A stretch of DNA of 64,000 nt from a virus (taxonomy: Duplodnaviria; Heunggongvirae; Uroviricota; Caudoviricetes), in the IMG/VR virus record IMGVR_UViG_3300046786_000604, positions 12,364 through 76,363 of that record. One strand, 5' to 3'. How positions within the stretch are numbered: position 1 is the first letter of the stretch; every line of letters starts with the position of its first letter. The notes under the pieces were generated by a model. The model made no database searches. It was not told the DNA's origin and saw nothing but the letters and a program-made list of their open reading frames with translations. Below are positions 1-64,000 of this stretch, in pieces. Made by a program: the position numbers and the translations under genes.

Positions 1-99
1 TAACACAGCAAAATTTTTAATAGTGTAGGTATCACCAACAGATGCTGATGATATGTTTATAGATACAACTGAAACCGGGCCTATTGATATAAATGCCAT
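1..99 (-). CDS. partial CDS (N-terminus only, continues past window start); hypothetical, tail-fibre module
   Basis: ATG at 99..97 preceded by AAAGG RBS; reads MAFISIGPVSVVSINISSASVGDTYTIKNFAVL... and runs off the window. Confidence 0.3.
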   Translation of the reverse strand, partial: MAFISIGPVSVVSINISSASVGDTYTIKNFAVL

Positions 100-101
100 A
101 A

Positions 102-2576
102 TTATGCCTTTAACAATAATCTACCGGTATTACCACCAGTTACATTATTCATTTGAAATAAATCTTTAGTATAATAAATTCTATTATCAGTTGAACTAAT
201 CCATAATGTTGATATTATACTTTGCCCATTTGTTGACATCCCGGCTGACCACCCAGCTGGTATCTGAGTGCAGTTTGAATTTCGTGTAGCATCTTCAAGG
301 CCGCTGGTCGAGTATGTATTTCCCGCTGGTGATACTGAAGAATTGACAGCATCACTAGCAGGTAATGAAAGTACCACTCTTGAAATGTATCCAATAGTGG
401 TACCTGGTTTTTTTGAACTTATATTAAGCATTCCCCTATATGGAATTAATGATAGATCTCCTCGGAATGATGTATCACCACTATACATGTATGAATATGT
501 ATAAGCGGTGGATGCACTTAAACTAACCTGAAAAAGATTATCGGTTCCTGCGTTACGTATTGTATTAACTGGTATTGAAAACCCAGAACCTGAACCGCCT
601 AACTGAGTATTAGGTACAGTGAATACAGTTGTAGAAGTCGAGCCAATCCCACCTCTTAACAATCCCACCGCAGTAACAATCCCACCAGTAACCGTAATAT
701 TCACAACCGGAAAGGTTGAGGGTGCTGGACCTGAACTTAATGTTAAAGTAACTCCAGTATATGTACCTGATACATACCCGGATCCACCTGTTATTGTACC
801 AAATGTTGCAATTACCCCGGCAGCACCTAATGTTGATGGCGCAATTTCTTGTATATATCCATTTGTAGGAGATGGATATCCAGTCATAATATAAAATAAT
901 CTACCACTTGTATAATCCATATACATACCAGGAACATAATAATATGCATTGCTACCAAATGATTTCAATAATACATTTAGAAGTTGTGTTCCAGTTGATG
1001 AAGTAAAACTTGCTATGCGAAATGATTGAGTAGTGGTGGTGGATGTACCAGCAGTATTGAATACAAAACATGAACCTTTATAATCGGGAACTGGTGTACC
1101 AAATCCAGTTGCAAGATAAGTAGCGGTCCCAGATGTAAACGTACTAACTAACGCAAAGCCAGTTCCTGTACTACCATCACTAGTTGACCATCTACTAACA
1201 ACATAACAATTTGGGGTCGTTGATGAAGTTCTAGATACAGCATAGACATACAGTTGATCTATAGATAAATATGATGACCCGTTGGTTAGTGTTACTGTTC
1301 CAGTATTAAATGTTTCAGTATCTATCCTGACCAGCCCTGTACTGGTAGAGCCATATATAGTTCTTAATCCATCAAAAACTAAATCATAAACACCTTCGGC
1401 ATTGGAATATCTTAATGTTGTAGCAGCACCGGCTGCAGTGTTGGTAGTATCATAAGTTCTAATACCATCACCTGCAGCGATCCATGCTGTTATACCAATA
1501 AGAATAGGTTTATATAGTTGAGCGGTAGATGTGCCATATCCTAATTGAGTAGGTCTGCCAGAAAGATTTAGATTATAAGCACCAGTCGTTACTGTTGTAT
1601 TGTCTGGCCCACCAGACATTCCTAGAATCAAATAATCAGTATTGGTACCATTTCCATCAGGCCATCCCCCTGTACTAGACCCTGGAACAGTAGTTGTATC
1701 TAATCCTGAACCAAGTGGTTTTGATACGCCCCAATTAAATGCCCTTCCAAATGGCATACTTTTAGTAATAGCATCGGCAGATAACGGTGATACTGTTGTT
1801 TTTGTTGAATCCCACCCGTATGTCATATTATAATATGAACCTAGATGTAATGCATTATTATTTGCATCAGTAAATGTACCGAGTCCGCCTTGTGGGTAGG
1901 TAGGTGGAAACATTCCTCTATTAGTAACCGGTGCGTACACATTTGCTGCCGCTGCACCAGTATTTCCATCAGCAGTTCTTGGAAATGCAAACATCGTTGT
2001 ACTTTTAGTTGTTAACACACCATAACCATATGGTGTACCAATCATTAATGAATTAGTCCATGCAAAACATGGAACACCGGTGTTATCTTCAGCAACTACC
2101 CGTTCAAATTCCATTATTGCACTCCACATACCGGATGTACTCCTAATCCAAGGCCATATCATAAAATGATATCGCGATGCAGAGACTAGAATGTAACAAT
2201 CTTTTAAATCATACCCATGTGGAAATAATCCAGTTGAATTCCATGTTTCATTTACTGGAGTGTGTGTTGCAAGAGTCCATCCTTCTGCTGCAGAAGTATA
2301 AAACATTGTTTTAACTGTATCCCATCTAATAATCAAGTATTTGTAATAAGTATTATCTGCACATAATGCTCTATAAACATACGTAGAAATTGGCGAATAT
2401 GTATTTGCAACACCATTTATTTGAGTTGACGCACCCGCTGCAATATAATCATATTGGGTCCAACCCAATGTTGTAATAGCGGTATCAACCGCTGAAATGA
2501 TATTAGCTGAAGTTGTTTCATTTGAAACAGTAATTTTTATACTATTAGTAGTATAACTTTCTGAAGAAACTGTCAT
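102..2576 (-). CDS. distal tail fibre / receptor-binding protein (824 aa)
   Basis: Long ORF very rich in G/S/T/Y/N, low-complexity beta-rich pattern typical of phage fibre tips; lies in a co-oriented cluster with fibre-motif proteins. Confidence 0.6.
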   Translation of the reverse strand: MTVSSESYTTNSIKITVSNETTSANIISAVDTAITTLGWTQYDYIAAGASTQINGVANTYSPISTYVYRALCADNTYYKYLIIRWDTVKTMFYTSAAEGWTLATHTPVNETWNSTGLFPHGYDLKDCYILVSASRYHFMIWPWIRSTSGMWSAIMEFERVVAEDNTGVPCFAWTNSLMIGTPYGYGVLTTKSTTMFAFPRTADGNTGAAAANVYAPVTNRGMFPPTYPQGGLGTFTDANNNALHLGSYYNMTYGWDSTKTTVSPLSADAITKSMPFGRAFNWGVSKPLGSGLDTTTVPGSSTGGWPDGNGTNTDYLILGMSGGPDNTTVTTGAYNLNLSGRPTQLGYGTSTAQLYKPILIGITAWIAAGDGIRTYDTTNTAAGAATTLRYSNAEGVYDLVFDGLRTIYGSTSTGLVRIDTETFNTGTVTLTNGSSYLSIDQLYVYAVSRTSSTTPNCYVVSRWSTSDGSTGTGFALVSTFTSGTATYLATGFGTPVPDYKGSCFVFNTAGTSTTTTQSFRIASFTSSTGTQLLNVLLKSFGSNAYYYVPGMYMDYTSGRLFYIMTGYPSPTNGYIQEIAPSTLGAAGVIATFGTITGGSGYVSGTYTGVTLTLSSGPAPSTFPVVNITVTGGIVTAVGLLRGGIGSTSTTVFTVPNTQLGGSGSGFSIPVNTIRNAGTDNLFQVSLSASTAYTYSYMYSGDTSFRGDLSLIPYRGMLNISSKKPGTTIGYISRVVLSLPASDAVNSSVSPAGNTYSTSGLEDATRNSNCTQIPAGWSAGMSTNGQSIISTLWISSTDNRIYYTKDLFQMNNVTGGNTGRLLLKA

Positions 2577-2579
2577 AGT

Positions 2580-3056
2580 TTAATTCCTTGTATAAGTAAA
2601 TGATAAAATAGCATCAAATGTATAATTTGTAGCAGTAACGTCTACTGTAATATAATCTGTTGTTAAAACTGTTGTATTTAAGGTAGATATTGATGAAATA
2701 TATTGTCCTGCTGTTAATGATACTGTAGCAATAGTAGAACCTGAATTTTTAATTACTAATGTTAATGGTCCACCAGATGGTGGAGTTCCAGCAGAAATAA
2801 AAACTGATGTAATATTTATAGATGTATCAGGATACCATCTTAAAGTTCCAGTTCCAATATTAACTGGACCAACAAAATTAAGTTGTTTTGTATAGATAGC
2901 GGAACTACCGCCTAATGATTTGATTTGATCTGATGTATTTTTAAAATACATTTTTTCATCGGCATAATTCAACGCGATCTCGCCATAATCTAAATCAGTA
3001 GCGAGTGGGATTTTGCCGATTACTGATGATTTTTTCAGTAATACTTTGTTTGCCAT
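2580..3056 (-). CDS. tail fibre protein (small)
   Basis: N-terminal motif GEIALNYADEKMYFKN (tail-fibre G-E-[IL]-A-x-N..D..[LM]Y signature); 4 nt from downstream fibre gene. Confidence 0.5.
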   Translation of the reverse strand: MANKVLLKKSSVIGKIPLATDLDYGEIALNYADEKMYFKNTSDQIKSLGGSSAIYTKQLNFVGPVNIGTGTLRWYPDTSINITSVFISAGTPPSGGPLTLVIKNSGSTIATVSLTAGQYISSISTLNTTVLTTDYITVDVTATNYTFDAILSFTYTRN

Positions 3057-3126
3057 TTTAAATCCTATAGAGGAAGGTTCTGCAAGAATGCAAGGATAGA
3101 ATAGAAATTCTACCCATTTTATCTAT

Positions 3127-4398
3127 TTAGTAGGTACCACCATCAATATCACCAACCGATAACACACCTGATGAATATAATAGCCCACTGCCAGCAATGG
3201 TTGATTTTAATTGTAATGCATCTGATGCAATTTCAATACCACCATCAGTTGCAACATTAACAATAAATGTTGAACCGGATAATGTCAACCCATCACCGCC
3301 TGAATACGCACCACCGCCATTGAATTGTACCCATTGCTGACCTGAAAAATTGGTCAAATAATGATTACCTTGTACCCAACCAGATTTACCATAATTGGTA
3401 CCTTCTAATATGAATATTGAAGCACCTTTTAATTCAGCGTAAGTATCTGCGTCAGCTGATCTAGATAATGTATAATTAGAACCATCATCGCTGTATAGAT
3501 ATACACCATTTTCTGATGCAGTTGATTGATTTTTTAATAAAATTCTATAACCATCGCCGTGTGCTTGAGTTAATGCACCATGACCATCAATAACCAACGT
3601 CCCAGTTGTTCCAGTTAATGCTACATTAGAATCTGCTAATAAATTAGCAGCATCTTTCCATGTTAACCCAGTAACTGCATTATCAACATAATCTTTATTA
3701 GCAGCATCGCTACCAACTTCGGGTGTACCAACATTAGTTATTTTCGCACCATTGACATCAACATTCCCTAACCCACTTGGGTCTAATGAAATATCGCCAT
3801 TTGTATTTGTGGATGAAATAATATTGCCATTGAAGTTTAAATTATCAATTGTTAGTTCGGTTAATCCAGCTAATGAAGTGGAGGTTGCGCCTAATGATAT
3901 AGATGTTGAGCCAATGGTTATTGAGCCACTAACTGGTATTGCAGCCCAAGATACAACACCAGATCCATTAGTGGTTAAAACATAATTAGCAGTACCATCT
4001 ACTCTAGGTAATGTATAAGCACCAGCAATAGAAACTTTTCCAGTACCATTAGGTGATAATAATAAATTTCCATTAGTATCAGTAGTGCTAATAGTGTTGC
4101 CATTTAATTCAATGTTATCAACTAATAAATCATCGATTTTTTTATTAGAATCTACAACAATAGCAGAAGATGCAGTTAATGTGCCAGCAGAGTGATCTAA
4201 TCTATCGGTAAAAAATTTACCACCGATAACAACATGGGTTGCGGCATTTCCACTAGTTTCTGAACCCATACCAATGTATAATCGGTCACCACCATTGCTA
4301 CCATTATCGGTTAATCCAGAATATGCTAATTCACCATTACCTAATGTTGATGGATTACCCGAAGTTTCTGAACGTTTTATTCTAATAATGTTACTCAT
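3127..4398 (-). CDS. tail fibre protein (423 aa)
   Basis: N-terminal GNGELAYSG..DRLYIGMG fibre motif; Gly/Asn/Thr-rich repetitive body. Confidence 0.55.
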   Translation of the reverse strand: MSNIIRIKRSETSGNPSTLGNGELAYSGLTDNGSNGGDRLYIGMGSETSGNAATHVVIGGKFFTDRLDHSAGTLTASSAIVVDSNKKIDDLLVDNIELNGNTISTTDTNGNLLLSPNGTGKVSIAGAYTLPRVDGTANYVLTTNGSGVVSWAAIPVSGSITIGSTSISLGATSTSLAGLTELTIDNLNFNGNIISSTNTNGDISLDPSGLGNVDVNGAKITNVGTPEVGSDAANKDYVDNAVTGLTWKDAANLLADSNVALTGTTGTLVIDGHGALTQAHGDGYRILLKNQSTASENGVYLYSDDGSNYTLSRSADADTYAELKGASIFILEGTNYGKSGWVQGNHYLTNFSGQQWVQFNGGGAYSGGDGLTLSGSTFIVNVATDGGIEIASDALQLKSTIAGSGLLYSSGVLSVGDIDGGTY

Positions 4399-4407
4399 TT
4401 AAATTCC

Positions 4408-4758
4408 TTAATAATGACCGCCATCTAAATTTTGATTGCTGCCAAGAGATAATAATATATTTGTATTGTCTGTCAATTGACTAATATCGGTAGGTGGTGC
4501 AACTGTGCTAATAACACCATTTGTTATTGTAATATTGTTTCCAATTTTAACACCACCTAGTCTAGATGCAGTTGCAATGGGTAAAGTATATGATCCAGAG
4601 CCAGAACCGGTAGATAATGGTATTCCACCTTTTGTTTCACCGTCCCCTAAACGTAAATCTCCCAGTTCTTGGTTATAAAAGATCATGCCATTATCACCGA
4701 TATAATCATCAGCGGTAACTGAGTTAACTCTACTTGATCGTATCTTTTGAATAGTCAT
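4408..4758 (-). CDS. tail fibre-associated small protein
   Basis: GDLRLGDGETKGG motif similar to neighbouring fibre N-termini; tight operon spacing. Confidence 0.45.
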   Translation of the reverse strand: MTIQKIRSSRVNSVTADDYIGDNGMIFYNQELGDLRLGDGETKGGIPLSTGSGSGSYTLPIATASRLGGVKIGNNITITNGVISTVAPPTDISQLTDNTNILLSLGSNQNLDGGHY

Positions 4759-4769
4759 TATTTAAATCC

Positions 4770-5060
4770 TTATAGCAATCTTAATAAATGTGCCAATTCA
4801 TCTTCATGCATTTGGATTACTTTGATTTCATCTTCATCGGATATTTCATGCTGAGTTAAATCATCAATTATATCACTTTCTTTACCATTAGCCGCTTTTT
4901 TCATTTCTAATTCTTGTTGTAATGGTGAAACAAATACTGGATTTTGATCTAATTCACTTGGATCGGTTTTATCCTGTGATGGCATATCAATCTCTGGATC
5001 ACCGTCCCCGTTTATTCTTATGTTAATTGGTACATTAATTGTAAATTCTTTAGCTCTCAT
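4770..5060 (-). CDS. hypothetical acidic protein in tail-fibre operon
   Basis: ORF with RBS; acidic; could be an assembly factor (inference). Confidence 0.4.
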   Translation of the reverse strand: MRAKEFTINVPINIRINGDGDPEIDMPSQDKTDPSELDQNPVFVSPLQQELEMKKAANGKESDIIDDLTQHEISDEDEIKVIQMHEDELAHLLRLL

Positions 5061-5095
5061 AATCTTATTTATCCATTATTGACATGTAGAATTTA

Positions 5096-6841
5096 CTAAT
5101 ATATTTCACGCCATTGCATACTAACTCCAACATTTGTTGATTGTGCACCTAAATTTGTGGCAACTACTAGAAATATCTCGGAATCCGTGCTATCAAAATT
5201 TTGTACTATATAATTTTTCTTTGCGGATGAAGGGATATTACTTGCTGGCGCTCCACCGGCTTTTTGACTACCTTGCGTTGATGCACCCACAAAACCACTA
5301 TCCATTTCTTGTCCATTTGACCATGCAGTAGCAGTAACATTATATTGAACACCAGAATCAGTATTAACATCTACCCAAGTGCTGCCAGTTAAACTAGATT
5401 GCGCTGGTAGTTTTATTAATCTCCACATAATGTTCCCACCATCACTGAATACGTTGAGATTACCCATACGAACGATCATTCTGTTTGAATAAGTATGAAA
5501 AGCATTTTTCAATCTAATAGCCATAACAGGTGCTGTTACACCAGCTGCTATTGTTTTCAAGGTTGACGTAATTGTAGACCAATCTTGACCTGCTTCAACA
5601 TATCCACCTTCACTGAATACTGTTGAACATATTTGATCCATAGATCCACCCGTAGTTGCACCAACATTTCTTATTTCACATCTAATTGGAAGATTTGGAT
5701 TACTCATGTAAACAGTTGGCAAATAATTGCTATGTAAGAATTCATGAACATAAACTACAATACCATCATGTGCAAATCCAACCCTAACTCTACCAACGCC
5801 CAGCCACTGGAAATCAATCGCTACTAATTGTGTATTAAGTATGTTCAACCATGGTACAGTGTCTAAATTCCATTGTGATTGAGTTTTTCTGACTTCAATG
5901 GGAGCGCCAGAAACAAAACTTCTTATAACCCATGATAAAGTCCCATCTCCTGCTTGTTCAAAGTAAATGCCATCGTTGTCATCGAAGTATCCAGTTCGTT
6001 TAACTACGTTCGGTGTAGCACCTCCAAAATTTATACTACTAAAAATCACTTGAGATTTACCAGGCATATAATGATGATAAAATTTTGTTTGATGGATAAT
6101 AAAACTAGATGGATTAGAAGTTGTAGATAATGTACAACATGCTTTATTTTTTACAAATTGAATAGCACCTCCATTCCCGGTATAGTCGATAAATGCAGGA
6201 TCGATACCATATAAGTGTTTATAATCACCTAAAGTAAAGGGCTCAGAAACACGTTGTCTACCAAACGCATCAATTGCGCCAAAACCCATTGAAACTGGAA
6301 TCGGATTTCCACTATCATTTTTTATTTCTACTTCTGGTAAACTACTAATTGAAACACTACCGTTTACTGGAATCGGATTTCCACTATCATTTTTTATTTC
6401 TACTTCTGGTAGACTACTAATTGAAACACTACCGTTTACTGGAATCGGATTTCCACTATCATTTTTTATTTCAACTTCTGGTAAACTACTAATTGAAACA
6501 CTACCATCCACTGTAATAGAACCACCATTATCACTAATTGCCCATGGGGTAGTACCTTGTTTAACAGTCCAATCACCATCTTGCTGAACTTTTCCTATTA
6601 CTGCAGAACTAGTTTTTAATGTTACTTGACCATTAGTGCCAATAGATACTGGTGCAGAATGATTTTCATCCAATACATTCCCTAATGAATCAATTTGAAC
6701 TCGCACTTTGTCAACAATAACATCACCTTGCAGTGATATTCCATCAACATGTGTGCGAACAACCGGTTCACCTGCGTCATTATATTGCATAGCTTTATGC
6801 AGATTTTTTAAATTATTATCATTTGGGTGTATATATGTCAT
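5096..6841 (-). CDS. virion structural protein with 3 x 24-aa tandem repeats (fibre/baseplate-associated?)
   Basis: 581-aa ORF; internal triple repeat SVSISSLPEVEIKNDSGNPIPVNG encoded by 3 x 72 bp; sits in the structural operon. Confidence 0.5.
   Translation of the reverse strand: MTYIHPNDNNLKNLHKAMQYNDAGEPVVRTHVDGISLQGDVIVDKVRVQIDSLGNVLDENHSAPVSIGTNGQVTLKTSSAVIGKVQQDGDWTVKQGTTPWAISDNGGSITVDGSVSISSLPEVEIKNDSGNPIPVNGSVSISSLPEVEIKNDSGNPIPVNGSVSISSLPEVEIKNDSGNPIPVSMGFGAIDAFGRQRVSEPFTLGDYKHLYGIDPAFIDYTGNGGAIQFVKNKACCTLSTTSNPSSFIIHQTKFYHHYMPGKSQVIFSSINFGGATPNVVKRTGYFDDNDGIYFEQAGDGTLSWVIRSFVSGAPIEVRKTQSQWNLDTVPWLNILNTQLVAIDFQWLGVGRVRVGFAHDGIVVYVHEFLHSNYLPTVYMSNPNLPIRCEIRNVGATTGGSMDQICSTVFSEGGYVEAGQDWSTITSTLKTIAAGVTAPVMAIRLKNAFHTYSNRMIVRMGNLNVFSDGGNIMWRLIKLPAQSSLTGSTWVDVNTDSGVQYNVTATAWSNGQEMDSGFVGASTQGSQKAGGAPASNIPSSAKKNYIVQNFDSTDSEIFLVVATNLGAQSTNVGVSMQWREIY
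6297..6512. repeat. 3 x 72-bp near-perfect tandem repeat inside CDS 5096..6841
   Basis: Unit ggaatcggatttccactatcattttttatttctacttctggtaaactactaattgaaacactaccgtttact repeated three times. Confidence 0.85.
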
Positions 6842-6842
6842 C

Positions 6843-7055
6843 TTAAACCTCTGGACCTAATTCCCATGGATGTCCTGTAGCTGGACTAACTGTTCCTGGG
6901 CTATTATAAACATTATATGGTCTATAACCAATTTTAGTAATATCAACTGGATCAGTATTAATAAGTTTTCCTTGACGTTTTAATTCAGCCAATTCTAATT
7001 TTAAATCTCTACGTTCGGATTTTGGGATATGTGTTGAAATACCATTTTCTGCCAT
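6843..7055 (-). CDS. hypothetical protein (first gene of minus-strand structural operon)
   Basis: 70-aa ORF; AAAGGA RBS; 1 nt upstream of the next gene. Confidence 0.4.
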   Translation of the reverse strand: MAENGISTHIPKSERRDLKLELAELKRQGKLINTDPVDITKIGYRPYNVYNSPGTVSPATGHPWELGPEV

Positions 7056-7092
7056 AATTTTTTTCCTTTTGTATATTTAGTTAAATATCGGT

Positions 7093-8289
7093 ATGATTAA
7101 CAAAGAACCATTCATCAAACTAATAGATAATTTAAAAGAAACTGGAAAGTATAGAGTTTTCAATGACATACTACGCGAACAAGGTAAATTCCCAAATGCA
7201 ATTTGGTATGGCCCATATGCAATCAAGAATATTGTCAATTGGTGTAGTAATGATTATCTTGGGATGGGGCAGCATAAAGTAGTATTAGATGCAATGAGGA
7301 CAGCATTAGATATGACAGGTGCTGGTTCTGGTGGTACTAGAAATATTTCAGGAACTAGCCATTATCATGTAGCATTAGAACATGAATTAGCATCATTGCA
7401 TAAAAAAGAAAAAGCACTATTGTTCTCATCTGCATATGTAGCAAATGAATGGAGTTTAATTGCATTAAGTAAGGTTATTCCAAATATCGAGTTTATTAGT
7501 GATAGCAAGAACCATAATAGTTTAATAGTTGGTATGAGCCATAGCAGAGCACCTAAACAAATATTCAAGCATAATGATTTAATTGAGTTAGAAAACTGTT
7601 TAAAACAGGCAGTTAAAAATGAAACCATTCCTTGCATTGTATTTGAAAGTGTATACAGTATGGAAGGTGATGAAAGTAATATCCAAGCAATATGCGATTT
7701 AGCAGACCAGTATAATGCCATAACATACATTGATGAAGTTCATGCAGTAGGATTATATGGTGAGCATGGTTCTGGTAAATTAGAAGAACTGGGATTACAA
7801 GATCGAGTAGATATCGTGAATGGTACACTTGGTAAAGCATTTGGTGTACAAGGTGGATATATTGCAGGTGATTCAATAGTCGTAGATGCAATAAGAAGTA
7901 TTGCTGCTGGTTTTATATTTTCAACATCTTTAAGTCCAGTGATATGTGCCGGTGCACTTGCTGCAGTTAAGTATTTGAAAGATCATAATGAGTTAAGAGA
8001 AAAACATCAAGAACGTGCTAGAAAATTAAAACATAGAATGGTAAAAGCTGGAATTCCTGTGATGGAGAGTACAACACATATTGTACCCGTTTTAATCGGT
8101 GATGCTAAACTTGCGAAAGAGATTAGTGATATTTTATTAAATGAATATAATATATATGCACAAGCAATTCAAAGTCCAACAGTCGAGGTAGGAGCAGAAC
8201 GATTAAGATTTGCTCCTACGCCATTGCATGACGATGGCATGATTGAAGATTTAATTCAAGCTTTATCAGCAATACTTAAATCTTCGTAA
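7093..8289 (+). CDS. hemA: 5-aminolevulinate synthase (alpha-oxoamine synthase family, PLP-dependent)
   Basis: [12 protein letters not shown] motif and [20 protein letters not shown]-lysine region closely match ALAS. C-terminal [14 protein letters not shown] matches ALAS rather than BioF/Kbl. Confidence 0.7.
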
Positions 8290-8332
8290 ATAATCCCTTC
8301 TAATCCACAGCCGAATTTTGCTAATACATAGA

Positions 8333-8356
8333 AAAAAGCGGAAATCATTCCGCTTT
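8333..8356. terminator. bidirectional intrinsic terminator between convergent hemA-like and nuclease genes
   Basis: aaaaaagcggaa-atca-ttccgcttt: 8-bp GC stem flanked by an A-run on one side and T-rich sequence on the other; overlaps the nuclease stop codon. Confidence 0.4.
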
Positions 8357-9160
8357 ACCTTTACATTTAGCTTGTTTTGCTTTAGTTAATGCACCAAAGT
8401 CAACAGGCCATAATTGGTCAAGTGGTAATTCCGATGCATTAGCTGGATATGCAAATGTAATACCAGTCAATTGTTGGATTTGTGCAATTGGTGCTCTAAC
8501 TTTTGTTAAATCATTGCCTAATCCTGCTTGATGTGGAAAAATGAAACCAGCTACTTCATTAGTGGCGGTATCTATTACAATTTTAAAAAATGCATGTGGA
8601 ACAATTACATTGTTTACACCGATTGTTTTGTCTGATTGGGTATAAATCGGGCCAGCATAAATTACATAAGGATGATTTCGTTGAACAGTCCATCCTCGAA
8701 CACTAGTTTCAAGGAGCTTCCATGTTGATCTATTGAGTCCTGGTAATTGTGGGAACATATTGGTTAGTAAAAAACTTTCTTTTTCAAATTGATCGAAACT
8801 GCTCATATCAGCATTTGGTGCAACATGCCCGATATCATATCCTGACTTGGCATAATCTGCTAACTCTGCTCTACTGCCTTTTGGTAAACTTTGATCAGGT
8901 GCGAATCCATTAGAACGTGGTACACATCCTAATGCATATTCAGGATAAAGTGTGTAAGAAACCCACACTGGTAATTTAGCAGTTGTATCATTTAATGTAA
9001 CATAACCGGCACGACAAATTGCTACACCTTGTTTAGCAGTTTGTGGAAAGCCATATGGTGATTGAACTTGACATTTTTCAATTGGGTAAGGTGCATATTG
9101 TTCCCAAGCATGTACAGGAACTGTAAAAAATGCAGTGATTAAAAATAAAATATATTTCAT
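8345..9160 (-). CDS. secreted DNA/RNA non-specific endonuclease (NUC/Serratia-nuclease family)
   Basis: Signal peptide MKYILFLITAFFTVPVHA; catalytic-type motif GYDIGHVAPNADM (D-R-G-H family). Confidence 0.65.
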   Translation of the reverse strand: MKYILFLITAFFTVPVHAWEQYAPYPIEKCQVQSPYGFPQTAKQGVAICRAGYVTLNDTTAKLPVWVSYTLYPEYALGCVPRSNGFAPDQSLPKGSRAELADYAKSGYDIGHVAPNADMSSFDQFEKESFLLTNMFPQLPGLNRSTWKLLETSVRGWTVQRNHPYVIYAGPIYTQSDKTIGVNNVIVPHAFFKIVIDTATNEVAGFIFPHQAGLGNDLTKVRAPIAQIQQLTGITFAYPANASELPLDQLWPVDFGALTKAKQAKCKGKAE

Positions 9161-9193
9161 AGTAGTCCTTTAATTAAGTACTACTATTTAACT

Positions 9194-9600
9194 TTATTTA
9201 AACCAGCCCATCTTTTTTCCTAATGTATCACGTCTGTAATATTCTTGTAAACTACCTGGAAATCGCCAAGCCCAAATAGCAACTAGTAGCATAAAGCCAC
9301 CTGACCAGCAAGTAGCTTTGATGTTATAAGTAGTAAACCATAGAATAGCTAACGAACTAGCCATAACTAGTAACATCATATTTTGTTATCAATCCAATTA
9401 GTTAAGAATGGTCCAAAATGTTTATGATTATATAACCATTTATTCATTACAGGACTACCTTTACTAAAACAAATAGCAGCTCCTACGAGAAACGGGCTGA
9501 ATGGCAACCCAGGTAATATAATACCCAGGTATGCAATTCCTAACAATATAAATCCAGCTATTTTCCATAACCAATTTTTCATACGATAAATTCCAACCAT
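9194..9600 (-). pseudogene. YbaN/DUF454-family inner-membrane protein split by a frameshift (ORFs 9376..9600 and 9194..9379)
   Basis: GIILPGLPFSPFLVGAAICFSKGSP..FGPFLTNW matches YbaN N-half, and MMLLVMASSLAILW..WRFP matches the C-half in another frame. The break is at aaaatATGATG. Confidence 0.4.
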
Positions 9601-10091
9601 TCCTTATGTTTAACATTGAACTCAAATTTTTTACGTTTATTAACTAATTCGAAATAATCTGGTTTATATGGTTTAATGCGGGGTTTGTACCCATGTTGTT
9701 TATCGCCTTTAGCGGAATTACATGGACCACATGCAATAACGGTATTATCCCAAGAAGTTTTACCACCTTTAGACGATGGAACAACGTGATCTAATGTCGC
9801 GGTATTTTTAGTTAGTTTAGACCCACAATATTGACATTCTCCATTATCACGGATGAAAATACTAGAGCGACTAAATCTGACCGTTGCTTTTGGTTTCATA
9901 TATTCGCGTAGAATTAAAACTGATGGAACATTAGTTTCCCAGTTTGCGGAGCGGATAGTCCAATTATTGTGCCATAATACTACATCGGCTTTTTCAAGCA
10001 CAATGTATTTTATAGCATCTTGCCAATTTATAGTGCTAAGTGGTAAAACACTTACTGGCATTCCTGATGCGTTCAGCAGTAAGCAGTCCAT
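9579..10091 (-). CDS. HNH endonuclease
   Basis: CQYCGSKL...LDHVVPSSKGGKTSWDNTVIACGPCNSAKG (HNH/zinc-finger signature). Confidence 0.65.
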   Translation of the reverse strand: MDCLLLNASGMPVSVLPLSTINWQDAIKYIVLEKADVVLWHNNWTIRSANWETNVPSVLILREYMKPKATVRFSRSSIFIRDNGECQYCGSKLTKNTATLDHVVPSSKGGKTSWDNTVIACGPCNSAKGDKQHGYKPRIKPYKPDYFELVNKRKKFEFNVKHKEWLEFIV

Positions 10092-10136
10092 AATAATTTC
10101 TCTCTGTTAAATGTGTATTATATCACAATAAAGTGA

Positions 10137-10685
10137 TTATGCCAAGATACTTTGTGCAAACTCCATACCAGATTTATCTAGTGCATTTGCCCATTGTTCT
10201 TTATTATCGGTGTCAAACACTAATTCTGGATCACTTGAAGCAATGCACCAGCTATTTTCGTGTTTATACGGTGATATTCCGTTTATTTCATTCATTAATT
10301 GATGTTCAGCCCATCCACACATACCGGCAATCATCCTCCATTCTTTTGGAGTATCGCCTCTTGATAATCTGGTAAGCATATCTTCTGATGAGCTTAATGA
10401 AAATTGATTATTGATTCGTAAGGTGTTACTAGTACGCCATTCATTAGAATGGATTATACTAAGACTTTTTGGACTTATTGGACCACCAATATAAACGAAT
10501 CCAGGTAGGTCAATTTCTAATCCCAATCGTTCGCCCAGTTCATTTACGGTCACTGGGCTACGTTTATTGATTATCAAACCTATACTACCGTCTCTATGGT
10601 GTTCAGTTACCATTATAACTGTTTTATACCATAAATTGCCTTTTACTGATGGTGGTGCGATTAATAGTTTTCCGATTAAATTCAT
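10137..10685 (-). CDS. YqgE/AlgH-family protein (UPF0301/DUF179)
   Basis: N-terminus LLIAPPSVKGNLWYKTVIMVTEHHRDGSIGLIINKRS matches the AlgH/YqgE family start. Confidence 0.6.
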   Translation of the reverse strand: MNLIGKLLIAPPSVKGNLWYKTVIMVTEHHRDGSIGLIINKRSPVTVNELGERLGLEIDLPGFVYIGGPISPKSLSIIHSNEWRTSNTLRINNQFSLSSSEDMLTRLSRGDTPKEWRMIAGMCGWAEHQLMNEINGISPYKHENSWCIASSDPELVFDTDNKEQWANALDKSGMEFAQSILA

Positions 10686-10697
10686 ATAGTTATTTAA

Positions 10698-11498
10698 CTA
10701 TACAAATCTTGATACAGAATTTTTTACGTCGGCAATAGTAATTGTTCCGTCGTTATTTCTATCTAATCCTTTATTTTGATCGTATACTGCATGTCCACTT
10801 GAACTAATAACATGATTATCATCCTTGCCTAATGCTGCTGGGTAAAATACTGCAATATATAAATCACCAACCCCCATTCCTGGTTTAATTCCAATCATTT
10901 TAAAATATTTGTAAACATAATCAAGTTGTTCAACTGCGGTCATTCTATGCAAATCTTCAACTGATGTGCCCAATCTTCTAGCAGTACTTGGCATAAATTG
11001 AATAAGCCCAGTTGCACCGGATGATTTATTAACTGCTTGTGGATTTACACCTGATTCTTGCTTCATAATTGCAATTAAATCATTAGATTTTACCCCTAAC
11101 TCAGACGAGACTTTTTCAAGTTTCCTATTGAAATCTGGATCTTGAATAATACTAACATCAACATCAACTGATTGCCCACTATCTTTAATATCAGCTTCAG
11201 TACTCTTAGTTAATCTACCCGCGATTTCTGGATTCTCTGCCAATGCAGAATTTAACCCAGTAATGAGTTGTTCATCTGGTTTTCCGGTAGTTGGTAATCC
11301 TAAAGCACCTTGTGCTTTAGCAACAGCAGCTTTAGTATACTTCCCTAAAATCCCATCAACCCCTGGTGGTCCAACATCATAACCGAATGCTACTAATACT
11401 TTTTGTAGATCAGCTACATCAGGTGAGATCATTCTTGTTGGAAGCGATAATGTAAATCCTTCTGCTTCTTTTAAAATTTTAAATTCATAAAATCTCAT
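10698..11498 (-). CDS. peptidoglycan-binding domain + lytic transglycosylase (SLT) lysin
   Basis: N-terminal PG_binding_1-like LQKVLVAFGYDVGPPGVDGILGKYTKAAV; SLT signature ESGVNPQAVNKSSGATGLIQFMPSTA. Confidence 0.65.
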   Translation of the reverse strand: MRFYEFKILKEAEGFTLSLPTRMISPDVADLQKVLVAFGYDVGPPGVDGILGKYTKAAVAKAQGALGLPTTGKPDEQLITGLNSALAENPEIAGRLTKSTEADIKDSGQSVDVDVSIIQDPDFNRKLEKVSSELGVKSNDLIAIMKQESGVNPQAVNKSSGATGLIQFMPSTARRLGTSVEDLHRMTAVEQLDYVYKYFKMIGIKPGMGVGDLYIAVFYPAALGKDDNHVISSSGHAVYDQNKGLDRNNDGTITIADVKNSVSRFV

Positions 11499-11851
11499 TA
11501 GTTACCTTTCCACTTTGGTAATGGCCCACCATAATCACTAGCTTTGACTAATTTACCTTTAATACTTTTTGGTTTTGATTCACCACCGGTTTTGAATTTA
11601 CGTTTGGTATCGCGTTTTCTCAATCCTTGTGCTTTACAAGATGAAAGCTGGCTAGCACCTAGTTCTTTATCGGTTTTTTTAGATAAACACAATTTTCTGG
11701 ATGCTTTTCCTGCTTCGTCTAATTCAATTTCTTCATCAACCTTGTAAGGTGCTACTGGTTTGTGTCCACGTGGATCGCGGCTACCCTCTCTTACTTTTCT
11801 TTTTGGTTCTACACCAATTTTTTCTTCTGATAAAATTTCACTTATACGCAT
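11498..11851 (-). CDS. hypothetical Lys/Arg-rich protein
   Basis: Basic low-complexity 117-aa ORF, 1-nt overlap with the downstream gene. Confidence 0.4.
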   Translation of the reverse strand: MRISEILSEEKIGVEPKRKVREGSRDPRGHKPVAPYKVDEEIELDEAGKASRKLCLSKKTDKELGASQLSSCKAQGLRKRDTKRKFKTGGESKPKSIKGKLVKASDYGGPLPKWKGN

Positions 11852-11878
11852 GATTAAATCCTTAATATCATGTATTTA

Positions 11879-12691
11879 TTATATTCCTCGATCAATCCAA
11901 TCATATACCGATGCCCATTTTCTTCTACCAATCGTAGATTTCAACAAAGTTAAATCGGCCTTCGTATTATACTGTTCTGTATTTTTAGGTTCAACTAGTT
12001 CTAATGGGACATCTTCTTGGAATGCGATTTCTTCGGCAATGTCCAAGTATGAGTGTGATAATCCAGTCCCAACATTCCAAATACCAGACCCATTCACTTG
12101 TTTAATAAAATCAATATGTAATTTACATACATCACCTACCCATACCCAATCACGTTTAATACGATGTGCATTGCCCCAGACGGTTATTTTACCCTCTGTT
12201 TTAGCTTGTTCTCTCCATCTACAAATAATATCAGTATGTGCCCCCTTTGTATGCATATATCGCCCGTATACATTAAAATATCTGAATCCTTGGACATAAA
12301 TATTTTGTTGTTGTTGAAACACCCATCTATCAAATAGGTATTTTGACCAAGCATATGCAGTATGTGGATGACATGGAGCAAACTCTGAAAAATCATTAGA
12401 GTTGCCATATACTGCACACGTACTTGCATATTGCATATGTACTTTATTCAAGTTACATTCATTAAACAACCATTGACTAAATTCATAGTTTTTATATATT
12501 ATTGTATCAACATCGGTGTCACTTGTATCAGTGACTGCGCCTAAATGTATCACCCATTTATAATTTTTAACATCTGGGAAATTGTTTGGGTCCCACGTCC
12601 ATGTATCAATTTCCCAGAATTCTTCTTGATTTAACCAGTCTAACATATTACGACCAATGAAACCTGCTGAACCGGTTACTAATATTCTCAT
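11879..12691 (-). CDS. hldD: NAD-dependent sugar-nucleotide epimerase, ADP-L-glycero-D-manno-heptose 6-epimerase (HldD/RfaD)-like
   Basis: VTGSAGFIGRN Rossmann motif; YAWSKYLFDRWV and FRYFNVYGRY..KRDWVWVGDV..GIWNVGTGLSHSY align with HldD blocks. Confidence 0.6.
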   Translation of the reverse strand: MRILVTGSAGFIGRNMLDWLNQEEFWEIDTWTWDPNNFPDVKNYKWVIHLGAVTDTSDTDVDTIIYKNYEFSQWLFNECNLNKVHMQYASTCAVYGNSNDFSEFAPCHPHTAYAWSKYLFDRWVFQQQQNIYVQGFRYFNVYGRYMHTKGAHTDIICRWREQAKTEGKITVWGNAHRIKRDWVWVGDVCKLHIDFIKQVNGSGIWNVGTGLSHSYLDIAEEIAFQEDVPLELVEPKNTEQYNTKADLTLLKSTIGRRKWASVYDWIDRGI

Positions 12692-12697
12692 AAATAC

Positions 12698-13342
12698 CTA
12701 TGTAGTTTTATCATTAAAATCAAATAATGGTGTGTCCAATGGTTCTGATTTTTTAGGTTTTGGTTCTTTCTTAGGTTTTGGTTCTTTCTTAGGTTTTGGT
12801 TCTTTCTTAGGTTTTGGTTCTTTCTTAGGTTTTGGCTCAGGAATTGGATCTGGATCAATAACTTGTTCATAGAATTTATAATTGTATTTTACACCATTTG
12901 CACAAACTATATTTGTTATAGTACTATTTACTTCGAATATAGCTGTTACAGCTTCATGTTTCCAATCGGCAGGTATATCATCATCCATTAGTATTTTTAT
13001 ATCGTCTTTTGATACAAGATATAATCGTTTAATACATTCAATACAATTATCTAGCATTATATCAACACCAAAAATTGTAGACAGTGCGATATCATGACTT
13101 ATACCATTTTTCATTTTAAGAATTAAGGCAGCAACCAAAAATTGCCCATCACCACAGGTTGGATCGATAAATGTTTTAGTATCATCTGTAAACAGTTCTA
13201 CTGGGAATTTGTTTAAGATTTCTTCTACCAAGTCCGATGGTGTAAAGATTTCACCAGTTTGTTTGGTTCGTTCGTTATCCCTATCCACTCCTGACATATG
13301 TTCACGGGAATGGTACTCTTCTATTAATTTATTTAATATCAT
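12698..13342 (-). CDS. methyltransferase-like protein (motif X/I only) with C-terminal (PKKEPK)n repeat tail
   Basis: GEIFTPSDLVEEIL...FIDPTCGDGQFLV resembles N6-adenine MTase motifs X and I. No NPPY motif. Ends with EPKPKKEPKPKKEPKPKKEPKPKKEPKPKK. Confidence 0.5.
   Translation of the reverse strand: MILNKLIEEYHSREHMSGVDRDNERTKQTGEIFTPSDLVEEILNKFPVELFTDDTKTFIDPTCGDGQFLVAALILKMKNGISHDIALSTIFGVDIMLDNCIECIKRLYLVSKDDIKILMDDDIPADWKHEAVTAIFEVNSTITNIVCANGVKYNYKFYEQVIDPDPIPEPKPKKEPKPKKEPKPKKEPKPKKEPKPKKSEPLDTPLFDFNDKTT
12757..12850. repeat. about 5 x 18-bp tandem repeat (ggttttggttctttctta) inside CDS 12698..13342
   Basis: Direct tandem copies encoding the PKKEPK tail; the opposite strand gives a spurious GFGSFL ORF. 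Confidence 0.85.
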
Positions 13343-14429
13343 TATATGAAATATTTTTAACCATTTGAATATTTAACCATCCACTAAATCTACATGCGGT
13401 ATTTAACAGTGATTTAATGCTAATAAGTCTTTCCCTAATTGCATTCGCACCCTCTATTGTAGATGGGTATATATATAGAAATAACCCCGCATTTTCATGT
13501 CCCCCAGTAGGTTTAGTGTCACCATCAAGAATTTGAATACTTTCAACCGTTATTTTTCTAGTCATTGGTATACATACTCTTAATTTAGGTGTATTACGTT
13601 GATCAACAATGAATGCACCTAAATTATTAGTGAAATCAATTTCATGACTGAACTCATCAGTGTTTACCTTATTGTGTAAAAACCCCAATGAAGTATCAAT
13701 GTTATTAGAAAACACCAATCCGTCGTTTTTAGATTTATCAACTATTACGTACCCAAAAGAAGAACCAACAGTTGGAAAGTATTGTTTTACCGAATCAATA
13801 TTAGCATATGACGAATATTGATTAAACACATTCCATAACTTGTTTTCTTTATTAGGCCCAATACGATAAATCCCTACTAAATCTCTACTAGGACTAATCC
13901 ATGTAGTGGGAGTAATCAATCCAATCACACCGTCATCTTTTGATAGATCCTTGATTGCTACTGACCAGAACTTAGACCATAGATTACTTGCTTTATCCTT
14001 TCTTTTACCATCCTTAGTTATTTCTTGAAATGGTGGGTTACCCGCTATTGCGTCAAATTTCATAATTATATCATCCTTGATATTTTGAAGTCTTTGTCTA
14101 AACTCAATACTGTAATAGGTTAGTGAGCTTATATTTTTACCTGAGAACATCGCTATAAAATCAGTCGAATCCAGGACTTCATATGTTCCGACTAATTTGT
14201 GTGTCTTTTTAGCATTATTCATTGCCATTGAAGTTTCAAAGAACCCAAATGTAGTAGCACGAATTTCATCATCTGACAATCCCGCTGCTCTTTTTTGCTC
14301 TTCAACTACACTTACAAATTGCCCAGTTCCGGCAACTGGGTCTAAAAAATTTCCATGAATATGATGTCCATTAAAGCCTTTTAAAATTTCCATAACAAGA
14401 GCTTCAAATTGTGTTTTATTGCGTACCAT
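13329..14429 (-). CDS. N6-adenine DNA methyltransferase (gamma-class motif order)
   Basis: Motif I FLDPVAGTGQF followed by motif IV AIAGNPPFQE; C-terminal putative target-recognition region. Confidence 0.65.
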   Translation of the reverse strand: MVRNKTQFEALVMEILKGFNGHHIHGNFLDPVAGTGQFVSVVEEQKRAAGLSDDEIRATTFGFFETSMAMNNAKKTHKLVGTYEVLDSTDFIAMFSGKNISSLTYYSIEFRQRLQNIKDDIIMKFDAIAGNPPFQEITKDGKRKDKASNLWSKFWSVAIKDLSKDDGVIGLITPTTWISPSRDLVGIYRIGPNKENKLWNVFNQYSSYANIDSVKQYFPTVGSSFGYVIVDKSKNDGLVFSNNIDTSLGFLHNKVNTDEFSHEIDFTNNLGAFIVDQRNTPKLRVCIPMTRKITVESIQILDGDTKPTGGHENAGLFLYIYPSTIEGANAIRERLISIKSLLNTACRFSGWLNIQMVKNISYNDIK

Positions 14430-14530
14430 TTATATATCCTTATAATCATGGTATTGGTATTATCGTATTTCTATCAGCCAACCATGGCTTGATAAAATTT
14501 TCCTGAATCTATCCTGATTTCAGGCATGTT

Positions 14531-14557
14531 TTCTATCAAGTCGTCCTGACTTGATAG
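14531..14557 (-). terminator. perfect 11-bp palindromic hairpin between helicase-like gene and methyltransferase (terminator or regulatory site)
   Basis: tctatcaagtc-gtcct-gacttgataga; no strong U-tract, so its function is uncertain. Confidence 0.3.
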
Positions 14558-14576
14558 AAATACGGGTTATTTCATC

Positions 14577-16877
14577 CTAAACTTTTAGGTCTAATAAATC
14601 TTTATTAATTACACCTAATGTAAATAGTTCATCAATTAACTCAAACTCTATATTGTATTCGAGTTTAAATTCATTCCTTACTACTTCATTGTTTCTATAA
14701 AAGTCCAATGCATCATCAATATTATTGATATCACCGGTACTATCACACCCATCTACCATGAAATCGATGTTTTCAGCAACACATGCGATCACTTCTCTTA
14801 CCTTGGAGATAATGTCTTTTGGGTCAGTGCTATCATCTGGTTTATTTGAGTTGCCCTTGACCGGTTTAATTACAGGCATAGCTGTTTTACCTTTTGATAC
14901 TGAAGCAGTTTTAGCAATTTTTAATGCTTCTAAGTCACGTATCGCAATTGCTGCAAGTTGATCTTCATTTAAGATATCTAAATTTGCAGTTTTTCCAATG
15001 ATTCTACTTCTACGATTGAAGCTGATAAATTGTTCTAAGTATTCATCAATTTCAATCTTGATACGGTCACCATCCTCTGATGATTTATAGATATCAATCG
15101 TTTTCAATACATTACGCAATGCATTTTTCAATCCACACCCATTATTTTTAGCTTGGCTTTTGGCTGTTTCTAATATCATCGCATCAAATTTATCATCGCG
15201 ATTTGGATCAAAACTTAATGAAATAATTCTAGCTAATGTTTTATTCATACCAGCTGTCAATGCACGACTGATGCGCTGTGTAGTAGTTCCAGCATCACCG
15301 TTATCATATGCCAAGTACAATTCTGAAATTTGTGGAATAGAAAAACTACGTTGAGCCATCTGGACCGCTAATATTAATGAGTGTTTATTACTCATTGATG
15401 CCTTTTCGATTTCTTCTTTAACGAATACCTCGGCATCGGCACCTTTCATACCATCCGCACCATAAACCATTGAAATTCTATAGCCTGGTAAGGTATCTTC
15501 GGCAATACTGGCTAATTCTTTCAAGTTTTTATTAGAAGTATTGTTAGGGAAGAACATCATTGCCACTCGCTTACCTTCATCTGCGGTGCGTTCAGTAATT
15601 AAGTCAACATTTAAATTATCATAATCACCATCCATAAATAAACTTCTTAATGTTTTAACCAAGAACCGTTTAGCCTTAACTGGTTTAGCTACAGTTTTAC
15701 CCCAAGATGGTAAAAATACACCACCATCATCAAATACGTCTGGTTCATTGATTTTAGTATCTTCAACTGGTCCAGCTAAATCTAATTGATAGAATTCTGC
15801 ATCTACTACTGATTTTGTTCTTTCTGGATCAACTGTAAAATACTTTAATGTTGTATCATATGAGGGACGAACTGTACGTTTTTCAATAAGTAATTCTGGG
15901 TACACAACTGTATCAACAAAATCAATTTTCCACGCACTTGCCGCTCGATCAGGATTGGTGCCAGTCATAAGAATTACAACATCATCTGGTTGTTGTGCAT
16001 CAATCATAGCCATTGCTTGTCCAGACCGATGCGCCCCGAAATCAGCTTCATCAATAAATGTCAATCTATCGACATCTAACCCATACAGATAGTCAATACG
16101 ATCTTGTCTTAATGAACCTGGGCACAATGAAAGAAATGCAACCACTTGCTTACCATTAGTTAATGCATCATCAATTAACGATTGATAATTCCTAACTGAT
16201 GTTTCCACGAATACAATATCTTTAAATTGTTCATAACCCGCTAGTTCATTTCTGATACTAGTACCAGCCGTAAGAACGTAGCTGGAATATATAGTTAGTG
16301 GAATACCAGCTTCCTTAACGATAGATGCTGACCAAATTGTTTTTCCAAATCTCGCACAGAATTCCGCCAACAATACTTGTTTACCTTGTATGATTTTATC
16401 AAGGAACAACTCGGCTTTTTCTGCTTGTAGTACATTCAACGATGCAGTTGGCAATGGTTGACCAGCCTCGTAAAGAAACTTATCTACTCTATATTTAATT
16501 TCATCGACTGGAAGATCATGCCATTCCCGAGAGTTTGGTTTAATATGTCCAATATGCGGTCTGATGTAATCATCGATATAGATATGAGATTCTCTAAATT
16601 TACCAGTCTTAATGGCTAGATCAGTTACATCCCATACACCAAAGCAACCAGCTGTACCATTTTTCCATTTATGATGACTAGTGGTCAATTGTTCTTTAAT
16701 ACGATCAGATACACCATTTAATGGATCTTCGCCTGCTGGAACATAAGTTTCACCTACTTTACCATCTACATCTGGGTTTTCACTAAAAATATAGATGAAA
16801 ACCCGTGAGTTAACTGGATCTATACTAAATTTATAATCATTAACGCCTTTAACTAGTCCTGTAACTAATTGTGCCAT
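14577..16877 (-). CDS. P-loop NTPase / SF2 helicase-like protein (766 aa)
   Basis: Walker A AEFCARFGKT, DEAD box FIDEADF, TGT motif ILMTGTNPD. Start set at MAQLVTGL (ATG 16877, AAGGAA RBS) because the longer ORF start overlaps the promoter -10. Confidence 0.5.
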   Translation of the reverse strand: MAQLVTGLVKGVNDYKFSIDPVNSRVFIYIFSENPDVDGKVGETYVPAGEDPLNGVSDRIKEQLTTSHHKWKNGTAGCFGVWDVTDLAIKTGKFRESHIYIDDYIRPHIGHIKPNSREWHDLPVDEIKYRVDKFLYEAGQPLPTASLNVLQAEKAELFLDKIIQGKQVLLAEFCARFGKTIWSASIVKEAGIPLTIYSSYVLTAGTSIRNELAGYEQFKDIVFVETSVRNYQSLIDDALTNGKQVVAFLSLCPGSLRQDRIDYLYGLDVDRLTFIDEADFGAHRSGQAMAMIDAQQPDDVVILMTGTNPDRAASAWKIDFVDTVVYPELLIEKRTVRPSYDTTLKYFTVDPERTKSVVDAEFYQLDLAGPVEDTKINEPDVFDDGGVFLPSWGKTVAKPVKAKRFLVKTLRSLFMDGDYDNLNVDLITERTADEGKRVAMMFFPNNTSNKNLKELASIAEDTLPGYRISMVYGADGMKGADAEVFVKEEIEKASMSNKHSLILAVQMAQRSFSIPQISELYLAYDNGDAGTTTQRISRALTAGMNKTLARIISLSFDPNRDDKFDAMILETAKSQAKNNGCGLKNALRNVLKTIDIYKSSEDGDRIKIEIDEYLEQFISFNRRSRIIGKTANLDILNEDQLAAIAIRDLEALKIAKTASVSKGKTAMPVIKPVKGNSNKPDDSTDPKDIISKVREVIACVAENIDFMVDGCDSTGDINNIDDALDFYRNNEVVRNEFKLEYNIEFELIDELFTLGVINKDLLDLKV

Positions 16878-16909
16878 AAAATTCCTTGAACTATTGTTGA
16901 GAAAGACCA

Positions 16910-16938
16910 ATTATATCGTTTTACATCGAATCTGTCAA
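16910..16938 (-). promoter_or_regulatory. sigma70-type promoter (TTGACA-17-TATAAT) for helicase-like/MTase operon
   Basis: Minus strand reads TTGACAgattcgatgtaaaacgaTATAAT. Confidence 0.55.
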
Positions 16939-16950
16939 GATTTATTTCTC

Positions 16951-16979
16951 TTGACATACCTTCAGCTACCTTGTATAAT
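16951..16979 (+). promoter_or_regulatory. sigma70-type promoter (TTGACA-17-TATAAT) for the plus-strand small-ORF array; divergent partner of 16910..16938
   Basis: TTGACAtaccttcagctaccttgTATAAT, 29 nt upstream of ATG 17008. Confidence 0.6.
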
Positions 16980-17007
16980 GCACTCATTCTATCACACTTA
17001 TTTTAAT

Positions 17008-17313
17008 ATGAAAACAACAATTACAAAACTAGACAGGCGGCATACCGGTTATCAACACTTTAATTATATGGCTGTTCCAAAATGGCAGCAAAACTGGAAT
17101 CATGTTGATTTGACTGATACACATCGATTAATGAGACAATGGTGCTGGGAAACATTTGGTCCAAGTTGTGAATATGATGAATACCGCTCACTTTTTGGTC
17201 ATCGAGATATTAATACCAGATGGTGTTGGTTAGCGAGTGCAGAACGCCGTTCTCCGCGTATTTTAATTCAATCTGAAGAAGATAAAAACTGGTTTGTGTT
17301 GAGGTGGTCATGA
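17008..17313 (+). CDS. WF-LRWS family small protein (paralog 1)
   Basis: MKTTITKL...QWCWETFG...EEDKNWFVLRWS; TGA overlaps the next ATG. Confidence 0.6.
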   Translation: MKTTITKLDRRHTGYQHFNYMAVPKWQQNWNHVDLTDTHRLMRQWCWETFGPSCEYDEYRSLFGHRDINTRWCWLASAERRSPRILIQSEEDKNWFVLRWS

Positions 17314-17591
17314 TTAAAGTCAAGTTGAAAAAATATCACATATCAGAATTCGAACTCTTTACTCCAAAATATTACGAATTATTGACAACTTATAAAGAAA
17401 TGAAGCAATGGTGTCGTGATACTTATGGCAAAGGCTATGACGATGCTACTAGAAAATGGTGTTGGCGAAGTGGAGTAAACTCCGAAGAAGTAGAAAATGA
17501 TGACTATAATACCTATATGATGGTGAAGTATGTGGTATTTTTCTTCACTAGTGAGGAACATGCGAGTTGGTTTTTAATGAGATGGGGTTAA
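17310..17591 (+). CDS. WF-LRWS family small protein
   Basis: KQWCRDTYG...SEEHASWFLMRWG; ATGA overlap at the start. Confidence 0.6.
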   Translation: MIKVKLKKYHISEFELFTPKYYELLTTYKEMKQWCRDTYGKGYDDATRKWCWRSGVNSEEVENDDYNTYMMVKYVVFFFTSEEHASWFLMRWG

Positions 17592-17592
17592 T

Positions 17593-17772
17593 ATGTTATT
17601 TGACGTGTCTGATTTTCCTAAATTTATAAGTTATGCTGAAAAAAATTATCCGCCTTTTACTCATATGACCACTATACTTATAGCTGCCGGGTATAAATCA
17701 TCCCGGTTCGCGGATGCAGATTGGTATATGGATGATATCGAATATACACATTTTGTTTTGAGGTGGTCATGA
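17593..17772 (+). CDS. WF-LRWS family small protein (59 aa, below ORF-track cutoff)
   Basis: MLFDVSDFPKF...DIEYTHFVLRWS; ends ttgaggtggtcaTGA. Confidence 0.5.
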   Translation: MLFDVSDFPKFISYAEKNYPPFTHMTTILIAAGYKSSRFADADWYMDDIEYTHFVLRWS

Positions 17773-17975
17773 GAACTCTCATAATAACCCAAGATTCATT
17801 TCTTGATAACAAATTTTTAGATATGTGGGAAAATGATAATGACCCTAGAAATTGGGCTGATTTCATTAAAAGTTTAGATAATAACATCATGACTGTGGGT
17901 TTTAGAAATCAAACAACTACAATTCAATTTACCAATGAATCACATAAAACTTGGTTCTTAATGAGGTATGCATGA
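17769..17975 (+). CDS. WF-LRWS family small protein
   Basis: ...FTNESHKTWFLMRYA; ATGA overlaps at both ends. Confidence 0.55.
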   Translation: MRTLIITQDSFLDNKFLDMWENDNDPRNWADFIKSLDNNIMTVGFRNQTTTIQFTNESHKTWFLMRYA

Positions 17976-18220
17976 GTCAAAAATTAGGATGGAAAAAGAA
18001 ATACCCGTTTAAAGCTACTATAAAAAGTGATAATGTAGAAGCGTCAGCATGGTTAAGATCACAGTTTGGGCATGATTATTTAACGCTATCGTCCGGTAGA
18101 AGGCTAGTACTCAATAGAAAAGACCGGGTATGGGCGTTTGAGAAATGGGAGTATACTGGTTCTACATATGGGTTTGCCACAGAAGAACATAAAACTTGGT
18201 TTTTAATGAGATGGGGATGA
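17972..18220 (+). CDS. WF-LRWS family small protein
   Basis: MSQKLGW...FATEEHKTWFLMRWG. Confidence 0.55.
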   Translation: MSQKLGWKKKYPFKATIKSDNVEASAWLRSQFGHDYLTLSSGRRLVLNRKDRVWAFEKWEYTGSTYGFATEEHKTWFLMRWG

Positions 18221-18221
18221 T

Positions 18222-18428
18222 ATGAGAATAAAGAAAATGCCATTTGAAAAGAATAGCTTTATTCTAAGTGAAAACAAAGGTGAGCGTTCGGTATCTAAGC
18301 AAGAACAACATAGCCTTGTAGAATGGATGGAACAGAAAAATATGAGATATATCTTAACTGGTAATATCTTAACTTTACCACGAGAAGAAGATCAAACCAT
18401 ATTTATATTACGATGGATGACTGAATAA
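18222..18428 (+). CDS. WF-LRWS family small protein (divergent)
   Basis: ...EEDQTIFILRWMTE. Confidence 0.45.
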   Translation: MRIKKMPFEKNSFILSENKGERSVSKQEQHSLVEWMEQKNMRYILTGNILTLPREEDQTIFILRWMTE

Positions 18429-18438
18429 AAGGACAACA

Positions 18439-18918
18439 ATGGACAAGGAAGACCGTAAAAAGGATCGGGAAGATCTATTAAACACAATAAAAGAAAATGC
18501 AGAAAAGTGGATTAGTGGTGATAAACCAGAACCCGTTGTCACTTCATTTTCATCAGTAATAATGCCAATGATTAGAAAAGTTATGCCACAAATGATAGCA
18601 AGTCAACTAACAGGAGTTCAACCAATGACTGGTCCATCTGGTATGGTTTATAATATGGGTTCTATCTTTGACACAATTTTAACCACTCGTGTTGAACAAG
18701 TAGCAGTTAATGGCGAAGAAATTGATTACTATGCCATTAAAATCCCATATGGATATTTTGATAAGCACGATGTATCAGCTGATGATATTCATCAATGGTG
18801 TATTGACACGTATAGTACAGATATCGATGATAGAAGATGGTATGTGCGTGGTTCGATGACTTATCTATTCAGAACTGAAGAAGATCGCAATTGGTTTTTA
18901 TTAAGGTGGAGTTCATGA
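18439..18918 (+). CDS. WF-LRWS family protein (159 aa)
   Basis: AAGGA RBS; HQWCIDTYS...FRTEEDRNWFLLRWSS. Confidence 0.6.
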   Translation: MDKEDRKKDREDLLNTIKENAEKWISGDKPEPVVTSFSSVIMPMIRKVMPQMIASQLTGVQPMTGPSGMVYNMGSIFDTILTTRVEQVAVNGEEIDYYAIKIPYGYFDKHDVSADDIHQWCIDTYSTDIDDRRWYVRGSMTYLFRTEEDRNWFLLRWSS

Positions 18919-19136
18919 TATTAACAAGTATTCTTAAATTTGAAACAGAAGGTAAACTGATTAATTATTATTCAGTTAGAGTGCCAAACATATCACAACG
19001 AGAAGTAGATAGCTGGTGTTTAAAAACATTTGATCTCTCTGAAGACAAAGATAGATGGTTTACTGATGGATGGTTTGTTTATTATTTCAAATACGAAGCA
19101 GAACGTAATTGGTTTATCTTAAGGTGGGGTTCATGA
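18915..19136 (+). CDS. WF-LRWS family small protein
   Basis: DSWCLKTFD...FKYEAERNWFILRWGS; ATGA overlap. Confidence 0.6.
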   Translation: MILTSILKFETEGKLINYYSVRVPNISQREVDSWCLKTFDLSEDKDRWFTDGWFVYYFKYEAERNWFILRWGS

Positions 19137-19432
19137 TAACCAATTTATGTCAGGAAGTAGTTATGGATTCTGGAATGTTTTACGCACCGTATATTCCAGT
19201 TGGAATAACAGGAATAAAACCTTATTCTTTTATCAGAAAGGTTGACGATGTTAATGAATCATGGTATACTATAAAAATACAGCATCCACCAGCAGTGGAT
19301 TGGATGATAGAGGAATTACCAATCGGTAGTTGGCGGTATGCTACCAATACACCATTAGGTGGATGGGTAGATCTGTCGGTATACGATTTAAGAGAAGATG
19401 CATATAGTTGGTTTACGCTGAGGTGGTCATGA
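19133..19432 (+). CDS. WF-LRWS family small protein
   Basis: ...EDAYSWFTLRWS. Confidence 0.55.
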   Translation: MITNLCQEVVMDSGMFYAPYIPVGITGIKPYSFIRKVDDVNESWYTIKIQHPPAVDWMIEELPIGSWRYATNTPLGGWVDLSVYDLREDAYSWFTLRWS

Positions 19433-19647
19433 AAGTCAAGATCTATAAATTAGATCCGTATGAAAATGCGATTAAGGAAGCAATCGAAGAACACAATCTT
19501 CAAGATATACGAGGATATGATAGAATTATTCGTAAGTTAGGTTTTCCTAGTTGTGAGTTTATTCCAAATATGGGGAAGGCTGCTGATAGTTATTGGGAAA
19601 TGGATGAAATTGAGTTTACTTGGTTTGCATTAAAGTTTAGTAGATAA
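19429..19647 (+). CDS. WF-LRWS family small protein (divergent C-term WFALKFS)
   Basis: ...EIEFTWFALKFSR. Confidence 0.5.
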   Translation: MKVKIYKLDPYENAIKEAIEEHNLQDIRGYDRIIRKLGFPSCEFIPNMGKAADSYWEMDEIEFTWFALKFSR

Positions 19648-19649
19648 TC

Positions 19650-19862
19650 ATGGCATCGATTAATATAACTCACAATCAATGGAACAAACTAGCAGTTTAT
19701 CGTGATGAGTCCGATTCTAGTATTGTGAATATGCGTTCATCACGAGAAATGAAACAATACATCAAAGATACCTATCATGGAAATTATGATCAACTCAGAG
19801 GATTTGGGACCATCACATTTGAGCATGAACATCATCTAACTTGGTTTTTATTAAACATATGA
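19650..19862 (+). CDS. WF-LRWS family small protein (degenerate C-term)
   Basis: ...EHEHHLTWFLLNI. Confidence 0.45.
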   Translation: MASINITHNQWNKLAVYRDESDSSIVNMRSSREMKQYIKDTYHGNYDQLRGFGTITFEHEHHLTWFLLNI

Positions 19863-20128
19863 GATTTGAAGATATAAAACTACGATACACTGTTGTACTC
19901 GACAATTTAGATGACCTAAGAAAACATGCATCTGAGTTGCCACCCGGTATACGACCAGATGATTATGATGCAATCGCTGACATTATGTGCAAATGGTGTG
20001 AACAGCAATTTGGTGAGAAGACAGTAAAATGGGATTATTGGCTAGCTAAAGCTTATGATCCAGCTGAAGATCATTTTAGTTTTGAAGAAGAATATCAACG
20101 AACCTTGTTTGTATTGAGGTGGTCATGA
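19859..20128 (+). CDS. WF-LRWS family small protein
   Basis: CKWCEQQFG...EEEYQRTLFVLRWS. Confidence 0.55.
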   Translation: MRFEDIKLRYTVVLDNLDDLRKHASELPPGIRPDDYDAIADIMCKWCEQQFGEKTVKWDYWLAKAYDPAEDHFSFEEEYQRTLFVLRWS

Positions 20129-20346
20129 GTTTACCTAGAAATGGTACATATGAGTTATTTTGTCATCTTGGGTTAATCCATTGTTTTGATGATCCAGGAT
20201 TTTGTATTCGCGATGTTGCTGAAATACATGAATGGATTAGACAACAGCCTACCGATCTTTGGAGGGGCATGGATGAACCATATGCGTATACTGTATATTA
20301 TTTGCAACCTGAATTGTATATTTGGTTTAAAATGAGATGGATATGA
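20125..20346 (+). CDS. WF-LRWS family small protein
   Basis: ...LQPELYIWFKMRWI. Confidence 0.5.
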   Translation: MSLPRNGTYELFCHLGLIHCFDDPGFCIRDVAEIHEWIRQQPTDLWRGMDEPYAYTVYYLQPELYIWFKMRWI

Positions 20347-20597
20347 AACAAACATTATCAAATGCTGATTTACAGAAATTATGGGCTAATTGGCTATTAA
20401 CTTTACAAGGCCAACATGTCAGTGGCTATGGGCTTAGAATGAGTTACGATACTCAATCTCGTAATTATGGTCCTGCTAGGTGCTTCGAAGATTGGTTATT
20501 TTCACAAGGAGCAATAGTTAAACAAGTTAAAGGTAAACGCCACTTGGAATTCATGACACCAGAACAAGCAACATGGTTTAAACTAAAATGGCTATGA
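20337..20597 (+). CDS. WF-LRWS family small protein
   Basis: ...TPEQATWFKLKWL. Confidence 0.5.
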   Translation: MDMKQTLSNADLQKLWANWLLTLQGQHVSGYGLRMSYDTQSRNYGPARCFEDWLFSQGAIVKQVKGKRHLEFMTPEQATWFKLKWL

Positions 20598-20851
20598 ACA
20601 TTAACGAAGTAGCAGCATCTACTAAAAGATATTCAGATAAACTTGCGGCAGAACGAGCTCGGCGGGATCGAATATATAAGATATTCAAAGAAATTAAAGC
20701 GGAACTCGGTTGTGGAATTACCGGATTTCTAGCGTATGTCCAGAATACATATGGAATTGAACCAGTCAAAAAAGATGGATACATTACTTCAGAATTCATT
20801 ATTATCAATGAGCAAAAATACTTATTGTTTAGGATCAAATACGGCATATGA
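20588..20851 (+). CDS. small protein, degenerate family member
   Basis: ...EQKYLLFRIKYGI; overlapping start and stop. Confidence 0.4.
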   Translation: MAMNINEVAASTKRYSDKLAAERARRDRIYKIFKEIKAELGCGITGFLAYVQNTYGIEPVKKDGYITSEFIIINEQKYLLFRIKYGI

Positions 20852-21051
20852 CTACAATAAATTTAGACAGATTTGAAGATCCATTCGGAGTATTTGTATG
20901 GATGTGTGGAACATGGGGACCACCACAGTTTAACAATGATCGATGGGATTTACGAGAATTACGATATCTTGACTTACAGTATGAGTCAGATTTAACTTTT
21001 TTACTATTAAAATGGAATCTTAAAAAATATGATACATGGAATACAAAGTAA
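20848..21051 (+). CDS. WF-LRWS family small protein (degenerate)
   Basis: ...SDLTFLLLKWNLKKYDTWNTK. Confidence 0.4.
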   Translation: MTTINLDRFEDPFGVFVWMCGTWGPPQFNNDRWDLRELRYLDLQYESDLTFLLLKWNLKKYDTWNTK

Positions 21052-21364
21052 TAGCGCACATATATTGGCTTATTCAAATGGCAGTTCTTCAATAACATCC
21101 GGTTCATTACGAATGCAAGATGGTAGGTTAGAAGCATATGCTGGTTATAGTTGGATACCAGTAGAATGTGAGAATGGGATAGTTGGGTTAACAACACAAG
21201 CTGAACAAGCAATAACGTGGGCAACTCAGAAAATGCTTGAAGAACAAGAAGAACAAGCATTGATTGCAAAATATCCATCATTGGGTAGTGCTAAAGGTCA
21301 ATATGAAATGATCAAGAAAATATGTCAAGCTGAGGAAGCACTTGACACCAGTAAAGGAGTATAA
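21029..21364 (+). CDS. hypothetical protein
   Basis: 111-aa ORF in the array, no family motif. Confidence 0.4.
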   Translation: MIHGIQSNSAHILAYSNGSSSITSGSLRMQDGRLEAYAGYSWIPVECENGIVGLTTQAEQAITWATQKMLEEQEEQALIAKYPSLGSAKGQYEMIKKICQAEEALDTSKGV

Positions 21365-21368
21365 TATA

Positions 21369-21716
21369 ATGGAGTTCATAATTTTAATTGCACTGCAATT
21401 AAAACATTGGTACATAGATTTTGTTAATCAAACCGATGCAGAAGTTGTCAGTAAAGGCCATTATGGGGAATTAACCGGTATACTGCATAGCGCAAAACAT
21501 GGTATTGGAACCGGGGTTGTTTTTCTATTCATTGATCCATATCTAGCTCCAATCATGGTATTATTTGATGGGTATTTACATTACCACATCGATTGGGCTA
21601 AACGTAATTTTGGTAATCAAGATATCCAGAATCCTAAATTTTGGGCACATCTAGGTCTTGATCAGATGGCACATCAGTTATGTTATATCGGGTATGTAGC
21701 AATGGTGGTGTTATGA
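21369..21716 (+). CDS. hypothetical membrane protein
   Basis: MEFIILIALQL... hydrophobic segments; GGAG RBS. Confidence 0.45.
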   Translation: MEFIILIALQLKHWYIDFVNQTDAEVVSKGHYGELTGILHSAKHGIGTGVVFLFIDPYLAPIMVLFDGYLHYHIDWAKRNFGNQDIQNPKFWAHLGLDQMAHQLCYIGYVAMVVL

Positions 21717-22000
21717 TACGGGCTGAAACGTATAACGGTATCACTTGGCATAAAGTTCCAGTTGGAAAGCATTTACCATATAGGTCTATTTTTCACGGCG
21801 CAGATGGGCTAAGTGATGTAATTGATGAAATGACTAAATGGTGCGATGAACAATCGAGCCAATCGATGTATTGTTTAGAGCTGGGTAAGCGTACAATAGA
21901 TCCCAGTACATTCCAGCCACGAATACATGACGGAAGTTTTTGGTTTGAAAGTCCAGAAATGGCAAATTGGTTTAATTTACGGTGGAGTCATTTATGCTAA
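21713..22000 (+). CDS. WF-LRWS family small protein
   Basis: TKWCDEQ...KFWFESPEMANWFNLRWSHLC. Confidence 0.55.
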   Translation: MIRAETYNGITWHKVPVGKHLPYRSIFHGADGLSDVIDEMTKWCDEQSSQSMYCLELGKRTIDPSTFQPRIHDGSFWFESPEMANWFNLRWSHLC

Positions 22001-22257
22001 AATCAGCAATACCTAATGATAACTGGATCTGTGTTCCAGTTAAAGAATATATATACAAACTTAATGAGCCAGACATATGGCAGGATATGATGAGATGGTG
22101 TGATGAACAAGTTCATGATACCCGGTATTCGTGTGATGCTGGAGTTCCTAATATTGACAAAGTTACAATGCTCCCTGTATTTAAGAATTCAAAATTTTGG
22201 TTTGAAAGTCCAGAAATGGCGAATTGGTTTAATTTACGTTGGAGTCATTTATGCTAA
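21994..22257 (+). CDS. WF-LRWS family small protein (recent duplicate of previous)
   Basis: MRWCDEQ...KFWFESPEMANWFNLRWSHLC; last about 65 bp nearly identical to 21930..22000. Confidence 0.55.
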   Translation: MLKSAIPNDNWICVPVKEYIYKLNEPDIWQDMMRWCDEQVHDTRYSCDAGVPNIDKVTMLPVFKNSKFWFESPEMANWFNLRWSHLC

Positions 22258-22565
22258 AATTTAATTTAGAAATACGAAATCCATTTTTCAAAAATAGTGA
22301 TTTCAAGAATTTATGGTTTAAGAGTGGATCATTTAATCCACACAAGCATTGGGAATTACAACTGATGCATTATGATTGGAATTTGTTTGAACTTAACCTC
22401 AACATTAGTTGGAAAGGTGAAGATCATGCAGGGCCAAAGTTAGAGATTGGTATTTTAGGATATCAAGTTGCAGTATCGGTCTATGATAGTAGACATTGGG
22501 ATTATAACACTAGTACATGGGAAGTATATGACAGTAGAGAAGAAAACGAGAATACCGAAGCCTGA
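22251..22565 (+). CDS. hypothetical protein
   Basis: ORF in array; no family motif. Confidence 0.35.
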   Translation: MLKFNLEIRNPFFKNSDFKNLWFKSGSFNPHKHWELQLMHYDWNLFELNLNISWKGEDHAGPKLEIGILGYQVAVSVYDSRHWDYNTSTWEVYDSREENENTEA

Positions 22566-22806
22566 ACCAGAGCATAAAGACATTTTGGGTCGAAAGCTAA
22601 CTGTAGGGGATTTTGTTGCGGTTACTATTTTTAATGATTTAAAGATAGCCAAGGTAATTAAACTTAATCCTAAAATGGTTAAGGTTAAAGTATTGGATGT
22701 TAGAAATAATAATTGGTATAGAGGTGAACATAACCGATATTCCGGAGATATGGTCATCGTAGATGGTCCATATATTTCAATGTATATTATTAAGAACAGT
22801 GCGTAG
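22528..22806 (+). CDS. hypothetical protein
   Basis: MTVEKKTRIPKPEPEH...; start uncertain, overlaps the previous ORF. Confidence 0.35.
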   Translation: MTVEKKTRIPKPEPEHKDILGRKLTVGDFVAVTIFNDLKIAKVIKLNPKMVKVKVLDVRNNNWYRGEHNRYSGDMVIVDGPYISMYIIKNSA

Positions 22807-23059
22807 AAAATTAACTAATTTAGAAAGAATTGTCTCACCAGAAACTGATGAATTAATCAAATGGTTAGAGAAGAATGTAGGTCTACTGATCGATGATAAG
22901 ACCTTATATTATAGACAAGGTGATGGATGGATGATGTACATTAGAGATGAAAGAATAGATAATGTATTTACTGGTAAAAAACTGGTATATGTTCAATTTG
23001 ATGCTAGGAAGATTAAACGAGCACAAATGACATGGTTCAGAATGAGATGGGCAGCATGA
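22763..23059 (+). CDS. WF-LRWS family small protein (start uncertain, possibly GTG 22799)
   Basis: ...RKIKRAQMTWFRMRWAA. Confidence 0.45.
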   Translation: MVHIFQCILLRTVRRKLTNLERIVSPETDELIKWLEKNVGLLIDDKTLYYRQGDGWMMYIRDERIDNVFTGKKLVYVQFDARKIKRAQMTWFRMRWAA

Positions 23060-23385
23060 AACCTATTTCAATTTCAAAAGAAAATTGGCATTTGTTATTA
23101 ACAGAGATGCGTAAGGATTATCCAAGAAGTGTATTAGCCATAAAAGAAAAGACCAAGCGAGTATTGGGATTTACTTCACGCGAACATTCTGTATGGATTG
23201 AAAATAAAAATTATCAAAAGGAATATGAAGAATACGAGCGTGATAAAACCGATCCTGCTGCATTGTGGGTTGGTGAACCATTTAAAGGACATAGCAAAAA
23301 AATAATCCAACTTGATTTTTATGATGAAGCAAAGAGAACATTTTTCTTAATAAAGTATAGTGAGTTTTTAAAATGCGAGATTTAA
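23056..23385 (+). CDS. small protein, divergent family member
   Basis: ...EAKRTFFLIKYSEFLKCEI; ATGA overlap. Confidence 0.45.
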   Translation: MKPISISKENWHLLLTEMRKDYPRSVLAIKEKTKRVLGFTSREHSVWIENKNYQKEYEEYERDKTDPAALWVGEPFKGHSKKIIQLDFYDEAKRTFFLIKYSEFLKCEI

Positions 23386-23519
23386 TACTAGAGCGTATTG
23401 CTACTCACTGGAATGAGTCATTGGAAGACATATTTGACATAACGATCACAGATGTGTATAATATGTCAGACAACGATTTACTTAATATATATAACGCAAT
23501 TTTTGAATTAGGGGTATAA
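23373..23519 (+). CDS. hypothetical small protein (48 aa)
   Basis: MRDLILERIATHW...; contains an internal promoter. Confidence 0.3.
   Translation: MRDLILERIATHWNESLEDIFDITITDVYNMSDNDLLNIYNAIFELGV
23434..23462 (+). promoter_or_regulatory. sigma70-type promoter with extended -10 (TTGACA-17-TGnTATAAT) internal to the array
   Basis: TTGACAtaacgatcacagatgtgTATAAT. Confidence 0.5.
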
Positions 23520-23521
23520 AA

Positions 23522-23740
23522 ATGAAACAAGTGAGTGTAGGAATGTTCAAACTGCCAGGTCTAGCTTTTGATCGTGATGAGATGCCAGATGATTTACGAG
23601 ACGAAATGGTTGAATGGTCTGAAAGTTCTAATTGTGGTATCTTTATGACTGATCGGTTATGGTCTTTTAAGACAGAGGGACATCGTGATTTCTTTTTATT
23701 AAGATGGGCTGACCGAGTACCTAAGAAAGATAAAGAGTGA
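23522..23740 (+). CDS. WF-LRWS family small protein
   Basis: ...KTEGHRDFFLLRWADRVPKKDKE. Confidence 0.5.
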   Translation: MKQVSVGMFKLPGLAFDRDEMPDDLRDEMVEWSESSNCGIFMTDRLWSFKTEGHRDFFLLRWADRVPKKDKE

Positions 23741-23934
23741 AGCGATACTACGTCCAAGATTCCTGTTTAGTGGATAATGGATATTCATGGTATCATATCT
23801 ATTCAATGGATATGGAACTCTGGAGCTGGTTGTGGAAGCAACCAGGTGATTTATGGTCTTCTATAAAAAATAGTCCAGAGTTCCTTATTCGTGAGGATCT
23901 ATATATTTGGCTTAAATTGAGATTTAGTTCATGA
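23737..23934 (+). CDS. WF-LRWS family small protein (GTG start)
   Basis: ...REDLYIWLKLRFSS. Confidence 0.45.
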   Translation: MKRYYVQDSCLVDNGYSWYHIYSMDMELWSWLWKQPGDLWSSIKNSPEFLIREDLYIWLKLRFSS

Positions 23935-24197
23935 CAAAAAGTATTAAATTAACCTTATCTCAATACGAGAAATTAAAAGAATGGCGGGATCATGAAAAGC
24001 CGTCATTAACAATGACTGCCTATATTAAAGAACGGTTTAATGCACAACTGAAGCATAGATACGATTATAGAGTAGCCACGTATTATAAAAGTAAAGGCAT
24101 GTCAGTAGAATATCCATATAGCTATCGTGGATATGAATTCACAGTTATCTTCGATCATCACGACGAGCGTTTTACTTGGTTTATGTTGCATGTCTAA
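23931..24197 (+). CDS. WF-LRWS family small protein (degenerate C-term)
   Basis: ...HHDERFTWFMLHV; ATGA overlap. Confidence 0.45.
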   Translation: MTKSIKLTLSQYEKLKEWRDHEKPSLTMTAYIKERFNAQLKHRYDYRVATYYKSKGMSVEYPYSYRGYEFTVIFDHHDERFTWFMLHV

Positions 24198-24462
24198 AAT
24201 TTTACAATATATAAAATCATTATTTCATAAACCCGACCCGGTATTTGTCGTGTTAAGATATGAGCAGTATTGCTACATCCGAGATAGCTATGGATGTAAG
24301 TCTATCAATGACTTATCTCCTATTATTAAACAGGAGTTTCGTGCAAATGTAAATTTTATTAATTATGATAGGTTAGGACCAAATGTACGTTTTACCTTTC
24401 ACAAACCTGAATATAAAACTTGGTTTTTATTAAAGTGGAATTTAAATGAATATATCAAATAA
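24190..24462 (+). CDS. WF-LRWS family small protein
   Basis: MSKILQYIK...FHKPEYKTWFLLKWNLNEYIK. Confidence 0.5.
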   Translation: MSKILQYIKSLFHKPDPVFVVLRYEQYCYIRDSYGCKSINDLSPIIKQEFRANVNFINYDRLGPNVRFTFHKPEYKTWFLLKWNLNEYIK

Positions 24463-24646
24463 AGAAGCAGTAGTTAATATAACCGGTGATAGGCATACTG
24501 CAGTAGAAATTGCCAACTGGTGTCGAAGTAAAAGTTTAATTCACGATGTTGATTACAAATGGTATATGACTAGTATCAATAACATAGTGTTTGAATTCAG
24601 AGAATTGTCTGATGCAACAGTGGTGAAAGATCAATGGGCCACATAA
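24446..24646 (+). CDS. small protein, partial family motif (ANWC)
   Basis: VEIANWCRSKS...; lacks the C-terminal WF motif. Confidence 0.4.
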   Translation: MNISNKEAVVNITGDRHTAVEIANWCRSKSLIHDVDYKWYMTSINNIVFEFRELSDATVVKDQWAT

Positions 24647-24867
24647 CATTTGATGAAGAACTTGAGGCAATATTTTTGGAAACATCATACAAAATAGTAT
24701 CAAAAAATATTGATAAAAATGGTGAATTATGGTATAACATGCGTATCTACCGTGCTGAACTTCGTAGATGGGTTAAAACACAGAATACAAAATTCTGGTA
24801 TAGAAATGAAACCATTATCGATTATAGCATCAATGAACATTTATTCACTTTATTGGCATTAAAATGA
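24634..24867 (+). CDS. small protein, degenerate family member
   Basis: ...NEHLFTLLALK. Confidence 0.4.
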   Translation: MGHITFDEELEAIFLETSYKIVSKNIDKNGELWYNMRIYRAELRRWVKTQNTKFWYRNETIIDYSINEHLFTLLALK

Positions 24868-25142
24868 CAGATGCAGAATTTGTTAGAAAGTTTGGTATAT
24901 TATCGATGTATTATCAAGAAAAAGAACTTGATTTTTATTATGGGTTCCGGTCAGATACTCGTATAACGATTGAGATGTCAAATGTTGGGGTAGACTTGAT
25001 AAAAAACATGTGTTATCATGAGGATCAGGTGCATGATATATTACGAAAAGAACTTCATGAGAAAGACATGCGTGAGAAATATCCAGCCATACAAACTGCC
25101 TGGGATAATTATCAACTCTTATTAAAAATCGCTAATGACTGA
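24864..25142 (+). CDS. hypothetical protein
   Basis: ATGA-coupled ORF without the motif. Confidence 0.4.
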   Translation: MTDAEFVRKFGILSMYYQEKELDFYYGFRSDTRITIEMSNVGVDLIKNMCYHEDQVHDILRKELHEKDMREKYPAIQTAWDNYQLLLKIAND

Positions 25143-25389
25143 AGTTCATAAACTAATAAACAAATGTGATAAGTTTATGTTAACTTATCATAAAACCAAG
25201 TACCACGAATGGTATAGAATAGAATTAACATTACGACATCGATTCTGGACCGAAGATACCTTGATGCAAGAATATAATGACTTCTTTGGAGAGAGATCGT
25301 TGTCGGCTGGCTGGAACTATATCGATATAGAAGAAGCCAAATCAAAATATACCTGGGCAGTATTAAAATGGAACAACGATGAGACATAG
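25135..25389 (+). CDS. WF-LRWS family small protein (variant)
   Basis: ...AKSKYTWAVLKWNNDET. Confidence 0.45.
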   Translation: MTEVHKLINKCDKFMLTYHKTKYHEWYRIELTLRHRFWTEDTLMQEYNDFFGERSLSAGWNYIDIEEAKSKYTWAVLKWNNDET

Positions 25390-25627
25390 ATTCCAATGGC
25401 AGAAAGATTTATCTAATCTGCAAAAACGCTATCTGGGTGGATTTCCAAATTTAATAAGTGATGATGAGAAAATGATTCAACATGTATTGGATGAATTTAA
25501 AAAATCATATCCAGGTAATTTTTCACTTCGCTGGAAATATGATATTGATTGGGGAGTGATGGTTCTTTATCCCGAGTTTGAACGACCTGAAGAGGGAACA
25601 TTTTGGAAACTGAAATACAGCAACTAA
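25379..25627 (+). CDS. WF-LRWS family small protein (variant)
   Basis: ...EEGTFWKLKYSN. Confidence 0.45.
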   Translation: MRHRFQWQKDLSNLQKRYLGGFPNLISDDEKMIQHVLDEFKKSYPGNFSLRWKYDIDWGVMVLYPEFERPEEGTFWKLKYSN

Positions 25628-25806
25628 ACGAATATCATGGTATTCGACTAAAACAATCAATTAATGAACCACGTAAGCTTACTGAAATATTAACATGGTG
25701 TAGTGTTCAATTTGGTCCATTAAGTAAGAGGTGGTTTTTGAAAGGAAGTTATATTTATTTTAAGAATGAAGAAGATTTTACATGGTATCTATTAAAATGG
25801 GGATAA
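25603..25806 (+). CDS. WF-LRWS family small protein (TTG start?)
   Basis: LTWCSVQFGPLSKRW...FKNEEDFTWYLLKWG. Confidence 0.5.
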   Translation: METEIQQLNEYHGIRLKQSINEPRKLTEILTWCSVQFGPLSKRWFLKGSYIYFKNEEDFTWYLLKWG

Positions 25807-25807
25807 T

Positions 25808-26014
25808 ATGTTTACAGTAGTAGATAAGCATTATAACAGCTTAATGAATGATTACTGGTATCGGATAGATATATCGAATAGTGATTTAAGAAACTGGCTT
25901 GTAAAACAACCATCTAGATTATGGTGTCATATTGAATTTTCCAACTATGGTGATTCATATACCATCAATGAAGAATTATATACATTATTACAACTTACTT
26001 GGGGAGACCAATGA
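25808..26014 (+). CDS. small protein, degenerate family member
   Basis: ...NEELYTLLQLTWGDQ. Confidence 0.4.
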   Translation: MFTVVDKHYNSLMNDYWYRIDISNSDLRNWLVKQPSRLWCHIEFSNYGDSYTINEELYTLLQLTWGDQ

Positions 26015-26364
26015 AACAGCATAAACTTGTCCTTCAAGGACACTTAAACCATTACGGATTTCTATTTGGTGGAGAATTATTACGTTGGATAGATGAAACT
26101 GGATATATAGCTGTGAATTTAGAATTTCCAGGACACGAGTTTGTTACAATTGGGTTGAATCAGGTGGTATTCCATAAAAGCATTGTTTCTGGCTCAATTT
26201 TAACGTTTGATACTGCATTGGTTAAGAAAGGTAATACATCAGCAACATTTAATATAGATGTATATGCGAATACAACACCAGACATACGGTTATTTAGTAC
26301 TGAAATAACGTTTGTATCAATAGATAAAGATGGTAATAAAACACCGATTAGGGAAACAATATGA
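26011..26364 (+). CDS. acyl-CoA thioesterase, hotdog fold (YciA/4HBT-like)
   Basis: LQGHLNHYGFLFGGELLRWIDETGYIAV hotdog thioesterase signature; ATGA overlap. Confidence 0.6.
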   Translation: MKQHKLVLQGHLNHYGFLFGGELLRWIDETGYIAVNLEFPGHEFVTIGLNQVVFHKSIVSGSILTFDTALVKKGNTSATFNIDVYANTTPDIRLFSTEITFVSIDKDGNKTPIRETI

Positions 26365-26630
26365 CATTTATTCAAAAACATTTACACTACTGCTTTTTAA
26401 TGCAAGCATATGGGTTTAAATCAGCTGCTGGATATCCAGTATTAATCGATCATGAAAAATGTACTGCTAGCAAGATTGTTGGCTATGTATGTTTTGATAG
26501 TTATAACATGCCTTTAGAATGGGATCTTAATGGAAAGCCATTAAAACTACCATTACATCAGGGTCTAGGCTTAGTGCCGATTCGGAAAGTTGAAAGCTAT
26601 GAAGTTATACCGGTTGAAGAACGAGTATGA
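26361..26630 (+). CDS. hypothetical protein
   Basis: ATGA-coupled 89-aa ORF. Confidence 0.4.
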   Translation: MTFIQKHLHYCFLMQAYGFKSAAGYPVLIDHEKCTASKIVGYVCFDSYNMPLEWDLNGKPLKLPLHQGLGLVPIRKVESYEVIPVEERV

Positions 26631-26893
26631 TTGATCATGATATAGCATCGATGTATGCTTATTCTATGCCCTCTGTGATTACTAGCCTACCACCAAGTAA
26701 GCCAATCGGTGAAATCTTCATAGGTACATTAGGTGATTTTTGTGTACGTGTTAATTGGCATGAACAAGAAATGCAAGAATGGTGTATTAAAACTTATGGT
26801 AAAGATCATAATCGATGGGTCAATATTGATAGAACATTTGCATTTCATAATGAAGAAGACCGCAACTGGTTTATTTTGAGATGGAGTTCGTAA
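26627..26893 (+). CDS. WF-LRWS family small protein
   Basis: EWCIKTYGKDHNRW...FHNEEDRNWFILRWSS. Confidence 0.6.
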   Translation: MIDHDIASMYAYSMPSVITSLPPSKPIGEIFIGTLGDFCVRVNWHEQEMQEWCIKTYGKDHNRWVNIDRTFAFHNEEDRNWFILRWSS

Positions 26894-27138
26894 TGAATGA
26901 AGAAACATTAAGAAAACAATTCCCACAATTTAAACATTGTGTAGCAGTAAAGAAATCAGACATTGATGATTTGAAAATGATAGTTCGTATATCACGGTAT
27001 TTGCAAGATTATTGCAAAGCCAGGATATTAAGAGAATACAGATCATATTCTGAAAATGGATATCATTATTATTGGTTTATTGAACAAGAACCTGCAACTA
27101 AATTACAGTCATGGAAAGATCACGAGAACATTCAGTAA
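26893..27138 (+). CDS. hypothetical protein
   Basis: MNEETLRKQF...; no motif. Confidence 0.4.
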   Translation: MNEETLRKQFPQFKHCVAVKKSDIDDLKMIVRISRYLQDYCKARILREYRSYSENGYHYYWFIEQEPATKLQSWKDHENIQ

Positions 27139-27317
27139 TAATTAAGTTCAGTTATGCAAGTGAAGTAATGGCCATAATAAGAGAACTTAGAGATAACGGT
27201 TTAGTACAAGGAGACGATTTTGAATTCAAAATTGAACGACATAATGGTTCACCAACAGTCCGGTTATACTTTGATAACCCAGCCAGAGCGACGTTTTATC
27301 GTATCAAGTATGCCTGA
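27111..27317 (+). CDS. small protein, variant family member (start uncertain)
   Basis: ...NPARATFYRIKYA. Confidence 0.4.
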   Translation: MERSREHSVIIKFSYASEVMAIIRELRDNGLVQGDDFEFKIERHNGSPTVRLYFDNPARATFYRIKYA

Positions 27318-27585
27318 AGATAAATTTAAAATATTTGATAATGAAGTTTACGAGTTTAAGCCAGTAAAGACGTTAAAAATTGCTCACTTTACAACTGCGT
27401 GGGTAATAAACAATGTATATGATTGGCTTCAAAAAGAAGATGACGGCCAATGGGTTAATCAACATTGTAAGAACATTTATTTTGAAGCTAGTATTTCTCC
27501 GAAAGATTATATGTTAAATTGTCGGATAGCTGCATATATCAAACCATCCGATAATACCTTCTATCAGCTGAAATTTTCAGCTTGA
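27310..27585 (+). CDS. small protein, variant family member
   Basis: MPEDKFKIF...SDNTFYQLKFSA; stop TGA lies inside the next promoter -35. Confidence 0.4.
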   Translation: MPEDKFKIFDNEVYEFKPVKTLKIAHFTTAWVINNVYDWLQKEDDGQWVNQHCKNIYFEASISPKDYMLNCRIAAYIKPSDNTFYQLKFSA

Positions 27586-27610
27586 CACATATCTCTATAA
27601 TTGCTATAAT
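27583..27610 (+). promoter_or_regulatory. sigma70-type promoter (TTGACA-16-TATAAT) embedded in a 12-bp inverted repeat
   Basis: TTGACAcatatctctataattgcTATAAT; ATCTCTATAATT (27591..27602) and AATTATAGAGAT (27622..27633) form a perfect inverted repeat. Confidence 0.5.
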
Positions 27611-27637
27611 TTAATTTTAATAATTATAGAGATTTCA

Positions 27638-28087
27638 ATGACTACATTCTATAAAAAAGTTGGTAAAAGATACATCCCAGTATCTCAATTTGACAGCGAA
27701 TTATTAAGTGCCTATCCAAAAGGCACACATCTAACTATTTGCATACCAGGTAAATCATCACGTCGATTCAATATCGAACCAGCATTTGCTCCTATGATTG
27801 CTGCTGGCGGATATGCAGAAGAAGCGATTGCCCAAGTAATGATGGAAAAGTTATCATTATCACCACAAAAATACCCATTAACTATTGAACAAAAAAAAGC
27901 ATGGGAAAACTTTAAAGAAGTCATGGGTGAAGATAATTGTAGATTATCTAGTGGTAGTATAATGGAAGCAGTTCGTGCAGGTGTTAATGCCATGGCTGAA
28001 GAAGCCAAAGAGCTATTAGAAAACCCAGCATTACAGAATAGTTATGACAACTTTATTTTATTAAGCAAACTTACAAGAGGCAAATAA
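27638..28087 (+). CDS. hypothetical protein
   Basis: 149-aa ORF after the promoter. Confidence 0.45.
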   Translation: MTTFYKKVGKRYIPVSQFDSELLSAYPKGTHLTICIPGKSSRRFNIEPAFAPMIAAGGYAEEAIAQVMMEKLSLSPQKYPLTIEQKKAWENFKEVMGEDNCRLSSGSIMEAVRAGVNAMAEEAKELLENPALQNSYDNFILLSKLTRGK

Positions 28088-28088
28088 C

Positions 28089-34918: not shown

Positions 34919-36257
34919 CGAATAGCCATTCAGTTATTAATTTACCATCTTCATAAATATCAAATAATTCATCTTTTTTTGTATCGTCGAGTAAATCACT
35001 GTAGTATTCACCATTTTCATCTTTAAATAATGTGACCAATCCTTTTTTACTTGACTTACCTTGGTCAGTAATTGGATCTTTGAATACACCAACCCATTCA
35101 CCATTGATATAAGCAGCTGAACATTTCATTGCCCATTTGTTGGTATCACGGTCTACTTTTTGTAGTAATGCACCGCCCATGCCAAATGCTACGTTATCTG
35201 CTGAAAAGCCAGCTTTAGTGATAGCTTCTAAGATATCACGGATAGAAGTCCAATTAATACCATCACCTTGTAATACTCTTACATGGTTAAGGACTTTATA
35301 ACCTTTATTATTGATATAGAATCCAAATTGTTCTTGCAGGATTTGTAAACATTGTAGAACTACGGTAGCTGGATCACCAGAATCTGGACGGATTACAAGT
35401 GTAGCGCCACTATCAATAATGTGTTGTCTTAGTTCTTTACCCCATAATGACCGACAAGCATTAAAAATATCATAGCTATCGGAAACTACAGCAACAACTG
35501 AACCTGGTTTGGCGAACTGTTTAAGCATGTTTCTGTATGCTTCAACTTCATTTTCTTTACCCCAGCTGGTAATAGTAGAATGTTCTGCAGCTGGAACACT
35601 ATAACCAGCCATATCAGCACCATAATACTTACGGGCAAACATAAGGGCCGCCAATGTATCAGTACCTTTGAAGTTAACAAGGTGTGATGCGCCACCGATT
35701 CCGGCAGATTCTAAACTAGATACACCACGAGCGCCAAAATCATGAAGCTTAAAGTCAATTGTACTTGGATCACCAGTTTTCTCTAAGTATTGCGTAATTA
35801 ATTGTTTAATGTACCAACTTTGTGTAGCAACAGTGGTTGGATACCAAATTGCTCTTAATAATGCAGTTTCAACCCAGGTTGTTAACCAATAGCATTGTGG
35901 ATCAGTATTAACAATTGTTGCTAATACATTTCTTACAGGAATGACTGAACCTTCTTTAGCCGCTCTAATTTTTAATGGCAAGTATCCTTTGTGTTTGTCC
36001 AAGATATACTGCCAACCTTCACGATTAAATGGTACACCATGGGCTTTACAAATAGCATCCGCTTCATCGATGTCTTCTTGGGTGATTGGTTTGGATAAGA
36101 ACTCCTTAATAAAGGCTTGTAAGCCGAACATAACGGTGTGGTCATATACCCCACCACGACTTTCGATATAGCTATAAACATATTCAGTCCCAGCTGGGTA
36201 CTGTTTGAACATTGAACATTTGTATGAATCAGTATTTAAGATAATTGATAATGACAT
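34884..36257 (-). CDS. nadV: nicotinamide phosphoribosyltransferase (Nampt/NadV)
   Basis: 457 aa; NTDSYKCSMFKQYP N-terminus and conserved Nampt blocks throughout; AAGGAG RBS. Confidence 0.8.
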   Translation of the reverse strand: MSLSIILNTDSYKCSMFKQYPAGTEYVYSYIESRGGVYDHTVMFGLQAFIKEFLSKPITQEDIDEADAICKAHGVPFNREGWQYILDKHKGYLPLKIRAAKEGSVIPVRNVLATIVNTDPQCYWLTTWVETALLRAIWYPTTVATQSWYIKQLITQYLEKTGDPSTIDFKLHDFGARGVSSLESAGIGGASHLVNFKGTDTLAALMFARKYYGADMAGYSVPAAEHSTITSWGKENEVEAYRNMLKQFAKPGSVVAVVSDSYDIFNACRSLWGKELRQHIIDSGATLVIRPDSGDPATVVLQCLQILQEQFGFYINNKGYKVLNHVRVLQGDGINWTSIRDILEAITKAGFSADNVAFGMGGALLQKVDRDTNKWAMKCSAAYINGEWVGVFKDPITDQGKSSKKGLVTLFKDENGEYYSDLLDDTKKDELFDIYEDGKLITEWLFDEIREQSNNHN

Positions 36258-36278
36258 AATTAAACTCCTTAATTAGTT

Positions 36279-36304
36279 AAAAAAGCCACCGTCTATCAGT
36301 GGCT
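36279..36304 (-). terminator. terminator-like hairpin + U-tract between the promoter and the nadV start (attenuator or operon terminator)
   Basis: Minus strand AGCCAC-tgatagac-GTGGCT then TTTTT; located +12 to +37 relative to the predicted TSS of promoter 36323..36350. Confidence 0.4.
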
Positions 36305-36322
36305 GTGTTGGTATTTACGTGT

Positions 36323-36350
36323 ATTATAACAATTGATTAAAAAATGTCAA
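36323..36350 (-). promoter_or_regulatory. sigma70-type promoter (TTGACA-16-TATAAT) upstream of nadV
   Basis: Minus strand TTGACAttttttaatcaattgtTATAAT. Confidence 0.55.
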
Positions 36351-36356
36351 GAACAA

Positions 36357-37319
36357 TTAGTCAGCATAATCATCATAATCATAATCATCATAATCATACT
36401 CGGCTTTTTCTTTATCTAATGCATTCGTCATAGCATCTATTAATACACGATAGGGTTCGTGATCATCGTTTTGGCTACCCTTACCACAGGTGGGTGTCCA
36501 TAATTTACGTGTATCCAATAGAAATCTATCCATTACACGACCTTTCAAATATTCAATAAAAAATTCAACAGCTTTATCTTCGGTATTTGCTTCCAATATT
36601 TTGATGAGTTCTGTCTTAGGAGAGAACAATGGTGATTTGTACTCCGATGCATCAAGATGAGATAACCATTCATTTGCAAAATTAAGTTCAGGTTGTCCTA
36701 ATTCATTTTTAGAAAATAAACTGATAAATGGGTCTATCCATTCTACATTTCGCATTATTGCTGGAACACTGTGGTCAGTTAATTCTTTATTCAATTTTAA
36801 ATTAGCTCGTCTGACAAATTCTGGAACATCGGATACAATGTCTGCAAATTTATATTTGACATCTGGTCTTTCATAGCCGATGTATTTCGTATAGACGGTA
36901 TTTTCCAATATATGATCAAAGATATCTTTATGGATCATTACACGTTCGACTTTGTGTTCTTTGTGATTGGTAATAAATAACCGGTCTTCATGACACGCAT
37001 CAAATAACTTTTCAACATCGAATGTATCTCGTTTAACTTCGATATCGTGATACTTGTTTTCACCAAGATCCATTTCAACTAATTTCTGTTTGATTCTATT
37101 CATAACGAAATTTAGTGCCGGACCATGACAACCCTCAGCGCCACCATAATCGTTATATTTTGCATAAAACGGAATTGGAAACAAACTATATAACGCATTG
37201 TTATAGCAAAAATCGGGTTCGTAATCTTTTACATTACGAGTTAAAAGAAATACTACCACTTCTTGTTTATCTTTGATGTGCAAATTACTAATTGCACAAG
37301 TCTCATGCCAACAGCCCAT
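36357..37319 (-). CDS. hypothetical protein with acidic DYDDYDYDDY C-terminal tail
   Basis: 320-aa ORF; C-terminus ...EYDYDDYDYDDYAD. Confidence 0.45.
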   Translation of the reverse strand: MGCWHETCAISNLHIKDKQEVVVFLLTRNVKDYEPDFCYNNALYSLFPIPFYAKYNDYGGAEGCHGPALNFVMNRIKQKLVEMDLGENKYHDIEVKRDTFDVEKLFDACHEDRLFITNHKEHKVERVMIHKDIFDHILENTVYTKYIGYERPDVKYKFADIVSDVPEFVRRANLKLNKELTDHSVPAIMRNVEWIDPFISLFSKNELGQPELNFANEWLSHLDASEYKSPLFSPKTELIKILEANTEDKAVEFFIEYLKGRVMDRFLLDTRKLWTPTCGKGSQNDDHEPYRVLIDAMTNALDKEKAEYDYDDYDYDDYAD

Positions 37320-37331
37320 ATAAATTCCCCT

Positions 37332-37574
37332 TTAAATAAATGTAATAACATCAGACCATCTGCGACCATCTTCTAATAGAAGAATGCAATTAGGGTCTTC
37401 ATCACCGCCAAAGATCATCAATGCTTGCCATAGATCGTAGTGTTCATCCCATCTTACTACCTGTGCCAAACAAGCTTCATCGTTATTTGGATATTTGATT
37501 TCATACCAATGACCATCTCTTGGTGCATTTTCGATAAAATCAACTTTTAATACTTCTTGATCATCTTCTGACAT
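37332..37574 (-). CDS. hypothetical protein
   Basis: 80-aa ORF. Confidence 0.4.
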   Translation of the reverse strand: MSEDDQEVLKVDFIENAPRDGHWYEIKYPNNDEACLAQVVRWDEHYDLWQALMIFGGDEDPNCILLLEDGRRWSDVITFI

Positions 37575-37710
37575 TTTTTGTCCTATAAGTTATATTTTGA
37601 ATATATGTAAAGTAGTGCTATCATTGAACCAATAATAGATCCAATAAAGCCTGAAAATCCCATTAGTTTACCACATAACAATGCTAATGTAAAGAGGATC
37701 ATTATTGTAA

Positions 37711-37902
37711 TTAAAAAAGCCATTTCTTCCATCCAGTAATACAAGTTCGTATTAACCATATAAATGGAAACCAGAGATACATACCTGGGCCAAATACATA
37801 ATCATACCATCTGTCTGGGCCATTTTTTCTACCCATATTTTTTATAAACCAAATCAGTCCAGTAATACCATAAACTACTAAACCAATAACCACGTAAATC
37901 AT
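37711..37902 (-). CDS. small membrane protein
   Basis: 63 aa, TM helix. Confidence 0.4.
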   Translation of the reverse strand: MIYVVIGLVVYGITGLIWFIKNMGRKNGPDRWYDYVFGPGMYLWFPFIWLIRTCITGWKKWLF

Positions 37903-38102
37903 TTATCTACCTTGAGGCATTTACCCCAATCATATTTTGGCAACTGTTCTTTAGCCGCTTGGTTGGCTGCTTCACATTTTTCCAATGATTTAAAACCATC
38001 AACTACTGCCGGACCACCAGTTGCGTTCTGAAGAATACCAGTTGATAGATATAAAAATAATACATAAGTTGTCATAATTAAATTCCTTATAAAAGTTGGC
38101 AT
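37899..38102 (-). CDS. small secreted/membrane protein with Cys pair
   Basis: Signal-like N-terminus; KCEAANQAAKEQLPKYDWGKC. Confidence 0.4.
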   Translation of the reverse strand: MPTFIRNLIMTTYVLFLYLSTGILQNATGGPAVVDGFKSLEKCEAANQAAKEQLPKYDWGKCLKVDK

Positions 38103-38377
38103 AAAACATCACAGCAATAGCTAGGCATTGGCCAACGATCTAATCTACCATTAGAATTAATTGTAGTAATTTCATCTTGGTATTGAACCAAAATATTATT
38201 GCAGTCTAATCTACCTTGGACAATTGCTAATCGAAAATAATCTAAAATCAATTCCTGACTATATACCAAATGTACATCTTTATCAGTATTATCCACAATG
38301 AATTGATCAACGAAATCGCAGATTTTACCTTCAGGTAGGGCTAATCCCTCCATCGAATCATATTCTAAAGTAATCAT
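38087..38377 (-). CDS. hypothetical protein
   Basis: 96-aa ORF. Confidence 0.4.
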   Translation of the reverse strand: MITLEYDSMEGLALPEGKICDFVDQFIVDNTDKDVHLVYSQELILDYFRLAIVQGRLDCNNILVQYQDEITTINSNGRLDRWPMPSYCCDVLCQLL

Positions 38378-38549
38378 ACATTAAACCTATCCATCAATGC
38401 AGTAATAACTGCTCCACAAAAATATCCATACATTGACCAGTGTGCTGGTTTAGTAATAACTTCGTATTCGTCTAATACATGACCAACTGTTGCATAAATA
38501 ACTACTAATCCGCCTATAATTAAATATTTCATGTTATTCTCCTGTTAGA

Positions 38550-39881
38550 TTACGCCAATTCTGGTATATATATGTTAATTTCTTCAAAATGAAACTTTTT
38601 CTTTGCAATTCCTTTTACCTCTAGTGATGATAAAAATCCATCACTACTATCTTTGTGTTCTATCAATGTTGCTTGTAAATCACAACCCGCGATATTTTTA
38701 AATGTGTAATCATCTAAATTTGCATCTGGGAACTTAATACTGATGTATTCACGAATTTCAGGATCAGTTAAGTATGGTAATTCCAATCTGACATCACATC
38801 GACCAGATCTTAACACAGCTGGATCGATTTTGTCAACATCATTGGTAGTCATGATGATAATATTTTCGTGTAAAGAAGAAACACCATCAATTGCATTTAA
38901 TACACCAGTCAAACTTAACATCTCATACTCACCCATTGGGTTATCGATGATCAGTTGTTTACCTGGATCAGATTTTTCTTCACCATTTGCTTTATCAACT
39001 GATTCCTGAACCCGTTGTCTTTTGGTAACTGCTTTCGATGAATCAAAATCTTCGATCAAAATAAATGAGCCTTTTTCTGATTTTGAAATAGCTGATTCAA
39101 GTGTTCTATCAGACATTGCATTGATATTGATAACGTAGATAGATCTATTGTAATGACTAGCCAATGCTTTTACCAGACTAGTTTTACCACAACCTGGGTT
39201 ACCATGTAACAGGATACCCAGTTTATATGGGATACCATTTTCAGTATACCATTGTTTATCAGCATAAAATTTTTCTATTGCAGCGGTTACGTTATTTTTG
39301 ACTGTTTTATTCAGTACAACTGATGATAATGGGCGTTTGTGAAGTTCAACACGATTTTCCCAACCTTTGCCATCCCAGTTATGAATGTAAATTGTATCGG
39401 TTGTTTTGTTTACTGGTTTGAATTCATCAACCAAATCATGAAATACAGTGTGGCTACGTCCATAAGTGGTAATCTTGATTTGTTTTCTAATTGTTTCGCC
39501 GGTATTTTCAATTTTACTCATGGTCATCCAATACAACCGTTTTTTGAAAAAGAAAAAATGATTACCGTAACTAGGACCGATTGCTAATGATGTGGCATCC
39601 CAGTTATGAGCCTGTACAAACATTGTTCTTGAGGTATTCTCATTTATATGTTTACCCGACCATGCCAGGAACGAAAAATATAAATGAAAATTAGCACCAG
39701 CATTATCTAATTCTAATGTAGTTGTACCCTGCTTATACAAAAAGTTAATAATAGTCCGAGGAATATTTTTAAGCATGTACGATAAAACTGCCAAGATCCA
39801 TGCACTTATTGCAGCAGCAACCATTTGGTTACCCGATGTCATTGAATTGATATAGGCAATTAATTCTTGAATATATGTCAT
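38550..39881 (-). CDS. membrane-anchored AAA+ ATPase, BCS1-like
   Basis: N-terminal TM helix; Walker A LLHGNPGCGKTSLVKALA, Walker B FILIEDFD; BCS1-type architecture. Confidence 0.65.
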   Translation of the reverse strand: MTYIQELIAYINSMTSGNQMVAAAISAWILAVLSYMLKNIPRTIINFLYKQGTTTLELDNAGANFHLYFSFLAWSGKHINENTSRTMFVQAHNWDATSLAIGPSYGNHFFFFKKRLYWMTMSKIENTGETIRKQIKITTYGRSHTVFHDLVDEFKPVNKTTDTIYIHNWDGKGWENRVELHKRPLSSVVLNKTVKNNVTAAIEKFYADKQWYTENGIPYKLGILLHGNPGCGKTSLVKALASHYNRSIYVININAMSDRTLESAISKSEKGSFILIEDFDSSKAVTKRQRVQESVDKANGEEKSDPGKQLIIDNPMGEYEMLSLTGVLNAIDGVSSLHENIIIMTTNDVDKIDPAVLRSGRCDVRLELPYLTDPEIREYISIKFPDANLDDYTFKNIAGCDLQATLIEHKDSSDGFLSSLEVKGIAKKKFHFEEINIYIPELA

Positions 39882-40357
39882 TTGTTTTCCACTATAATAA
39901 TTTCATTAAACCCTTCTTCAAGGGTTGGCAATTGTAATTGTGATTTCATTCTATCAATTACTTCAGGTTGTATGAATTTACCTGGTCGATTGGCTAATCT
40001 AATTGATAATTCTTCATCTGATGGGGTAGTAAAGAATACTGCAATTTTTTCATAATCATCTGATATGATTGATAATTTATCAGCACGAGATTTAACTGAT
40101 ACATTTGTTTGATCCCAAATTATATCTTTGTTATCCTCTATGTGAAAATCTAGATCTAAGAACATGATCTTAGTTGCAATTTGCACATACTTAGCCCATA
40201 CATCAGAATATGTTTTTCCTAACCGTTTAGCATATTCTTCAACTCGATCATCTGAGCTGATGATAACTGTGTTATTCCAGTCAATCTCTTGATTAATTAT
40301 CCAAGTAGATTTTCCAGAACCTGGAATCCCGATGAGCATATAGAATTTTTTTTTCAT
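39878..40357 (-). CDS. P-loop kinase, polynucleotide kinase (T4 Pnk kinase-domain)-like
   Basis: MLIGIPGSGKSTWI...ISSDD...FTTPSDEELSIRLANR; no phosphatase domain. Confidence 0.55.
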   Translation of the reverse strand: MKKKFYMLIGIPGSGKSTWIINQEIDWNNTVIISSDDRVEEYAKRLGKTYSDVWAKYVQIATKIMFLDLDFHIEDNKDIIWDQTNVSVKSRADKLSIISDDYEKIAVFFTTPSDEELSIRLANRPGKFIQPEVIDRMKSQLQLPTLEEGFNEIIIVENK

Positions 40358-40461
40358 AATCGTTTTTCAATTTGATAACTAACTGTTGCTACAATAATTG
40401 CTGCAAATAAAAATGAAAGCCAAAACATGTTATTTCCTGTATGTTGTTTAAATATGTGCTT

Positions 40462-40485
40462 ATTATAGCAGATTATATAAAACTG

Positions 40486-40489
<4 letters not shown>
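40462..40489 (-). promoter_or_regulatory. sigma70-type promoter (TTGACA-16-TATAAT)
   Basis: Minus strand TTGACAgttttatataatctgcTATAAT. Confidence 0.5.
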
Positions 40490-42345
<1,856 letters not shown>

Positions 42346-42349
42346 TGTT

Positions 42350-42643
42350 TTAACTCCAATAATTATACACGTAATTTCGTAATTCTACAAGCTTTTTATT
42401 TGTCAGATCTTTAAGATTTACTCTACGTATATAACGATCCTTAATAGATGAATCATTATTAAATTTTGTAAAGGTCTTGTTAAAACGTACCATTCGGTTA
42501 TTTTTCCATAGAATTGTTTCAGTTATCTGCATTCTTCCATTAAAAAATTTGTCAGTACGTTTCATTCGTACTAGCTTATTTGTATTGTTAGACCATTTAT
42601 CAATTATAAGATCTCTATTAGTAGAACATCGTTGTGTATGCAT
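42350..42643 (-). CDS. hypothetical basic protein
   Basis: 97-aa Lys/Arg/Asn-rich ORF. Confidence 0.4.
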   Translation of the reverse strand: MHTQRCSTNRDLIIDKWSNNTNKLVRMKRTDKFFNGRMQITETILWKNNRMVRFNKTFTKFNNDSSIKDRYIRRVNLKDLTNKKLVELRNYVYNYWS

Positions 42644-42644
42644 G

Positions 42645-42953
42645 TTATCCCCATTCTTCTAGTTCGTTATTAACTTGTCTAATGAACTTTAAATTAGAAA
42701 AATCAACAACTCCATTATTCCGAATAATTTCAAATGCACTACCAAATCTTACAAGTACGGATTGAGATTGTGGTTCATTTACTTTTGGTTGATAGATAGG
42801 TTCATTTGCGTATAATACCGCAGCATCCCAATCCCAAAACGATTTTCTATTTTTTGTAACAAATGTTCTGGAGGTTTTACGTTTAAAATTAGAATCGTAT
42901 ACTGTTGAGGTTACGATTTTAATACCCAATTGCTTAGCAAGTGTTTTGTTCAT
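42645..42953 (-). CDS. hypothetical protein
   Basis: 102-aa ORF. Confidence 0.4.
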   Translation of the reverse strand: MNKTLAKQLGIKIVTSTVYDSNFKRKTSRTFVTKNRKSFWDWDAAVLYANEPIYQPKVNEPQSQSVLVRFGSAFEIIRNNGVVDFSNLKFIRQVNNELEEWG

Positions 42954-43398
42954 TATTGTCCCCTAACCATTCTTTAAATTCCTTTAAATCTTCTGGTGAT
43001 AATTTTCGATAACCGTATAACGCTGGTTTCGAATAAGTAGAATCAAGTGGTTCATATTTATAACAAATCATATCGCGATGCAAGTTCATGTCCACTACTT
43101 TAACCCATTCGCCAAAATGTGTTTCGATATTACCTAATGTATTCCAATAAGGTGCAACATATGTATTATGCATTTTCTCCATGATTGATTTAGTGTATTC
43201 GATATGTTCTCGTATACACTTAATAGAAGCTTCTTTGTAATCATCGGGATGTTCAGAAGCCATCATATCTAAAATCAACGAATTATCATTTGCAATAATT
43301 CGTTGCATTGCATACATCAGCGATTCTGCTTCGTTATCATCTAAGATAAAATCAAAATGTACTGCCATTAGTTGTTCTCCACAAAGAATGCATGACAA
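42934..43398 (-). CDS. hypothetical protein
   Basis: 154-aa ORF. Confidence 0.4.
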   Translation of the reverse strand: MSCILCGEQLMAVHFDFILDDNEAESLMYAMQRIIANDNSLILDMMASEHPDDYKEASIKCIREHIEYTKSIMEKMHNTYVAPYWNTLGNIETHFGEWVKVVDMNLHRDMICYKYEPLDSTYSKPALYGYRKLSPEDLKEFKEWLGDNNEQNTC

Positions 43399-43435
43399 AG
43401 TGCCGCCGCTACTAAAACTATCACAAAGAATTCAA

Positions 43436-44350
43436 TCATTTATTATTCCAGGTTTGTGAAAGTTCGTACAATTGTAACGCCATTTCCTCAATATTGTCAA
43501 GCATTGTTAATTTATTACGCCAGTCTGTTGGAATACCATCGATACCATAATATGCACCGGCTAATTGTCCACAAATTGCAGCAGTGGTATCAGCGTCATC
43601 GCCAAGATTGGCAGCTTTTAAGATTGCATCTCTAAAGTTATCAGTAGTATAAAAACACCATAATGCTGCTTCTAATGATTCAACTACATACCCAGACCCT
43701 TTGATATCATCTACAGTCTTATCAAAATAACTGCCTTTGGCAATTTCAACAATTTTTGGATGACCAGTAAAATTAAGCTGGTTTTGAATGATGTCATGTT
43801 TTGATTCACCTTTTAACGCATCTGCAATCATTCTTGAATACAACCTACAGGCATCAATTGATTCTGATACATTATGAGTATATTCTGAATTAATGATGGA
43901 TAAATCATCGAGTTCATTGGTATCAAGATATGCCAGCATTGGAATTGGTGCCAATCTCATTAATGCACCATTTCCAGCAGACCATCCATCTGTACCACCC
44001 GAACAGGTATCACCAGTTTGTTGGTATCGTTTTAATGCTTGTTTAGTGGTGTTGCCAATATCAAAACAACGTCCATTACTAGACATATACCCATTATCCA
44101 TCCAATCACAAAACTTGTTCATGATATCGTCTGATTGGATACCTTGGTGTTCAATAATACTAGCGGCTAAGCATAATGCCATTGAAGTGTCATCAGTCCA
44201 TTGACCTATTTGTAGACAGAACGGTCCTCCGCCTACCATATCGGTTAGCGGAGTAAATTCTCCACGTTCTTTGAACTCAACTGTAGTACCAACTGCATCA
44301 CCAGCTGCTAATCCCACTAGACATCCTAGAAATCTATTTTGGATCTTCAT
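43436..44350 (-). CDS. ADP-ribosylglycohydrolase (ARH/DraG family)
   Basis: MKIQNRFLGCLVGLAAGDAVGTTVEF...GQWTDDTSMALCLA; ARH family signatures; start set at the internal Met. Confidence 0.7.
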   Translation of the reverse strand: MKIQNRFLGCLVGLAAGDAVGTTVEFKERGEFTPLTDMVGGGPFCLQIGQWTDDTSMALCLAASIIEHQGIQSDDIMNKFCDWMDNGYMSSNGRCFDIGNTTKQALKRYQQTGDTCSGGTDGWSAGNGALMRLAPIPMLAYLDTNELDDLSIINSEYTHNVSESIDACRLYSRMIADALKGESKHDIIQNQLNFTGHPKIVEIAKGSYFDKTVDDIKGSGYVVESLEAALWCFYTTDNFRDAILKAANLGDDADTTAAICGQLAGAYYGIDGIPTDWRNKLTMLDNIEEMALQLYELSQTWNNK

Positions 44351-44651
44351 TTTTGGTATTTTCCTTAATAATGTTATGAATTGCGGTAGCATGTTCGTCA
44401 AGTTTTTGGCGTAGTTCTTTATCACCGATCCAATCGATTTTCTTTCTCAGTTTATCGAGATGCTTGAAAAGTTTTTCTTCTAAATGTTTATCAATTTTTT
44501 TAGCCATCATAATTGTCTCTTTTGTTGGTCCAGCCATTACACCACCTTGAAAGTCCAGTGTTTCGGCATCTGTAAGTCTTTTAGCAAATACATTGCGACT
44601 TGATTCGCAATATTCTAGCATTGTTTTGTGTATATCAGTTGAATCGTTCAT
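44334..44651 (-). CDS. hypothetical protein
   Basis: 105-aa ORF. Confidence 0.4.
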   Translation of the reverse strand: MNDSTDIHKTMLEYCESSRNVFAKRLTDAETLDFQGGVMAGPTKETIMMAKKIDKHLEEKLFKHLDKLRKKIDWIGDKELRQKLDEHATAIHNIIKENTKNEDPK

Positions 44652-45024
44652 GATTTTCTTCTTTCAATGCAAGCCATGTTTCGTATTCTGGGGTATATAT
44701 CAATTGTTTATTTTCGAGAATAGTTCTACGTTCTTGATCGGTTTTAGCTAACCAGCAGTTTACTATATCATGACTACCCCATGCTTCGGTTGGCATTTCG
44801 AATTCGATCCATTTAGCCGCGCATTTAAGGTGTTCAATTCTGTTTGCTACATGACTGCATAACATTGCTTGTATAAAGTCATTTTCAAAAATTGCTCTCC
44901 AAAAACTACCAGGCTCAAGCCCGTACACTAGATAATTGTATAACGGGTGTAGGTTTTCACCGCTCACGCCAGAATGTCTAAATGATTGAAGTAATCGTTC
45001 TTTACTATGATTTGATAGTTTCAT
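44635..45024 (-). CDS. hypothetical protein
   Basis: 129-aa ORF. Confidence 0.4.
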   Translation of the reverse strand: MKLSNHSKERLLQSFRHSGVSGENLHPLYNYLVYGLEPGSFWRAIFENDFIQAMLCSHVANRIEHLKCAAKWIEFEMPTEAWGSHDIVNCWLAKTDQERRTILENKQLIYTPEYETWLALKEENHERFN

Positions 45025-45333
45025 TATTTCTTCTTTTTAGGTTTGCTACCACGATATACTCTAGAAAATTCTTCTTGTGCTTTGAGATATTCTTCTGTAG
45101 ATTTCTTCTCAGCTTTTTTACAATTAAGCAATGCTCGTTTAATATGACTCATTGATTATACCGGAATGGCATTAATTGATGATTTAACAATGGTTAGCAA
45201 CGCCGCATATGGAGCCATGAATTTCCGTTTACCAGCTACAGCTTGGTCTACTGATGAAAATGGACCGGCAACTATTTGTTCTCCTTTTACTAGATAATAT
45301 GCATTATATACCATCATTATATTCCCGAAAGTG

Positions 45334-45741
45334 TTAGTCTAATAAAAAAAAGTAAGTGGTAACATTATTTTCAATATATTTGGTATATTCTGGTAAAAAC
45401 ACCGTTTCATTTTCTGTTTCATCATACACAGCATCTTGGCAAACTTCATACGGATCTGTTGTAATAGACACCATATATTCATTACCAGTTTTAGTAATAA
45501 GTAACTCATCATCTTCACAAATGGCAAATGAACCGGTGTCAGTTGGATCAGATGGATAAACAAACTGGAATTCGATTGATCTAATAAATCCAGGAGTTAA
45601 ATCTACTGTAAAAGTTCCATCACATGTTCTCGTATCATCATCGAATGGAAAATTCATATTACTATATTTTGTACCAATTATACTACCAGTTCTAGTAGTG
45701 TTAATAATATTGACCAAATCGTCAAATGTTAATGTTTGCAT
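45334..45741 (-). CDS. hypothetical protein
   Basis: Start set at MQTLTFDDL. Confidence 0.4.
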   Translation of the reverse strand: MQTLTFDDLVNIINTTRTGSIIGTKYSNMNFPFDDDTRTCDGTFTVDLTPGFIRSIEFQFVYPSDPTDTGSFAICEDDELLITKTGNEYMVSITTDPYEVCQDAVYDETENETVFLPEYTKYIENNVTTYFFLLD

Positions 45742-45745
45742 TATT

Positions 45746-45973
45746 TTAATCCTGAAAGTTTTCAATATTATCGGAAGCCAAATCCATTAAACCTGAGTCA
45801 TAGCGAATATGAATAGCAAAGTCATGAGCATCGACTGGTTCTACACCTTTTGCGATTGCCCATCCAAGTGTAAGACTAAACCAATCCTGCGAATCAGAAC
45901 CATCAATTTCACCTGCGCGGTCAACGACTTCTATCTTAAATTGTTCAACTAATTTTTCATCAATTGTGTTCAT
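45746..45973 (-). CDS. hypothetical protein
   Basis: TAATG-coupled. Confidence 0.4.
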   Translation of the reverse strand: MNTIDEKLVEQFKIEVVDRAGEIDGSDSQDWFSLTLGWAIAKGVEPVDAHDFAIHIRYDSGLMDLASDNIENFQD

Positions 45974-46215
45974 TACCATTCCTCTTCGTTAATAAGTATT
46001 GCTTCATCCCACAAGTTTGCATCTGCTTGGTCCGATGTAATATCGTACAGTTCGGCAGGTGTGCCAATTTGAACGCAGGTTTTAACAATTGCTTCGGGCC
46101 AGTTACATATGCCATTTCGTAGCAGTTGTCTTTCATTAGTTGTTAAATCTATACGAAAAACATACATTTCATATGTCTCATATATCACATATACTTGAAT
46201 TTTGTATTTGCTCAT
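45973..46215 (-). CDS. hypothetical protein
   Basis: 80-aa ORF. Confidence 0.4.
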   Translation of the reverse strand: MSKYKIQVYVIYETYEMYVFRIDLTTNERQLLRNGICNWPEAIVKTCVQIGTPAELYDITSDQADANLWDEAILINEEEW

Positions 46216-46232
46216 TATGTTATTCCCAAAAG

Positions 46233-46427
46233 TTATTGTTCTAGTGGCATTTTTTCAGCTTTAACTTCAAGTATCTTATCTGCTCCGATAGATTTATATT
46301 TAATAGCCATATCTGCATAGTATTGAGCAATCAACATAGCTTCATCGTGTTGGGCTTGATGTTCAGCCTTACCAATTGATACTTGGATTTTAACAGTGAT
46401 TTCATATTGTACGGTATCGTTCATCAT
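46233..46427 (-). CDS. hypothetical protein
   Basis: 64-aa ORF. Confidence 0.35.
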   Translation of the reverse strand: MMNDTVQYEITVKIQVSIGKAEHQAQHDEAMLIAQYYADMAIKYKSIGADKILEVKAEKMPLEQ

Positions 46428-46621
46428 TTAATTCCTGAAAGTTTTTTAAGGTCTTTGATATCACGTTTTTGAAACAAGTTCTTAACACGTTTAAAAGCAT
46501 TATACAGGTTATCCTTGAAATAGTCAAGTACTAATAATGTCCAGAATACAGGAACGATCCAAAAGATATGAATACCAAATTTTGGATCTATCCAATCGTT
46601 AAATTTATCCCACCATTTCAT
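46424..46621 (-). CDS. small membrane protein
   Basis: TM helix; ATGA-coupled. Confidence 0.4.
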   Translation of the reverse strand: MKWWDKFNDWIDPKFGIHIFWIVPVFWTLLVLDYFKDNLYNAFKRVKNLFQKRDIKDLKKLSGIK

Positions 46622-46622
46622 G

Positions 46623-46844
46623 TCATTTTCCTATTATCTCGTATCGTTTAATTCTGGCTTGTAAACCGGCGTGTTCGACCAATAATGGGTGCAATGCGTT
46701 CTTATAGTAATCACTGATACCAATATCATGTGTTAAATTCTTTTGTTCGTGTTTTGCTACAAGGTCAATATACTCGATCACATTGACTAACTGTTTGTGC
46801 TTCTCTTGCATTATATGGTATTCTTGTGGTGTAATCGAGCTCAT
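46623..46844 (-). CDS. hypothetical protein
   Basis: 73-aa ORF. Confidence 0.4.
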   Translation of the reverse strand: MSSITPQEYHIMQEKHKQLVNVIEYIDLVAKHEQKNLTHDIGISDYYKNALHPLLVEHAGLQARIKRYEIIGK

Positions 46845-47074
46845 TATTCAATACCGAAATGTTCTTTGAGTTCTTTAATGTATGAATTTTGAGCAAACGG
46901 ATCGCTGTTGCGTGAAATTACCTTGATGCATTCCAATATAATAATTTCGGCAAATTCATGTATCATTACGGCTTCGATATTAATCGATTGACCATTTTTG
47001 TGAGCTTCGGCTATTATAGCACCAGCATTTGCTCGCGCAATAATATTCAAGTCTTTCGCAATACTATAGTTCAT
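46844..47074 (-). CDS. HFG(I/V)E family small protein
   Basis: ...HEFAEIIILECIKVI...KELKEHFGIE. Confidence 0.5.
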   Translation of the reverse strand: MNYSIAKDLNIIARANAGAIIAEAHKNGQSINIEAVMIHEFAEIIILECIKVISRNSDPFAQNSYIKELKEHFGIE

Positions 47075-47373
47075 TATTCAATACCAAAATGCGATTGTAG
47101 ATTACCTGCACTAACCATATCACCATGTTCTTCAAAATGGCTGATACAATCTTTTATACCTTCATTAATGCCATCAGTTTTACCGGCAAGATAGCCTTCA
47201 CTAAAATACTTGGATTCTGCTTCTTTAATAAGCAATTCACCGAACTTGCCATATAAACATTTCTCATAATCAAACAATGGTGGCTTGTTATTCCATTGCG
47301 TATGCCATTCTCGCATCTCTTCCGATGCTTCATTAATCGCTTGGTTATACAGTTGTTTAATCTTTTCGTTCAT
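47074..47373 (-). CDS. HFG(I/V)E family small protein
   Basis: MNEKIKQLYNQ...NLQSHFGIE. Confidence 0.5.
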   Translation of the reverse strand: MNEKIKQLYNQAINEASEEMREWHTQWNNKPPLFDYEKCLYGKFGELLIKEAESKYFSEGYLAGKTDGINEGIKDCISHFEEHGDMVSAGNLQSHFGIE

Positions 47374-47374
47374 A

Positions 47375-47557
47375 TTATTCAATACCAAAATGTTTTAAAA
47401 GATCAGCTTTGTTAGTAATAACAGAACATTCTTTAATAATTAACTCAGCAAATTTATTTACATCCAATCGTTCGTAGTTTTCTGGCTCACCAAATGCACC
47501 ATGAGAATACACGGTATACATTGCTTGTTTTTTCAATTCTTCAATTCTATTATTCAT
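47375..47557 (-). CDS. HFG(I/V)E family small protein
   Basis: MNNRIEELKKQ...KFAELIIKEC...LLKHFGIE. Confidence 0.5.
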   Translation of the reverse strand: MNNRIEELKKQAMYTVYSHGAFGEPENYERLDVNKFAELIIKECSVITNKADLLKHFGIE

Positions 47558-47862
47558 TTTTCTATTCCAACCTTATGTTTGGCTGCTTGATCTAGCTCAT
47601 CTTTTTTACCACAAATACGGTCTCTTTCCAATTTAATAGTATTTAAAAGATCAACATTATGCGATTCTGCTGCTTCTGTTAATGCAACTCTAGCATATAG
47701 ACATGCTTCGTCAAATTCATTTGATTGATATAACAATTGAGCAGTTTCGATATTCTTATTAGATAATCGAGAATATGAAAACCCATCACTAGTAATATAC
47801 CACATACCAAACAAAATACCAATACCTAAAATACCTAAAAATATATCCAGTTTATTATTCAT
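47554..47862 (-). CDS. small membrane protein
   Basis: N-terminal TM helix; ends HKVGIEK. Confidence 0.4.
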   Translation of the reverse strand: MNNKLDIFLGILGIGILFGMWYITSDGFSYSRLSNKNIETAQLLYQSNEFDEACLYARVALTEAAESHNVDLLNTIKLERDRICGKKDELDQAAKHKVGIEK

Positions 47863-48107
47863 TTTTCTTCTCCATTAAAATCAAAAGCATGTGCAACTTC
47901 TTTTCTAATTATACTAAAGTCTGGTTCAATGTCAACTAAAAATTCTACATGACCTAAAGTTTTTTCTACTACCAACTTAACCAAAGTAGTAAGAGCTTGT
48001 GTATCCGCAGAATAGGTAATCATTTCAGTATTGCTATTTTGGAAATCTTGTACAATGGTTTTGTTAATACCAGCTTGTATTCGTAGTTCTTCTAGGGTAT
48101 TACTCAT
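47859..48107 (-). CDS. hypothetical protein
   Basis: MSNTLEELRIQAG... Confidence 0.4.
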   Translation of the reverse strand: MSNTLEELRIQAGINKTIVQDFQNSNTEMITYSADTQALTTLVKLVVEKTLGHVEFLVDIEPDFSIIRKEVAHAFDFNGEEK

Positions 48108-48337
48108 TATTCCACCCCAAAATGTTCTTTCATATGATGCCACAACGTATCAAATTCTTTTGGCGCATCATCTTCATGTGCGATAACCAAATCCATGCAT
48201 TCTTTAACAATTAACTCAGCGAACTTTATCAAATCTTCCTCGGTGCCTTCGATCCATTTATAATCTGGATTGTCTCGATTCCAAAAAATACCAATTTCGG
48301 CTTCTTCAATTAGTTCTTTAATTTTCTCGTTCATCAT
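48107..48337 (-). CDS. HFG(I/V)E family small protein
   Basis: MMNEKIKELIEE...KFAELIVKECMDLV...MKEHFGVE. Confidence 0.5.
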   Translation of the reverse strand: MMNEKIKELIEEAEIGIFWNRDNPDYKWIEGTEEDLIKFAELIVKECMDLVIAHEDDAPKEFDTLWHHMKEHFGVE

Positions 48338-48555
48338 ACTCTCACAAAATCAACATTTTCGACTGCTTCGGTTTCAAACACTCTACCTAGAATGCGACTG
48401 CCAACAGTACCACTCTTACTCAAGTAGTAATAATTATCTGGCATCAATGATGCATAGATAGTGCCACCCACTTTTACTCCACTACCCGGAATCTTTCGCA
48501 GTAGTTTTGCTTCAAATACAACAAATGAATTAGGATTACTATTATGAAAAATCAT
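48334..48555 (-). CDS. hypothetical protein
   Basis: 73-aa ORF. Confidence 0.4.
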   Translation of the reverse strand: MIFHNSNPNSFVVFEAKLLRKIPGSGVKVGGTIYASLMPDNYYYLSKSGTVGSRILGRVFETEAVENVDFVRV

Positions 48556-48565
48556 TCTTCAACTC

Positions 48566-48817
48566 CTAACAATAATTGGCACACTCATAACCATCAACCC
48601 CCGAAACTACGTTTTCAAGTCCGTATGTGTTGTTGAACAATTCAATAGTTTCAGGCCATTCATCGATTTCTAATACATTTTTATCATGATAAACGTGCGG
48701 TCTGATCTTTCCATTTCGTTGTCTTTCACCAGACAACGAAAATCCAGCCATAAAGGGTTTTAGTTGCTCGTTCATTCTTCTACACCAAAATGTTTCTTGA
48801 TATCGTTTATGGTCCAT
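48566..48817 (-). CDS. hypothetical protein
   Basis: 83-aa ORF. Confidence 0.4.
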   Translation of the reverse strand: MDHKRYQETFWCRRMNEQLKPFMAGFSLSGERQRNGKIRPHVYHDKNVLEIDEWPETIELFNNTYGLENVVSGVDGYECANYC

Positions 48818-49023
48818 GATACATTTTCTACCAAAGTTCTATCCAAGTCTACCGATTCTGCAGCAGTTGCTTGAATGACTTTGATGGTTTCGTTAACAAT
48901 CAAATTGGCGAACTTCCTTGCCTTTACAACACTTTCGTGGTCGGGTGTTCTAGCACCTGAAGGAAGTATATCCCATTGGATAAGGTCAGCCTGTTTAGCA
49001 AGTTCTCTTATTTTCTCGTTCAT
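48772..49023 (-). CDS. HFG(I/V)E family small protein
   Basis: MNEKIRELAKQ...KFANLIVNETIKVI...IKKHFGVEE. Confidence 0.5.
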   Translation of the reverse strand: MNEKIRELAKQADLIQWDILPSGARTPDHESVVKARKFANLIVNETIKVIQATAAESVDLDRTLVENVSWTINDIKKHFGVEE

Positions 49024-49550
49024 ATCGTTGCCCATAGTTGTTTAACACGTTGCTTAACAGTTTGCTTAAATTCAACTGCTACCTTGTATGTGTTAGTAGC
49101 TTTAATTTTAGCATGTGCCCAGTCTAAAGTCAACATGATTTTAGTATAGCAATAATTGAACCAACCAAATGTCAATAGTTGTGTTTTGGTTAATGCAAAG
49201 ATCCTAGATAACAATAATGTACCAACTAGTTTAGCCACAACTTCAAGGATAATACCTTGAATCACCATGCCATGTGCAATCATGAATAATGCATACAAGT
49301 TAAACGGAGTAATGATCAATGATGGAATAGCTAATGAGATCAAAGCCACAGTTGGTGAGGTATTGGCAAGCCACCATTCTACACGTTGTAAGTGCAGGGC
49401 TTTAGCTAATGCTGCACCATATGATTTTAGTGTATCCCATAACCATTCTTCAAAGATTAGAAACCATACTGCAACCCAAATAAACGGTTTAATTAAAATT
49501 TTCATTGTTTTACCTTGACTCCATTGAAATCCAGAGGATGTACTTTGCAT
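49020..49550 (-). CDS. polytopic membrane protein
   Basis: 176 aa, multiple hydrophobic helices. Confidence 0.45.
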   Translation of the reverse strand: MQSTSSGFQWSQGKTMKILIKPFIWVAVWFLIFEEWLWDTLKSYGAALAKALHLQRVEWWLANTSPTVALISLAIPSLIITPFNLYALFMIAHGMVIQGIILEVVAKLVGTLLLSRIFALTKTQLLTFGWFNYCYTKIMLTLDWAHAKIKATNTYKVAVEFKQTVKQRVKQLWATI

Positions 49551-49953
49551 TAAACAAAGGTGCGTCTAACAAATATTTTGATTTAATGTATTGATAATCG
49601 CCACTATCAAATGGAAACAACTGAGATACCACTACATCTTTTAAAATTGAGATGTTATGTATTCTTTGAATGGCATTATTTAAAAACTCGTATTTACAAA
49701 AATATCCACCTTTAACATCGGATATCATATCAGAAACTTGTTGATCACGCAACCACTTTCCGTATGCATACCCGTTGTAATACTTTATATCATTAAACGA
49801 CGGCCCCTTTCCAAATGTTTCTTTATGATACAATTCTTCTAATGAATGTAAACTAAAATCATAATTGTCATTCATTGATTTGGCAATTCTTCTATACAAT
49901 GCAGCTTTTAAAGCATAGTTTTTTGATATGGTTTTGTGTTTGAATAGTTTCAT
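49510..49953 (-). CDS. hypothetical protein
   Basis: 147-aa ORF. Confidence 0.4.
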   Translation of the reverse strand: MKLFKHKTISKNYALKAALYRRIAKSMNDNYDFSLHSLEELYHKETFGKGPSFNDIKYYNGYAYGKWLRDQQVSDMISDVKGGYFCKYEFLNNAIQRIHNISILKDVVVSQLFPFDSGDYQYIKSKYLLDAPLFNAKYILWISMESR

Positions 49954-50171
49954 TATTCGGCCTCGTCATATCCAAAGTGTTGACTAATAGTCATCGCACA
50001 ATCAAAAACAGCGAGATTATGATTGTTAAGTGGTGATTTATGTGATTGTGTATTACTGTGGCATAACACTATACATTTTGTGATAATAGTATCAGCAAAT
50101 TTAATAGTATCAAATTCTCCATCAGCGGAATAACAATCATCTGCCAGGTTTTTAATTAATTCTTCGTTCAT
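49953..50171 (-). CDS. HFG(I/V)E family small protein (variant)
   Basis: MNEELIKNLADD...KFADTIITKCIVLC...ISQHFGYDEAE. Confidence 0.45.
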   Translation of the reverse strand: MNEELIKNLADDCYSADGEFDTIKFADTIITKCIVLCHSNTQSHKSPLNNHNLAVFDCAMTISQHFGYDEAE

Positions 50172-50359
50172 ACTTCAACTCCAATTTCTGTTTCACTAAT
50201 AGACACATTAGTTGTTTCTAGGTACCAATCCAGTGATTCAATTTCACCTTCATCTTGCCAAACTCGCTCAATTACTTCAGCACGAGTTGGTTTATAATCA
50301 TAAACATAATTATATTCATCGCATGAATCGGTTTTTATTAATACTGCCCATACTTTCAT
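50168..50359 (-). CDS. hypothetical protein
   Basis: 63-aa ORF. Confidence 0.35.
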   Translation of the reverse strand: MKVWAVLIKTDSCDEYNYVYDYKPTRAEVIERVWQDEGEIESLDWYLETTNVSISETEIGVEV

Positions 50360-50655
50360 TATTCTAATCCCAAAATTTTACGTTCTTCTTCAGTTAGTTT
50401 TGCCAACGCTGCTGCTTTTTTGAAATATTCAACTGATTCGTTGAATTCGACATCAGTATCGTATACTACCCAACGTTTGTCAATCTCAACTTTTCTAACA
50501 CGTCTAGGCCAATGGCCGTTGTATTTTGCTTTGAATTTGTTAGCTTCGGAACTAGATGAAAAGTATGCAAGATGTTCATCACCTATGCCACCACCATCTG
50601 GTTGTACAACTTCCCAAGCAGTAAATTTTACAGAATATTCTTTCATTAACTCCAC
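50359..50655 (-). CDS. hypothetical protein
   Basis: 98-aa ORF. Confidence 0.4.
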   Translation of the reverse strand: MELMKEYSVKFTAWEVVQPDGGGIGDEHLAYFSSSSEANKFKAKYNGHWPRRVRKVEIDKRWVVYDTDVEFNESVEYFKKAAALAKLTEEERKILGLE

Positions 50656-50831
50656 CTCAATACAAACCAGGTATATTCTTCTTCACTCAAACTGTGTCTG
50701 GGATAACTATTATAATCATTTTGATAAGTCTTAAACCCTTGTGAAATAAAAGATTCATGCCACCCAATAATATCATCCGTTGCATCAATGAATTTTGGGA
50801 AATCATATGTATCAAACTTTATTCTTTTCAT
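50646..50831 (-). CDS. WF-LRWS family small protein
   Basis: ...LSEEEYTWFVLRWS. Confidence 0.55.
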   Translation of the reverse strand: MKRIKFDTYDFPKFIDATDDIIGWHESFISQGFKTYQNDYNSYPRHSLSEEEYTWFVLRWS

Positions 50832-51070
50832 GACCACCTCAACACAAACCAAGTGTAATAAGCTTCATTTTCAAATACGATTCTATCAAATTCTATCTCT
50901 CTGAGTGATTCATCATCATATAATTCATAGGCTTTAAATTGGGCAAATGCATCTTCCATATTATCAAAATATTCGTCAGCAGATATAGAATCATCCCTCG
51001 ACCCACAACCTCTTGTAAAATTTTCACATACTTCGTCAGGCATATCAGTCCATTTAATAATAAAATTCAT
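50828..51070 (-). CDS. WF-LRWS family small protein
   Basis: ...FENEAYYTWFVLRWS. Confidence 0.55.
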   Translation of the reverse strand: MNFIIKWTDMPDEVCENFTRGCGSRDDSISADEYFDNMEDAFAQFKAYELYDDESLREIEFDRIVFENEAYYTWFVLRWS

Positions 51071-51282
51071 TAACTCCACCTCATTATGAACCAAGTCTTA
51101 TATTCTTCGCCTTCAAATGCAATATGAGTGTGAACGTGTTTAGATACACTTATAATTTTTGGATCTAAACTTTTAATGAAAACAAGCCAATCACTGCTAC
51201 AATTATGGTTACCGCTCTGTTTAAACAACTTAAACAGCTTACGTTCGAGTTCAGATGTATGTTTGATTACAAGTTCATTCAT
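51070..51282 (-). CDS. WF-LRWS family small protein
   Basis: ...FEGEEYKTWFIMRWS. Confidence 0.55.
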   Translation of the reverse strand: MNELVIKHTSELERKLFKLFKQSGNHNCSSDWLVFIKSLDPKIISVSKHVHTHIAFEGEEYKTWFIMRWS

Positions 51283-51354
51283 TTTAATCTATTCCAATCT
51301 TTGGATGATCTTTTAAAGATAAGATACATTTTAAACGCCATTCGGTTCTATCTT

Positions 51355-51384
51355 AGTAAACTTGTACTGTATATTCAATCATTT
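51355..51384 (-). pseudogene. relic 5' fragment of a MORN-variant paralog (MIEYTVQVY-stop) in the leader of 51070..51282
   Basis: Minus strand ATGATTGAATATACAGTACAAGTTTACTAA versus the intact gene start at 62257 ATGATCGAATATACAGTTCAAGTTTACGAA. Confidence 0.45.
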
Positions 51385-51416
51385 TAAATTTTCCTGTGTT
51401 ATGTTAAGATGTGTAC

Positions 51417-51444
51417 ATTATAACAGAATAAAACTACTTGTCAA
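51417..51444 (-). promoter_or_regulatory. sigma70-type promoter (TTGACA-16-TATAAT)
   Basis: Minus strand TTGACAagtagttttattctgtTATAAT. Confidence 0.5.
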
Positions 51445-51456
51445 TTATTTAAATAA

Positions 51457-51657
51457 TCATTGTTTTAGTAAGAACCAAGTGTAATGTGCTTCTGTTTCAA
51501 AAGTCAGCAGATACTCCGAATGCCCCCATACCCTGAAATCCAGTATATCAGGGTACCTAGTAAATACAAAATCAGAGAAAGTACCAATGAACCCAGCTTC
51601 TCGCCATTTACCAAAAAAATTAAATGTGGAAGCTTGGACTGCGATTGTATAAGTCAT
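51457..51657 (-). CDS. WF-LRWS family small protein (WFLLKQ variant)
   Basis: ...FETEAHYTWFLLKQ. Confidence 0.5.
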   Translation of the reverse strand: MTYTIAVQASTFNFFGKWREAGFIGTFSDFVFTRYPDILDFRVWGHSEYLLTFETEAHYTWFLLKQ

Positions 51658-51899
51658 TGTTTTAATAAAAACCAAGTGTAATGCGCTTCAGATTTAAATG
51701 TTAAATTCAAATCAGGGAATAGCATCGAGTCATATTGACTATTTGGTATATTTTCTATACTTTCAAATATATCAGAGTAATTCTCTAATAAAAAATCAGA
51801 ATATGCTGATGCATCAATCCAACCATTTTTAAAATAAACAAGTAATGATGGCCATTTAGAATACGTGGTGGCCCAACTGACAGTTATACTATAACTCAT
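51654..51899 (-). CDS. WF-LRWS family small protein (variant)
   Basis: ...FKSEAHYTWFLLKQ. Confidence 0.5.
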   Translation of the reverse strand: MSYSITVSWATTYSKWPSLLVYFKNGWIDASAYSDFLLENYSDIFESIENIPNSQYDSMLFPDLNLTFKSEAHYTWFLLKQ

Positions 51900-52150
51900 T
51901 GTTGTAATAAAAACCAAGTGTAATGTGCTTCAGATTCAAATGTATATTTAAAAGTTAAATATTCATAGTCATGTTCATCAACTGTTTCAATCTTTATTAT
52001 CTCAGGGAATGTTTCTTTAATCCAGGTAAAAAAATCAGGTGCATCGAGATGGTTTCTGGAACTGATATCTACTATTTCACACCATTTTTTATAACACCAT
52101 GTAAATCTAGAATAAGGTGATGCCCAAGGATCTTCTATTTGAAATGTCAT
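51896..52150 (-). CDS. WF-LRWS family small protein (variant)
   Basis: ...FESEAHYTWFLLQQ. Confidence 0.5.
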   Translation of the reverse strand: MTFQIEDPWASPYSRFTWCYKKWCEIVDISSRNHLDAPDFFTWIKETFPEIIKIETVDEHDYEYLTFKYTFESEAHYTWFLLQQ

Positions 52151-52365
52151 TGTTGTAATAAAAACCAGTGATAATGTGCTTCTGAATTAAAGGTTATGTT
52201 TAGGTACATTCGATCCCCATGGTGATACTCGGCGTGAATGATTTCGTCATGGTGGTGCATTAGCCAATTGGGTAATTTACCTTGGAACTGGAAATCATGG
52301 ACGTACATTCTAGTGGTTGCCCATTTACCAGCTATTCTGCTATGTATTGTTAGTTGGTAAATCAT
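52147..52365 (-). CDS. WF-LRWS family small protein (variant)
   Basis: ...FNSEAHYHWFLLQQ. Confidence 0.5.
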   Translation of the reverse strand: MIYQLTIHSRIAGKWATTRMYVHDFQFQGKLPNWLMHHHDEIIHAEYHHGDRMYLNITFNSEAHYHWFLLQQ

Positions 52366-52565
52366 TATTGTAATAAAAACCAGTGATAATGTGCTTCAGA
52401 TTCAAACGTAAATTCTCTTCCACCAATTATAGTATTAATAGATATGCAACCAGGATAGTGTTTAACGCAATACTCACTATAACTTAAAAAACTATTATTA
52501 ACCCAGTCTTTCCATGATTGCCAAGTATTGAATTGGGCTCGATAAATTTTTACTTTGAAAGACAT
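52365..52565 (-). CDS. WF-LRWS family small protein (variant)
   Basis: ...FESEAHYHWFLLQ. Confidence 0.5.
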   Translation of the reverse strand: MSFKVKIYRAQFNTWQSWKDWVNNSFLSYSEYCVKHYPGCISINTIIGGREFTFESEAHYHWFLLQ

Positions 52566-52602
52566 GAATTAATGCCTACTAATACGCTATAAAAAAGAGT
52601 GT

Positions 52603-52631
52603 ATTATATTGCTACAATACACTATTGTCAA
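52603..52631 (-). promoter_or_regulatory. sigma70-type promoter (TTGACA-17-TATAAT)
   Basis: Minus strand TTGACAatagtgtattgtagcaaTATAAT. Confidence 0.5.
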
Positions 52632-52633
52632 CA

Positions 52634-53299
52634 TTACTCTTTAGATAATGCACCTAACAACTTTAACAAGTCTAAGAAAAGATTGATAAAGTCAAGATAC
52701 AATGATAATGCACCCATTACTTCAAGGTTAGTATTGCTACCATATCGCAATGATTCTTGAATATTTTGTGCATCATATGCAGTGAATCCTAAGAAGATAA
52801 TTACGCCAATTGCCGATAATGCCATATCTAATACACTATTACCAATAAACAAGTTGATAATACTAACGATAATCAATGCAATCAATCCAACTATTAAAAA
52901 TCCACCAATAGATGTTAGATCTCGATTAGTTGTCATACCATAAATTGCCATAGTGGTAAACAATACCGTTGCACCCAAGAACGCACTGGTAATCAACCCA
53001 GCACTATATTGATGAAAGATCACCGACATAGAAATACCAAATGTAATTGCAAATAGCTGTAATAAACCATGTGCTACAATGGGCGATTCATTTGACTGTA
53101 AGATAAAATAGAATCCAAAGACCATTGCCAATGGTGCTAAAAGAACTACCCATTTCATTGCACCTGTTAAAAAGAATGCAGTTAATGTTGGACTTTGGCT
53201 AACGATATACGCTACTACCATAGTAGTGAATACTGATAAGGCCATATTACGATAAACTCTGGCCATTGCGCCAGCTTGTGTTGCTACATAAGTTGTCAT
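52634..53299 (-). CDS. Bax-inhibitor-1/YccA-family membrane protein
   Basis: 7 predicted TM helices; C-terminus LSLYLDFINLFLDLLKLLG matches the BI-1/YccA signature. Confidence 0.6.
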   Translation of the reverse strand: MTTYVATQAGAMARVYRNMALSVFTTMVVAYIVSQSPTLTAFFLTGAMKWVVLLAPLAMVFGFYFILQSNESPIVAHGLLQLFAITFGISMSVIFHQYSAGLITSAFLGATVLFTTMAIYGMTTNRDLTSIGGFLIVGLIALIIVSIINLFIGNSVLDMALSAIGVIIFLGFTAYDAQNIQESLRYGSNTNLEVMGALSLYLDFINLFLDLLKLLGALSKE

Positions 53300-53315
53300 A
53301 TTTTACTCTCTAAAG

Positions 53316-53546
53316 TTATTTTGATGTACAAGAAACGCCATGGCCATAAGTATCCATGACTTGTGTTGATCTACCGTTTTCGCCTACAATAAATTGTAAT
53401 CCATTGATACAGCGTGTTTCGACAATACCATTGATACCAACTGATACATTTTTACTACTAGCGAAGTGTGCAATAACACCAATAGCGCAGGTAATAGCAA
53501 TAACCATAAGTACCTCTATTGGTGTGAAACCTTTCATATTTTTCAT
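53316..53546 (-). CDS. type IV pilin/pseudopilin-like protein (prepilin N-terminal methylation motif)
   Basis: MKNMKGFTPIEVLMVIAITCAIGVIA = class III signal G-F-T-x-I-E + hydrophobic helix. Confidence 0.55.
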   Translation of the reverse strand: MKNMKGFTPIEVLMVIAITCAIGVIAHFASSKNVSVGINGIVETRCINGLQFIVGENGRSTQVMDTYGHGVSCTSK

Positions 53547-53573
53547 TGTTTACTCTTTGTTGTTAAAAATTGT

Positions 53574-53601
53574 ATTATAGCAGATTACAGTTGATTGTCA
53601 A
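53574..53601 (-). promoter_or_regulatory. sigma70-type promoter (TTGACA-16-TATAAT); duplicated promoter-UTR cassette (cf. 32398..32481)
   Basis: Minus strand TTGACAatcaactgtaatctgcTATAAT then acaatttttaacaacaaagagtaaacaATG. Confidence 0.5.
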
Positions 53602-53603
53602 TA

Positions 53604-54203
53604 CTAGCTTCCGCTAAACAATACAGCAATACCAGCTATGATTACCGCAGCAATTCCTACTAATAACCCAAAAGTTGAATCACCACCTAAACTTCTTCTT
53701 GTGCGGTCAACGATAATAAAATTACCAAAAATATTTTTATCAGTATTGCTATATTCGATATTTTCTGGTTCTAGTCTATCAGCCGCTAATTTAATGGCTA
53801 AAAATCCGATAATCCATACAAAAATTGCACCAATTATATGTATTAATTGAGTACCCATGATTTTCCAGATAATCAACAATGTAGTCAATTGTCCAACTGG
53901 TGATTTGGCAAATTCATTGACACCTACATTAAGTTCTTTAGCGGCTGCACCTAATCCAGATGCAATGCTAGTACCAATCTTGGTCCAACGTTCGATACCT
54001 TCTGGATCTGGAATACCAGTAGCAATACTTGATATACTAGAATTCTTATTTGATTCAGCTTGTTGTGCAATGGTTTTAATTACCTCGGCTTTCTGTGCTT
54101 CGGTTAATTGGCTAAAACCAGCATTAGCTGCTGAATCTGAATTCAATCCTGCACTAGCAGCAAATGATGCTAAAAGCAAGGTCAATGTTAATAGTTTTTT
54201 CAT
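53604..54203 (-). CDS. secreted/membrane protein (signal peptide + C-terminal TM helices)
   Basis: MKKLLTLTLLLASFAASA signal; hydrophobic C-terminus. Confidence 0.45.
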   Translation of the reverse strand: MKKLLTLTLLLASFAASAGLNSDSAANAGFSQLTEAQKAEVIKTIAQQAESNKNSSISSIATGIPDPEGIERWTKIGTSIASGLGAAAKELNVGVNEFAKSPVGQLTTLLIIWKIMGTQLIHIIGAIFVWIIGFLAIKLAADRLEPENIEYSNTDKNIFGNFIIVDRTRRSLGGDSTFGLLVGIAAVIIAGIAVLFSGS

Positions 54204-54421
54204 ATTATTCCTCTAAATATTTTTATAAAGTTTGCGTTCAAGATCCCTAAGTTCGATATTTTCGTATTTCTGTTCTTCAGAAATTTTATCCCAAATGATT
54301 TCAGCATCAGTCAAAACATCGTGTGGATGTGCATAGTTTGCGGATGATGCCCTAGCCATTGCATATTCCGCAATAAAATCAGATTTTCTCATGTTATTCT
54401 CACTGTGTTTAAGATATGCAT

Positions 54422-54449
54422 ATTATAGCAGAATATAAGCTATTGTCAA
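54422..54449 (-). promoter_or_regulatory. sigma70-type promoter (TTGACA-16-TATAAT) for a 58-aa ORF (about 54223..54392)
   Basis: Minus strand TTGACAatagcttatattctgcTATAAT. Confidence 0.45.
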
Positions 54450-54544
54450 TTAAGTTTTTCCTTAATCCATGCTTGTACGTTGTACAACCAATCAAAAAAT
54501 GATAGTACTAGGTAAATTGCAAATGAAACAATTTTATCTTTCAT

Positions 54545-54775
54545 TTAGTCCTCACTAAACTGGCGTTTTATTTGTGTGTGTAAAAGACCAGCTCCTACCA
54601 AGTAGAACTGTTCGTTATTACTGAGTTTCATGTAATCATCTATGTTATAGCACTGTGATCTGAATACTGCATCAATTTGCATAAGCATTCCTTCAGCAAA
54701 TTTCTGGATTAGTTCTTCTTCGCTGTTAACATCAGTTTTCGCGTATTCGTAAATGCACTTAATCGTTTTATTCAT
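54545..54775 (-). CDS. hypothetical protein
   Basis: 76-aa ORF. Confidence 0.4.
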   Translation of the reverse strand: MNKTIKCIYEYAKTDVNSEEELIQKFAEGMLMQIDAVFRSQCYNIDDYMKLSNNEQFYLVGAGLLHTQIKRQFSED

Positions 54776-55020
54776 ATGACATCTTCTAACTTAAAATGTT
54801 GAACAAAGTTATTGTAGTCTTGTTCATCTCTAAAATGAAATTTATACACACCAGTTCTACCACGAAATGCTCTAGGGAACCAGTAGTGTGGTGATTCTGG
54901 TTGATGTCTTGGTTCTATATTTTCCTTGCACCATTCAATCATACTTACGTAAACGATTGGCCGTTGCATAGGATCAGTTATCCATTCTTTAAATGGTATA
55001 GTTGCTATGTAAAAACTCAT
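54772..55020 (-). CDS. hypothetical protein
   Basis: 82-aa ORF, ATGA-coupled. Confidence 0.4.
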   Translation of the reverse strand: MSFYIATIPFKEWITDPMQRPIVYVSMIEWCKENIEPRHQPESPHYWFPRAFRGRTGVYKFHFRDEQDYNNFVQHFKLEDVI

Positions 55021-55259
55021 TCTAAGTACTCCGAAAATTTAAGTATAAACCATGTTCGGCTTTCTTCTGAATTAAAGCAAAACGTTCTTACAGTTCCAGC
55101 AGGTGTCCATTCCAAATAATACTTATAGGTACGGAAATTTTTCTTACACCAGACCCGCATTACTGATATTGTCATAATGTCAGCTGAAATAAATTCCAAG
55201 CCATATAAACAATCACGAAAGATAACGAATGAACTGGTATTGATAGTTGTTAATTTCAT
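55017..55259 (-). CDS. WF-LRWS family small protein
   Basis: ...FNSEESRTWFILKFSEYLE. Confidence 0.5.
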   Translation of the reverse strand: MKLTTINTSSFVIFRDCLYGLEFISADIMTISVMRVWCKKNFRTYKYYLEWTPAGTVRTFCFNSEESRTWFILKFSEYLE

Positions 55260-55504
55260 GAGTATTTCAACATAAACCAGGTTGCTTTTGAATCATCAAA
55301 AAATTCTAAATATGATTCTTCGCATTCTTTATCATCCACCTTAACAGCACCTGCTAATTTTAGTTCTTTTTTTATGATGATAGAACGACCTTCTGAAAAT
55401 TTGCCTGGTTCTAATTTTAACCGAGTATCAACATCTTTGATGAAATTCTGCCACCAGCTTGGTTGACTTTCTAAAAATTGATCGTATTCTAAATATAATT
55501 TCAT
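55256..55504 (-). CDS. WF-LRWS family small protein (variant)
   Basis: ...FDDSKATWFMLKYS. Confidence 0.5.
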   Translation of the reverse strand: MKLYLEYDQFLESQPSWWQNFIKDVDTRLKLEPGKFSEGRSIIIKKELKLAGAVKVDDKECEESYLEFFDDSKATWFMLKYS

Positions 55505-55704
55505 GACCACCTCAATATAAACCAAGTCTTATGTTCATCACTCTTAAAGGTAATATGAGTAATGCTATCCACACCCTCAACATTAATGATATTCTCATCA
55601 AGTGATAGAATAAACTGAAACCACGAACTAGTGGTAGAATTAAAAAAATGTTTCGTAATAGTTTTATCTAATGAACTATCAACTTTTAAATATAAAACAC
55701 TCAT
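55501..55704 (-). CDS. WF-LRWS family small protein
   Basis: ...ITFKSDEHKTWFILRWS. Confidence 0.55.
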   Translation of the reverse strand: MSVLYLKVDSSLDKTITKHFFNSTTSSWFQFILSLDENIINVEGVDSITHITFKSDEHKTWFILRWS

Positions 55705-55904
55705 GACCACCTCAAAATAAACCAAGTCTTATGTTCATCACTCTTGAAGGTAATCCGAGTGAAGCCTTTCATGTCCTCAACTTTAATAATATTTGGATCT
55801 AAACTTTTGACAAACGCAACCCATTGTGGATGTTGGTTTGCATTATAAAACAGTTGTGTTATGTTATGGTCTAATGTACCTTCTTTTAAATCTAGAACGC
55901 TCAT
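55701..55904 (-). CDS. WF-LRWS family small protein (tandem duplicate of previous)
   Basis: ...ITFKSDEHKTWFILRWS; same length, about 60% identical to its neighbour. Confidence 0.55.
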   Translation of the reverse strand: MSVLDLKEGTLDHNITQLFYNANQHPQWVAFVKSLDPNIIKVEDMKGFTRITFKSDEHKTWFILRWS

Positions 55905-56113
55905 GACCACCTCAATATAAACCAAATACGATCTGCTTCGTTGTCAAAATAAAAACGATTGAACAATGATGTAAATTGGCTACCAAATTGGTCTTTACAC
56001 CATAGCTCCATTTCTTGTTGATTTGTGTTTCGTATTTCATCATGAGTACGAAGAACGGCAGCACCAAATTTAAATTCAAACATAAACCCTGAATCGAAAA
56101 TTTCTATGATCAT
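55901..56113 (-). CDS. WF-LRWS family small protein
   Basis: ELWCKDQFGSQF...FDNEADRIWFILRWS. Confidence 0.55.
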   Translation of the reverse strand: MIIEIFDSGFMFEFKFGAAVLRTHDEIRNTNQQEMELWCKDQFGSQFTSLFNRFYFDNEADRIWFILRWS

Positions 56114-56427
56114 ATCAAAGTAGATCTAATATAAGCCAATGTTGATTTTATGTCAAGCAGTTTCAAGATATCGTCATCACTCATCTCACAAATATCGGTA
56201 ATAGTGATATCTAATTCCTTGGTAATTCTGTAAGTTGTACCACCAAACGTTTCATGATCAACTACTTGATGTCTGGTATAAACCGATGGCGGTTTTCTTG
56301 CATTCAGTGTAATTTTACGACATTCATGATATTTGACCAACTCTTCTTTTGATAAAGAATTGGTTCCTCGTTTAGTGACTTCTTTTAAAAAAGCCCATGC
56401 TTCATTTACTGATAGTTGTTCACTCAT
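56110..56427 (-). CDS. hypothetical protein
   Basis: 105-aa ORF, ATGA-coupled to the family array. Confidence 0.4.
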   Translation of the reverse strand: MSEQLSVNEAWAFLKEVTKRGTNSLSKEELVKYHECRKITLNARKPPSVYTRHQVVDHETFGGTTYRITKELDITITDICEMSDDDILKLLDIKSTLAYIRSTLI

Positions 56428-56710
56428 CTAGTTCACCATATTCCAAATAACTAATAATCCTATCAATTATTTTAATTACTTGATCTTTTTCATTAAACAC
56501 TTCTAGTAGTGCATTTTTATAAGTTTGATAATTCACAATAAGGTCAGTGAGTGCATACTCATCAAATATTGTATTTGCACCAATAGTAAATTTAGCAGTC
56601 TTTCTTGAAAATTCATTGTATGCATTATATATCGGTGAGACAAGTGCATCATTCTGCATTAACTCCCATGTTTTTCGTTCTGGCCGAATAACAACTTCAT
56701 CAATTTTCAT
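56420..56710 (-). CDS. hypothetical protein
   Basis: 96-aa ORF. Confidence 0.4.
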   Translation of the reverse strand: MKIDEVVIRPERKTWELMQNDALVSPIYNAYNEFSRKTAKFTIGANTIFDEYALTDLIVNYQTYKNALLEVFNEKDQVIKIIDRIISYLEYGELDE

Positions 56711-57083
56711 TAGTCGGCCTTCAAATATTTCAGAGTTTTAGCTAATAATTCATTACCCATTTGAATTAAATTTTGTACTTTTTCATGAGTAATATCTTTA
56801 TTACTTTCATGTTCAGTCACTGATGATTGTTTAGTAGGGCGTATGTTGTCCCATTCATTTACTTCTTTGTTTATTTTTTCTCTATTCATGTTATTACCAA
56901 TGATGTATATTAGATGCTATTACAAATAGACAAGTTATAACGTGAAGCATAACCCAGCAAGTTCTTAATACTAGACTAACATTGGCTTCACGTTGTGATA
57001 AGATTGGAACCGTTGGTTCATCGTGATCGGTCTCACCCATTAAATGGTCAAATGCTCTAGCAAAGATTCTAGTCCAATTCATT

Positions 57084-57130
57084 TCACTTAACTGTAATTT
57101 TATGTCCACAAGGAGGACAAGAAATAAAAT
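57084..57130. repeat. direct repeat copy A (relic of the 3' end of Zn-ribbon gene 57746..57949)
   Basis: taactgtaattttatgtccacaaggaggacaa is identical to 57748..57779; encodes ...SCPPCGHKITVK-stop without a start codon. Confidence 0.7.
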
Positions 57131-57160
57131 GTATAATATTTGTTCCATCTTTATTTGTAA

Positions 57161-57742
57161 TCAGTTGTTAGACAAAATGCTGTGTTTAGTACCATCTGAC
57201 ATACTATTAACTGTTTGTAATACTTGTTTTAGTTGTCTAAAAGACGCTGGCAAACAATTGTCAGATATATTCTTTGTAATTTCAATAATACTGGCATACT
57301 CACTTGCAATCTTTACAACTTGTAAATGAGTTAATGACATAATTAAATCATGTGACTTGCCATCTAATGGAATACCATTATTGTCATACACTAATTGGCT
57401 AATGTTAGCAAACAGGTTTAACACTAGTTGACTTTCATCTGTTTGTAATGTTACTAAACTGTATTTCTCAGTATCATGTAATAAATCAGTAGTTGGGCCA
57501 AATAATGGATGTATTCCTGTTACACGATTGCTATACTTTAAACAAATATTATTAGGGTGTTCTTGTACTGAACAAACATTAACTAGATGTTTATTTGCAT
57601 ACTTTGCAGCTACTTCTTCATATGCATCAAATGGTACAGCTAATATGACAATATCGGCATTGTCTACAATCTCACAATACGGTGATAGTTTTTTCTGTAA
57701 AAAACCACCAAATACACCAGTTCCTATGATTGTTATTTTCAC
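57161..57742 (-). CDS. NAD(P)-binding dehydrogenase, prephenate/arogenate dehydrogenase (TyrA)-like
   Basis: MKITIIGTGVFGG Rossmann motif; GIHPLFGP resembles the TyrA HPMFGP motif. Confidence 0.45.
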   Translation of the reverse strand: MKITIIGTGVFGGFLQKKLSPYCEIVDNADIVILAVPFDAYEEVAAKYANKHLVNVCSVQEHPNNICLKYSNRVTGIHPLFGPTTDLLHDTEKYSLVTLQTDESQLVLNLFANISQLVYDNNGIPLDGKSHDLIMSLTHLQVVKIASEYASIIEITKNISDNCLPASFRQLKQVLQTVNSMSDGTKHSILSNN

Positions 57743-57800
57743 AAGTTACCTAACTGTAATTTTATGTCCACAAGGAGGACAAATGATAAAATGAATAAAA
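57741..57800. repeat. direct repeat copy B (3' end of the Zn-ribbon gene)
   Basis: See copy A; about 60 bp of homology including 32 identical bp, flanking the TyrA-like gene. Confidence 0.7.
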
Positions 57801-57949
57801 TCTGTTCCACCAGTATAATCCTGTTCTTTTCTTGTTTGTATGTCTGCTGGCACATATTCTAACACTGCCCCGCAATGTTTGCAAATGATTTCTTTAACCA
57901 CACTAGGATGTGGTTGTGTTGAAATTACCCTAACCATTAGTTTTAACAA
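57746..57949 (-). CDS. zinc-ribbon small protein
   Basis: CKHCGAVL...CPPCGHK four-Cys arrangement. Confidence 0.5.
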   Translation of the reverse strand: MLKLMVRVISTQPHPSVVKEIICKHCGAVLEYVPADIQTRKEQDYTGGTDFIHFIICPPCGHKITVR

Positions 57950-58226
57950 CCCATTTTTTTAATTTAAGTTCGGCTATTTTTTGTAAATCTTGCTCGGATA
58001 CATCTGGATAAGTAATTCTTATTAAATCTAATATACAGATAATAGTATCAACAGCTTCACCTAAAATACCATCTTCCCCTGGACTTTTATAACTTTGTCC
58101 TTGATGAATAAGAACTTCTTCTGCTAATTCACCCAACTCAGACATGGTATGATTCATAACTCCTAGTGGAGTGCGAGAGTTTTTAATTACATCAGAAGTT
58201 CTAAATATTTGTTCTATTAAAGTCAT
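57930..58226 (-). CDS. MazG-like nucleotide pyrophosphohydrolase (all-alpha NTP-PPase)
   Basis: MSELGELAEEVL...ILGEAVDTIICILDL: E-x-x-E / D metal-binding helices typical of small MazG/dCTPase proteins. Confidence 0.45.
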   Translation of the reverse strand: MTLIEQIFRTSDVIKNSRTPLGVMNHTMSELGELAEEVLIHQGQSYKSPGEDGILGEAVDTIICILDLIRITYPDVSEQDLQKIAELKLKKWVVKTNG

Positions 58227-58262
58227 ATGAATTCCTTAAAGCAATGTTTGCAATTAGTTTCG

Positions 58263-58571
58263 TTAACCATTGTGCACCTGTTCAATAAATTGTTCAAAAT
58301 CTTTTTGATCTTTAAATGTTATACTAGTCCAATGGTTTGTTTTAGTGCTAAAATTAATAGTAGCATTATATTCAGTTTTGCAGAATTCTTTAATACCAGC
58401 AACTCCGACCCAATTCTGCAATTTAGCTTGTTTTCGAATTAGATCCATTACTCTAATAGTTGAAGTATCGTAGTCAGAAATTGCTATAACACGCCCAAAT
58501 CCTTCAGTAATAGTATTACCATTATCATTAACCACAGTGTGTTTAAATTTAATTCTCATAATTTGTACCAC
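58263..58571 (-). CDS. hypothetical protein
   Basis: 102-aa ORF. Confidence 0.4.
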   Translation of the reverse strand: MVQIMRIKFKHTVVNDNGNTITEGFGRVIAISDYDTSTIRVMDLIRKQAKLQNWVGVAGIKEFCKTEYNATINFSTKTNHWTSITFKDQKDFEQFIEQVHNG

Positions 58572-59398
58572 GAAGGAATTTTTTCTGGTAATGGTTTAGT
58601 AATATCAGTTACTAATACCTGTTCAGGTCCTTTTAAACGGAATTTACCGTAATAGCCTTCTTTTTCATGCCAAAATTGATCGCCCCATACATTTATAACT
58701 GCTGGCTCTTTTTTACGATAGATAATACCGTTTTGATACCATACCTCAATTGTTGGTGTGTGAATTGATGGACCTACAAAACCATTCATGCTAGGGTATC
58801 TATGATGCTTACCTCGAACATAATATGACCCATCATCATTTTGCATAATAGAAAATGGTCCTATTACATAGTGATGTGTAGTTATATGCCCGTATTCATC
58901 AGGAAATCCAATCCTAGTTGGAATACTATGTTGTGTAGATTCAACTAGTTGCATTCCTTCACGATGCATTCTTTTATGATCTCGATGCCTCGGTTCTTTC
59001 AGGCGGTATTGCATCGAAATTACCAATTGCTGCATAATAGTTTGTAAGGTAGGTACACCAAATTCCTTGTACATTGGATTTCTACCAACTTCATAAGATA
59101 ATGGATAAATTTCCGCCACAATCTTACCATTATGAATTACATTTTGTCCAGATATATTATTAATTACATCCGGTAACTTATATGGAACTCGTGGGTATTT
59201 GGTTTTTTTGATTGGTTTTATTTTGGCAAACTGACTGTCTGGTCCAACTCTCCAAGCTGATCTGATAGGCCATGTTTGATGAAATATACATGATGTAAAT
59301 CCAGTTGCAGTGCCTTTGGTGGCATAATCATGCTGTTGACGATAACAACGAATCCAAACCAGTCTTTCCACTTCATCACTTGTGTAAATATAATGCAT
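58556..59398 (-). CDS. hypothetical protein (His/Tyr-rich, 280 aa)
   Basis: ORF behind promoter 59430..59458. Confidence 0.45.
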   Translation of the reverse strand: MHYIYTSDEVERLVWIRCYRQQHDYATKGTATGFTSCIFHQTWPIRSAWRVGPDSQFAKIKPIKKTKYPRVPYKLPDVINNISGQNVIHNGKIVAEIYPLSYEVGRNPMYKEFGVPTLQTIMQQLVISMQYRLKEPRHRDHKRMHREGMQLVESTQHSIPTRIGFPDEYGHITTHHYVIGPFSIMQNDDGSYYVRGKHHRYPSMNGFVGPSIHTPTIEVWYQNGIIYRKKEPAVINVWGDQFWHEKEGYYGKFRLKGPEQVLVTDITKPLPEKIPSWYKL

Positions 59399-59429
59399 TT
59401 TGTGCTCCGGCGTGTTTAATTAAGTGTGT

Positions 59430-59458
59430 AGTATAACAAACCACTACACACTTGTCAA
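59430..59458 (-). promoter_or_regulatory. sigma70-type promoter (TTGACA-17-TATACT)
   Basis: Minus strand TTGACAagtgtgtagtggtttgtTATACT. Confidence 0.45.
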
Positions 59459-59460
59459 TA

Positions 59461-60477
59461 TTAGTTGCCTAAGAAATGTTGAATGATAGAATAATGATCT
59501 TCGAAGCAATTTTCACTTTGTAATTGCGATATAGGAATCCATGTTGCAGTTTTTGCATCATCAGCGCCTTTTACTTTTTCAAGAGGACCTTCTGGCAATT
59601 CAATATAGAATGCATGGGTAATGGTTCTGCCTCTAAACGATCTACCTGGGTGATCAAATACATGGCTTGCTTTAATGCTGCCTTTTAATACTGGCACTGG
59701 AACTTTAATTTTAGTTTCTTCTTTCAGCTCTCGAACTGCACCATCGATGATCAATTCATTTTGATCCAAGAATCCACCTGGCAATGCCATTAGACCTTTA
59801 CCTGGCAAGCATTTACGTTCAATCATTAATACATGTCCCGATTGAATTACGCAGCAATCCACAGTAACAAATACTGGAGGATATGCTAAACCAGCAAATT
59901 GCTGTTTATACTTGGCGATGAATTCTTTCTCATCTAGGATAGCATTGTATTCATCGGTACCATGAAATTGGTTTAAGAACGACAATGTATCATCAGGTAC
60001 CACACCTTTGATATAATCTTGGTTATATGGAGTTTTAAAATACAACTCACGAATGTCAGTGGCATTTAATTGGTTCTGTACATTATCGAATTCTTCTAAA
60101 GCCCATTGTGGAAATAGTTTTAGGTAGTAGGTTTCTGGACCTTTATTATGCCCAAGTAAACAAACACTTTGACCATGTGTACATTCAGCAACAATGCGTT
60201 GGACATTGATCGCCCAAACCTGATCATTATAAGGAATATCCACTAATGGTTCGATATAAACCTGAACGGCTGGTTCGATTTTAATTGAACGTAAGATCAT
60301 CCCACAACGTTCACTGAATGTAAATGGATTCTTAAATGTTCTTGGTTGTTTGGATGAGCCAAGCAAGATAATGACATTTTTTGCCAATTCTGCTGCTCTA
60401 TTGATTAGTTCTAAATGAGCGTTGTGAAGAGGTTGCGCTCTCATGATTACTACTGCATTGTCATATTTTTTGTTCAT
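59461..60477 (-). CDS. natV: bifunctional nicotinamide-mononucleotide adenylyltransferase / Nudix ADP-ribose pyrophosphatase (NadM-Nudix, NatV-like)
   Basis: N-terminus AVVIMRAQPLHNAHLELI ((H/T)xGH nucleotidyltransferase motif); C-terminal Nudix box GGFLDQNELIIDGAVRELKEETKI. Confidence 0.75.
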   Translation of the reverse strand: MNKKYDNAVVIMRAQPLHNAHLELINRAAELAKNVIILLGSSKQPRTFKNPFTFSERCGMILRSIKIEPAVQVYIEPLVDIPYNDQVWAINVQRIVAECTHGQSVCLLGHNKGPETYYLKLFPQWALEEFDNVQNQLNATDIRELYFKTPYNQDYIKGVVPDDTLSFLNQFHGTDEYNAILDEKEFIAKYKQQFAGLAYPPVFVTVDCCVIQSGHVLMIERKCLPGKGLMALPGGFLDQNELIIDGAVRELKEETKIKVPVPVLKGSIKASHVFDHPGRSFRGRTITHAFYIELPEGPLEKVKGADDAKTATWIPISQLQSENCFEDHYSIIQHFLGN

Positions 60478-60525
60478 ACTATAACTCCTATAGTTAAATT
60501 TAATAAAGTCTATCTTTATTAGTGC

Positions 60526-60553
60526 ATTATATCAGATTACTGTTACTTGTCAA
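60526..60553 (-). promoter_or_regulatory. sigma70-type promoter (TTGACA-16-TATAAT) with conserved 5'UTR cassette
   Basis: Minus strand TTGACAagtaacagtaatctgaTATAAT then aataaagatagactttattaaatttaactataggagttatagtATG. Confidence 0.55.
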
Positions 60554-61259
60554 CAATTTTAACTTTATAACCAAGTAATTGTTCAATTTCTTCAATGGAC
60601 ATATCTTTAATGGTTACTCTTTTATCAAACTTTTCTTTTGTTGTATATTCTACACCATTGACATAATAATATTTAAGACATCCAGCAGCCAATACAAGAG
60701 CAGGTCCGTCCTCTCTATGTCGTTTACCATTAACGATGTATTCATAATTTCCGTTACGATAGATTCGTGCAGGTCCATCCTCATTATGAAGAATTCCATT
60801 ACGATACCATTCTGTATTACCACGTGCTTCATATAATGCAGGACCGCCATCTCTATGAATTACACCATTGACATAATATGTATAACTACCGTCTGATTTT
60901 TCGACAGCTGGTCCATCTGTTCTATGTAATTTGCCATTTAAATACCATTCTTTTTCGCCAGAGGCATATTCAATAGCAGGACCATCTTCGCGATGTAAAG
61001 TGTCATTGACATAATATGTAATTATGTCATTTATTTTTAATGCTGGTCCATCTGTTCTATGTAATTTGCCATTGACATAATATGCATAATTACCGGCTGC
61101 ATTATAATTAGCTGGACCATCTTCGCGATGAGGAATTTTATCTAAAAACCAATTGGTTGTGTTTATTTCATTAATGTAAACTTTAACTACACCATCTGGT
61201 AAATTTTTTGGTTTTAATTCAGAAAGCAAGTTGAATGTAAATTCTGTGATGTGTGACAT
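60543..61259 (-). CDS. MORN-variant (MORN_2-like) repeat protein, paralog 1
   Basis: About 23-aa repeats W[YW][LV]NGxLHRxDGPAxE; conserved C-terminus SIEEIEQLLGYKVKIVDK. Confidence 0.55.
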   Translation of the reverse strand: MSHITEFTFNLLSELKPKNLPDGVVKVYINEINTTNWFLDKIPHREDGPANYNAAGNYAYYVNGKLHRTDGPALKINDIITYYVNDTLHREDGPAIEYASGEKEWYLNGKLHRTDGPAVEKSDGSYTYYVNGVIHRDGGPALYEARGNTEWYRNGILHNEDGPARIYRNGNYEYIVNGKRHREDGPALVLAAGCLKYYYVNGVEYTTKEKFDKRVTIKDMSIEEIEQLLGYKVKIVDK

Positions 61260-61315
61260 ACTATAACTCCTATAGTTAAATTTAATAAAGTCTATCTTTA
61301 TTATTATAATGGCAA

Positions 61316-61615
61316 TTATAATTCCATATATCGACTTCCAACAAATTCTAACATGTCATCATTAATTATTCCTTTCACTCCCAGATATATCATAATCGCA
61401 AATGGGTACATAGATTCTACAACTTCGTTATTTGTTATCTTACCATATAACTCTGGGTTGGGACTGAGAGATCTGAATTGTTTTCTCTCTAATTCTGTGC
61501 CGACTGGCTTTGGAAAATTCTCTGTCAAGTACGAGATTAATTGTTTGATGTTGTGTTTATTATTGGTGGCTATGGCATTATCCATTAGTTGCAACGATTG
61601 TTCAAACTTATTCAT
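61316..61615 (-). CDS. hypothetical protein
   Basis: 99-aa ORF with the conserved UTR cassette upstream. Confidence 0.4.
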   Translation of the reverse strand: MNKFEQSLQLMDNAIATNNKHNIKQLISYLTENFPKPVGTELERKQFRSLSPNPELYGKITNNEVVESMYPFAIMIYLGVKGIINDDMLEFVGSRYMEL

Positions 61616-61661
61616 ATTAATTCCTATAGTTAAATTTAATAAAGTCTATCTTTATTTGTGT

Positions 61662-61689
61662 ATTATATCAGATCACTGTTACTTGTCAA
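61662..61689 (-). promoter_or_regulatory. sigma70-type promoter (TTGACA-16-TATAAT), duplicate of 60526..60553
   Basis: Minus strand TTGACAagtaacagtgatctgaTATAAT plus the same UTR. Confidence 0.55.
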
Positions 61690-62257
61690 CAATTTTAATT
61701 TTATATCCAAGTAATTGTTCAATTTCAGCTACTGATAGCTCTTTACATTGGGTCATTTGGTTGAATTCTTGTTCTGAATATTGCTTGCCATTTAAAAACC
61801 ATCTTTTATGACCATTACGGTATTCAATTGCTGGTCCATCTACTCGATGTAGTTGATCATTTAAAAACCATTCTTTACAACCATCTGACCATTCGATAGC
61901 AGGTCCATCTTCACGATGGCATAATCCATTTAAATACCATCGTTTAAGGCCATTAGGATGTTCAATTGCTGGGCCATCGTTTCTATGGCGATTGTCATTT
62001 AAATACCATTGTTTTTCTCCATTGGCACATTCAATTGCTGGACCATCTTCTCTATGTAATCGTCCATTCAAATACCATCTTTTATCACCATCAACTCTTT
62101 CAATAGCTGGGCCATCTTCTCGATGTAATTGACCATTTACCCACCAGGATTTAGTACCGCCGATATATTCAACAGCTGGCCCGTCTTCTCGGTGTAAGTA
62201 ACCGTTAAGATGCCATTCTGTTCTATCTTCGTAAACTTGAACTGTATATTCGATCAT
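61679..62257 (-). CDS. MORN-variant repeat protein, paralog 2
   Basis: MIEYTVQVYEDRTEWHLNG... 6 repeats; C-terminus ELSVAEIEQLLGYKIKIVDK. Confidence 0.55.
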   Translation of the reverse strand: MIEYTVQVYEDRTEWHLNGYLHREDGPAVEYIGGTKSWWVNGQLHREDGPAIERVDGDKRWYLNGRLHREDGPAIECANGEKQWYLNDNRHRNDGPAIEHPNGLKRWYLNGLCHREDGPAIEWSDGCKEWFLNDQLHRVDGPAIEYRNGHKRWFLNGKQYSEQEFNQMTQCKELSVAEIEQLLGYKIKIVDK

Positions 62258-62685
62258 TTTACAATTTTAACCTTATATCCAAGTAATTGTTCAATTTCAG
62301 CTACTGATAGCTCTTTAGTTTGGGTCATTTGGTTGAATTCTTGTTCTGTGTATGCCTTGTCATTCACCCACCATTCTTTATTGCCAGTGAAAAATTCAAT
62401 AGCTGGGCCATCAATTCTATGACGTTGACCATTTACCCACCATGCTTTATTACCCCATTCAACAGCAGGACCATCTGTTCTATGACGTTTATCATTCACC
62501 CACCATTCTTTATGGCCATTGGGATATTCGATAGCAGGGCCATCTTCTCGATGTAACTTGCCATTTAAATACCATTCTTTGTAACCATTCTCAAATTCAA
62601 CAGCTGGTCCATCTTCTCGATGTAATTTGCCATTTAAATACCATTCGGTTCTATCTCTGTCAACTCGTACTGTGTACTCGATCAT
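62254..62685 (-). CDS. MORN-variant repeat protein, paralog 3
   Basis: MIEYTVRVDRDRTEWYLNG...; ATGA-coupled. Confidence 0.55.
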   Translation of the reverse strand: MIEYTVRVDRDRTEWYLNGKLHREDGPAVEFENGYKEWYLNGKLHREDGPAIEYPNGHKEWWVNDKRHRTDGPAVEWGNKAWWVNGQRHRIDGPAIEFFTGNKEWWVNDKAYTEQEFNQMTQTKELSVAEIEQLLGYKVKIVK

Positions 62686-63188
62686 CTTACCACCTTAATT
62701 TTATAACCAAGTAATTGTTCAATTTCAGCTACTGATAGTTCTTTAGTTTGGGTCAGTTGGTTGAATTCTTGTTCTGAATATTCTTGACCATTTAACCACC
62801 ATGCTTTATTACCACTGGTATATTCAACAGCTGGGCCATCTTCTCGATGTAATTTGTCATTTACCCACCATTCTTTATGACCATCACTCCATTCTATTGC
62901 AGGTCCATCTTGGCGATGGCGGTTATTATTAACCCACCATTCTTTACTGCCATCCATCCATTCAATTGCCGGGCCATCTACTCGATGTAATAGACCATTT
63001 AAATACCATTTTTTAGTGCCATTAGCTTGTTCGAGTGCAGGGCCATCTTCTCGATGTAATTGACCATTTAAGTACCATTCTTTATTGCCATCGGCGTACT
63101 CAATAGCTGGTCCATTTTCTCTATGTAATTGTCTATCTAATCGCCATTCAGTTCTATCTGCATGAACTCGTACTGTGTATTCAATCAT
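62682..63188 (-). CDS. MORN-variant repeat protein, paralog 4
   Basis: MIEYTVRVHADRTEW... start set at the ATG (the longer ORF uses GTG). Confidence 0.55.
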   Translation of the reverse strand: MIEYTVRVHADRTEWRLDRQLHRENGPAIEYADGNKEWYLNGQLHREDGPALEQANGTKKWYLNGLLHRVDGPAIEWMDGSKEWWVNNNRHRQDGPAIEWSDGHKEWWVNDKLHREDGPAVEYTSGNKAWWLNGQEYSEQEFNQLTQTKELSVAEIEQLLGYKIKVVR

Positions 63189-63222
63189 GTTGTGTCTCAC
63201 GGTGTTGTGTTAAGTTATGTGT

Positions 63223-63250
63223 ATTATAACAGTAATCTGTTATTTGTCAA
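63223..63250 (-). promoter_or_regulatory. sigma70-type promoter (TTGACA-16-TATAAT)
   Basis: Minus strand TTGACAaataacagattactgtTATAAT. Confidence 0.5.
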
Positions 63251-63567
63251 CGTAAAAACATCATAAAGTGAGCTTGATTGGTTTGAACACAACTTATCGC
63301 ATAAACACCAGTTTCATACCCTTGTTGTTTTAACATTGCTTGATCAACATCGACTTGTTCAAGGCTATCGTATACTTCAAATGAAGTGTAGTTGGTTATT
63401 ACAGGTTTAACAAATCCATTACCTTTATTGTACAGATATTCATCATCTTTACGATATATGACATAATTTGCACGTTCGTAATCTTTAATAGCGTATTCAA
63501 TTCTAATTAACATTCTGTACCATTTCATCGGTAGTAACATTAAAAGCTTTATATACAATTGTTTCAT
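63247..63567 (-). CDS. hypothetical protein
   Basis: 106-aa ORF. Confidence 0.4.
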   Translation of the reverse strand: MKQLYIKLLMLLPMKWYRMLIRIEYAIKDYERANYVIYRKDDEYLYNKGNGFVKPVITNYTSFEVYDSLEQVDVDQAMLKQQGYETGVYAISCVQTNQAHFMMFLR

Positions 63568-63570
63568 TAG

Positions 63571-63870
63571 TTAATCCTGGCAAGTATAATTGATTGCTGT
63601 ACCATTATCTTTCACGTTAGGTTTAGGTTTAGATAATTTAGATAATCTACAAAAAACTTCTTTAGCAGTTTCTTCAGTAGTTCTACATGATCCATCATAT
63701 AAGTATTTTGACCCTGGTAAACCATAAGTCCACCAATACTGCCCTGCAAAATTAGATCTAAAATCACAAAATGCAAACCCACAAAAAGTCAATTTACGAA
63801 TACCAAAAGTACCATCATTAAATTTTACTATTCTCATAAACATTTTATTCACCTTTTTAGTTATTGTCAA
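63571..63870 (-). CDS. hypothetical protein (Cys-rich)
   Basis: 99-aa ORF. Confidence 0.4.
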   Translation of the reverse strand: MTITKKVNKMFMRIVKFNDGTFGIRKLTFCGFAFCDFRSNFAGQYWWTYGLPGSKYLYDGSCRTTEETAKEVFCRLSKLSKPKPNVKDNGTAINYTCQD

Positions 63871-64000
63871 TATCTGGAACTTTCCACTTTATATAAAGAT
63901 CATTGCCGATAATCGATACATCGAACTTTATTTTTTTCAAGTGATTAAGTACCTTATCACATGTTTGCTGTTCAGCTAACGAAAAGAAATCAATAATAGT

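Follow-up and report, generated by a model that had tools for sequence, protein, structure and literature searches.

A predicted 5-aminolevulinate synthase gene of the vAlaS clade in a conserved antisense position among the late genes of an uncultured freshwater T4-like phage

A single gene that reads against a long run of virion genes raises the question of whether a phage encodes its own 5-aminolevulinate synthase (ALAS) and, if so, what benefit the virus would derive from it. The gene, designated valaS, is located in a stretch of viral DNA of 64,000 nucleotides, which is referred to here in its entirety as the window. The original prediction described valaS as a lone plus-strand gene flanked by tail-fibre genes and a nuclease gene, and this description is accurate. 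All other non-nested ORFs of at least 90 aa in the interval 102-16910 are on the minus strand, valaS being the sole sizeable plus-strand gene, and a change in the sign of the GC skew is confined to it. Tail-fibre-like and structural genes lie upstream and an Endonuclease_NS nuclease gene lies downstream. The features of the locus are as follows:

3127-4398, minus strand: tail-fibre-like protein
5096-6841, minus strand: virion protein, 50% identical to a virion protein of cyanophage S-RIM32
6843..7055, minus strand: conserved 70-aa phage protein, last gene of the virion-structural block, divergent from valaS and sharing the intergenic palindrome with it
7074..7087, no strand: palindrome TATTTA-GT-TAAATA, within the 37-nt divergent intergenic region
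7093..8289, plus strand: valaS CDS, 398 aa, an uninterrupted ORF from ATG to TAA
8335..8356, no strand: 9-bp G+C-containing hairpin where valaS and the nuclease gene converge
8345..9160, minus strand: secreted-type DNA/RNA non-specific endonuclease (Endonuclease_NS), convergent, downstream of valaS
9194..9600, minus strand: DUF454/YbaN-family membrane-protein gene (Pfam), present here as two ORFs
10698-11498, minus strand: SLT
11879-12691, minus strand: NAD-dependent epimerase
40836-42110: SerRS

The product of valaS is a PLP-dependent α-oxoamine synthase in which K248 is the Schiff-base lysine, and the two ALAS motifs that had been pointed out in the sequence (12 and 16 residues) are both found in the 398-aa ORF. 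All members of the α-oxoamine synthase family, however, have this fold and this PLP-lysine motif, and Pfam reports only Aminotran_1_2. On these grounds the protein could be a different member of the family, such as Kbl (2-amino-3-ketobutyrate CoA ligase), BioF (8-amino-7-oxononanoate synthase), SPT or CqsA, or a cyclising ALAS-like enzyme that does not produce ALA. Several lines of evidence make this proposal very improbable indeed. The protein scored 556.3 bits against the NCBIfam ALAS model TIGR01821 (residues 7-396), 218 bits above the cut-off of 338.55, while every non-ALAS NCBIfam model remained under its own cut-off; the scores were 319.5 bits for Kbl (cut-off 460), 306.7 bits for BioF (cut-off 426) and at most 226 bits for the SPT models (cut-offs of at least 500, and 640 in one comparison), and the CqsA and BioF/Kbl-related models were likewise below threshold. 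The best five matches among solved structures in the PDB are all ALAS (1e-128 to 1e-107, including 7x98 at 1e-128 and 2bwn at 1e-123), compared with 1e-63 for the best Kbl. The protein is 52% identical to the Rhodobacter capsulatus (Rc) ALAS, compared with 33% for Kbl and 28% for BioF.

Inspection of the active site is consistent with these scores. The Rc residues R21, N54, T83, H142, D214, H217, T245, K248, S277, T278 and R374 are all retained in the valaS product (where R21, N53, T82, H141, D214, H217 and R372 are the conserved positions in its own numbering), and the mapped active-site residues are invariant across 78 viral relatives. The roles of the aligned residues, which we take to be those described in the R. 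capsulatus ALAS structure literature, would assign K248, H142, D214, H217, T245, S277 and T278 (Rc numbering) to PLP binding, N54 and R374 (N53 and R372 in the valaS product) to the carboxylate of glycine, and R21 and T83 (R21 and T82) to the carboxylate of succinyl-CoA. Retention of the succinyl-CoA ligands argues against the sister activities. In a neighbour-joining (NJ) tree with Kbl from Salmonella and BioF from E. coli as the root, the phylogenetic comparison that the original prediction had called for, the protein groups with ALAS, whose monophyly with respect to Kbl and BioF was recovered in 100/100 bootstraps on a 60-sequence subset; the tree covers ALAS, Kbl and BioF, and for SPT the comparison is that of the HMM and PDB scores. 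A Kbl or BioF identity, the outcome named beforehand as fatal to the ALAS assignment, is thus ruled out by the HMM cut-offs, sequence identity and the tree. With the HMM cut-offs, the PDB matches, the active-site residues and the tree all in agreement with that assignment, there is strong support for the view that valaS encodes an intact, true 5-aminolevulinate synthase (EC 2.3.1.37), which would convert glycine and succinyl-CoA to 5-ALA, CoA and CO2. The dN/dS values of 0.08-0.17 against four relatives indicate purifying selection.

ALAS genes of phages have been described previously. Wegner et al. (2024, Nat Commun 15:8783; PMC11480375) reported valaS from contigs of marine and freshwater phages, on which it stands alone, lies close to hemO and a bilin reductase gene, or is joined with these two in a cassette; they also reported that the encoded proteins (vAlaS) form a clade distinct from bacterial AlaS. 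One of these proteins, CB_2 vAlaS, makes ALA and complements an E. coli ALA auxotroph (PMC11480375), and this demonstration for a member of the same clade also argues against an enzyme that does not produce ALA. In the NJ tree the window protein forms a clade with sequences from 78 IMG/VR loci, five phage-like MAG contigs and three published marine vAlaS; this viral clade takes in 0 of 64 cellular ALAS (a sample without Pelagibacterales AlaS) and was recovered in 100/100 bootstraps on the 60-sequence subset. Identity to the marine vAlaS is about 60% over the full length. With the phage vAlaS sequences of GROS21-1, from a German bog lake, the window protein shares 82-86% identity over its first 168 aa only, and with CB_2 vAlaS 61.5% over 218 aa; these values compare partial sequences and apply to the first 168-230 residues. 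A relative with 81% identity (P0048) is located on scaffolds from GROS21-1 (a lake in north-east Germany) and displays a gene order like that of the window. As the protein clusters with published vAlaS apart from cellular sequences, the window gene is a member of a described and experimentally validated family. The ALAS assignment is therefore correct but already known; a phage ALAS is not new here because valaS phages, together with the idea that the enzyme spares tRNA-Glu, are in the literature, backed by activity measurements and complementation (PMC11480375).

Relatives with 75-88% identity to the window protein are encoded on 462 IMG/VR contigs, and an identical protein is present with the same neighbours on an independent 2.6-kb Logan contig. 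Although these relatives (462 contigs at a threshold of at least 75%) are common, tblastn found no ALAS in 50,697 deposited phage records, where the matches were only of Kbl/BioF level (at most 36%) and mostly represented host DNA. There is no PHROGs family matching the valaS product, and megablast with positions 6000-10000 and 30001-55000 returned no match to cultured or deposited phage DNA; a known cultured phage as the source of the window was therefore rejected. Genuine alphaproteobacterial ALAS are 47-57% identical to the window protein. In a collection of species-representative genomes, cellular matches above 57% (68-70%) were confined to MAG contigs that are short or unusual and bear phage-type neighbours (HNH, DUF454, PTOX/AOX and PstS); the labels of these contigs are Crocinitomicaceae, Flavobacteriales, Neomarinimicrobiota, Vibrio and Alphaproteobacteria. 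These apparently close cellular homologues were rejected as a clue to the host, since they sit among phage-type genes.

The gene content of the window is that of a T4-like aquatic myophage with many auxiliary genes. PHROG and tblastn searches show that virion structural, tail-fibre and baseplate-lysozyme genes flank valaS, and the window also encodes NAMPT, NMNAT-NUDIX, SerRS, an ADP-ribosylglycohydrolase, Bax1-I, SPFH and an AlgH-like protein. The metabolic cargo noted at the outset, SerRS with SLT and an HldD-like epimerase, is real, the SerRS, SLT and NAD-dependent epimerase genes all having been located. The product of 6843..7055, adjacent to valaS, has no Pfam match; copies that are 100% identical are present in the related viral loci L004-L008. 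On the other side of valaS, the Endonuclease_NS gene is syntenic with it in 41 related viral loci, and the order valaS on the plus strand followed by nuclease, DUF454, HNH, DUF179, SLT and epimerase genes on the minus strand is conserved among viral relatives. This synteny with virion genes, kept in dozens of viral contigs, supports the view that valaS is phage-borne.

The orientation of valaS had suggested a moron-like arrangement, in which the gene would be a recent acquisition with its own promoter and terminator, expressed apart from the late genes; the same orientation might result from mis-assembled bacterial DNA. The opposition of valaS to all of its neighbours, the hairpin downstream of it and a weak sigma-70-like match (9/12) at 7049-7077 are the observations that favour such an origin. 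The sigma-70-like match has little weight as the number of such matches (10) is equivalent to that in shuffled sequence (10.3), and a sigma-70 promoter was rejected on this basis. Morons are recognized by atypical composition or patchy presence and by possession of their own promoter and terminator, characters that valaS does not display. Its GC content, 0.335, is that of the surrounding DNA and of the genome. In all 79 related viral loci with a full-length copy, valaS opposes its neighbours in the same antisense position, even though the flanking genes have diverged to 25-80% identity. The motif upstream of valaS also precedes neighbouring late-region genes, and the U-tract of the hairpin is on the other strand only (see below). 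The conserved synteny runs counter to the idea that bacterial DNA was joined to the contig during assembly, and the exact protein with the same neighbours on the Logan contig likewise speaks against an artefact. Recent acquisition or mis-assembly is consequently quite improbable, and the moron-like interpretation of the original prediction does not agree with the genome-typical GC, the position fixed in 79/79 loci and the promoter-like motif common to the late neighbours. The gene is, rather, a long-resident and vertically maintained component of a widespread freshwater phage lineage.

Variation within this lineage was observed at valaS itself. On the contig L001, which derives from a near-identical phage, the flanks are 97-100% identical to those of the window while the 3′ half of valaS has diverged. 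Two homing-endonuclease-like genes (NUMOD3, and GIY-YIG with NUMOD3) are inserted in L001 immediately after valaS, and 98 nt from the 3′ end of valaS are present on this contig as an additional copy. These features of L001 suggest endonuclease-driven gene conversion at a valaS hotspot.

The signals around valaS provide some indication of how the gene may be expressed. The T4 late promoter is TATAAATA. The right half of the intergenic palindrome, TAAATA at 7082-7087, is 5 nt before the valaS ATG, and its reverse complement is oriented towards gene 6843-7055 on the minus strand. Of 49 distinct regions that precede valaS in related viral loci, many of them next to unrelated genes, 43 have TAAATA 10-14 nt before the ATG, and TATTTA stands a further 2-5 nt upstream. 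Within the window the hexamer precedes 10 ORFs, about three times expectation, and eight of the 10 are in the late/structural block at 4408-13342. The region before valaS contains no Shine-Dalgarno sequence (no SD 4-mer). By analogy with T4, the palindrome may comprise back-to-back −10 elements of T4-type late promoters, which would imply that valaS is co-expressed with virion genes from a transcript with a very short leader or none. The evidence for this reading is the position and enrichment of the motif, and the palindrome could, alternatively, be the binding site of a regulator.

At the other end of the gene, the prediction of a bidirectional terminator is half supported, because the terminator scan calls the hairpin at 8335-8356 on the minus strand only. 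The hairpin itself exists (ΔG −11.5/−13 kcal/mol, z −4.2/−3.6) and is followed on the minus strand by UUUUUUCUAU, whereas on the plus-strand side it is followed by ACCUUUACAUUU, a poor U-tract. It overlaps the last codons and the stop codon of the nuclease gene, for which it is a canonical intrinsic terminator, while valaS would gain a weak terminator from it at most.

In this lineage, no gene is linked to valaS more consistently than that of the DUF454/YbaN-family membrane protein. In four marine phage-like contigs DUF454 follows valaS directly and on the same strand, and in the window a 22-bp deletion (relative to L001) splits the gene. A search of the literature for a connection between DUF454 and heme yielded only transcriptomic induction under iron limitation in Avibacterium, which is uninformative. 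A composite model can be drawn in which long-resident valaS, fixed in its antisense slot and linked to DUF454, would be transcribed as a near-leaderless mRNA from a T4-late-type TAAATA 5-9 nt from the start codon; as a whole this model is unlikely. If true, it would mean that 5-ALA or tetrapyrroles are needed late in infection and not for the upkeep of respiration from its start, and that DUF454 is an unrecognized partner, for example in the handling of ALA or porphyrins at the membrane.

Whether the phage acts on tetrapyrrole metabolism beyond ALA was explored through the genes that accompany valaS. Searches by tblastn with the HemO and FDBR sequences of Wegner et al. identified no hemO or bilin reductase gene in the window or in 80 related viral loci, the latter inspected over 10 kb either side of valaS. 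No window ORF of at least 190 aa matched the Pfam heme-oxygenase or FDBR families, and the 64-kb window and the surroundings of valaS in the 80 loci likewise yielded no other tetrapyrrole gene (of a set including hemO, FDBR and hemB). As no tetrapyrrole gene is present in the window or these loci, the pathway context of the phage enzyme rests entirely on the host. A hemO or bilin reductase gene may be located elsewhere in the remaining genome, as in the closest relatives in the published work: the GROS21-1 phages carry both genes elsewhere in genomes of 179-325 kb (PMC11480375).

The identity of the host determines whether the phage ALAS replaces the glutamyl-tRNA (C5) route to ALA or supplements a native Shemin route. 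The original prediction assumed a gammaproteobacterial host, for which there is no support: the 64-kb window contains no tRNAs that could serve as a clue, it holds no direct host marker, and the sole hint, the similarity of the tail-fibre-like protein at 3127-4398 to proteins of cultured phages, is split between Limnohabitans phage DC31 (50% identity), Methylophilales phage Melnitz (42%) and Pelagibacter phage Mosig (37%). Were the host a gamma- or betaproteobacterium, with ALA derived from Glu-tRNA, the phage enzyme would replace the host route, spare tRNA-Glu for translation and escape the regulation that acts on GluTR. The two best matches of the tail-fibre-like protein are to phages of non-alphaproteobacterial hosts, and tRNA-Glu sparing with escape from regulation has already been proposed as the rationale for vAlaS in phages that infect non-alphaproteobacteria (PMC11480375). 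Set against this are the match to the Pelagibacter phage, the alphaproteobacterial affiliation of the closest cellular ALAS (at most 57% identity) and the assignment of marine vAlaS contigs to pelagiphages (PMC11480375), while nothing indicates Gammaproteobacteria in particular. A bypass of the C5 route is thus a tentative proposal, to which we give somewhat less than an even chance. An alphaproteobacterial host, of which freshwater SAR11 would be an example, offers no C5 route to bypass, and there the phage enzyme would supplement the native Shemin route.

The interpretation that best accommodates the data, with a probability of about 0.88, is that valaS is an auxiliary metabolic gene of an uncultured freshwater T4-like myophage and encodes a competent, homodimeric, PLP-dependent ALAS of the vAlaS clade. 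The 5-ALA made by the phage enzyme would feed the downstream tetrapyrrole enzymes of the host, leading to heme and possibly to B12 or bilins, and the committed, normally tightly regulated step of tetrapyrrole synthesis would be freed from the expression and regulation of host genes. Transcription would occur together with the late neighbours, from the T4-late-type element that abuts the start codon, on an mRNA with a very short leader or none. The benefit to the virus may be sustained respiration or a supply of tetrapyrrole cofactors. It is also conceivable that 5-ALA is made but pays off in a manner other than respiration, for example through overproduction of ALA or porphyrin that serves the synthesis of bilins or B12, the handling of iron, or faster light-dependent damage to the host late in infection. 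The late-promoter-like element, which suggests expression with virion genes and not early, is consistent with such a role, as are the hemO and bilin reductase genes carried by the GROS21-1 relatives and the conserved linkage to DUF454. This proposal is, however, wholly conjectural; neither the window nor the neighbourhood of valaS in the 80 loci yielded hemO or FDBR, DUF454 is disrupted in the window, and a pay-off of this kind is unlikely. The broader significance of a phage ALAS is that viral intervention in the tetrapyrrole pathway, known from cyanophages for heme degradation and the bilin reactions, extends to the opening, rate-limiting step of synthesis, a point made with experimental backing in 2024 (PMC11480375); to this the window adds a further valaS, in 64 kb of DNA from an uncultured freshwater T4-like phage.

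Comparison with characterized enzymes defines what is conserved in the valaS product. The ALAS of R. capsulatus (2BWN/2BWO/2BWP), the reference bacterial enzyme, is 52-53% identical to it over the full length; the two proteins are of equal length, neither has added domains relative to the other, and the ligands of PLP, glycine and succinyl-CoA are kept. Unlike its R. capsulatus counterpart, valaS is phage-encoded and has a GC content of 34%. The proteins also differ in two residues proposed to mediate heme feedback: Rc His342 is replaced by Leu340 in the valaS product, and the C-terminal Cys is absent. Many published vAlaS lack the same two residues (PMC11480375). The loss of the heme-feedback site was nevertheless downgraded as a viral adaptation, and the argument for escape from feedback is weak, because His342 is also missing in 63 of the 64 cellular ALAS sampled. 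Kbl and BioF, which share the fold and the PLP-lysine motif with the valaS product, are set apart from it by their low identity and by model scores under the cut-offs, and are outgroups in the tree.

Among viral systems, the ho1/hemO, pebS and pcyA/pcyX genes of cyanophages and pelagiphages are, like valaS, tetrapyrrole auxiliary genes of T4-like aquatic myophages. Their products degrade heme or reduce bilins, in contrast to ALAS, which catalyses the first biosynthetic step, and none of these genes was found in the window or beside valaS in close relatives. Some vAlaS genes are joined with hemO and a bilin reductase gene in a cassette of three (PMC11480375); the company of hemO and FDBR is frequent but not obligatory in the vAlaS clade, and is absent from the 64-kb window. 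The closest counterparts are the vAlaS of Wegner et al. (2024) themselves, with which the window protein shares a virus-only clade, the lack of His342 and the C-terminal Cys, and the hypothesized role, and the gene fits the category of ‘individual valaS’ in that work. The exact sequence and phage analysed here do not appear in Wegner et al. (2024), and the features that go beyond that study are regulatory and contextual: the palindromic, late-promoter-like TATTTA-N-TAAATA element, the antisense position fixed across related viral loci, the DUF454 linkage, and mosaicism that is associated with, and probably driven by, homing endonucleases.

In L001, a phage contig near-identical to the window, the region between the 5-aminolevulinate synthase gene (valaS) and the nuclease gene holds two homing-endonuclease-like genes (11248-13421; one with NUMOD3, the other with GIY-YIG and NUMOD3). 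These insertions are accompanied by a 98-nt second copy of the valaS 3' end (12017-12114), and the 3' half of valaS itself displays about 85-90% nucleotide identity to the window, compared with 97-100% for the flanks. The combination of endonuclease-like inserts, duplicate and diverged 3' half suggests gene conversion associated with homing.

Linkage between valaS and a gene for a DUF454/YbaN-family membrane protein is seen in 48 of 80 viral loci. In the marine phage-like contigs L081, L082, L084 and L085 this gene lies immediately 3' of valaS in the same orientation, its start codon overlapping the valaS stop codon. In the window (9194-9600, minus strand) the gene comprises two ORFs of 74 and 61 amino acids, split by a deletion of 22 bp when compared with L001 (14264-14692), a contig that is near-identical elsewhere.

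Other minus-strand genes of the window include an NAD salvage pair, several unusual cargo genes and two methylase-like ORFs:

34884-36257, minus: nicotinamide phosphoribosyltransferase (NAMPT), NAD salvage pair
59461-60477, minus: bifunctional cytidylyltransferase-like/NUDIX protein (NMNAT-NUDIX type), NAD salvage pair
43436-44425, minus: ADP-ribosylglycohydrolase, unusual cargo
52634-53299, minus: Bax1-inhibitor family membrane protein, unusual cargo
31574-32422, minus: SPFH/Band-7 protein, unusual cargo
10137-10685, minus: AlgH-like DUF179 protein, unusual cargo
38550-39881, minus: BCS1-like AAA ATPase, unusual cargo, 39.7% identity to a 'chaperone' of a Salmonella jumbo phage
12698-14429, minus: N6-DNA-methylase-like ORF of 214 aa next to an Eco57I-type methylase-like ORF of 366 aa

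The methylase-like pair, present also in L001 and missing from nearly all other related loci, may be a strain-specific module for DNA modification. A full-length seryl-tRNA synthetase gene is located at 40836-42110 (minus strand); the 1-kb stretch that holds it has a GC content of 0.46 against a genome value of about 0.34, a composition that suggests comparatively recent acquisition. If so, the gene might point to the host lineage.

On the plus strand, a 159-residue ORF (18439-18918) surrounded by small early-type ORFs of that strand matches the Gp23 major-capsid profile through residues 35-77. The match covers only the first ~44 profile positions, and the ORF is not a complete capsid gene.

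The contig L084 (PBPT01000016.1), 335 kb long, was assigned to a Candidatus Neomarinimicrobiota bin. At its valaS end (1-11191), valaS and DUF454 are adjoined by PEPCK-like, class-II aaRS-like, alternative oxidase/PTOX and PstS genes. As this content is typical of AMG islands of marine phages, the contig, or at least that end, is probably a large phage wrongly binned into the MAG. In L164, a GROS21-1 scaffold of a bog-lake relative, five radical-SAM/SPASM proteins are encoded as a cluster upstream of valaS (1-9930), along with a glycosyltransferase and a gene resembling UDP-glucose dehydrogenase; by contrast, the corresponding place in the window is occupied by virion genes.

Follow-up and report, generated by a model that had tools for sequence, protein, structure and literature searches.

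A DraG/Tri1-type ADP-ribosyl hydrolase, stand-alone and accessory, in a T4-like phage, and its possible role as an eraser of arginine ADP-ribosylation

The 64-kb stretch of phage DNA analysed here (the 'window') very probably encodes an enzyme of the ADP-ribosyl hydrolase (ARH) family, a 304-residue stand-alone protein of the DraG/Tri1 type (43436–44350, minus strand). We tentatively propose, at a confidence a little under even, that it is an orphan that erases ADP-ribosylation of protein arginines by catalysis alone, and its role may be counter-defence. The initial annotation had placed an ARH/DraG-family ORF at exactly this position, and the ORF list, Pfam, PHROGs and the PDB, as well as an AF2 model, all bear it out. 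The gene product was thus correctly spotted, and within its enzyme family, a known one, it is unremarkable.

The ORF opens with an ATG at 44350. A longer version from a GTG start (extending to 44425, 329 aa) is mechanically possible, but the ATG is preferred because gene calls made independently on metagenomic contigs of identical sequence also chose it, because phage and bacterial homologues all begin at the aligned position with the motif MK(I/T)..RF(L/R)GC, and because an AAGGA motif that resembles a Shine-Dalgarno sequence, and presumably acts as one, lies 11 nt 5′ of it (44362–44366, minus strand). Promoter and terminator scans around the gene gave no excess of counts over shuffled sequence, and a tRNA scan returned no tRNA.

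The protein matches Pfam PF03747 (ADP_ribosyl_GH) at 262.6 bits against a cutoff of 26.2 bits (E = 7e-78), with residues 9–275 spanning profile positions 1–286 of 287, and PHROG 6572 ('ADP-ribosylglycohydrolase') at E = 1.7e-83; its best sequence match in the PDB is Tri1 (6DRE, E = 3e-71). The AF2 model (pLDDT 94.6, pTM 0.94) has 15 helices in the all-alpha ARH fold, and its top Foldseek matches are Tri1, on whose hydrolase domain it superposes with a TM-score of 0.94 and an rmsd of 1.2 Å, followed by Thermus 2CWC, Lmo0067, DraG and ARH3, the last being 20–21% identical to the phage protein. The residues of the binuclear-metal site, which the initial annotation had singled out for checking, are in place: the T-D-D and D-x-D-T motifs and the catalytic Glu and Asp are all present, and the predicted metal and catalytic residues comprise D18, E25, T52, D53, D54, D97, N127, H159, D252, D254 and T255. 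In alignment, E25, T52-D53-D54, D97 and D252-A-D254-T255 correspond to E28, T59-D60-D61, D97 and D243-A-D245-T246 of DraG, the D97 column being anchored in the PDB alignment by the DraG D97N crystal variant, and these columns (E25, T52-D53-D54, D97, D252/D254/T255) are invariant across 47 homologues. Among solved structures, the best matches whose biological role is known include the closest characterised relatives; they are erasers of ADP-ribose on protein arginine that are paired with ADP-ribosyltransferases (ARTs) and counter either ART toxins (Tri1, and Lmo0067, whose structure is described as an 'ART-ARH toxin effector-immunity pair') or DraT (DraG). Enzymes of this fold variously act on Arg, Ser, O-acetyl-ADPR and ribose–ribose bonds, a range in which sequence is no confident guide to specificity; for the phage enzyme, whose activity is a predicted one, we lean slightly towards protein ADP-ribosylated on arginine as the substrate.

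The two best-described relatives show where the phage protein departs from known systems. Tri1 of Serratia proteamaculans (PDB 6DRE/6DRH, NF041672), the immunity protein to the type VI secretion (T6SS) ART toxin Tre1, is 44% identical to it over the core and has all of the metal and catalytic residues in common with it. However, Tri1 carries an N-terminal extension of ~66 residues that plugs the Tre1 active site, with residues 27–33 forming the inhibitory helix (PMC11606950), whereas the phage protein lacks this extension and begins at the hydrolase core, its residues 6–297 aligning to Tri1 71–360. As the toxin-plugging part is missing, the phage enzyme would have removal of the mark as its sole mode of action, no matter which transferase had set it; the hydrolase domain of Tri1 itself also reverses arginine marks made by non-cognate toxins (PMC11606950). 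On the Tri1 model NF041672 the phage protein scores 343.2 bits, short of the 490-bit equivalog cutoff, and covers model positions 67–359 only, and no Tre1-like or T6SS gene lies beside the phage gene. DraG (PDB 2WOC, 3G9D), a mono-ADP-ribosyl-arginine hydrolase, shares the fold and dimetal site but is merely 36% identical; on its model, TIGR02662, the phage protein reaches 189.6 bits against a cutoff of 337 bits, and searches of the window (Pfam, PHROGs, PADLOC, phmmer) showed neither draT/nif context nor any DRAT-family gene or Tre1-type ART toxin. Below both cutoffs, devoid of the toxin-binding extension and with no ART gene detected beside it or elsewhere in the 64 kb, the phage protein does not qualify as a Tri1 or DraG equivalog.

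The nearest relatives are instead bacterial proteins of 55–60% identity, mostly from stand-alone genes. These ARHs, found in Chloroflexota, Cyanobacteria, Pseudomonadota and others (with Thermus 2CWC among them), have the same length as the phage protein and likewise lack the toxin-binding extension of Tri1; they differ in being chromosomal, in mixed neighbourhoods, and are characterised solely by ligand-bound Thermus structures. The phage clade is sister to the sampled bacterial sequences in a crude neighbour-joining tree, and the ancestor would have been a bacterial gene. Other phage ARHs, including those of Serratia phage BF (gp349), Salmonella phage Munch, Xanthomonas phage XbC2 and Bacillus phage G (gp234) in PHROG 6572, as well as Cronobacter phage LPCS28 ('tri1') and Aeromonas phage phiAS5 (ORF0266), belong to the same family with active sites intact, but at ≤49% identity they are less similar to the window protein than the bacterial homologues are, which suggests separate acquisitions. 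Phage ARG domains have already been catalogued, being present in ~5% of jumbo phages (PMC9503650). The first three bacterial loci inspected pointed to defence islands as the setting of the closest homologues, but a survey of 60 such loci proved mixed, with no dominant partner, and this idea was downgraded: an NrtR/Nudix gene was a neighbour in three of the 60, a WYL gene in at least one, and a DraT-family arginine ART (DRAT) in two, directly 5′ of the ARH gene, while most of the loci had no ART, Nudix or WYL neighbour and none had a DarT-like one. The Nudix- and WYL-linked cases are reminiscent of the ARG-centric systems that Iyer et al. 2022 predicted to act in conflict (PMC9503650). Given such heterogeneous neighbourhoods, the ancestral role is not clearly one of immunity.

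The carrier phage is of a freshwater T4-like lineage related to cyanophages, its virion protein being closest to those of T4-like cyanophages. It is uncultured and its relatives are found solely in metagenome assemblies; neither megablast of the locus nor tblastn of an 824-aa window protein returned a near-identical phage among 50,697 phage records. The ARH gene sits in a hypervariable slot amid ~90 tightly packed small ORFs on the same strand, a run that suggests a probably early region. Metabolic cargo is abundant in the window (an aminotransferase, an epimerase, NadV, NatV and a seryl-tRNA synthetase). At the left border of the slot, the upstream neighbour p105 (105 aa, 44334–44651, minus strand) has no family match in Pfam, PHROGs or PADLOC, and its 3′ end, with the stop, runs 17 nt into the ARH gene; further upstream, p129 (129 aa, 44635–45024, minus strand) is kept in all relatives and confined to this phage group (nine clusters). 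The right border is formed by p154 (42934–43398, minus strand), which is 154 aa from a TTG, is called as 143–144 aa elsewhere, and also occurs in relatives that lack the ARH gene. Two sister lineages keep the flanking genes without the ARH gene, which is accordingly accessory: the sister phages (L018–L021) retain p129, p105, p154, p117 and either NadV or BCS1, with other small ORFs in place of the ARH gene. p105 and p129 had at first seemed conserved together with it, but as obligate partners they were rejected, both persisting in the ARH-less sisters. Where present, the gene is under strong purifying selection (dN/dS 0.07–0.13 among four orthologues from related metagenomic phages), and its GC3 of 0.256 is close to the window mean of 0.250; it would have resided in the phage lineage long enough to acquire the codon composition of the phage, as optional cargo of this slot. 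The initial annotation had also put the gene in one early region with NadV and NatV. Both are on the same strand, NadV (nicotinamide phosphoribosyltransferase, Pfam NAMPT_N and NAPRTase, 34884–36257) 7.2 kb downstream and a NatV-like bifunctional NMN adenylyltransferase and Nudix hydrolase (Pfam CTP_transf_like and NUDIX, 59461–60477) 15.1 kb upstream, so that the shared strand and region stand, and 'early' keeps the 'probably' given above.

Could the enzyme serve a transferase of the phage itself? Reversing or limiting the marks of an Alt/Mod-like ART, or of one encoded outside the window, could spare the cell that makes the transferase in the late stages of infection, or narrow the choice of targets, as in Bxa/BAH, a prophage-encoded pair of an ART and its ARH immunity protein (PMC11699363). 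There are phages in which such an arrangement is seen: in Cronobacter T4-like phages an ARH homologue divergently adjoins an Alt-like ART (PHROG 802, E = 3.4e-120; PF03496, 1.3e-14), and in Aeromonas T4-like phages one lies directly 5′ of a 1183-aa protein with a weak PARP-catalytic match (6e-4), which Iyer et al. termed an ART-ARG pair (PMC9503650). However, these ART-linked ARHs share only 30–35% identity with the protein studied here and branch apart from it, and the window ARH, unlike them, has no detected ART partner. We searched all ORFs of ≥85 aa (as concatenated pseudo-proteins) and the large unknown ORFs with Pfam and PHROGs, and further used PADLOC, as well as phmmer queries with the Alt-like protein of the Cronobacter phages and the PARP-like one of the Aeromonas phages; at this level of sequence and profile similarity, the four libraries and methods detected no ART, macrodomain, NADAR or sirtuin in the 64 kb of the phage. 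The same profile searches, with the same reach, gave no ART signature in p105, p129 or p154, and none of the four orthologous loci has a conserved ART-sized gene next to the ARH gene, with which the sister phages moreover dispense. To our knowledge, the T4-like cyanophages, to which this phage is akin, lack alt, modA and modB. The proposal in the initial annotation that the enzyme tunes the phage's own Alt, ModA or ModB therefore finds no support here, phage ART–ARH pairs having been seen for distant homologues only, and control of a phage ART is in our view unlikely.

The remaining explanations concern other substrates or another purpose. One joins the enzyme to NAD+ salvage: by cleaving the ribose–ribose bond of 2′/3′cADPR, or His-ADPR or O-acetyl-ADPR, it would silence Thoeris-like signalling and pass free ADPR to the Nudix domain of NatV while NadV and NatV rebuild NAD+. 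NadV does lie 1.7–7.2 kb downstream of the ARH gene, on the same strand, in all four orthologous loci, and in Eneladusvirus and Mimasvirus jumbo phages another, independent ARH, of 49% identity, is followed 3.8 kb downstream by genes for a NadR-like NMNAT and PnuC; biochemically, ARH3-type enzymes cleave ribose–ribose and O-acetyl-ADPR bonds (PMC8120803), and the glycosidase RyDEP, of another fold, is encoded beside NARP1 and feeds NAD+ synthesis with ADPR made from cADPR signals (PMC13232231). Yet the gaps of kilobases between ARH and NadV, filled with variable and unrelated ORFs, are not operon-like; the sister phages keep NadV without ARH, and NadV, though syntenic in the relatives, was replaced in some of them (L005/L007) by a version of 34% identity while ARH remained 80–84% identical. 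Among 80 other viral ARH loci none has NadV or NatV within 10 kb and six have NAD genes nearby (NadR and PnuC), all of one jumbo-phage lineage, a survey on which a general linkage of ARH to NAD salvage was rejected; co-occurrence and co-localization with NadV/NatV ('NARP2'-type) are not consistent. The NadV/NatV route, moreover, starts from nicotinamide and PRPP and does not consume ADPR. The recycling of ADPR for NAD suggested in the initial annotation thus retains positional support only. The protein is also nearest to Arg-specific enzymes and not to ARH3, and Iyer et al., relying on phyletic patterns, argued that macromolecules are the preferred substrates of viral ARG domains (PMC9503650). 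We regard the salvage scenario as improbable, and the stricter version, in which the enzyme is no protein eraser at all but a glycosidase for 2′/3′cADPR, His-ADPR or N7-cADPR immune signals acting alongside NadV/NatV, as very improbable. A role in clearing DNA or RNA marks of DarT-like or CmdT-like toxins, as an orphan counterpart of the ARH-fold antitoxin DarG3 (DarHTG), has precedents in the orphan phage erasers that act against DarT and in the report of a DarT-family system whose antitoxin, DarG3, has an ARH3-like fold (PMC13069673); but the close characterised relatives all act on protein arginine, ARH-family enzymes are (nearly) inactive on base-linked ADP-ribose, U-ADPr (PMC13036486), the protein matches no PADLOC defence model, and the surveyed bacterial loci are free of DarT-like neighbours, so that nucleic acid is a highly unlikely target. 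No likelier, finally, is an auxiliary metabolic function, in which the enzyme would reactivate host enzymes, nitrogenase or similar, inactivated by DraT-type arginine ADP-ribosylation and so keep metabolism running during infection: the kinship to DraG, the two bacterial loci with a DRAT-family gene and the metabolic cargo that fills the window speak for it, whereas the shortfall on the DraG equivalog model and a presence/absence pattern in a hypervariable slot that fits conflict genes better than core metabolic helpers speak against it.

We thus return to the orphan eraser of protein arginine ADP-ribosylation, for which residue conservation and published work on DraG and Tri1 suggest a mechanism. 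The enzyme, a stand-alone mono-ADP-ribosyl hydrolase of the DraG/Tri1 branch, is predicted to be catalytically competent: T52-D53-D54 and D252-D254-T255 would bind two Mn2+/Mg2+ ions that place the distal ribose of protein-bound ADP-ribosyl-arginine, E25 and D97 would take part in the acid/base steps, and water would cut the N-glycosidic C1″–guanidinium bond, yielding free ADP-ribose and unmodified protein. By analogy with other phage erasers, its purpose may be to strip arginine ADP-ribose from phage proteins, or from host proteins that the phage requires, after their modification by bacterial ARTs, candidates being those of defence or toxin–antitoxin systems or interbacterial toxins; we hold counter-defence as its purpose more tentatively still than the eraser reading as a whole. 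Of the roles put forward in the initial annotation, reversal of host ADP-ribosylation fits best, although the likely substrate is protein arginine and not DNA or RNA. In T4, AdfN (NADAR) and AdfM (macrodomain) are likewise stand-alone erasers in a lytic phage that lacks a cognate transferase, both orphans that reverse DarT marks on DNA (PMC11825919; bioRxiv 10.1101/2025.11.20.689424), and the window gene likewise stands alone and is accessory in its distribution, while protection of the phage from an ART defence is a prediction. The parallel is one of organization: the folds are unrelated, and AdfN and AdfM have a demonstrated function on ADP-ribosylated DNA bases, whereas that of the window enzyme is predicted. 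As bacterial anti-phage systems that use protein arginine ADP-ribosylation did not turn up in our literature searches, the target class of the proposed counter-defence is hypothetical.

Two folds are known for stand-alone ADP-ribosylation erasers of phages, that of NADAR in AdfN and that of the macrodomain in AdfM, and both erasers are directed against DarT marks on DNA. ARH/DraG is the third classical eraser fold, and although phage copies have been catalogued, we found none with an assigned target in the literature searched. The gene described here is a clean test case, with an intact site, no toxin-binding extension, no partner transferase detected and strong purifying selection, and sister phages with and without it occur naturally. 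If the enzyme neither guards against an arginine-specific ART nor acts on small ADPR signals, it would be an ordinary accessory gene. If it acts on small ADPR signals, it would be a new anti-Thoeris enzyme, on a second fold after the RyR-domain protein RyDEP for the destruction of TIR/Thoeris signals by phages, and the position of ARH genes within a few kilobases of NAD-salvage genes in two phage lineages unrelated to each other would then be explained. Protection against an ART specific for arginine would suggest that a class of anti-phage defence exists which works by protein arginine ADP-ribosylation.

The reading frame at 43436..44350 (minus strand) that the initial annotation assigned to the ADP-ribosylglycohydrolase (ARH) family is borne out as an ATG-initiated gene of 304 aa. 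A longer version, extended mechanically to a GTG at 44425, was rejected in favour of the ATG because genes called independently on metagenomic contigs of identical sequence begin at that codon, the start of every phage and bacterial homologue aligns with it, and AAGGA is found 11 nt before it. The end of the upstream neighbour p105 (44334..44651, minus strand), with its stop codon, overlaps this start by 17 nt. The family call holds as well. The protein matches nearly the entire Pfam profile PF03747 (ADP-ribosylglycohydrolase, E=7e-78) and PHROG 6572 'ADP-ribosylglycohydrolase' (E=1.7e-83), and its top solved-structure match by sequence is Tri1, an immunity protein from Serratia proteamaculans (6DRE, E=3e-71), with Thermus ADP-ribosylglycohydrolase (2CWC), Listeria Lmo0067 (8ZA7) and DraG (2WOC/3G9D) also among the best and the ARH3 and ARH1 structures much weaker. 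In HMMER and MAFFT alignments the full DraG dimetal and catalytic set is present (E25, T52-D53-D54, D97 and D252-A-D254-T255, corresponding to DraG E28, T59-D60-D61, D97 and D243-A-D245-T246), so that loss of the catalytic acidic residues is ruled out; the crystal structure of the D97N variant (2WOE) leaves no doubt about the D97 column, and the active-site positions are invariant across a 47-homologue alignment. With this alignment as input, AlphaFold2 gives a very confident model (pLDDT 94.6, pTM 0.94) that superposes on Tri1 with a TM of 0.94 and an rmsd of 1.2 A. Homology and modelling together show what is predicted to be an intact ARH-fold dimetal hydrolase.

The protein falls below the curated cutoffs of the NCBIfam equivalog models for both Tri1 (343 bits vs 490) and DraG (190 bits vs 337). 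Its residue 6 aligns opposite Tri1 residue 71, so the phage protein lacks the N-terminal extension by which Tri1 blocks its toxin's active site (helix 27-33; PMC11606950), and because this toxin-binding element is missing the window protein would work by enzymatic action alone. Its nearest characterised relatives split ADP-ribosyl-arginine in proteins at the N-glycosidic bond, and the phage enzyme would probably do likewise. Tri1 and Lmo0067 neutralise ADP-ribosyltransferase (ART) toxins by removing arginine-ADP-ribose, DraG undoes the DraT modification, and the Tri1 hydrolase is active also on marks of non-cognate toxins (PMC8120803; PMC11606950). No ART, macrodomain, NADAR or sirtuin gene was found in the 64 kb by Pfam and PHROG searches of every ORF of 85 aa or longer, by PADLOC, or by phmmer with Alt-like and PARP-like phage queries.

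The window is phage DNA, several of its approximately 160 ORFs (mainly small, densely packed, in three strand blocks) matching PHROGs for virion structural, head-decoration and baseplate-hub/lysozyme proteins; a 581-aa virion protein is closest to T4-like cyanophages (S-RIM32, 50%), and no close isolate genome was found for the window phage. ARH orthologues on related metagenomic contigs are 99% (L003), 84% (L007) and 80% (L005) identical, and pairwise dN/dS of 0.07-0.13, with dS up to ~1.5, indicates that the gene has been kept functional over a long time. Its GC3 of 0.256 is that of the window as a whole (mean 0.250 +/- 0.058), in contrast to 0.438 for the seryl-tRNA synthetase described below. 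Sister phages (L018-L020 and L021) keep the neighbours p129 (44635..45024, minus strand), p105, p154 (42934..43398, minus strand) and p117, together with NadV or the BCS1-like ATPase, and carry other small ORFs in place of ARH between p105 and p154; the place of ARH is therefore a cargo slot within a hypervariable stretch.

The nearest relatives of the enzyme are bacterial (55-60% identity; Chloroflexota, Cyanobacteria, Pseudomonadota, Acidobacteriota and other phyla), homologues from isolated phages share at most 47-49% (Eneladusvirus/Asteriusvirus-like jumbo phages), and those of T4-like Cronobacter and Aeromonas phages 30-35%. A crude neighbour-joining tree places the window clade as sister to the bacterial sequences sampled, with Serratia phage BF branching separately and the proteins of the Cronobacter and Aeromonas phages together on a distant branch; phages have therefore gained ARH genes on several occasions. 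Three bacterial loci that we inspected read WYL-regulator/Nudix/ARH, Nudix/ARH beside a type I restriction system, and ARH with a STAND NTPase, and a 60-locus survey based on crude longest-ORF gene calls found no dominant partner gene (NrtR/Nudix at 3 loci, WYL at no fewer than 1, DraT-family ART at 2, Tpt1 at 1). At the two DraT-family loci, identified in a pooled search of upstream neighbours across L026-L104, the ART (PF07357, E=1.3e-97) lies immediately upstream of a Tri1-like ARH that is not a DraG equivalog.

The proposal that the enzyme tunes the phage's own ART finds a parallel in Cronobacter phage LPCS28, where ARH is divergent to an adjacent Alt-like ART (PHROG 802, E=3.4e-120; PF03496, 1.3e-14), and in Aeromonas phage phiAS5, where it is followed by the gene for a 1183-aa protein that matches PARP weakly, in agreement with Iyer et al. 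2022 (PMC9503650). That linkage is, however, confined to distant homologues, and with no comparable ART in the window or next to four orthologous ARH genes we regard such a role here as unlikely. The LPCS28 ART is the 693-aa 'hypothetical protein' gp125 beside the annotated 'tri1' (NC_070937.1; L011:3883-6912), and together they form an ART-ARH pair that had gone unannotated in this T4-like phage. Recycling of ADP-ribose into NAD is likewise doubtful. The nicotinamide phosphoribosyltransferase NadV (34884..36257) and the NatV-like NMNAT-Nudix protein (59461..60477) do share the minus strand with ARH, the distance from ARH down to NadV is 1.7-7.2 kb in the four orthologous loci, and Serratia phage BF and Xanthomonas phage XbC2 have an independent ARH with NadR and PnuC 3.8 kb downstream of it. 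Yet the intervening genes vary, sister phages retain NadV without ARH, and NadV itself has been swapped while ARH stayed 80-84% identical: the syntenic NadV of L005 (15556-17016) and L007 (3418-4881) is only 34% identical to that of the window and differs in length (486-487 vs 457 aa) between flanking genes that, with ARH, are 50-84% identical, which looks like in situ xenologous replacement among related phages. Linkage to NAD genes is also inconsistent in IMG/VR: of the 80 best ARH loci, not one carries NadV or NatV at 10 kb or less, and only six, all Eneladusvirus-like, have NadR and PnuC nearby; Salmonella phage Munch and Bacillus phage G carry ARH in other contexts.

Reversal of externally imposed marks, also suggested initially, fits an orphan accessory gene and the biology of Tri1, Lmo0067 and DraG, although the bacterial neighbourhoods are mixed. 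By analogy with the demonstrated phage erasers AdfN (NADAR; PMC11825919) and AdfM (macrodomain; bioRxiv 10.1101/2025.11.20.689424), we infer, less securely, an orphan immunity-like counter-defence function; this reading is weakened as no anti-phage system based on arginine ADP-ribosylation of proteins was found in the literature searched. Two less likely alternatives are a role like that of the ARH-fold antitoxins of DarT-like systems, such as DarG3 (PMC13069673), and one as a glycosidase that destroys cADPR immune signals beside NAD-reconstitution genes, as RyDEP does (PMC13232231).

A 320-aa protein (36357-37319, minus strand; PHROG 5960, unknown) immediately upstream of NadV is kept there in L003, L005 and L018-L020 (50-84% identity), not in L007, and could be an unrecognised NAD-module partner. 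The BCS1-like AAA+ ATPase (BCS1_N + AAA; 38550-39881, minus strand), another mobile cargo gene, is absent from L003 and 96% identical in ARH-less L021, where a second AAA protein follows it. A complete seryl-tRNA synthetase (Seryl_tRNA_N + class II core; 40836-42110, minus strand) is missing from L003, and L005 has another class II synthetase with an HGTP anticodon-binding domain at the equivalent place; the window contains no tRNA genes. A perfect 12/12 sigma-70 consensus promoter (40462-40489, minus strand; TTGACA, 16 nt spacer, TG-extended TATAAT) lies upstream of an AAA_33 kinase-like gene (39878-40357); promoter-like counts in the region are not above shuffles. Further cargo genes encode a class I/II aminotransferase (7093-8289, plus strand) and, on the minus strand, an NS-type DNA/RNA endonuclease with a putative N-terminal signal-like segment seen by eye (8345-9160), an AlgH-like DUF179 protein (10137-10685), two adjacent N6-adenine methylase-like proteins (12698-14429), a Band7/SPFH lipoprotein (31574-32422) and a Bax1-inhibitor-like membrane protein (52634-53299).

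Two sets of paralogous proteins stand out. A C-terminal motif, roughly F..E(E/A)...WFxLRWS, ends 26 of the ~160 ORFs (70-159 aa; 16894-29075 on the plus strand, 34013-34918, 50828-51282 and 55256-56113 on the minus strand), which make up a large paralogous family of small proteins without a Pfam or PHROG match of its own; four members directly adjoin NadV. The 159-aa member (18439-18918, plus strand) contains a stretch that matches the N-terminal part of gp23, the major capsid protein of T4 (PF07068, 3.3e-10; PHROG 138), which may be a capsid-targeting or chimeric fragment. Adjoining NatV are four tandem MORN-like paralogues (60543-63200, minus strand), each with 4-7 repeats of W(Y/W)xNGxxHRxDGPA and ending in a common ...ELSVAEIEQLLGYK(I/V)K(I/V)V tail.

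Phage ARH domains are already catalogued in ~5% of jumbo phages (Iyer et al. 2022, PMC9503650) and form a PHROG family (6572), and the finding is a correct annotation within a known enzyme family; the literature searched assigns no function to a phage ARH outside an ART pair. Because natural sister phages with and without ARH exist, the gene makes a tidy experimental test case.

What the first reader, a model, noticed from the sequence alone, without database searches (positions are those of the whole stretch)
60543..63250. Four tandem MORN-variant repeat proteins with cloned promoter/UTR units, plus a relic copy elsewhere
Four paralogs (238, 192, 143 and 172 aa) consist almost entirely of 23-residue repeats, (E/K)W(Y/W)(L/V)NGxLHR(E/V)DGPA(I/V)E(Y/W)xxG. 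They share a conserved start MIEYTV(R/Q)V and a conserved C-terminus ELSVAEIEQLLGYK(I/V)KIV. Three promoters in this region share a conserved 5'UTR of about 45 nt (aataaagatagactttattaaatttaactataggagttatagt), which contains a small AT hairpin. A 9-codon relic of the family's 5' end, MIEYTVQVY-stop at 51355..51384, sits in the leader of an unrelated gene 10 kb away, evidence of past recombination through these units. MORN-type repeats usually mediate membrane or lipid association or protein-protein contacts, so these may target the host envelope.
Basis: partly seen in the sequence, partly recalled or inferred. Interest (0 to 1): 0.5.

Follow-up and report, generated by a model that had tools for sequence, protein, structure and literature searches.

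The report
MORN-like gene cluster with NAD-leader copies
A recombination hot spot in a large phage holds four small beta-hairpin-repeat (MORN-like) genes of unknown role, and the "cloned" leader between them is a copy of a two-hairpin RNA leader, absent from Rfam, that precedes NAD-salvage genes in many phages and bacteria.

Summary
Four minus-strand paralogs (168, not 172; 143; 192; 238 aa) consist of 23-residue HRxDGPA repeats. Three share the cap MIEYTV, and all four share the tail EIEQLLGYK(I/V)K(I/V)V. An AlphaFold model (pLDDT 93.6) matches only solved MORN-repeat proteins at the top of the PDB list, so the MORN-type fold holds. Pfam MORN_2 stays below threshold, and nothing supports envelope targeting. 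The family is very large (about 38,800 clusters) and uncharacterised.

The relic is real and longer than reported: promoter, UTR and 18 codons, with a GAA-to-TAA change.

Only two of the three UTR copies have their own promoter. The promoter consensus occurs across the whole window, so only the UTR is "cloned". That UTR is the natural leader of the adjacent NMNAT/Nudix gene. It has hairpin 1 with loop A-N-W-G-A, then hairpin 2 showing the Shine-Dalgarno in its loop, then AUG. A covariance model finds it in 64 kb only before NMNAT, NAMPT, the 238-aa paralog, and in decayed form before the 99-aa ORFan.

Across phage contigs the model's hits almost all precede NAMPT, NMNAT or PnuC genes. In 47 of 78 bacterial nadV loci the hairpin-1 loop heptamer lies just upstream of nadV. 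Rfam 15 has no match.

In six close relatives the 99-aa gene and leader abut the NMNAT gene directly. The 238-aa gene is therefore a recent insertion that duplicated the leader.

The parts
63223..63250 (-). Promoter P1 of the paralog operon (TTGACA-16-TATAAT, TG-extended). It is followed by a 'type A' UTR (63189-63222) that differs from the two-hairpin leader.
   Evidence: 12/12 consensus match. The UTR aligns with the relic's UTR and with the paralog heads of L002.
62682..63188 (-). Paralog 1, 168 aa from the conserved ATG. N-cap MIEYTVRV, 5 full repeats, helical tail. Its stop overlaps the next start (ATGA).
   Evidence: The N-cap is conserved across the 56-sequence alignment of family members.
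62254..62685 (-). Paralog 2, 143 aa, 4 full repeats. It is translationally coupled (ATGA overlap) to paralogs 1 and 3. This is the protein that was modelled.
   Evidence: AF2 pLDDT 93.6, pTM 0.67. MORN proteins top the PDB matches.
61679..62257 (-). Paralog 3, 192 aa, 6 full repeats. Its last codons (IVDK-stop) contain the -35 hexamer of promoter P2.
   Evidence: More than 7,900 homologues.
61662..61689 (-). Promoter P2, overlapping the end of paralog 3.
   Evidence: 12/12 consensus match.
61616..61658 (-). Leader copy 3, before the 99-aa gene. Hairpin 1 is intact (61638-61656). Hairpin 2 and the SD have changed (GGAG to GGAA; the 3' arm is lost).
   Evidence: R1 gives 19.6 bits, E 0.03. The same altered form is seen in all 9 relatives that carry the 99-aa gene.
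61316..61615 (-). 99-aa ORFan, unrelated to the repeat family.
   Evidence: No Pfam, PHROG or NCBIfam hit. Only one 90%-identity cluster of 19 members in 5.8 billion proteins.
61260..61303 (-). Leader copy 2, before the 238-aa paralog. Hairpin 1 is 61283-61303 (loop ATAGA). Hairpin 2 is 61260-61276 (loop GGAGT, the SD). It has no promoter of its own.
   Evidence: R1 gives 44.3 bits. It is 47/47 identical to copy 1. Folding. No promoter-like site upstream.
60543..61259 (-). Paralog 4, 238 aa. It has a different N-terminus, 7 more divergent repeats and the same tail. Its last codons hold the -35 hexamer of P3. It is present only in this phage among 11 close relatives.
   Evidence: The exact protein is not on record.
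60526..60553 (-). Promoter P3, overlapping the end of paralog 4.
   Evidence: 12/12 consensus match.
60478..60521 (-). Leader copy 1, before the NMNAT/Nudix gene. Hairpin 1 is 60501-60521. Hairpin 2 is 60478-60494.
   Evidence: R1 gives 44.3 bits. The orthologous leader in L002 keeps the loop but swaps the stem (ATTAGCG/CGCTAAT).
59461..60477 (-). Bifunctional NMNAT/Nudix gene (nadM/natV type), the native owner of the leader.
   Evidence: Pfam CTP_transf_like + NUDIX. PHROG cytidyltransferase.
60470..60590 (-). Downstream copy of a 121-nt direct repeat (paralog tail + promoter + leader + start codon). Its partner is 61608-61726.
   Evidence: blastn 91.7% over 121 nt.
61608..61726 (-). Upstream copy of the 121-nt direct repeat.
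36257..36304 (-). An independent copy of the two-hairpin leader before the NAMPT (nadV) gene (34884-36257). It has quite different stems (AGCCACTG/CGGTGGCT; TAATTAA/TTAATTA) and the same loops (ATAGA; GGAGT).
   Evidence: R1 gives 43.9 bits. Python scan. NAMPT Pfam hits.
51331..51444 (-). Relic: promoter (51417-51444), type A UTR, ATG at 51382, TAA at 51355-51353 (codon 10). Homology continues to about codon 18. It now serves as the leader of an unrelated small gene.

Best explanation
What the locus is (shown). The stretch between a conserved 106-aa gene and the NMNAT/Nudix gene is a hypervariable hot spot in the early region of a large phage. The closest long relative is a 367-kb contig.

What the genes encode. 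The hot spot accumulates genes for small MORN-type beta-hairpin repeat proteins. I saw no obvious signal peptide or membrane segment by eye. Each has a short N-cap strand, 4-7 repeats of 23 residues, a half repeat and a two-helix tail.

How they are expressed. Paralogs 1-3 form one operon. It is read from a perfect host-type sigma-70 promoter and translated by ATGA stop-start coupling.

The cassette. The conserved tail codons (..KIVDK-stop) double as the -35 box of the next promoter. Tail, promoter and leader therefore form one portable 3' cassette.

What the leader is (shown). The 43-nt 'cloned UTR' is the native leader of the NMNAT/Nudix gene. It is a member of a conserved two-hairpin RNA motif:
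- hairpin 1 has a free-varying stem and the loop A-N-W-G-A;
- a 4-13 nt spacer follows;
- hairpin 2 presents GGAG(U/C), the Shine-Dalgarno, in its loop;
- AUG follows 0-4 nt later.
This motif precedes nadM, nadV and pnuC genes in many phages. Its hairpin-1 loop heptamer clusters before nadV and before the upstream nadM-like gene in bacteria.

History of the duplication (inferred from relatives). The ancestral order was 99-aa gene, leader, NMNAT. A unit made of the 238-aa gene, its tail, a promoter and a leader recombined in at the leader. This left two 47-nt identical copies and put the new gene behind the NAD-salvage leader. An older event of the same kind gave the 99-aa gene its half-decayed copy. 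The fragment at 51382 is the stump of another paralog head left by a similar exchange.

Mechanism (inferred, not shown).
- The leader acts on the mRNA. Hairpin 2 sets how the ribosome sees the SD and start codon. The conserved loop of hairpin 1 is the recognition point for a trans-acting factor, more likely a protein than a metabolite. That factor would co-ordinate expression of the NAD-salvage (NARP2) genes.
- The repeat proteins are early-made binding modules. They probably bind and neutralise a host protein, as YwqK-type MORN_2 immunity proteins are thought to do. Paralog number and repeat number turn over quickly.
For: Repeat proteins:
- ORFs and repeats.
- A 56-sequence alignment of family members from the protein search shares the N-cap, and many share the tail.
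- AF2 model with pLDDT 93.6. The PDB top 20 are all MORN proteins.
- Viral structure matches include many phage proteins and giant-virus 'MORN repeat-containing' proteins.
- 38,768 cluster representatives at E<=1e-3.
- Homologues sit among small genes on long metagenome contigs that carry T4-type RNA ligase or NADAR genes.

Hot spot:
- Relatives carry 0, 1, 2 or 3 paralogs with 3-6 repeats, some fused or frameshifted.
- Six relatives have the 99-aa gene and leader directly before NMNAT.
- The 238-aa gene is absent from all 11 relatives.
- Direct repeats of 121 nt (91.7%) and 47 nt (100%).

Leader:
- It folds as two hairpins.
- 11 of 12 pairs covary in 32 leaders.
- Model R1 finds only 3 strong copies and 1 decayed copy in 64 kb, with noise from 12 bits down.
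- In 303 kb of 26 phage loci, 47 hits were listed, 46 of them on the strand of the NMNAT gene. Downstream genes were 21 NAMPT, 17 NMNAT, 4 PnuC and 4 other. The 17 includes 6 start codons that I reassigned by eye.
- An unbiased IMG/VR-wide loop-pattern scan gave 15 two-hairpin matches. They were 9 NMNAT, 2 PnuC, 1 NAMPT and 3 copies of one gene that lies next to NMNAT in locus L009. The 39 non-hairpin, non-NMNAT matches gave no NAD genes.
- Cultured phages B23 and MD18 have it before both genes.
- Bacteria: GA[TC]AGAC lies 39-99 nt upstream of nadV in 47 of 78 species. A second cluster lies about 1.2 kb upstream, before the preceding nadM-like gene. Only about 13 further hits occur in 650 kb.
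- No Rfam 15 match.
- Stems differ between leaders of one genome.
Against: - No experiment bears on function.
- The covariation count is partly circular, because my scan required stems. The non-circular support is position, loop conservation and the 7-mer enrichment.
- Perfect hairpins with conserved loops could simply be a stability element plus a good ribosome-binding site that travels with the genes.
- One lineage (L104, L105, L107) has an NMNAT allele with a different, leaderless UTR. KVP40-like, Pseudotevenvirus and IME-SM1 phages lack the motif. It is therefore dispensable.
- The 47-nt copy before the 238-aa gene is too recent to show selection.
- For the repeat proteins there is no partner, no adjacent toxin gene and no PHROG or NCBIfam name. 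The YwqK analogy rests on a label that JGI gave to a few homologues.
- Pfam MORN_2 is sub-threshold.
Confidence: 0.55

Rival explanations
1. The two-hairpin leader is a generic high-expression module. It would combine a 5'-terminal or intercistronic stabilising hairpin with an SD-presenting hairpin and have no NAD-specific regulation. It looks NAD-linked only because it is inherited and transferred together with nadM-nadV.
For: - Both hairpins are simple and fully paired.
- In promoter-proximal copies, hairpin 1 starts about 5 nt after the -10 box, at the mRNA 5' end.
- Some copies are followed by a T-run (window NAMPT leader; L125, L130).
- SD-in-loop hairpins without hairpin 1 occur at other genes of these phages (SDhp counts).
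- Some NMNAT alleles do without the leader.
Against: - Loop sequences stay constant while the stems are replaced, across phages and Proteobacteria and in single cyanobacterial and Campylobacterales genomes.
- The unlinked NAMPT gene, 24 kb away in the window, has its own copy with unrelated stems.
- pnuC genes carry it too.
- No other gene in the 64 kb has it.
Confidence: 0.25
2. The leader is a riboswitch for an NAD-pathway metabolite (nicotinamide, NMN, NAD+, ADP-ribose or PRPP). The two conserved loops would form the binding site, and hairpin 2 would be the expression platform.
For: - It is strictly associated with nadV, nadM and pnuC across very distant taxa.
- In the bacterial versions part of the SD is paired (GACcGGAGGAtTTCCGTC-ATG).
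- From my own knowledge: guanidine-II shows that two small hairpins with conserved loops can be a riboswitch.
- NARP2 is costly because it drains PRPP, so control would pay (bioRxiv 10.1101/2024.02.11.579819).
Against: - There are very few conserved unpaired nucleotides.
- The two loops are not complementary.
- There are no internal loops or junctions.
- There is no match to the NAD+-I or NAD+-II models, or to any other Rfam model.
Confidence: 0.15
3. One reading: the MORN-like proteins associate with the host membrane or envelope.
For: The MORN-type fold and the historical link between MORN repeats and membrane contact.
Against: - No obvious signal peptide, lipobox or hydrophobic segment by eye in the translations; no predictor was run.
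- TbMORN1, one of the best structural matches, did not bind membranes or vesicles and works as a protein-protein module (PMC7725318).
- No envelope-related neighbour genes.
Confidence: 0.08
4. Hairpin 1 is really a DNA operator (an inverted repeat) for a transcription factor of NAD metabolism such as NrtR, not an RNA structure.
For: It is an inverted repeat close to promoters of NAD genes. NrtR regulons include prs-nadV and nadM-nadV (PMC2330246).
Against: - NrtR sites are 21-bp palindromes with the core GT-N7-AC (PMC2330246), which does not fit.
- The half-sites differ between the nadM, nadV and pnuC leaders within one genome.
- The conserved centre is asymmetric and always in one orientation relative to the gene.
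- Many copies are intercistronic, with no promoter.
Confidence: 0.04
5. The paralog array has little function of its own. The repeat genes would persist as carriers of the tail-promoter-leader cassette and as by-products of unequal recombination between repeats.
For: - The -35 box lies inside the tail codons.
- Copy and repeat numbers vary freely, and some relatives have none (L103, L106).
- Frameshifted and fused copies exist.
Against: - The N-cap, the repeat signature and the tail are conserved in distant, GC-rich homologues, where the promoter argument cannot apply (for example P0096).
- The ORFs are intact despite only 65-77% nucleotide identity between paralogs.
- The family is very large.
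Confidence: 0.1

Closest known systems
MORN-repeat proteins (TbMORN1, MORN4, RSPH1, junctophilins) and the Pfam 'MORN repeat variant' MORN_2 / YwqK (COG2849) group
   Same: - A 23-residue period.
- Each repeat is a beta-hairpin that stacks into an elongated antiparallel sheet.
- The best PDB structure matches are all MORN proteins.
- A few homologues are labelled YwqK antitoxin by JGI.
- Giant-virus relatives are named MORN repeat proteins.
   Different: - The signature is W-x-x-N-G-x-x-H-R-x-D-G-P-A, not YxGxWxxGKxHGxG.
- Pfam MORN_2 scores 17.5 bits against a cut-off of 29.6.
- There is no adjacent toxin gene.
- These are tiny proteins with their own N-cap and helical tail.
- No sequence relative has a solved structure.
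PeSL cassettes of T4-like phages (Arbiol et al. 2010, PMC2839356; Comeau et al. 2014, PMC4122927)
   Same: - Short conserved regulatory cassettes (near-perfect sigma-70 promoter, SD, start codon, a stem-loop).
- They sit between small variable genes of hyperplastic regions.
- They lie at the joints of insertions, deletions and swaps between close relatives.
   Different: - In PeSLs the stem-loop lies upstream of the promoter and acts as a terminator (PMC4122927). Here both hairpins lie downstream, inside the 5'UTR.
- Here the cassette also includes the last codons of the preceding gene.
- The leader part belongs to one metabolic regulon and also exists in bacteria.
NAD-related cis-regulators: NAD+-I (nadA) and NAD+-II (pnuC motif) riboswitches; NrtR and NadR operators
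   Same: They control NAD biosynthesis or salvage genes from the 5' region. The NAD+-II motif also involves the ribosome-binding site of pnuC (from my own knowledge).
   Different: - No Rfam model matches any copy.
- The architecture is two plain hairpins with conserved pentaloops.
- The gene set is nadM, nadV and pnuC in phages, Proteobacteria and at least one cyanobacterial MAG.
- It does not fit the NrtR core GT-N7-AC or the NadR operator TGTTTA-N6-TAAACA (PMC2330246).
NARP2 phage NAD+ reconstitution pathway (NAMPT + NMNAT)
   Same: The window encodes both enzymes. NARP2 counters NAD-depleting defence systems (bioRxiv 10.1101/2024.02.11.579819).
   Different: That work describes the enzymes. 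Its text does not mention a promoter or a UTR. Here the point is a shared leader and a neighbouring variable gene cluster.

Membership tests
MORN repeat proteins (structural class) | Repeat of about 23 residues | tested here: met
   Spacing between HRxDGP anchors is 23 in almost all cases, with single values of 21 and 22.
MORN repeat proteins (structural class) | Beta-hairpin repeats that form an elongated antiparallel sheet like the solved MORN structures | tested here: met
   AF2 pLDDT 93.6. The Foldseek PDB top 20 are all MORN proteins, best E 2e-4, probability 1.0, TM about 0.4.
MORN repeat proteins (structural class) | Membrane or lipid association | not testable with these tools
   No hydrophobic segment or signal peptide seen by eye in the translations; no predictor was run. 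The property is disputed even for a canonical MORN protein (PMC7725318).
Pfam MORN_2 (PF07661, 'MORN repeat variant', YwqK-like) | Score above Pfam's gathering cut-off | tested here: not met
   Best in the window is 17.5 bits against a cut-off of 29.6, E 0.0045, for one paralog only. Nine of 56 family members reach E<0.01.
YwqK-type immunity proteins | Encoded next to a cognate toxin gene (YwqJ/LXG type) | tested here: not met
   The neighbours are a 106-aa gene, a 99-aa ORFan and NMNAT/Nudix. None has a toxin domain in Pfam or PHROGs.
Pfam DUF6745 (PF20530) | Match to the whole 206-position domain | tested here: not met
   Only profile positions about 57-90 match, which is the repeat-like part. 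Whole-protein scores are 24-35 bits against a cut-off of 27, and no single stretch passes. 52 of 56 relatives behave the same way.
PeSL regulatory cassette | Conserved intergenic unit with an early sigma-70-type promoter, SD and start codon, lying at indel joints between close relatives | tested here: met
PeSL regulatory cassette | Stem-loop (terminator) placed just upstream of the promoter | tested here: not met
   Both hairpins lie between the -10 box and the start codon. PeSL layout is as described in PMC4122927.
Known NAD riboswitches and every other Rfam 15 family | Covariance-model match | tested here: not met
   No hit at E<=1 over window 58000-64000. None at the leaders of 13 bacterial loci and 1 phage locus.
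NrtR operator | 21-bp palindrome with core GT-N7-AC, alike at all targets of one genome | tested here: not met
   The stems differ between leaders of one genome, and the conserved centre is asymmetric. The motif definition is from PMC2330246.
NARP2 / salvage pathway II | NAMPT together with a bifunctional NMNAT/Nudix | tested here: met
   Pfam NAMPT_N + NAPRTase at 34884-36257. CTP_transf_like + NUDIX at 59461-60477.

The most novel reading that the evidence does not exclude
The 'cloned UTR' may be one member of an undescribed regulatory RNA class. The class is a two-hairpin leader: a G/C-closed A-N-W-G-A pentaloop, followed by a hairpin that presents the SD. It is specific to NAD salvage genes (nadM, nadV, pnuC), shared by bacteria and large phages, and read by a factor or metabolite that is still unknown. 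In phages it would make the NARP2 counter-defence pathway a co-ordinated, possibly inducible regulon. Genes that capture the leader, such as the 238-aa repeat protein here and the 213-aa, 108-aa and 122/136-aa unknowns elsewhere, would be candidates for new NAD-linked or anti-defence functions.
Probability: 0.55. Interest if true: 0.75.

Novelty: new variant of a known kind. Interest (0 to 1): 0.6.

Why it matters
**Repeat proteins.** This is a well-resolved example of a very large, unstudied family of viral and bacterial MORN-like mini-proteins. It sits in a hot spot whose content changes between near-identical phages, which is the usual signature of host-interaction genes.

**Mechanism of gene shuffling.** The cassette is built from tail codons that contain the -35 box, then the promoter, then the leader. 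It shows concretely how large phages move small genes while keeping them expressed. This extends the PeSL idea to a different layout.

**The leader.** This is the part most likely to matter.
- It gives a testable handle on how nadM, nadV and pnuC are controlled in many bacteria.
- It gives the same handle on how phages control NAD reconstitution (NARP2), a recently recognised counter-defence whose regulation is not addressed in the NARP2 preprint.
- It supplies a simple sequence and structure signature for finding further genes of that regulon.

Tried and rejected
- **Megablast against 50,697 phage records.** No match for 59400-63900, so no close cultured relative.
- **PHROGs and NCBIfam on the four paralogs and the 99-aa protein.** Nothing useful.
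- **PDB sequence searches, single sequence and profile.** Nothing.
- **Single-sequence AlphaFold.** Useless at pLDDT 41. The run with an alignment worked.
- **Exact look-up of the 192-aa and 238-aa proteins.** Not on record.
- **afdb50 fold library.** Unavailable.
- **Literature search for MORN in phages.** It returned noise, because 'morn' matches 'morning'.
- **PeSL membership.** Considered and rejected, because the stem-loop order is wrong.
- **NrtR operator.** Rejected, because the stems differ within a genome and the centre is asymmetric.
- **Loop-loop kissing, as in guanidine-II.** Rejected, because the loops are not complementary. I checked this by eye only.
- **CsrA-type GGA sites.** Hairpin 2 fits, but the phage hairpin-1 loops lack GGA.
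- **R1 on bacterial loci.** The model was built from AT-rich phage copies and scored GC-rich bacterial copies poorly. I used direct inspection and a 7-mer enrichment test instead.
- **Host.** Not identified.

Full report
**1. What is at the coordinates**

All genes in this part of the window are on the minus strand. Read 5' to 3' on that strand, the order is as follows.
- A conserved 106-aa gene (63567-63247).
- Promoter P1 (63250-63223).
- Paralog 1 (63188-62682, 168 aa).
- Paralog 2 (62685-62254, 143 aa).
- Paralog 3 (62257-61679, 192 aa).
- Promoter P2 (61689-61662).
- A leader.
- An unrelated 99-aa gene (61615-61316).
- A second leader.
- Paralog 4 (61259-60543, 238 aa).
- Promoter P3 (60553-60526).
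- A third leader.
- A bifunctional NMNAT/Nudix gene (60477-59461; Pfam CTP_transf_like + NUDIX).

Paralogs 1-3 overlap by ATGA, so they are probably translationally coupled. The 172-aa figure uses a GTG inside the UTR. The ATG at 63188 gives the N-terminus MIEYTV, which is shared across the 56-sequence family alignment. I therefore take 168 aa as the length.

**2. The repeats**

Anchoring on H(R/N)xxGP gives 5, 4, 6 and 7 full repeats. The spacing is 23 residues, with single exceptions of 21 and 22. Each protein then has a half repeat and a tail of the form ...TEQEFNQ(M/L)TQxKELSVAEIEQLLGYK(I/V)K(I/V)V. The 238-aa protein has a different N-terminus and more divergent repeats (Y for W), but the same tail.

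**3. What the proteins are**

*Family-library matches*
- Pfam gives only partial, mostly sub-threshold matches. DUF6745 matches at profile positions about 57-90 of 206. MORN_2 scores 17.5 bits against a cut-off of 29.6.
- PHROGs, NCBIfam and PDB sequence searches give nothing useful.

*Size of the family*
- More than 7,900 of 8,000 scored candidates were significant in the 5.8-billion-protein search. A few are labelled 'antitoxin component YwqK' by JGI.
- A profile search of 1.84 billion cluster representatives found 38,768 at E<=1e-3 and 24,876 at E<=1e-10. Some of these proteins are up to about 1,900 aa long.
- A distinct subfamily of proteins of about 120 aa has the same architecture as the window's paralogs: N-cap MIEYxVxV, four repeats, then the tail. 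It includes GC-rich members such as P0096. The tail is therefore a protein feature, not only a by-product of the promoter it contains.

*Structure*
- With that alignment, AlphaFold2 gave a confident model of the 143-aa paralog (pLDDT 93.6, pTM 0.67). It shows beta-hairpins followed by two helices.
- Foldseek against the PDB put only MORN-repeat proteins in the first 20 places: RSPH1, TbMORN1, MORN4, junctophilin-1/2 and ciliary MORN proteins. The best E was 2e-4.
- Against predicted viral structures, the best hits are uncharacterised phage proteins, several paralogs of Agrobacterium jumbo phage Atu_ph07, Celeribacter phage P12053L, and giant-virus proteins named 'MORN repeat-containing'.

*Conclusion*
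The MORN-type fold is supported, but formal membership of Pfam MORN_2 is not. By eye, the translations show no obvious signal peptide or hydrophobic segment, although I ran no predictor. The only pure MORN protein tested directly did not bind membranes and behaves as a protein-protein module (PMC7725318). The envelope idea therefore has no support.

**4. Promoters**

TTGACA-N16/17-TATAAT with at most one mismatch occurs 22 times on the minus strand of the window. Most carry a TG extension and a similar downstream 'ACAC'. This is the phage's general early-promoter consensus, so similarity between promoters says nothing about copying.

Within the finding there are three perfect 12/12 sites (P1, P2, P3) and none upstream of the 238-aa gene.

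The -35 hexamers of P2 and P3 lie inside the last codons (att gTT GAC Aag taa = I V D K stop) of paralogs 3 and 4. Tail, promoter and leader therefore form one unit. This is visible as a 121-nt direct repeat, 61726-61608 against 60590-60470, at 91.7% identity.

**5. The leader**

*In the window*
- The 43-nt sequence is identical before the NMNAT gene and before the 238-aa gene. With the ATG the identical stretch is 47 nt.
- The copy before the 99-aa gene keeps the first 39 nt (97% identical) but has lost the second hairpin and changed GGAG to GGAA.
- The RNA folds into two hairpins. Hairpin 1 is UAAUAAAG-AUAGA-CUUUAUUA. Hairpin 2 is ACUAUA-GGAGU-UAUAGU and ends at the AUG.
- In L002, a relative whose NMNAT is 98% identical, hairpin 1 is AUUAGCG-AUAGA-CGCUAAU. 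The stem is replaced and the loop is kept.

*In related phages*
- That prompted a look upstream of the NMNAT gene in 32 IMG/VR contigs whose NMNAT is 37-98% identical. Nearly all show the same plan: promoter, hairpin with a free-varying stem and loop AGAGA, AGUGA or AUAGA, a short spacer, hairpin with GGAG(U/C) in the loop, then AUG.
- On 32 distinct leaders, 11 of 12 pairs show changes on both sides. My scan required stems, so the percentage paired is circular. The replacement of stems around fixed loops is not circular.
- I built a covariance model, R1, from these leaders.

*Specificity in the window*
With filters off, R1 finds four sites in the 64-kb window:
- the two identical copies (44.3 bits each);
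- an independent copy before the NAMPT gene at 36258-36302 (43.9 bits; stems AGCCACUG/CGGUGGCU and UAAUUAA/UUAAUUA);
- the decayed copy (19.6 bits).

Everything else scores 12 bits or less.

*Specificity across phage loci*
- In 303 kb of 26 phage loci, R1 listed 47 hits. All but the weakest (16.2 bits) are on the strand of the NMNAT gene.
- The genes that follow the other 46 are 21 NAMPT, 17 NMNAT (6 of them after I corrected start-codon picks by eye), 4 PnuC (Pfam NMN_transporter, E 2e-37) and 4 unknowns.

*Test not anchored on NAD genes*
- I scanned all of IMG/VR for CAGAGAG-N10-28-AAAGGAGTTTT, a pattern based on the loops alone.
- This gave 58 matches. Fifteen fold into two hairpins: 9 NMNAT, 2 PnuC, 1 NAMPT, and 3 copies of one 213-aa gene that lies just upstream of NMNAT in locus L009.
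- Four more NMNAT matches have a shorter hairpin-1 stem.
- The remaining 39 matches, which form no hairpins, precede no NAD genes.

*Cultured phages*
- Phages B23 (record name 'Synechococcus phage B23') and Phaeobacter phage MD18 have the motif before both genes.
- KVP40-like, Pseudotevenvirus and IME-SM1 phages do not.

**6. The same signature in bacteria**

- I fetched eighty bacterial loci with a NAMPT profile (54-62% identity). They are mostly Proteobacteria, with some cyanobacterial and other MAGs.
- Many show GCCGGCGG-AUAGA-CCGCCGGC, a spacer, GACGCGAA-GGAGC-UUCCGUC, then AUG, or variants of this.
- At least 37 of the 78 scorable loci have a hairpin with 5 or more pairs and the loop AUAGA, ACAGA or AAAGA.
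- In a non-circular test, the 7-mer GA[TC]AGAC lies 39-99 nt upstream of the NAMPT match in 47 of 78 loci (mode -56).
- About 29 further copies cluster 1.16-1.27 kb upstream. In several loci the gene that ends just before hairpin 1 has a nadM-like C-terminus, so I read this cluster as lying before nadM.
- Only about 13 copies occur in the remaining 650 kb or so.
- Rfam 15 has no match for phage or bacterial copies.
- The element does not fit the NrtR operator (21-bp palindrome, core GT-N7-AC) or the NadR operator (PMC2330246). Leaders of one genome have unrelated stems, and the conserved centre is asymmetric and always oriented with the gene.
- I found no paper describing it. That is only as good as the library searched.

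**7. History of the locus**

Close relatives were found through the NMNAT and 99-aa proteins. They show the following content between the 106-aa gene and NMNAT.

| Locus | Content |
|---|---|
| L103, L106 | Only the 99-aa gene |
| L100 | One paralog (192 aa), then the 99-aa gene |
| L099 | Two paralogs (122, 123 aa), then the 99-aa gene |
| L102 | Three paralogs (191, 120, 194 aa), then the 99-aa gene |
| L003 | Two short paralogs fused in frame; no 99-aa gene |
| L002 / L044 | A divergent 128-aa repeat protein, a 146-aa paralog, a 71-aa unit fused to a frameshifted copy; no 99-aa gene |
| L104, L105, L107 | The 99-aa gene, the leader plus the first 15 NMNAT codons as a stump, a 287-aa ORFan, a new promoter, then a different NMNAT allele without the leader |

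- L044 is a 367-kb contig.
- In six relatives the order is 99-aa gene, intact leader (no promoter), NMNAT. L109 shows the same order but is too short to show what lies upstream.
- The window is the only case with the 238-aa gene. That gene sits exactly between two perfect 47-nt leader copies.
- The simplest reading is a recent insertion of [238-aa gene + tail + P3 + leader] by recombination within the leader.
- The paralog bodies themselves are only 65-77% identical in DNA. They are therefore old or imported, not fresh duplicates.

**8. The relic**

On the minus strand, 51444-51331 aligns with the heads of the paralog operons of the window and of L002. The alignment runs from the -35 box through the type A UTR, the ATG (51382) and 18 codons. 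That is 87-89 identical positions of about 116 aligned columns.

Codon 10 is TAA where the paralogs have GAA. Homology continues after it (...DRTEWRL...).

The relic now lies in front of an unrelated small gene. It is the same kind of stump as the NMNAT stump in L104. Exchanges in this phage group therefore often break inside the first 15-18 codons.

**9. How it most likely works**

*Shown*
- The architecture, the fold class and the hot-spot behaviour.
- The identity of the UTR as the NAD-salvage leader.
- The specificity and conservation of that leader.

*Inferred*
- The leader acts at the RNA level.
- Hairpin 2 governs ribosome access. In the phage copies the SD is displayed in the loop. In many bacterial copies it is partly paired.
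- The loop of hairpin 1 is a recognition site for a trans factor. My estimates are: protein about 45%, small ligand about 15%, no specific factor about 25-30%.
- The repeat proteins are early cytoplasmic binding modules. Rapid turnover of paralogs and repeats, together with their position beside an anti-defence pathway (NARP2, bioRxiv 10.1101/2024.02.11.579819), suggests that they bind a host protein. The partner and the effect are unknown. I put this at about 35-40%.

**10. Verdict**

- As framed, the finding is a real but fairly ordinary phage feature: a variable cluster of an uncharacterised repeat family, with PeSL-like cassette shuffling.
- What raises its value is the leader. It appears to be an undescribed, widely conserved cis-regulatory RNA signature of nadM, nadV and pnuC, in both phages and bacteria.

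Noticed in passing
window 36257-36304 (-); loci L005-L033, L034, L035, L110-L189: The two-hairpin leader is not local to the finding. It precedes NAMPT, NMNAT/Nudix and PnuC genes in many phage contigs and in cultured phages B23 and MD18. Its hairpin-1 loop heptamer lies just upstream of nadV in 47 of 78 bacterial loci, with a second cluster before the upstream nadM-like gene. There is no Rfam 15 family for it.
   Followed up: yes
L009:5223-5264 and downstream; L004:5374-5418; L015:2362-2405; L019:5553-5597: Four genes of unknown function carry the NAD-salvage leader. They are a 213-aa protein with a GWHSDG motif, a 108-aa protein, and a 122/136-aa pair sharing GEDPNCDxGGxHxQPDLG. They have no Pfam match and may be new NAD-linked functions.
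   Followed up: partly
window 58556-59398 (-): The 280-aa gene just downstream of the NMNAT gene has two or three degenerate copies of the same repeat in residues about 174-245 (pairwise BLASTP E 3e-6 against the 238-aa paralog). Pfam finds nothing. Repeat-family genes therefore flank the NMNAT gene on both sides.
   Followed up: partly
window about 50900-51700 (-); L002:3106-3318 and 8176-8585: A second family of tandem small genes has conserved C-termini (...EAHYTWFLLKQ-stop, ...YKTWFIMRWS-stop, ...NWFILRWS-stop). The relic promoter now drives one of them.
   Followed up: no
L104:4310-4395 (also L105, L107): In one lineage the leader and the first 15 codons of the NMNAT gene survive as a stump. 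It is followed by an inserted 287-aa ORFan, a new promoter and an NMNAT allele with a different, leaderless UTR that contains the repeat CAACCAAT x3. This is the same kind of relic as window 51382.
   Followed up: partly
L002:5286-5928; L003:5420-5935; proteins P0009, P0016, P0049: In relatives, two repeat-protein units are fused in frame with no stop codon (...KIKVVK-MIEYTV...). In L002 one unit is split by a frameshift (HRTDGPEI-stop, and the tail continues in another frame).
   Followed up: partly
window, whole (for example 16910-16979, 40462-40489, 53574-53601, 54422-54449): The window has an unusually high number of perfect or near-perfect sigma-70 promoters (22 on the minus strand, 5 on the plus strand). 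Most have a 16-nt spacer and a TG extension, and many are followed by ACAC. There is a divergent pair at about 16910-16979. GC content is 34.6%.
   Followed up: partly
window 40836-42110 (-), 43436-44425 (-), 38550-39881 (-): The phage encodes a seryl-tRNA-synthetase-like protein (60% identical to a gene annotated serS in Acinetobacter phage MD-2021a), an ADP-ribosylglycohydrolase (PHROG 6572) and an AAA-type ATPase. Together with NAMPT and NMNAT this is a sizeable NAD/ADP-ribose tool kit.
   Followed up: no
window 36276-36284 (-); L125, L130: In some copies hairpin 1 is followed directly by a run of 5-6 T, so it looks like an intrinsic terminator or attenuator. Most copies have no T-run.
   Followed up: no
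window 61316-61615 (-): The 99-aa gene is a true ORFan. One 90%-identity cluster of 19 near-identical sequences is all that a 5.8-billion-protein search returns. Yet it is present, with the altered leader, in 9 of the 11 close relatives.
   Followed up: yes
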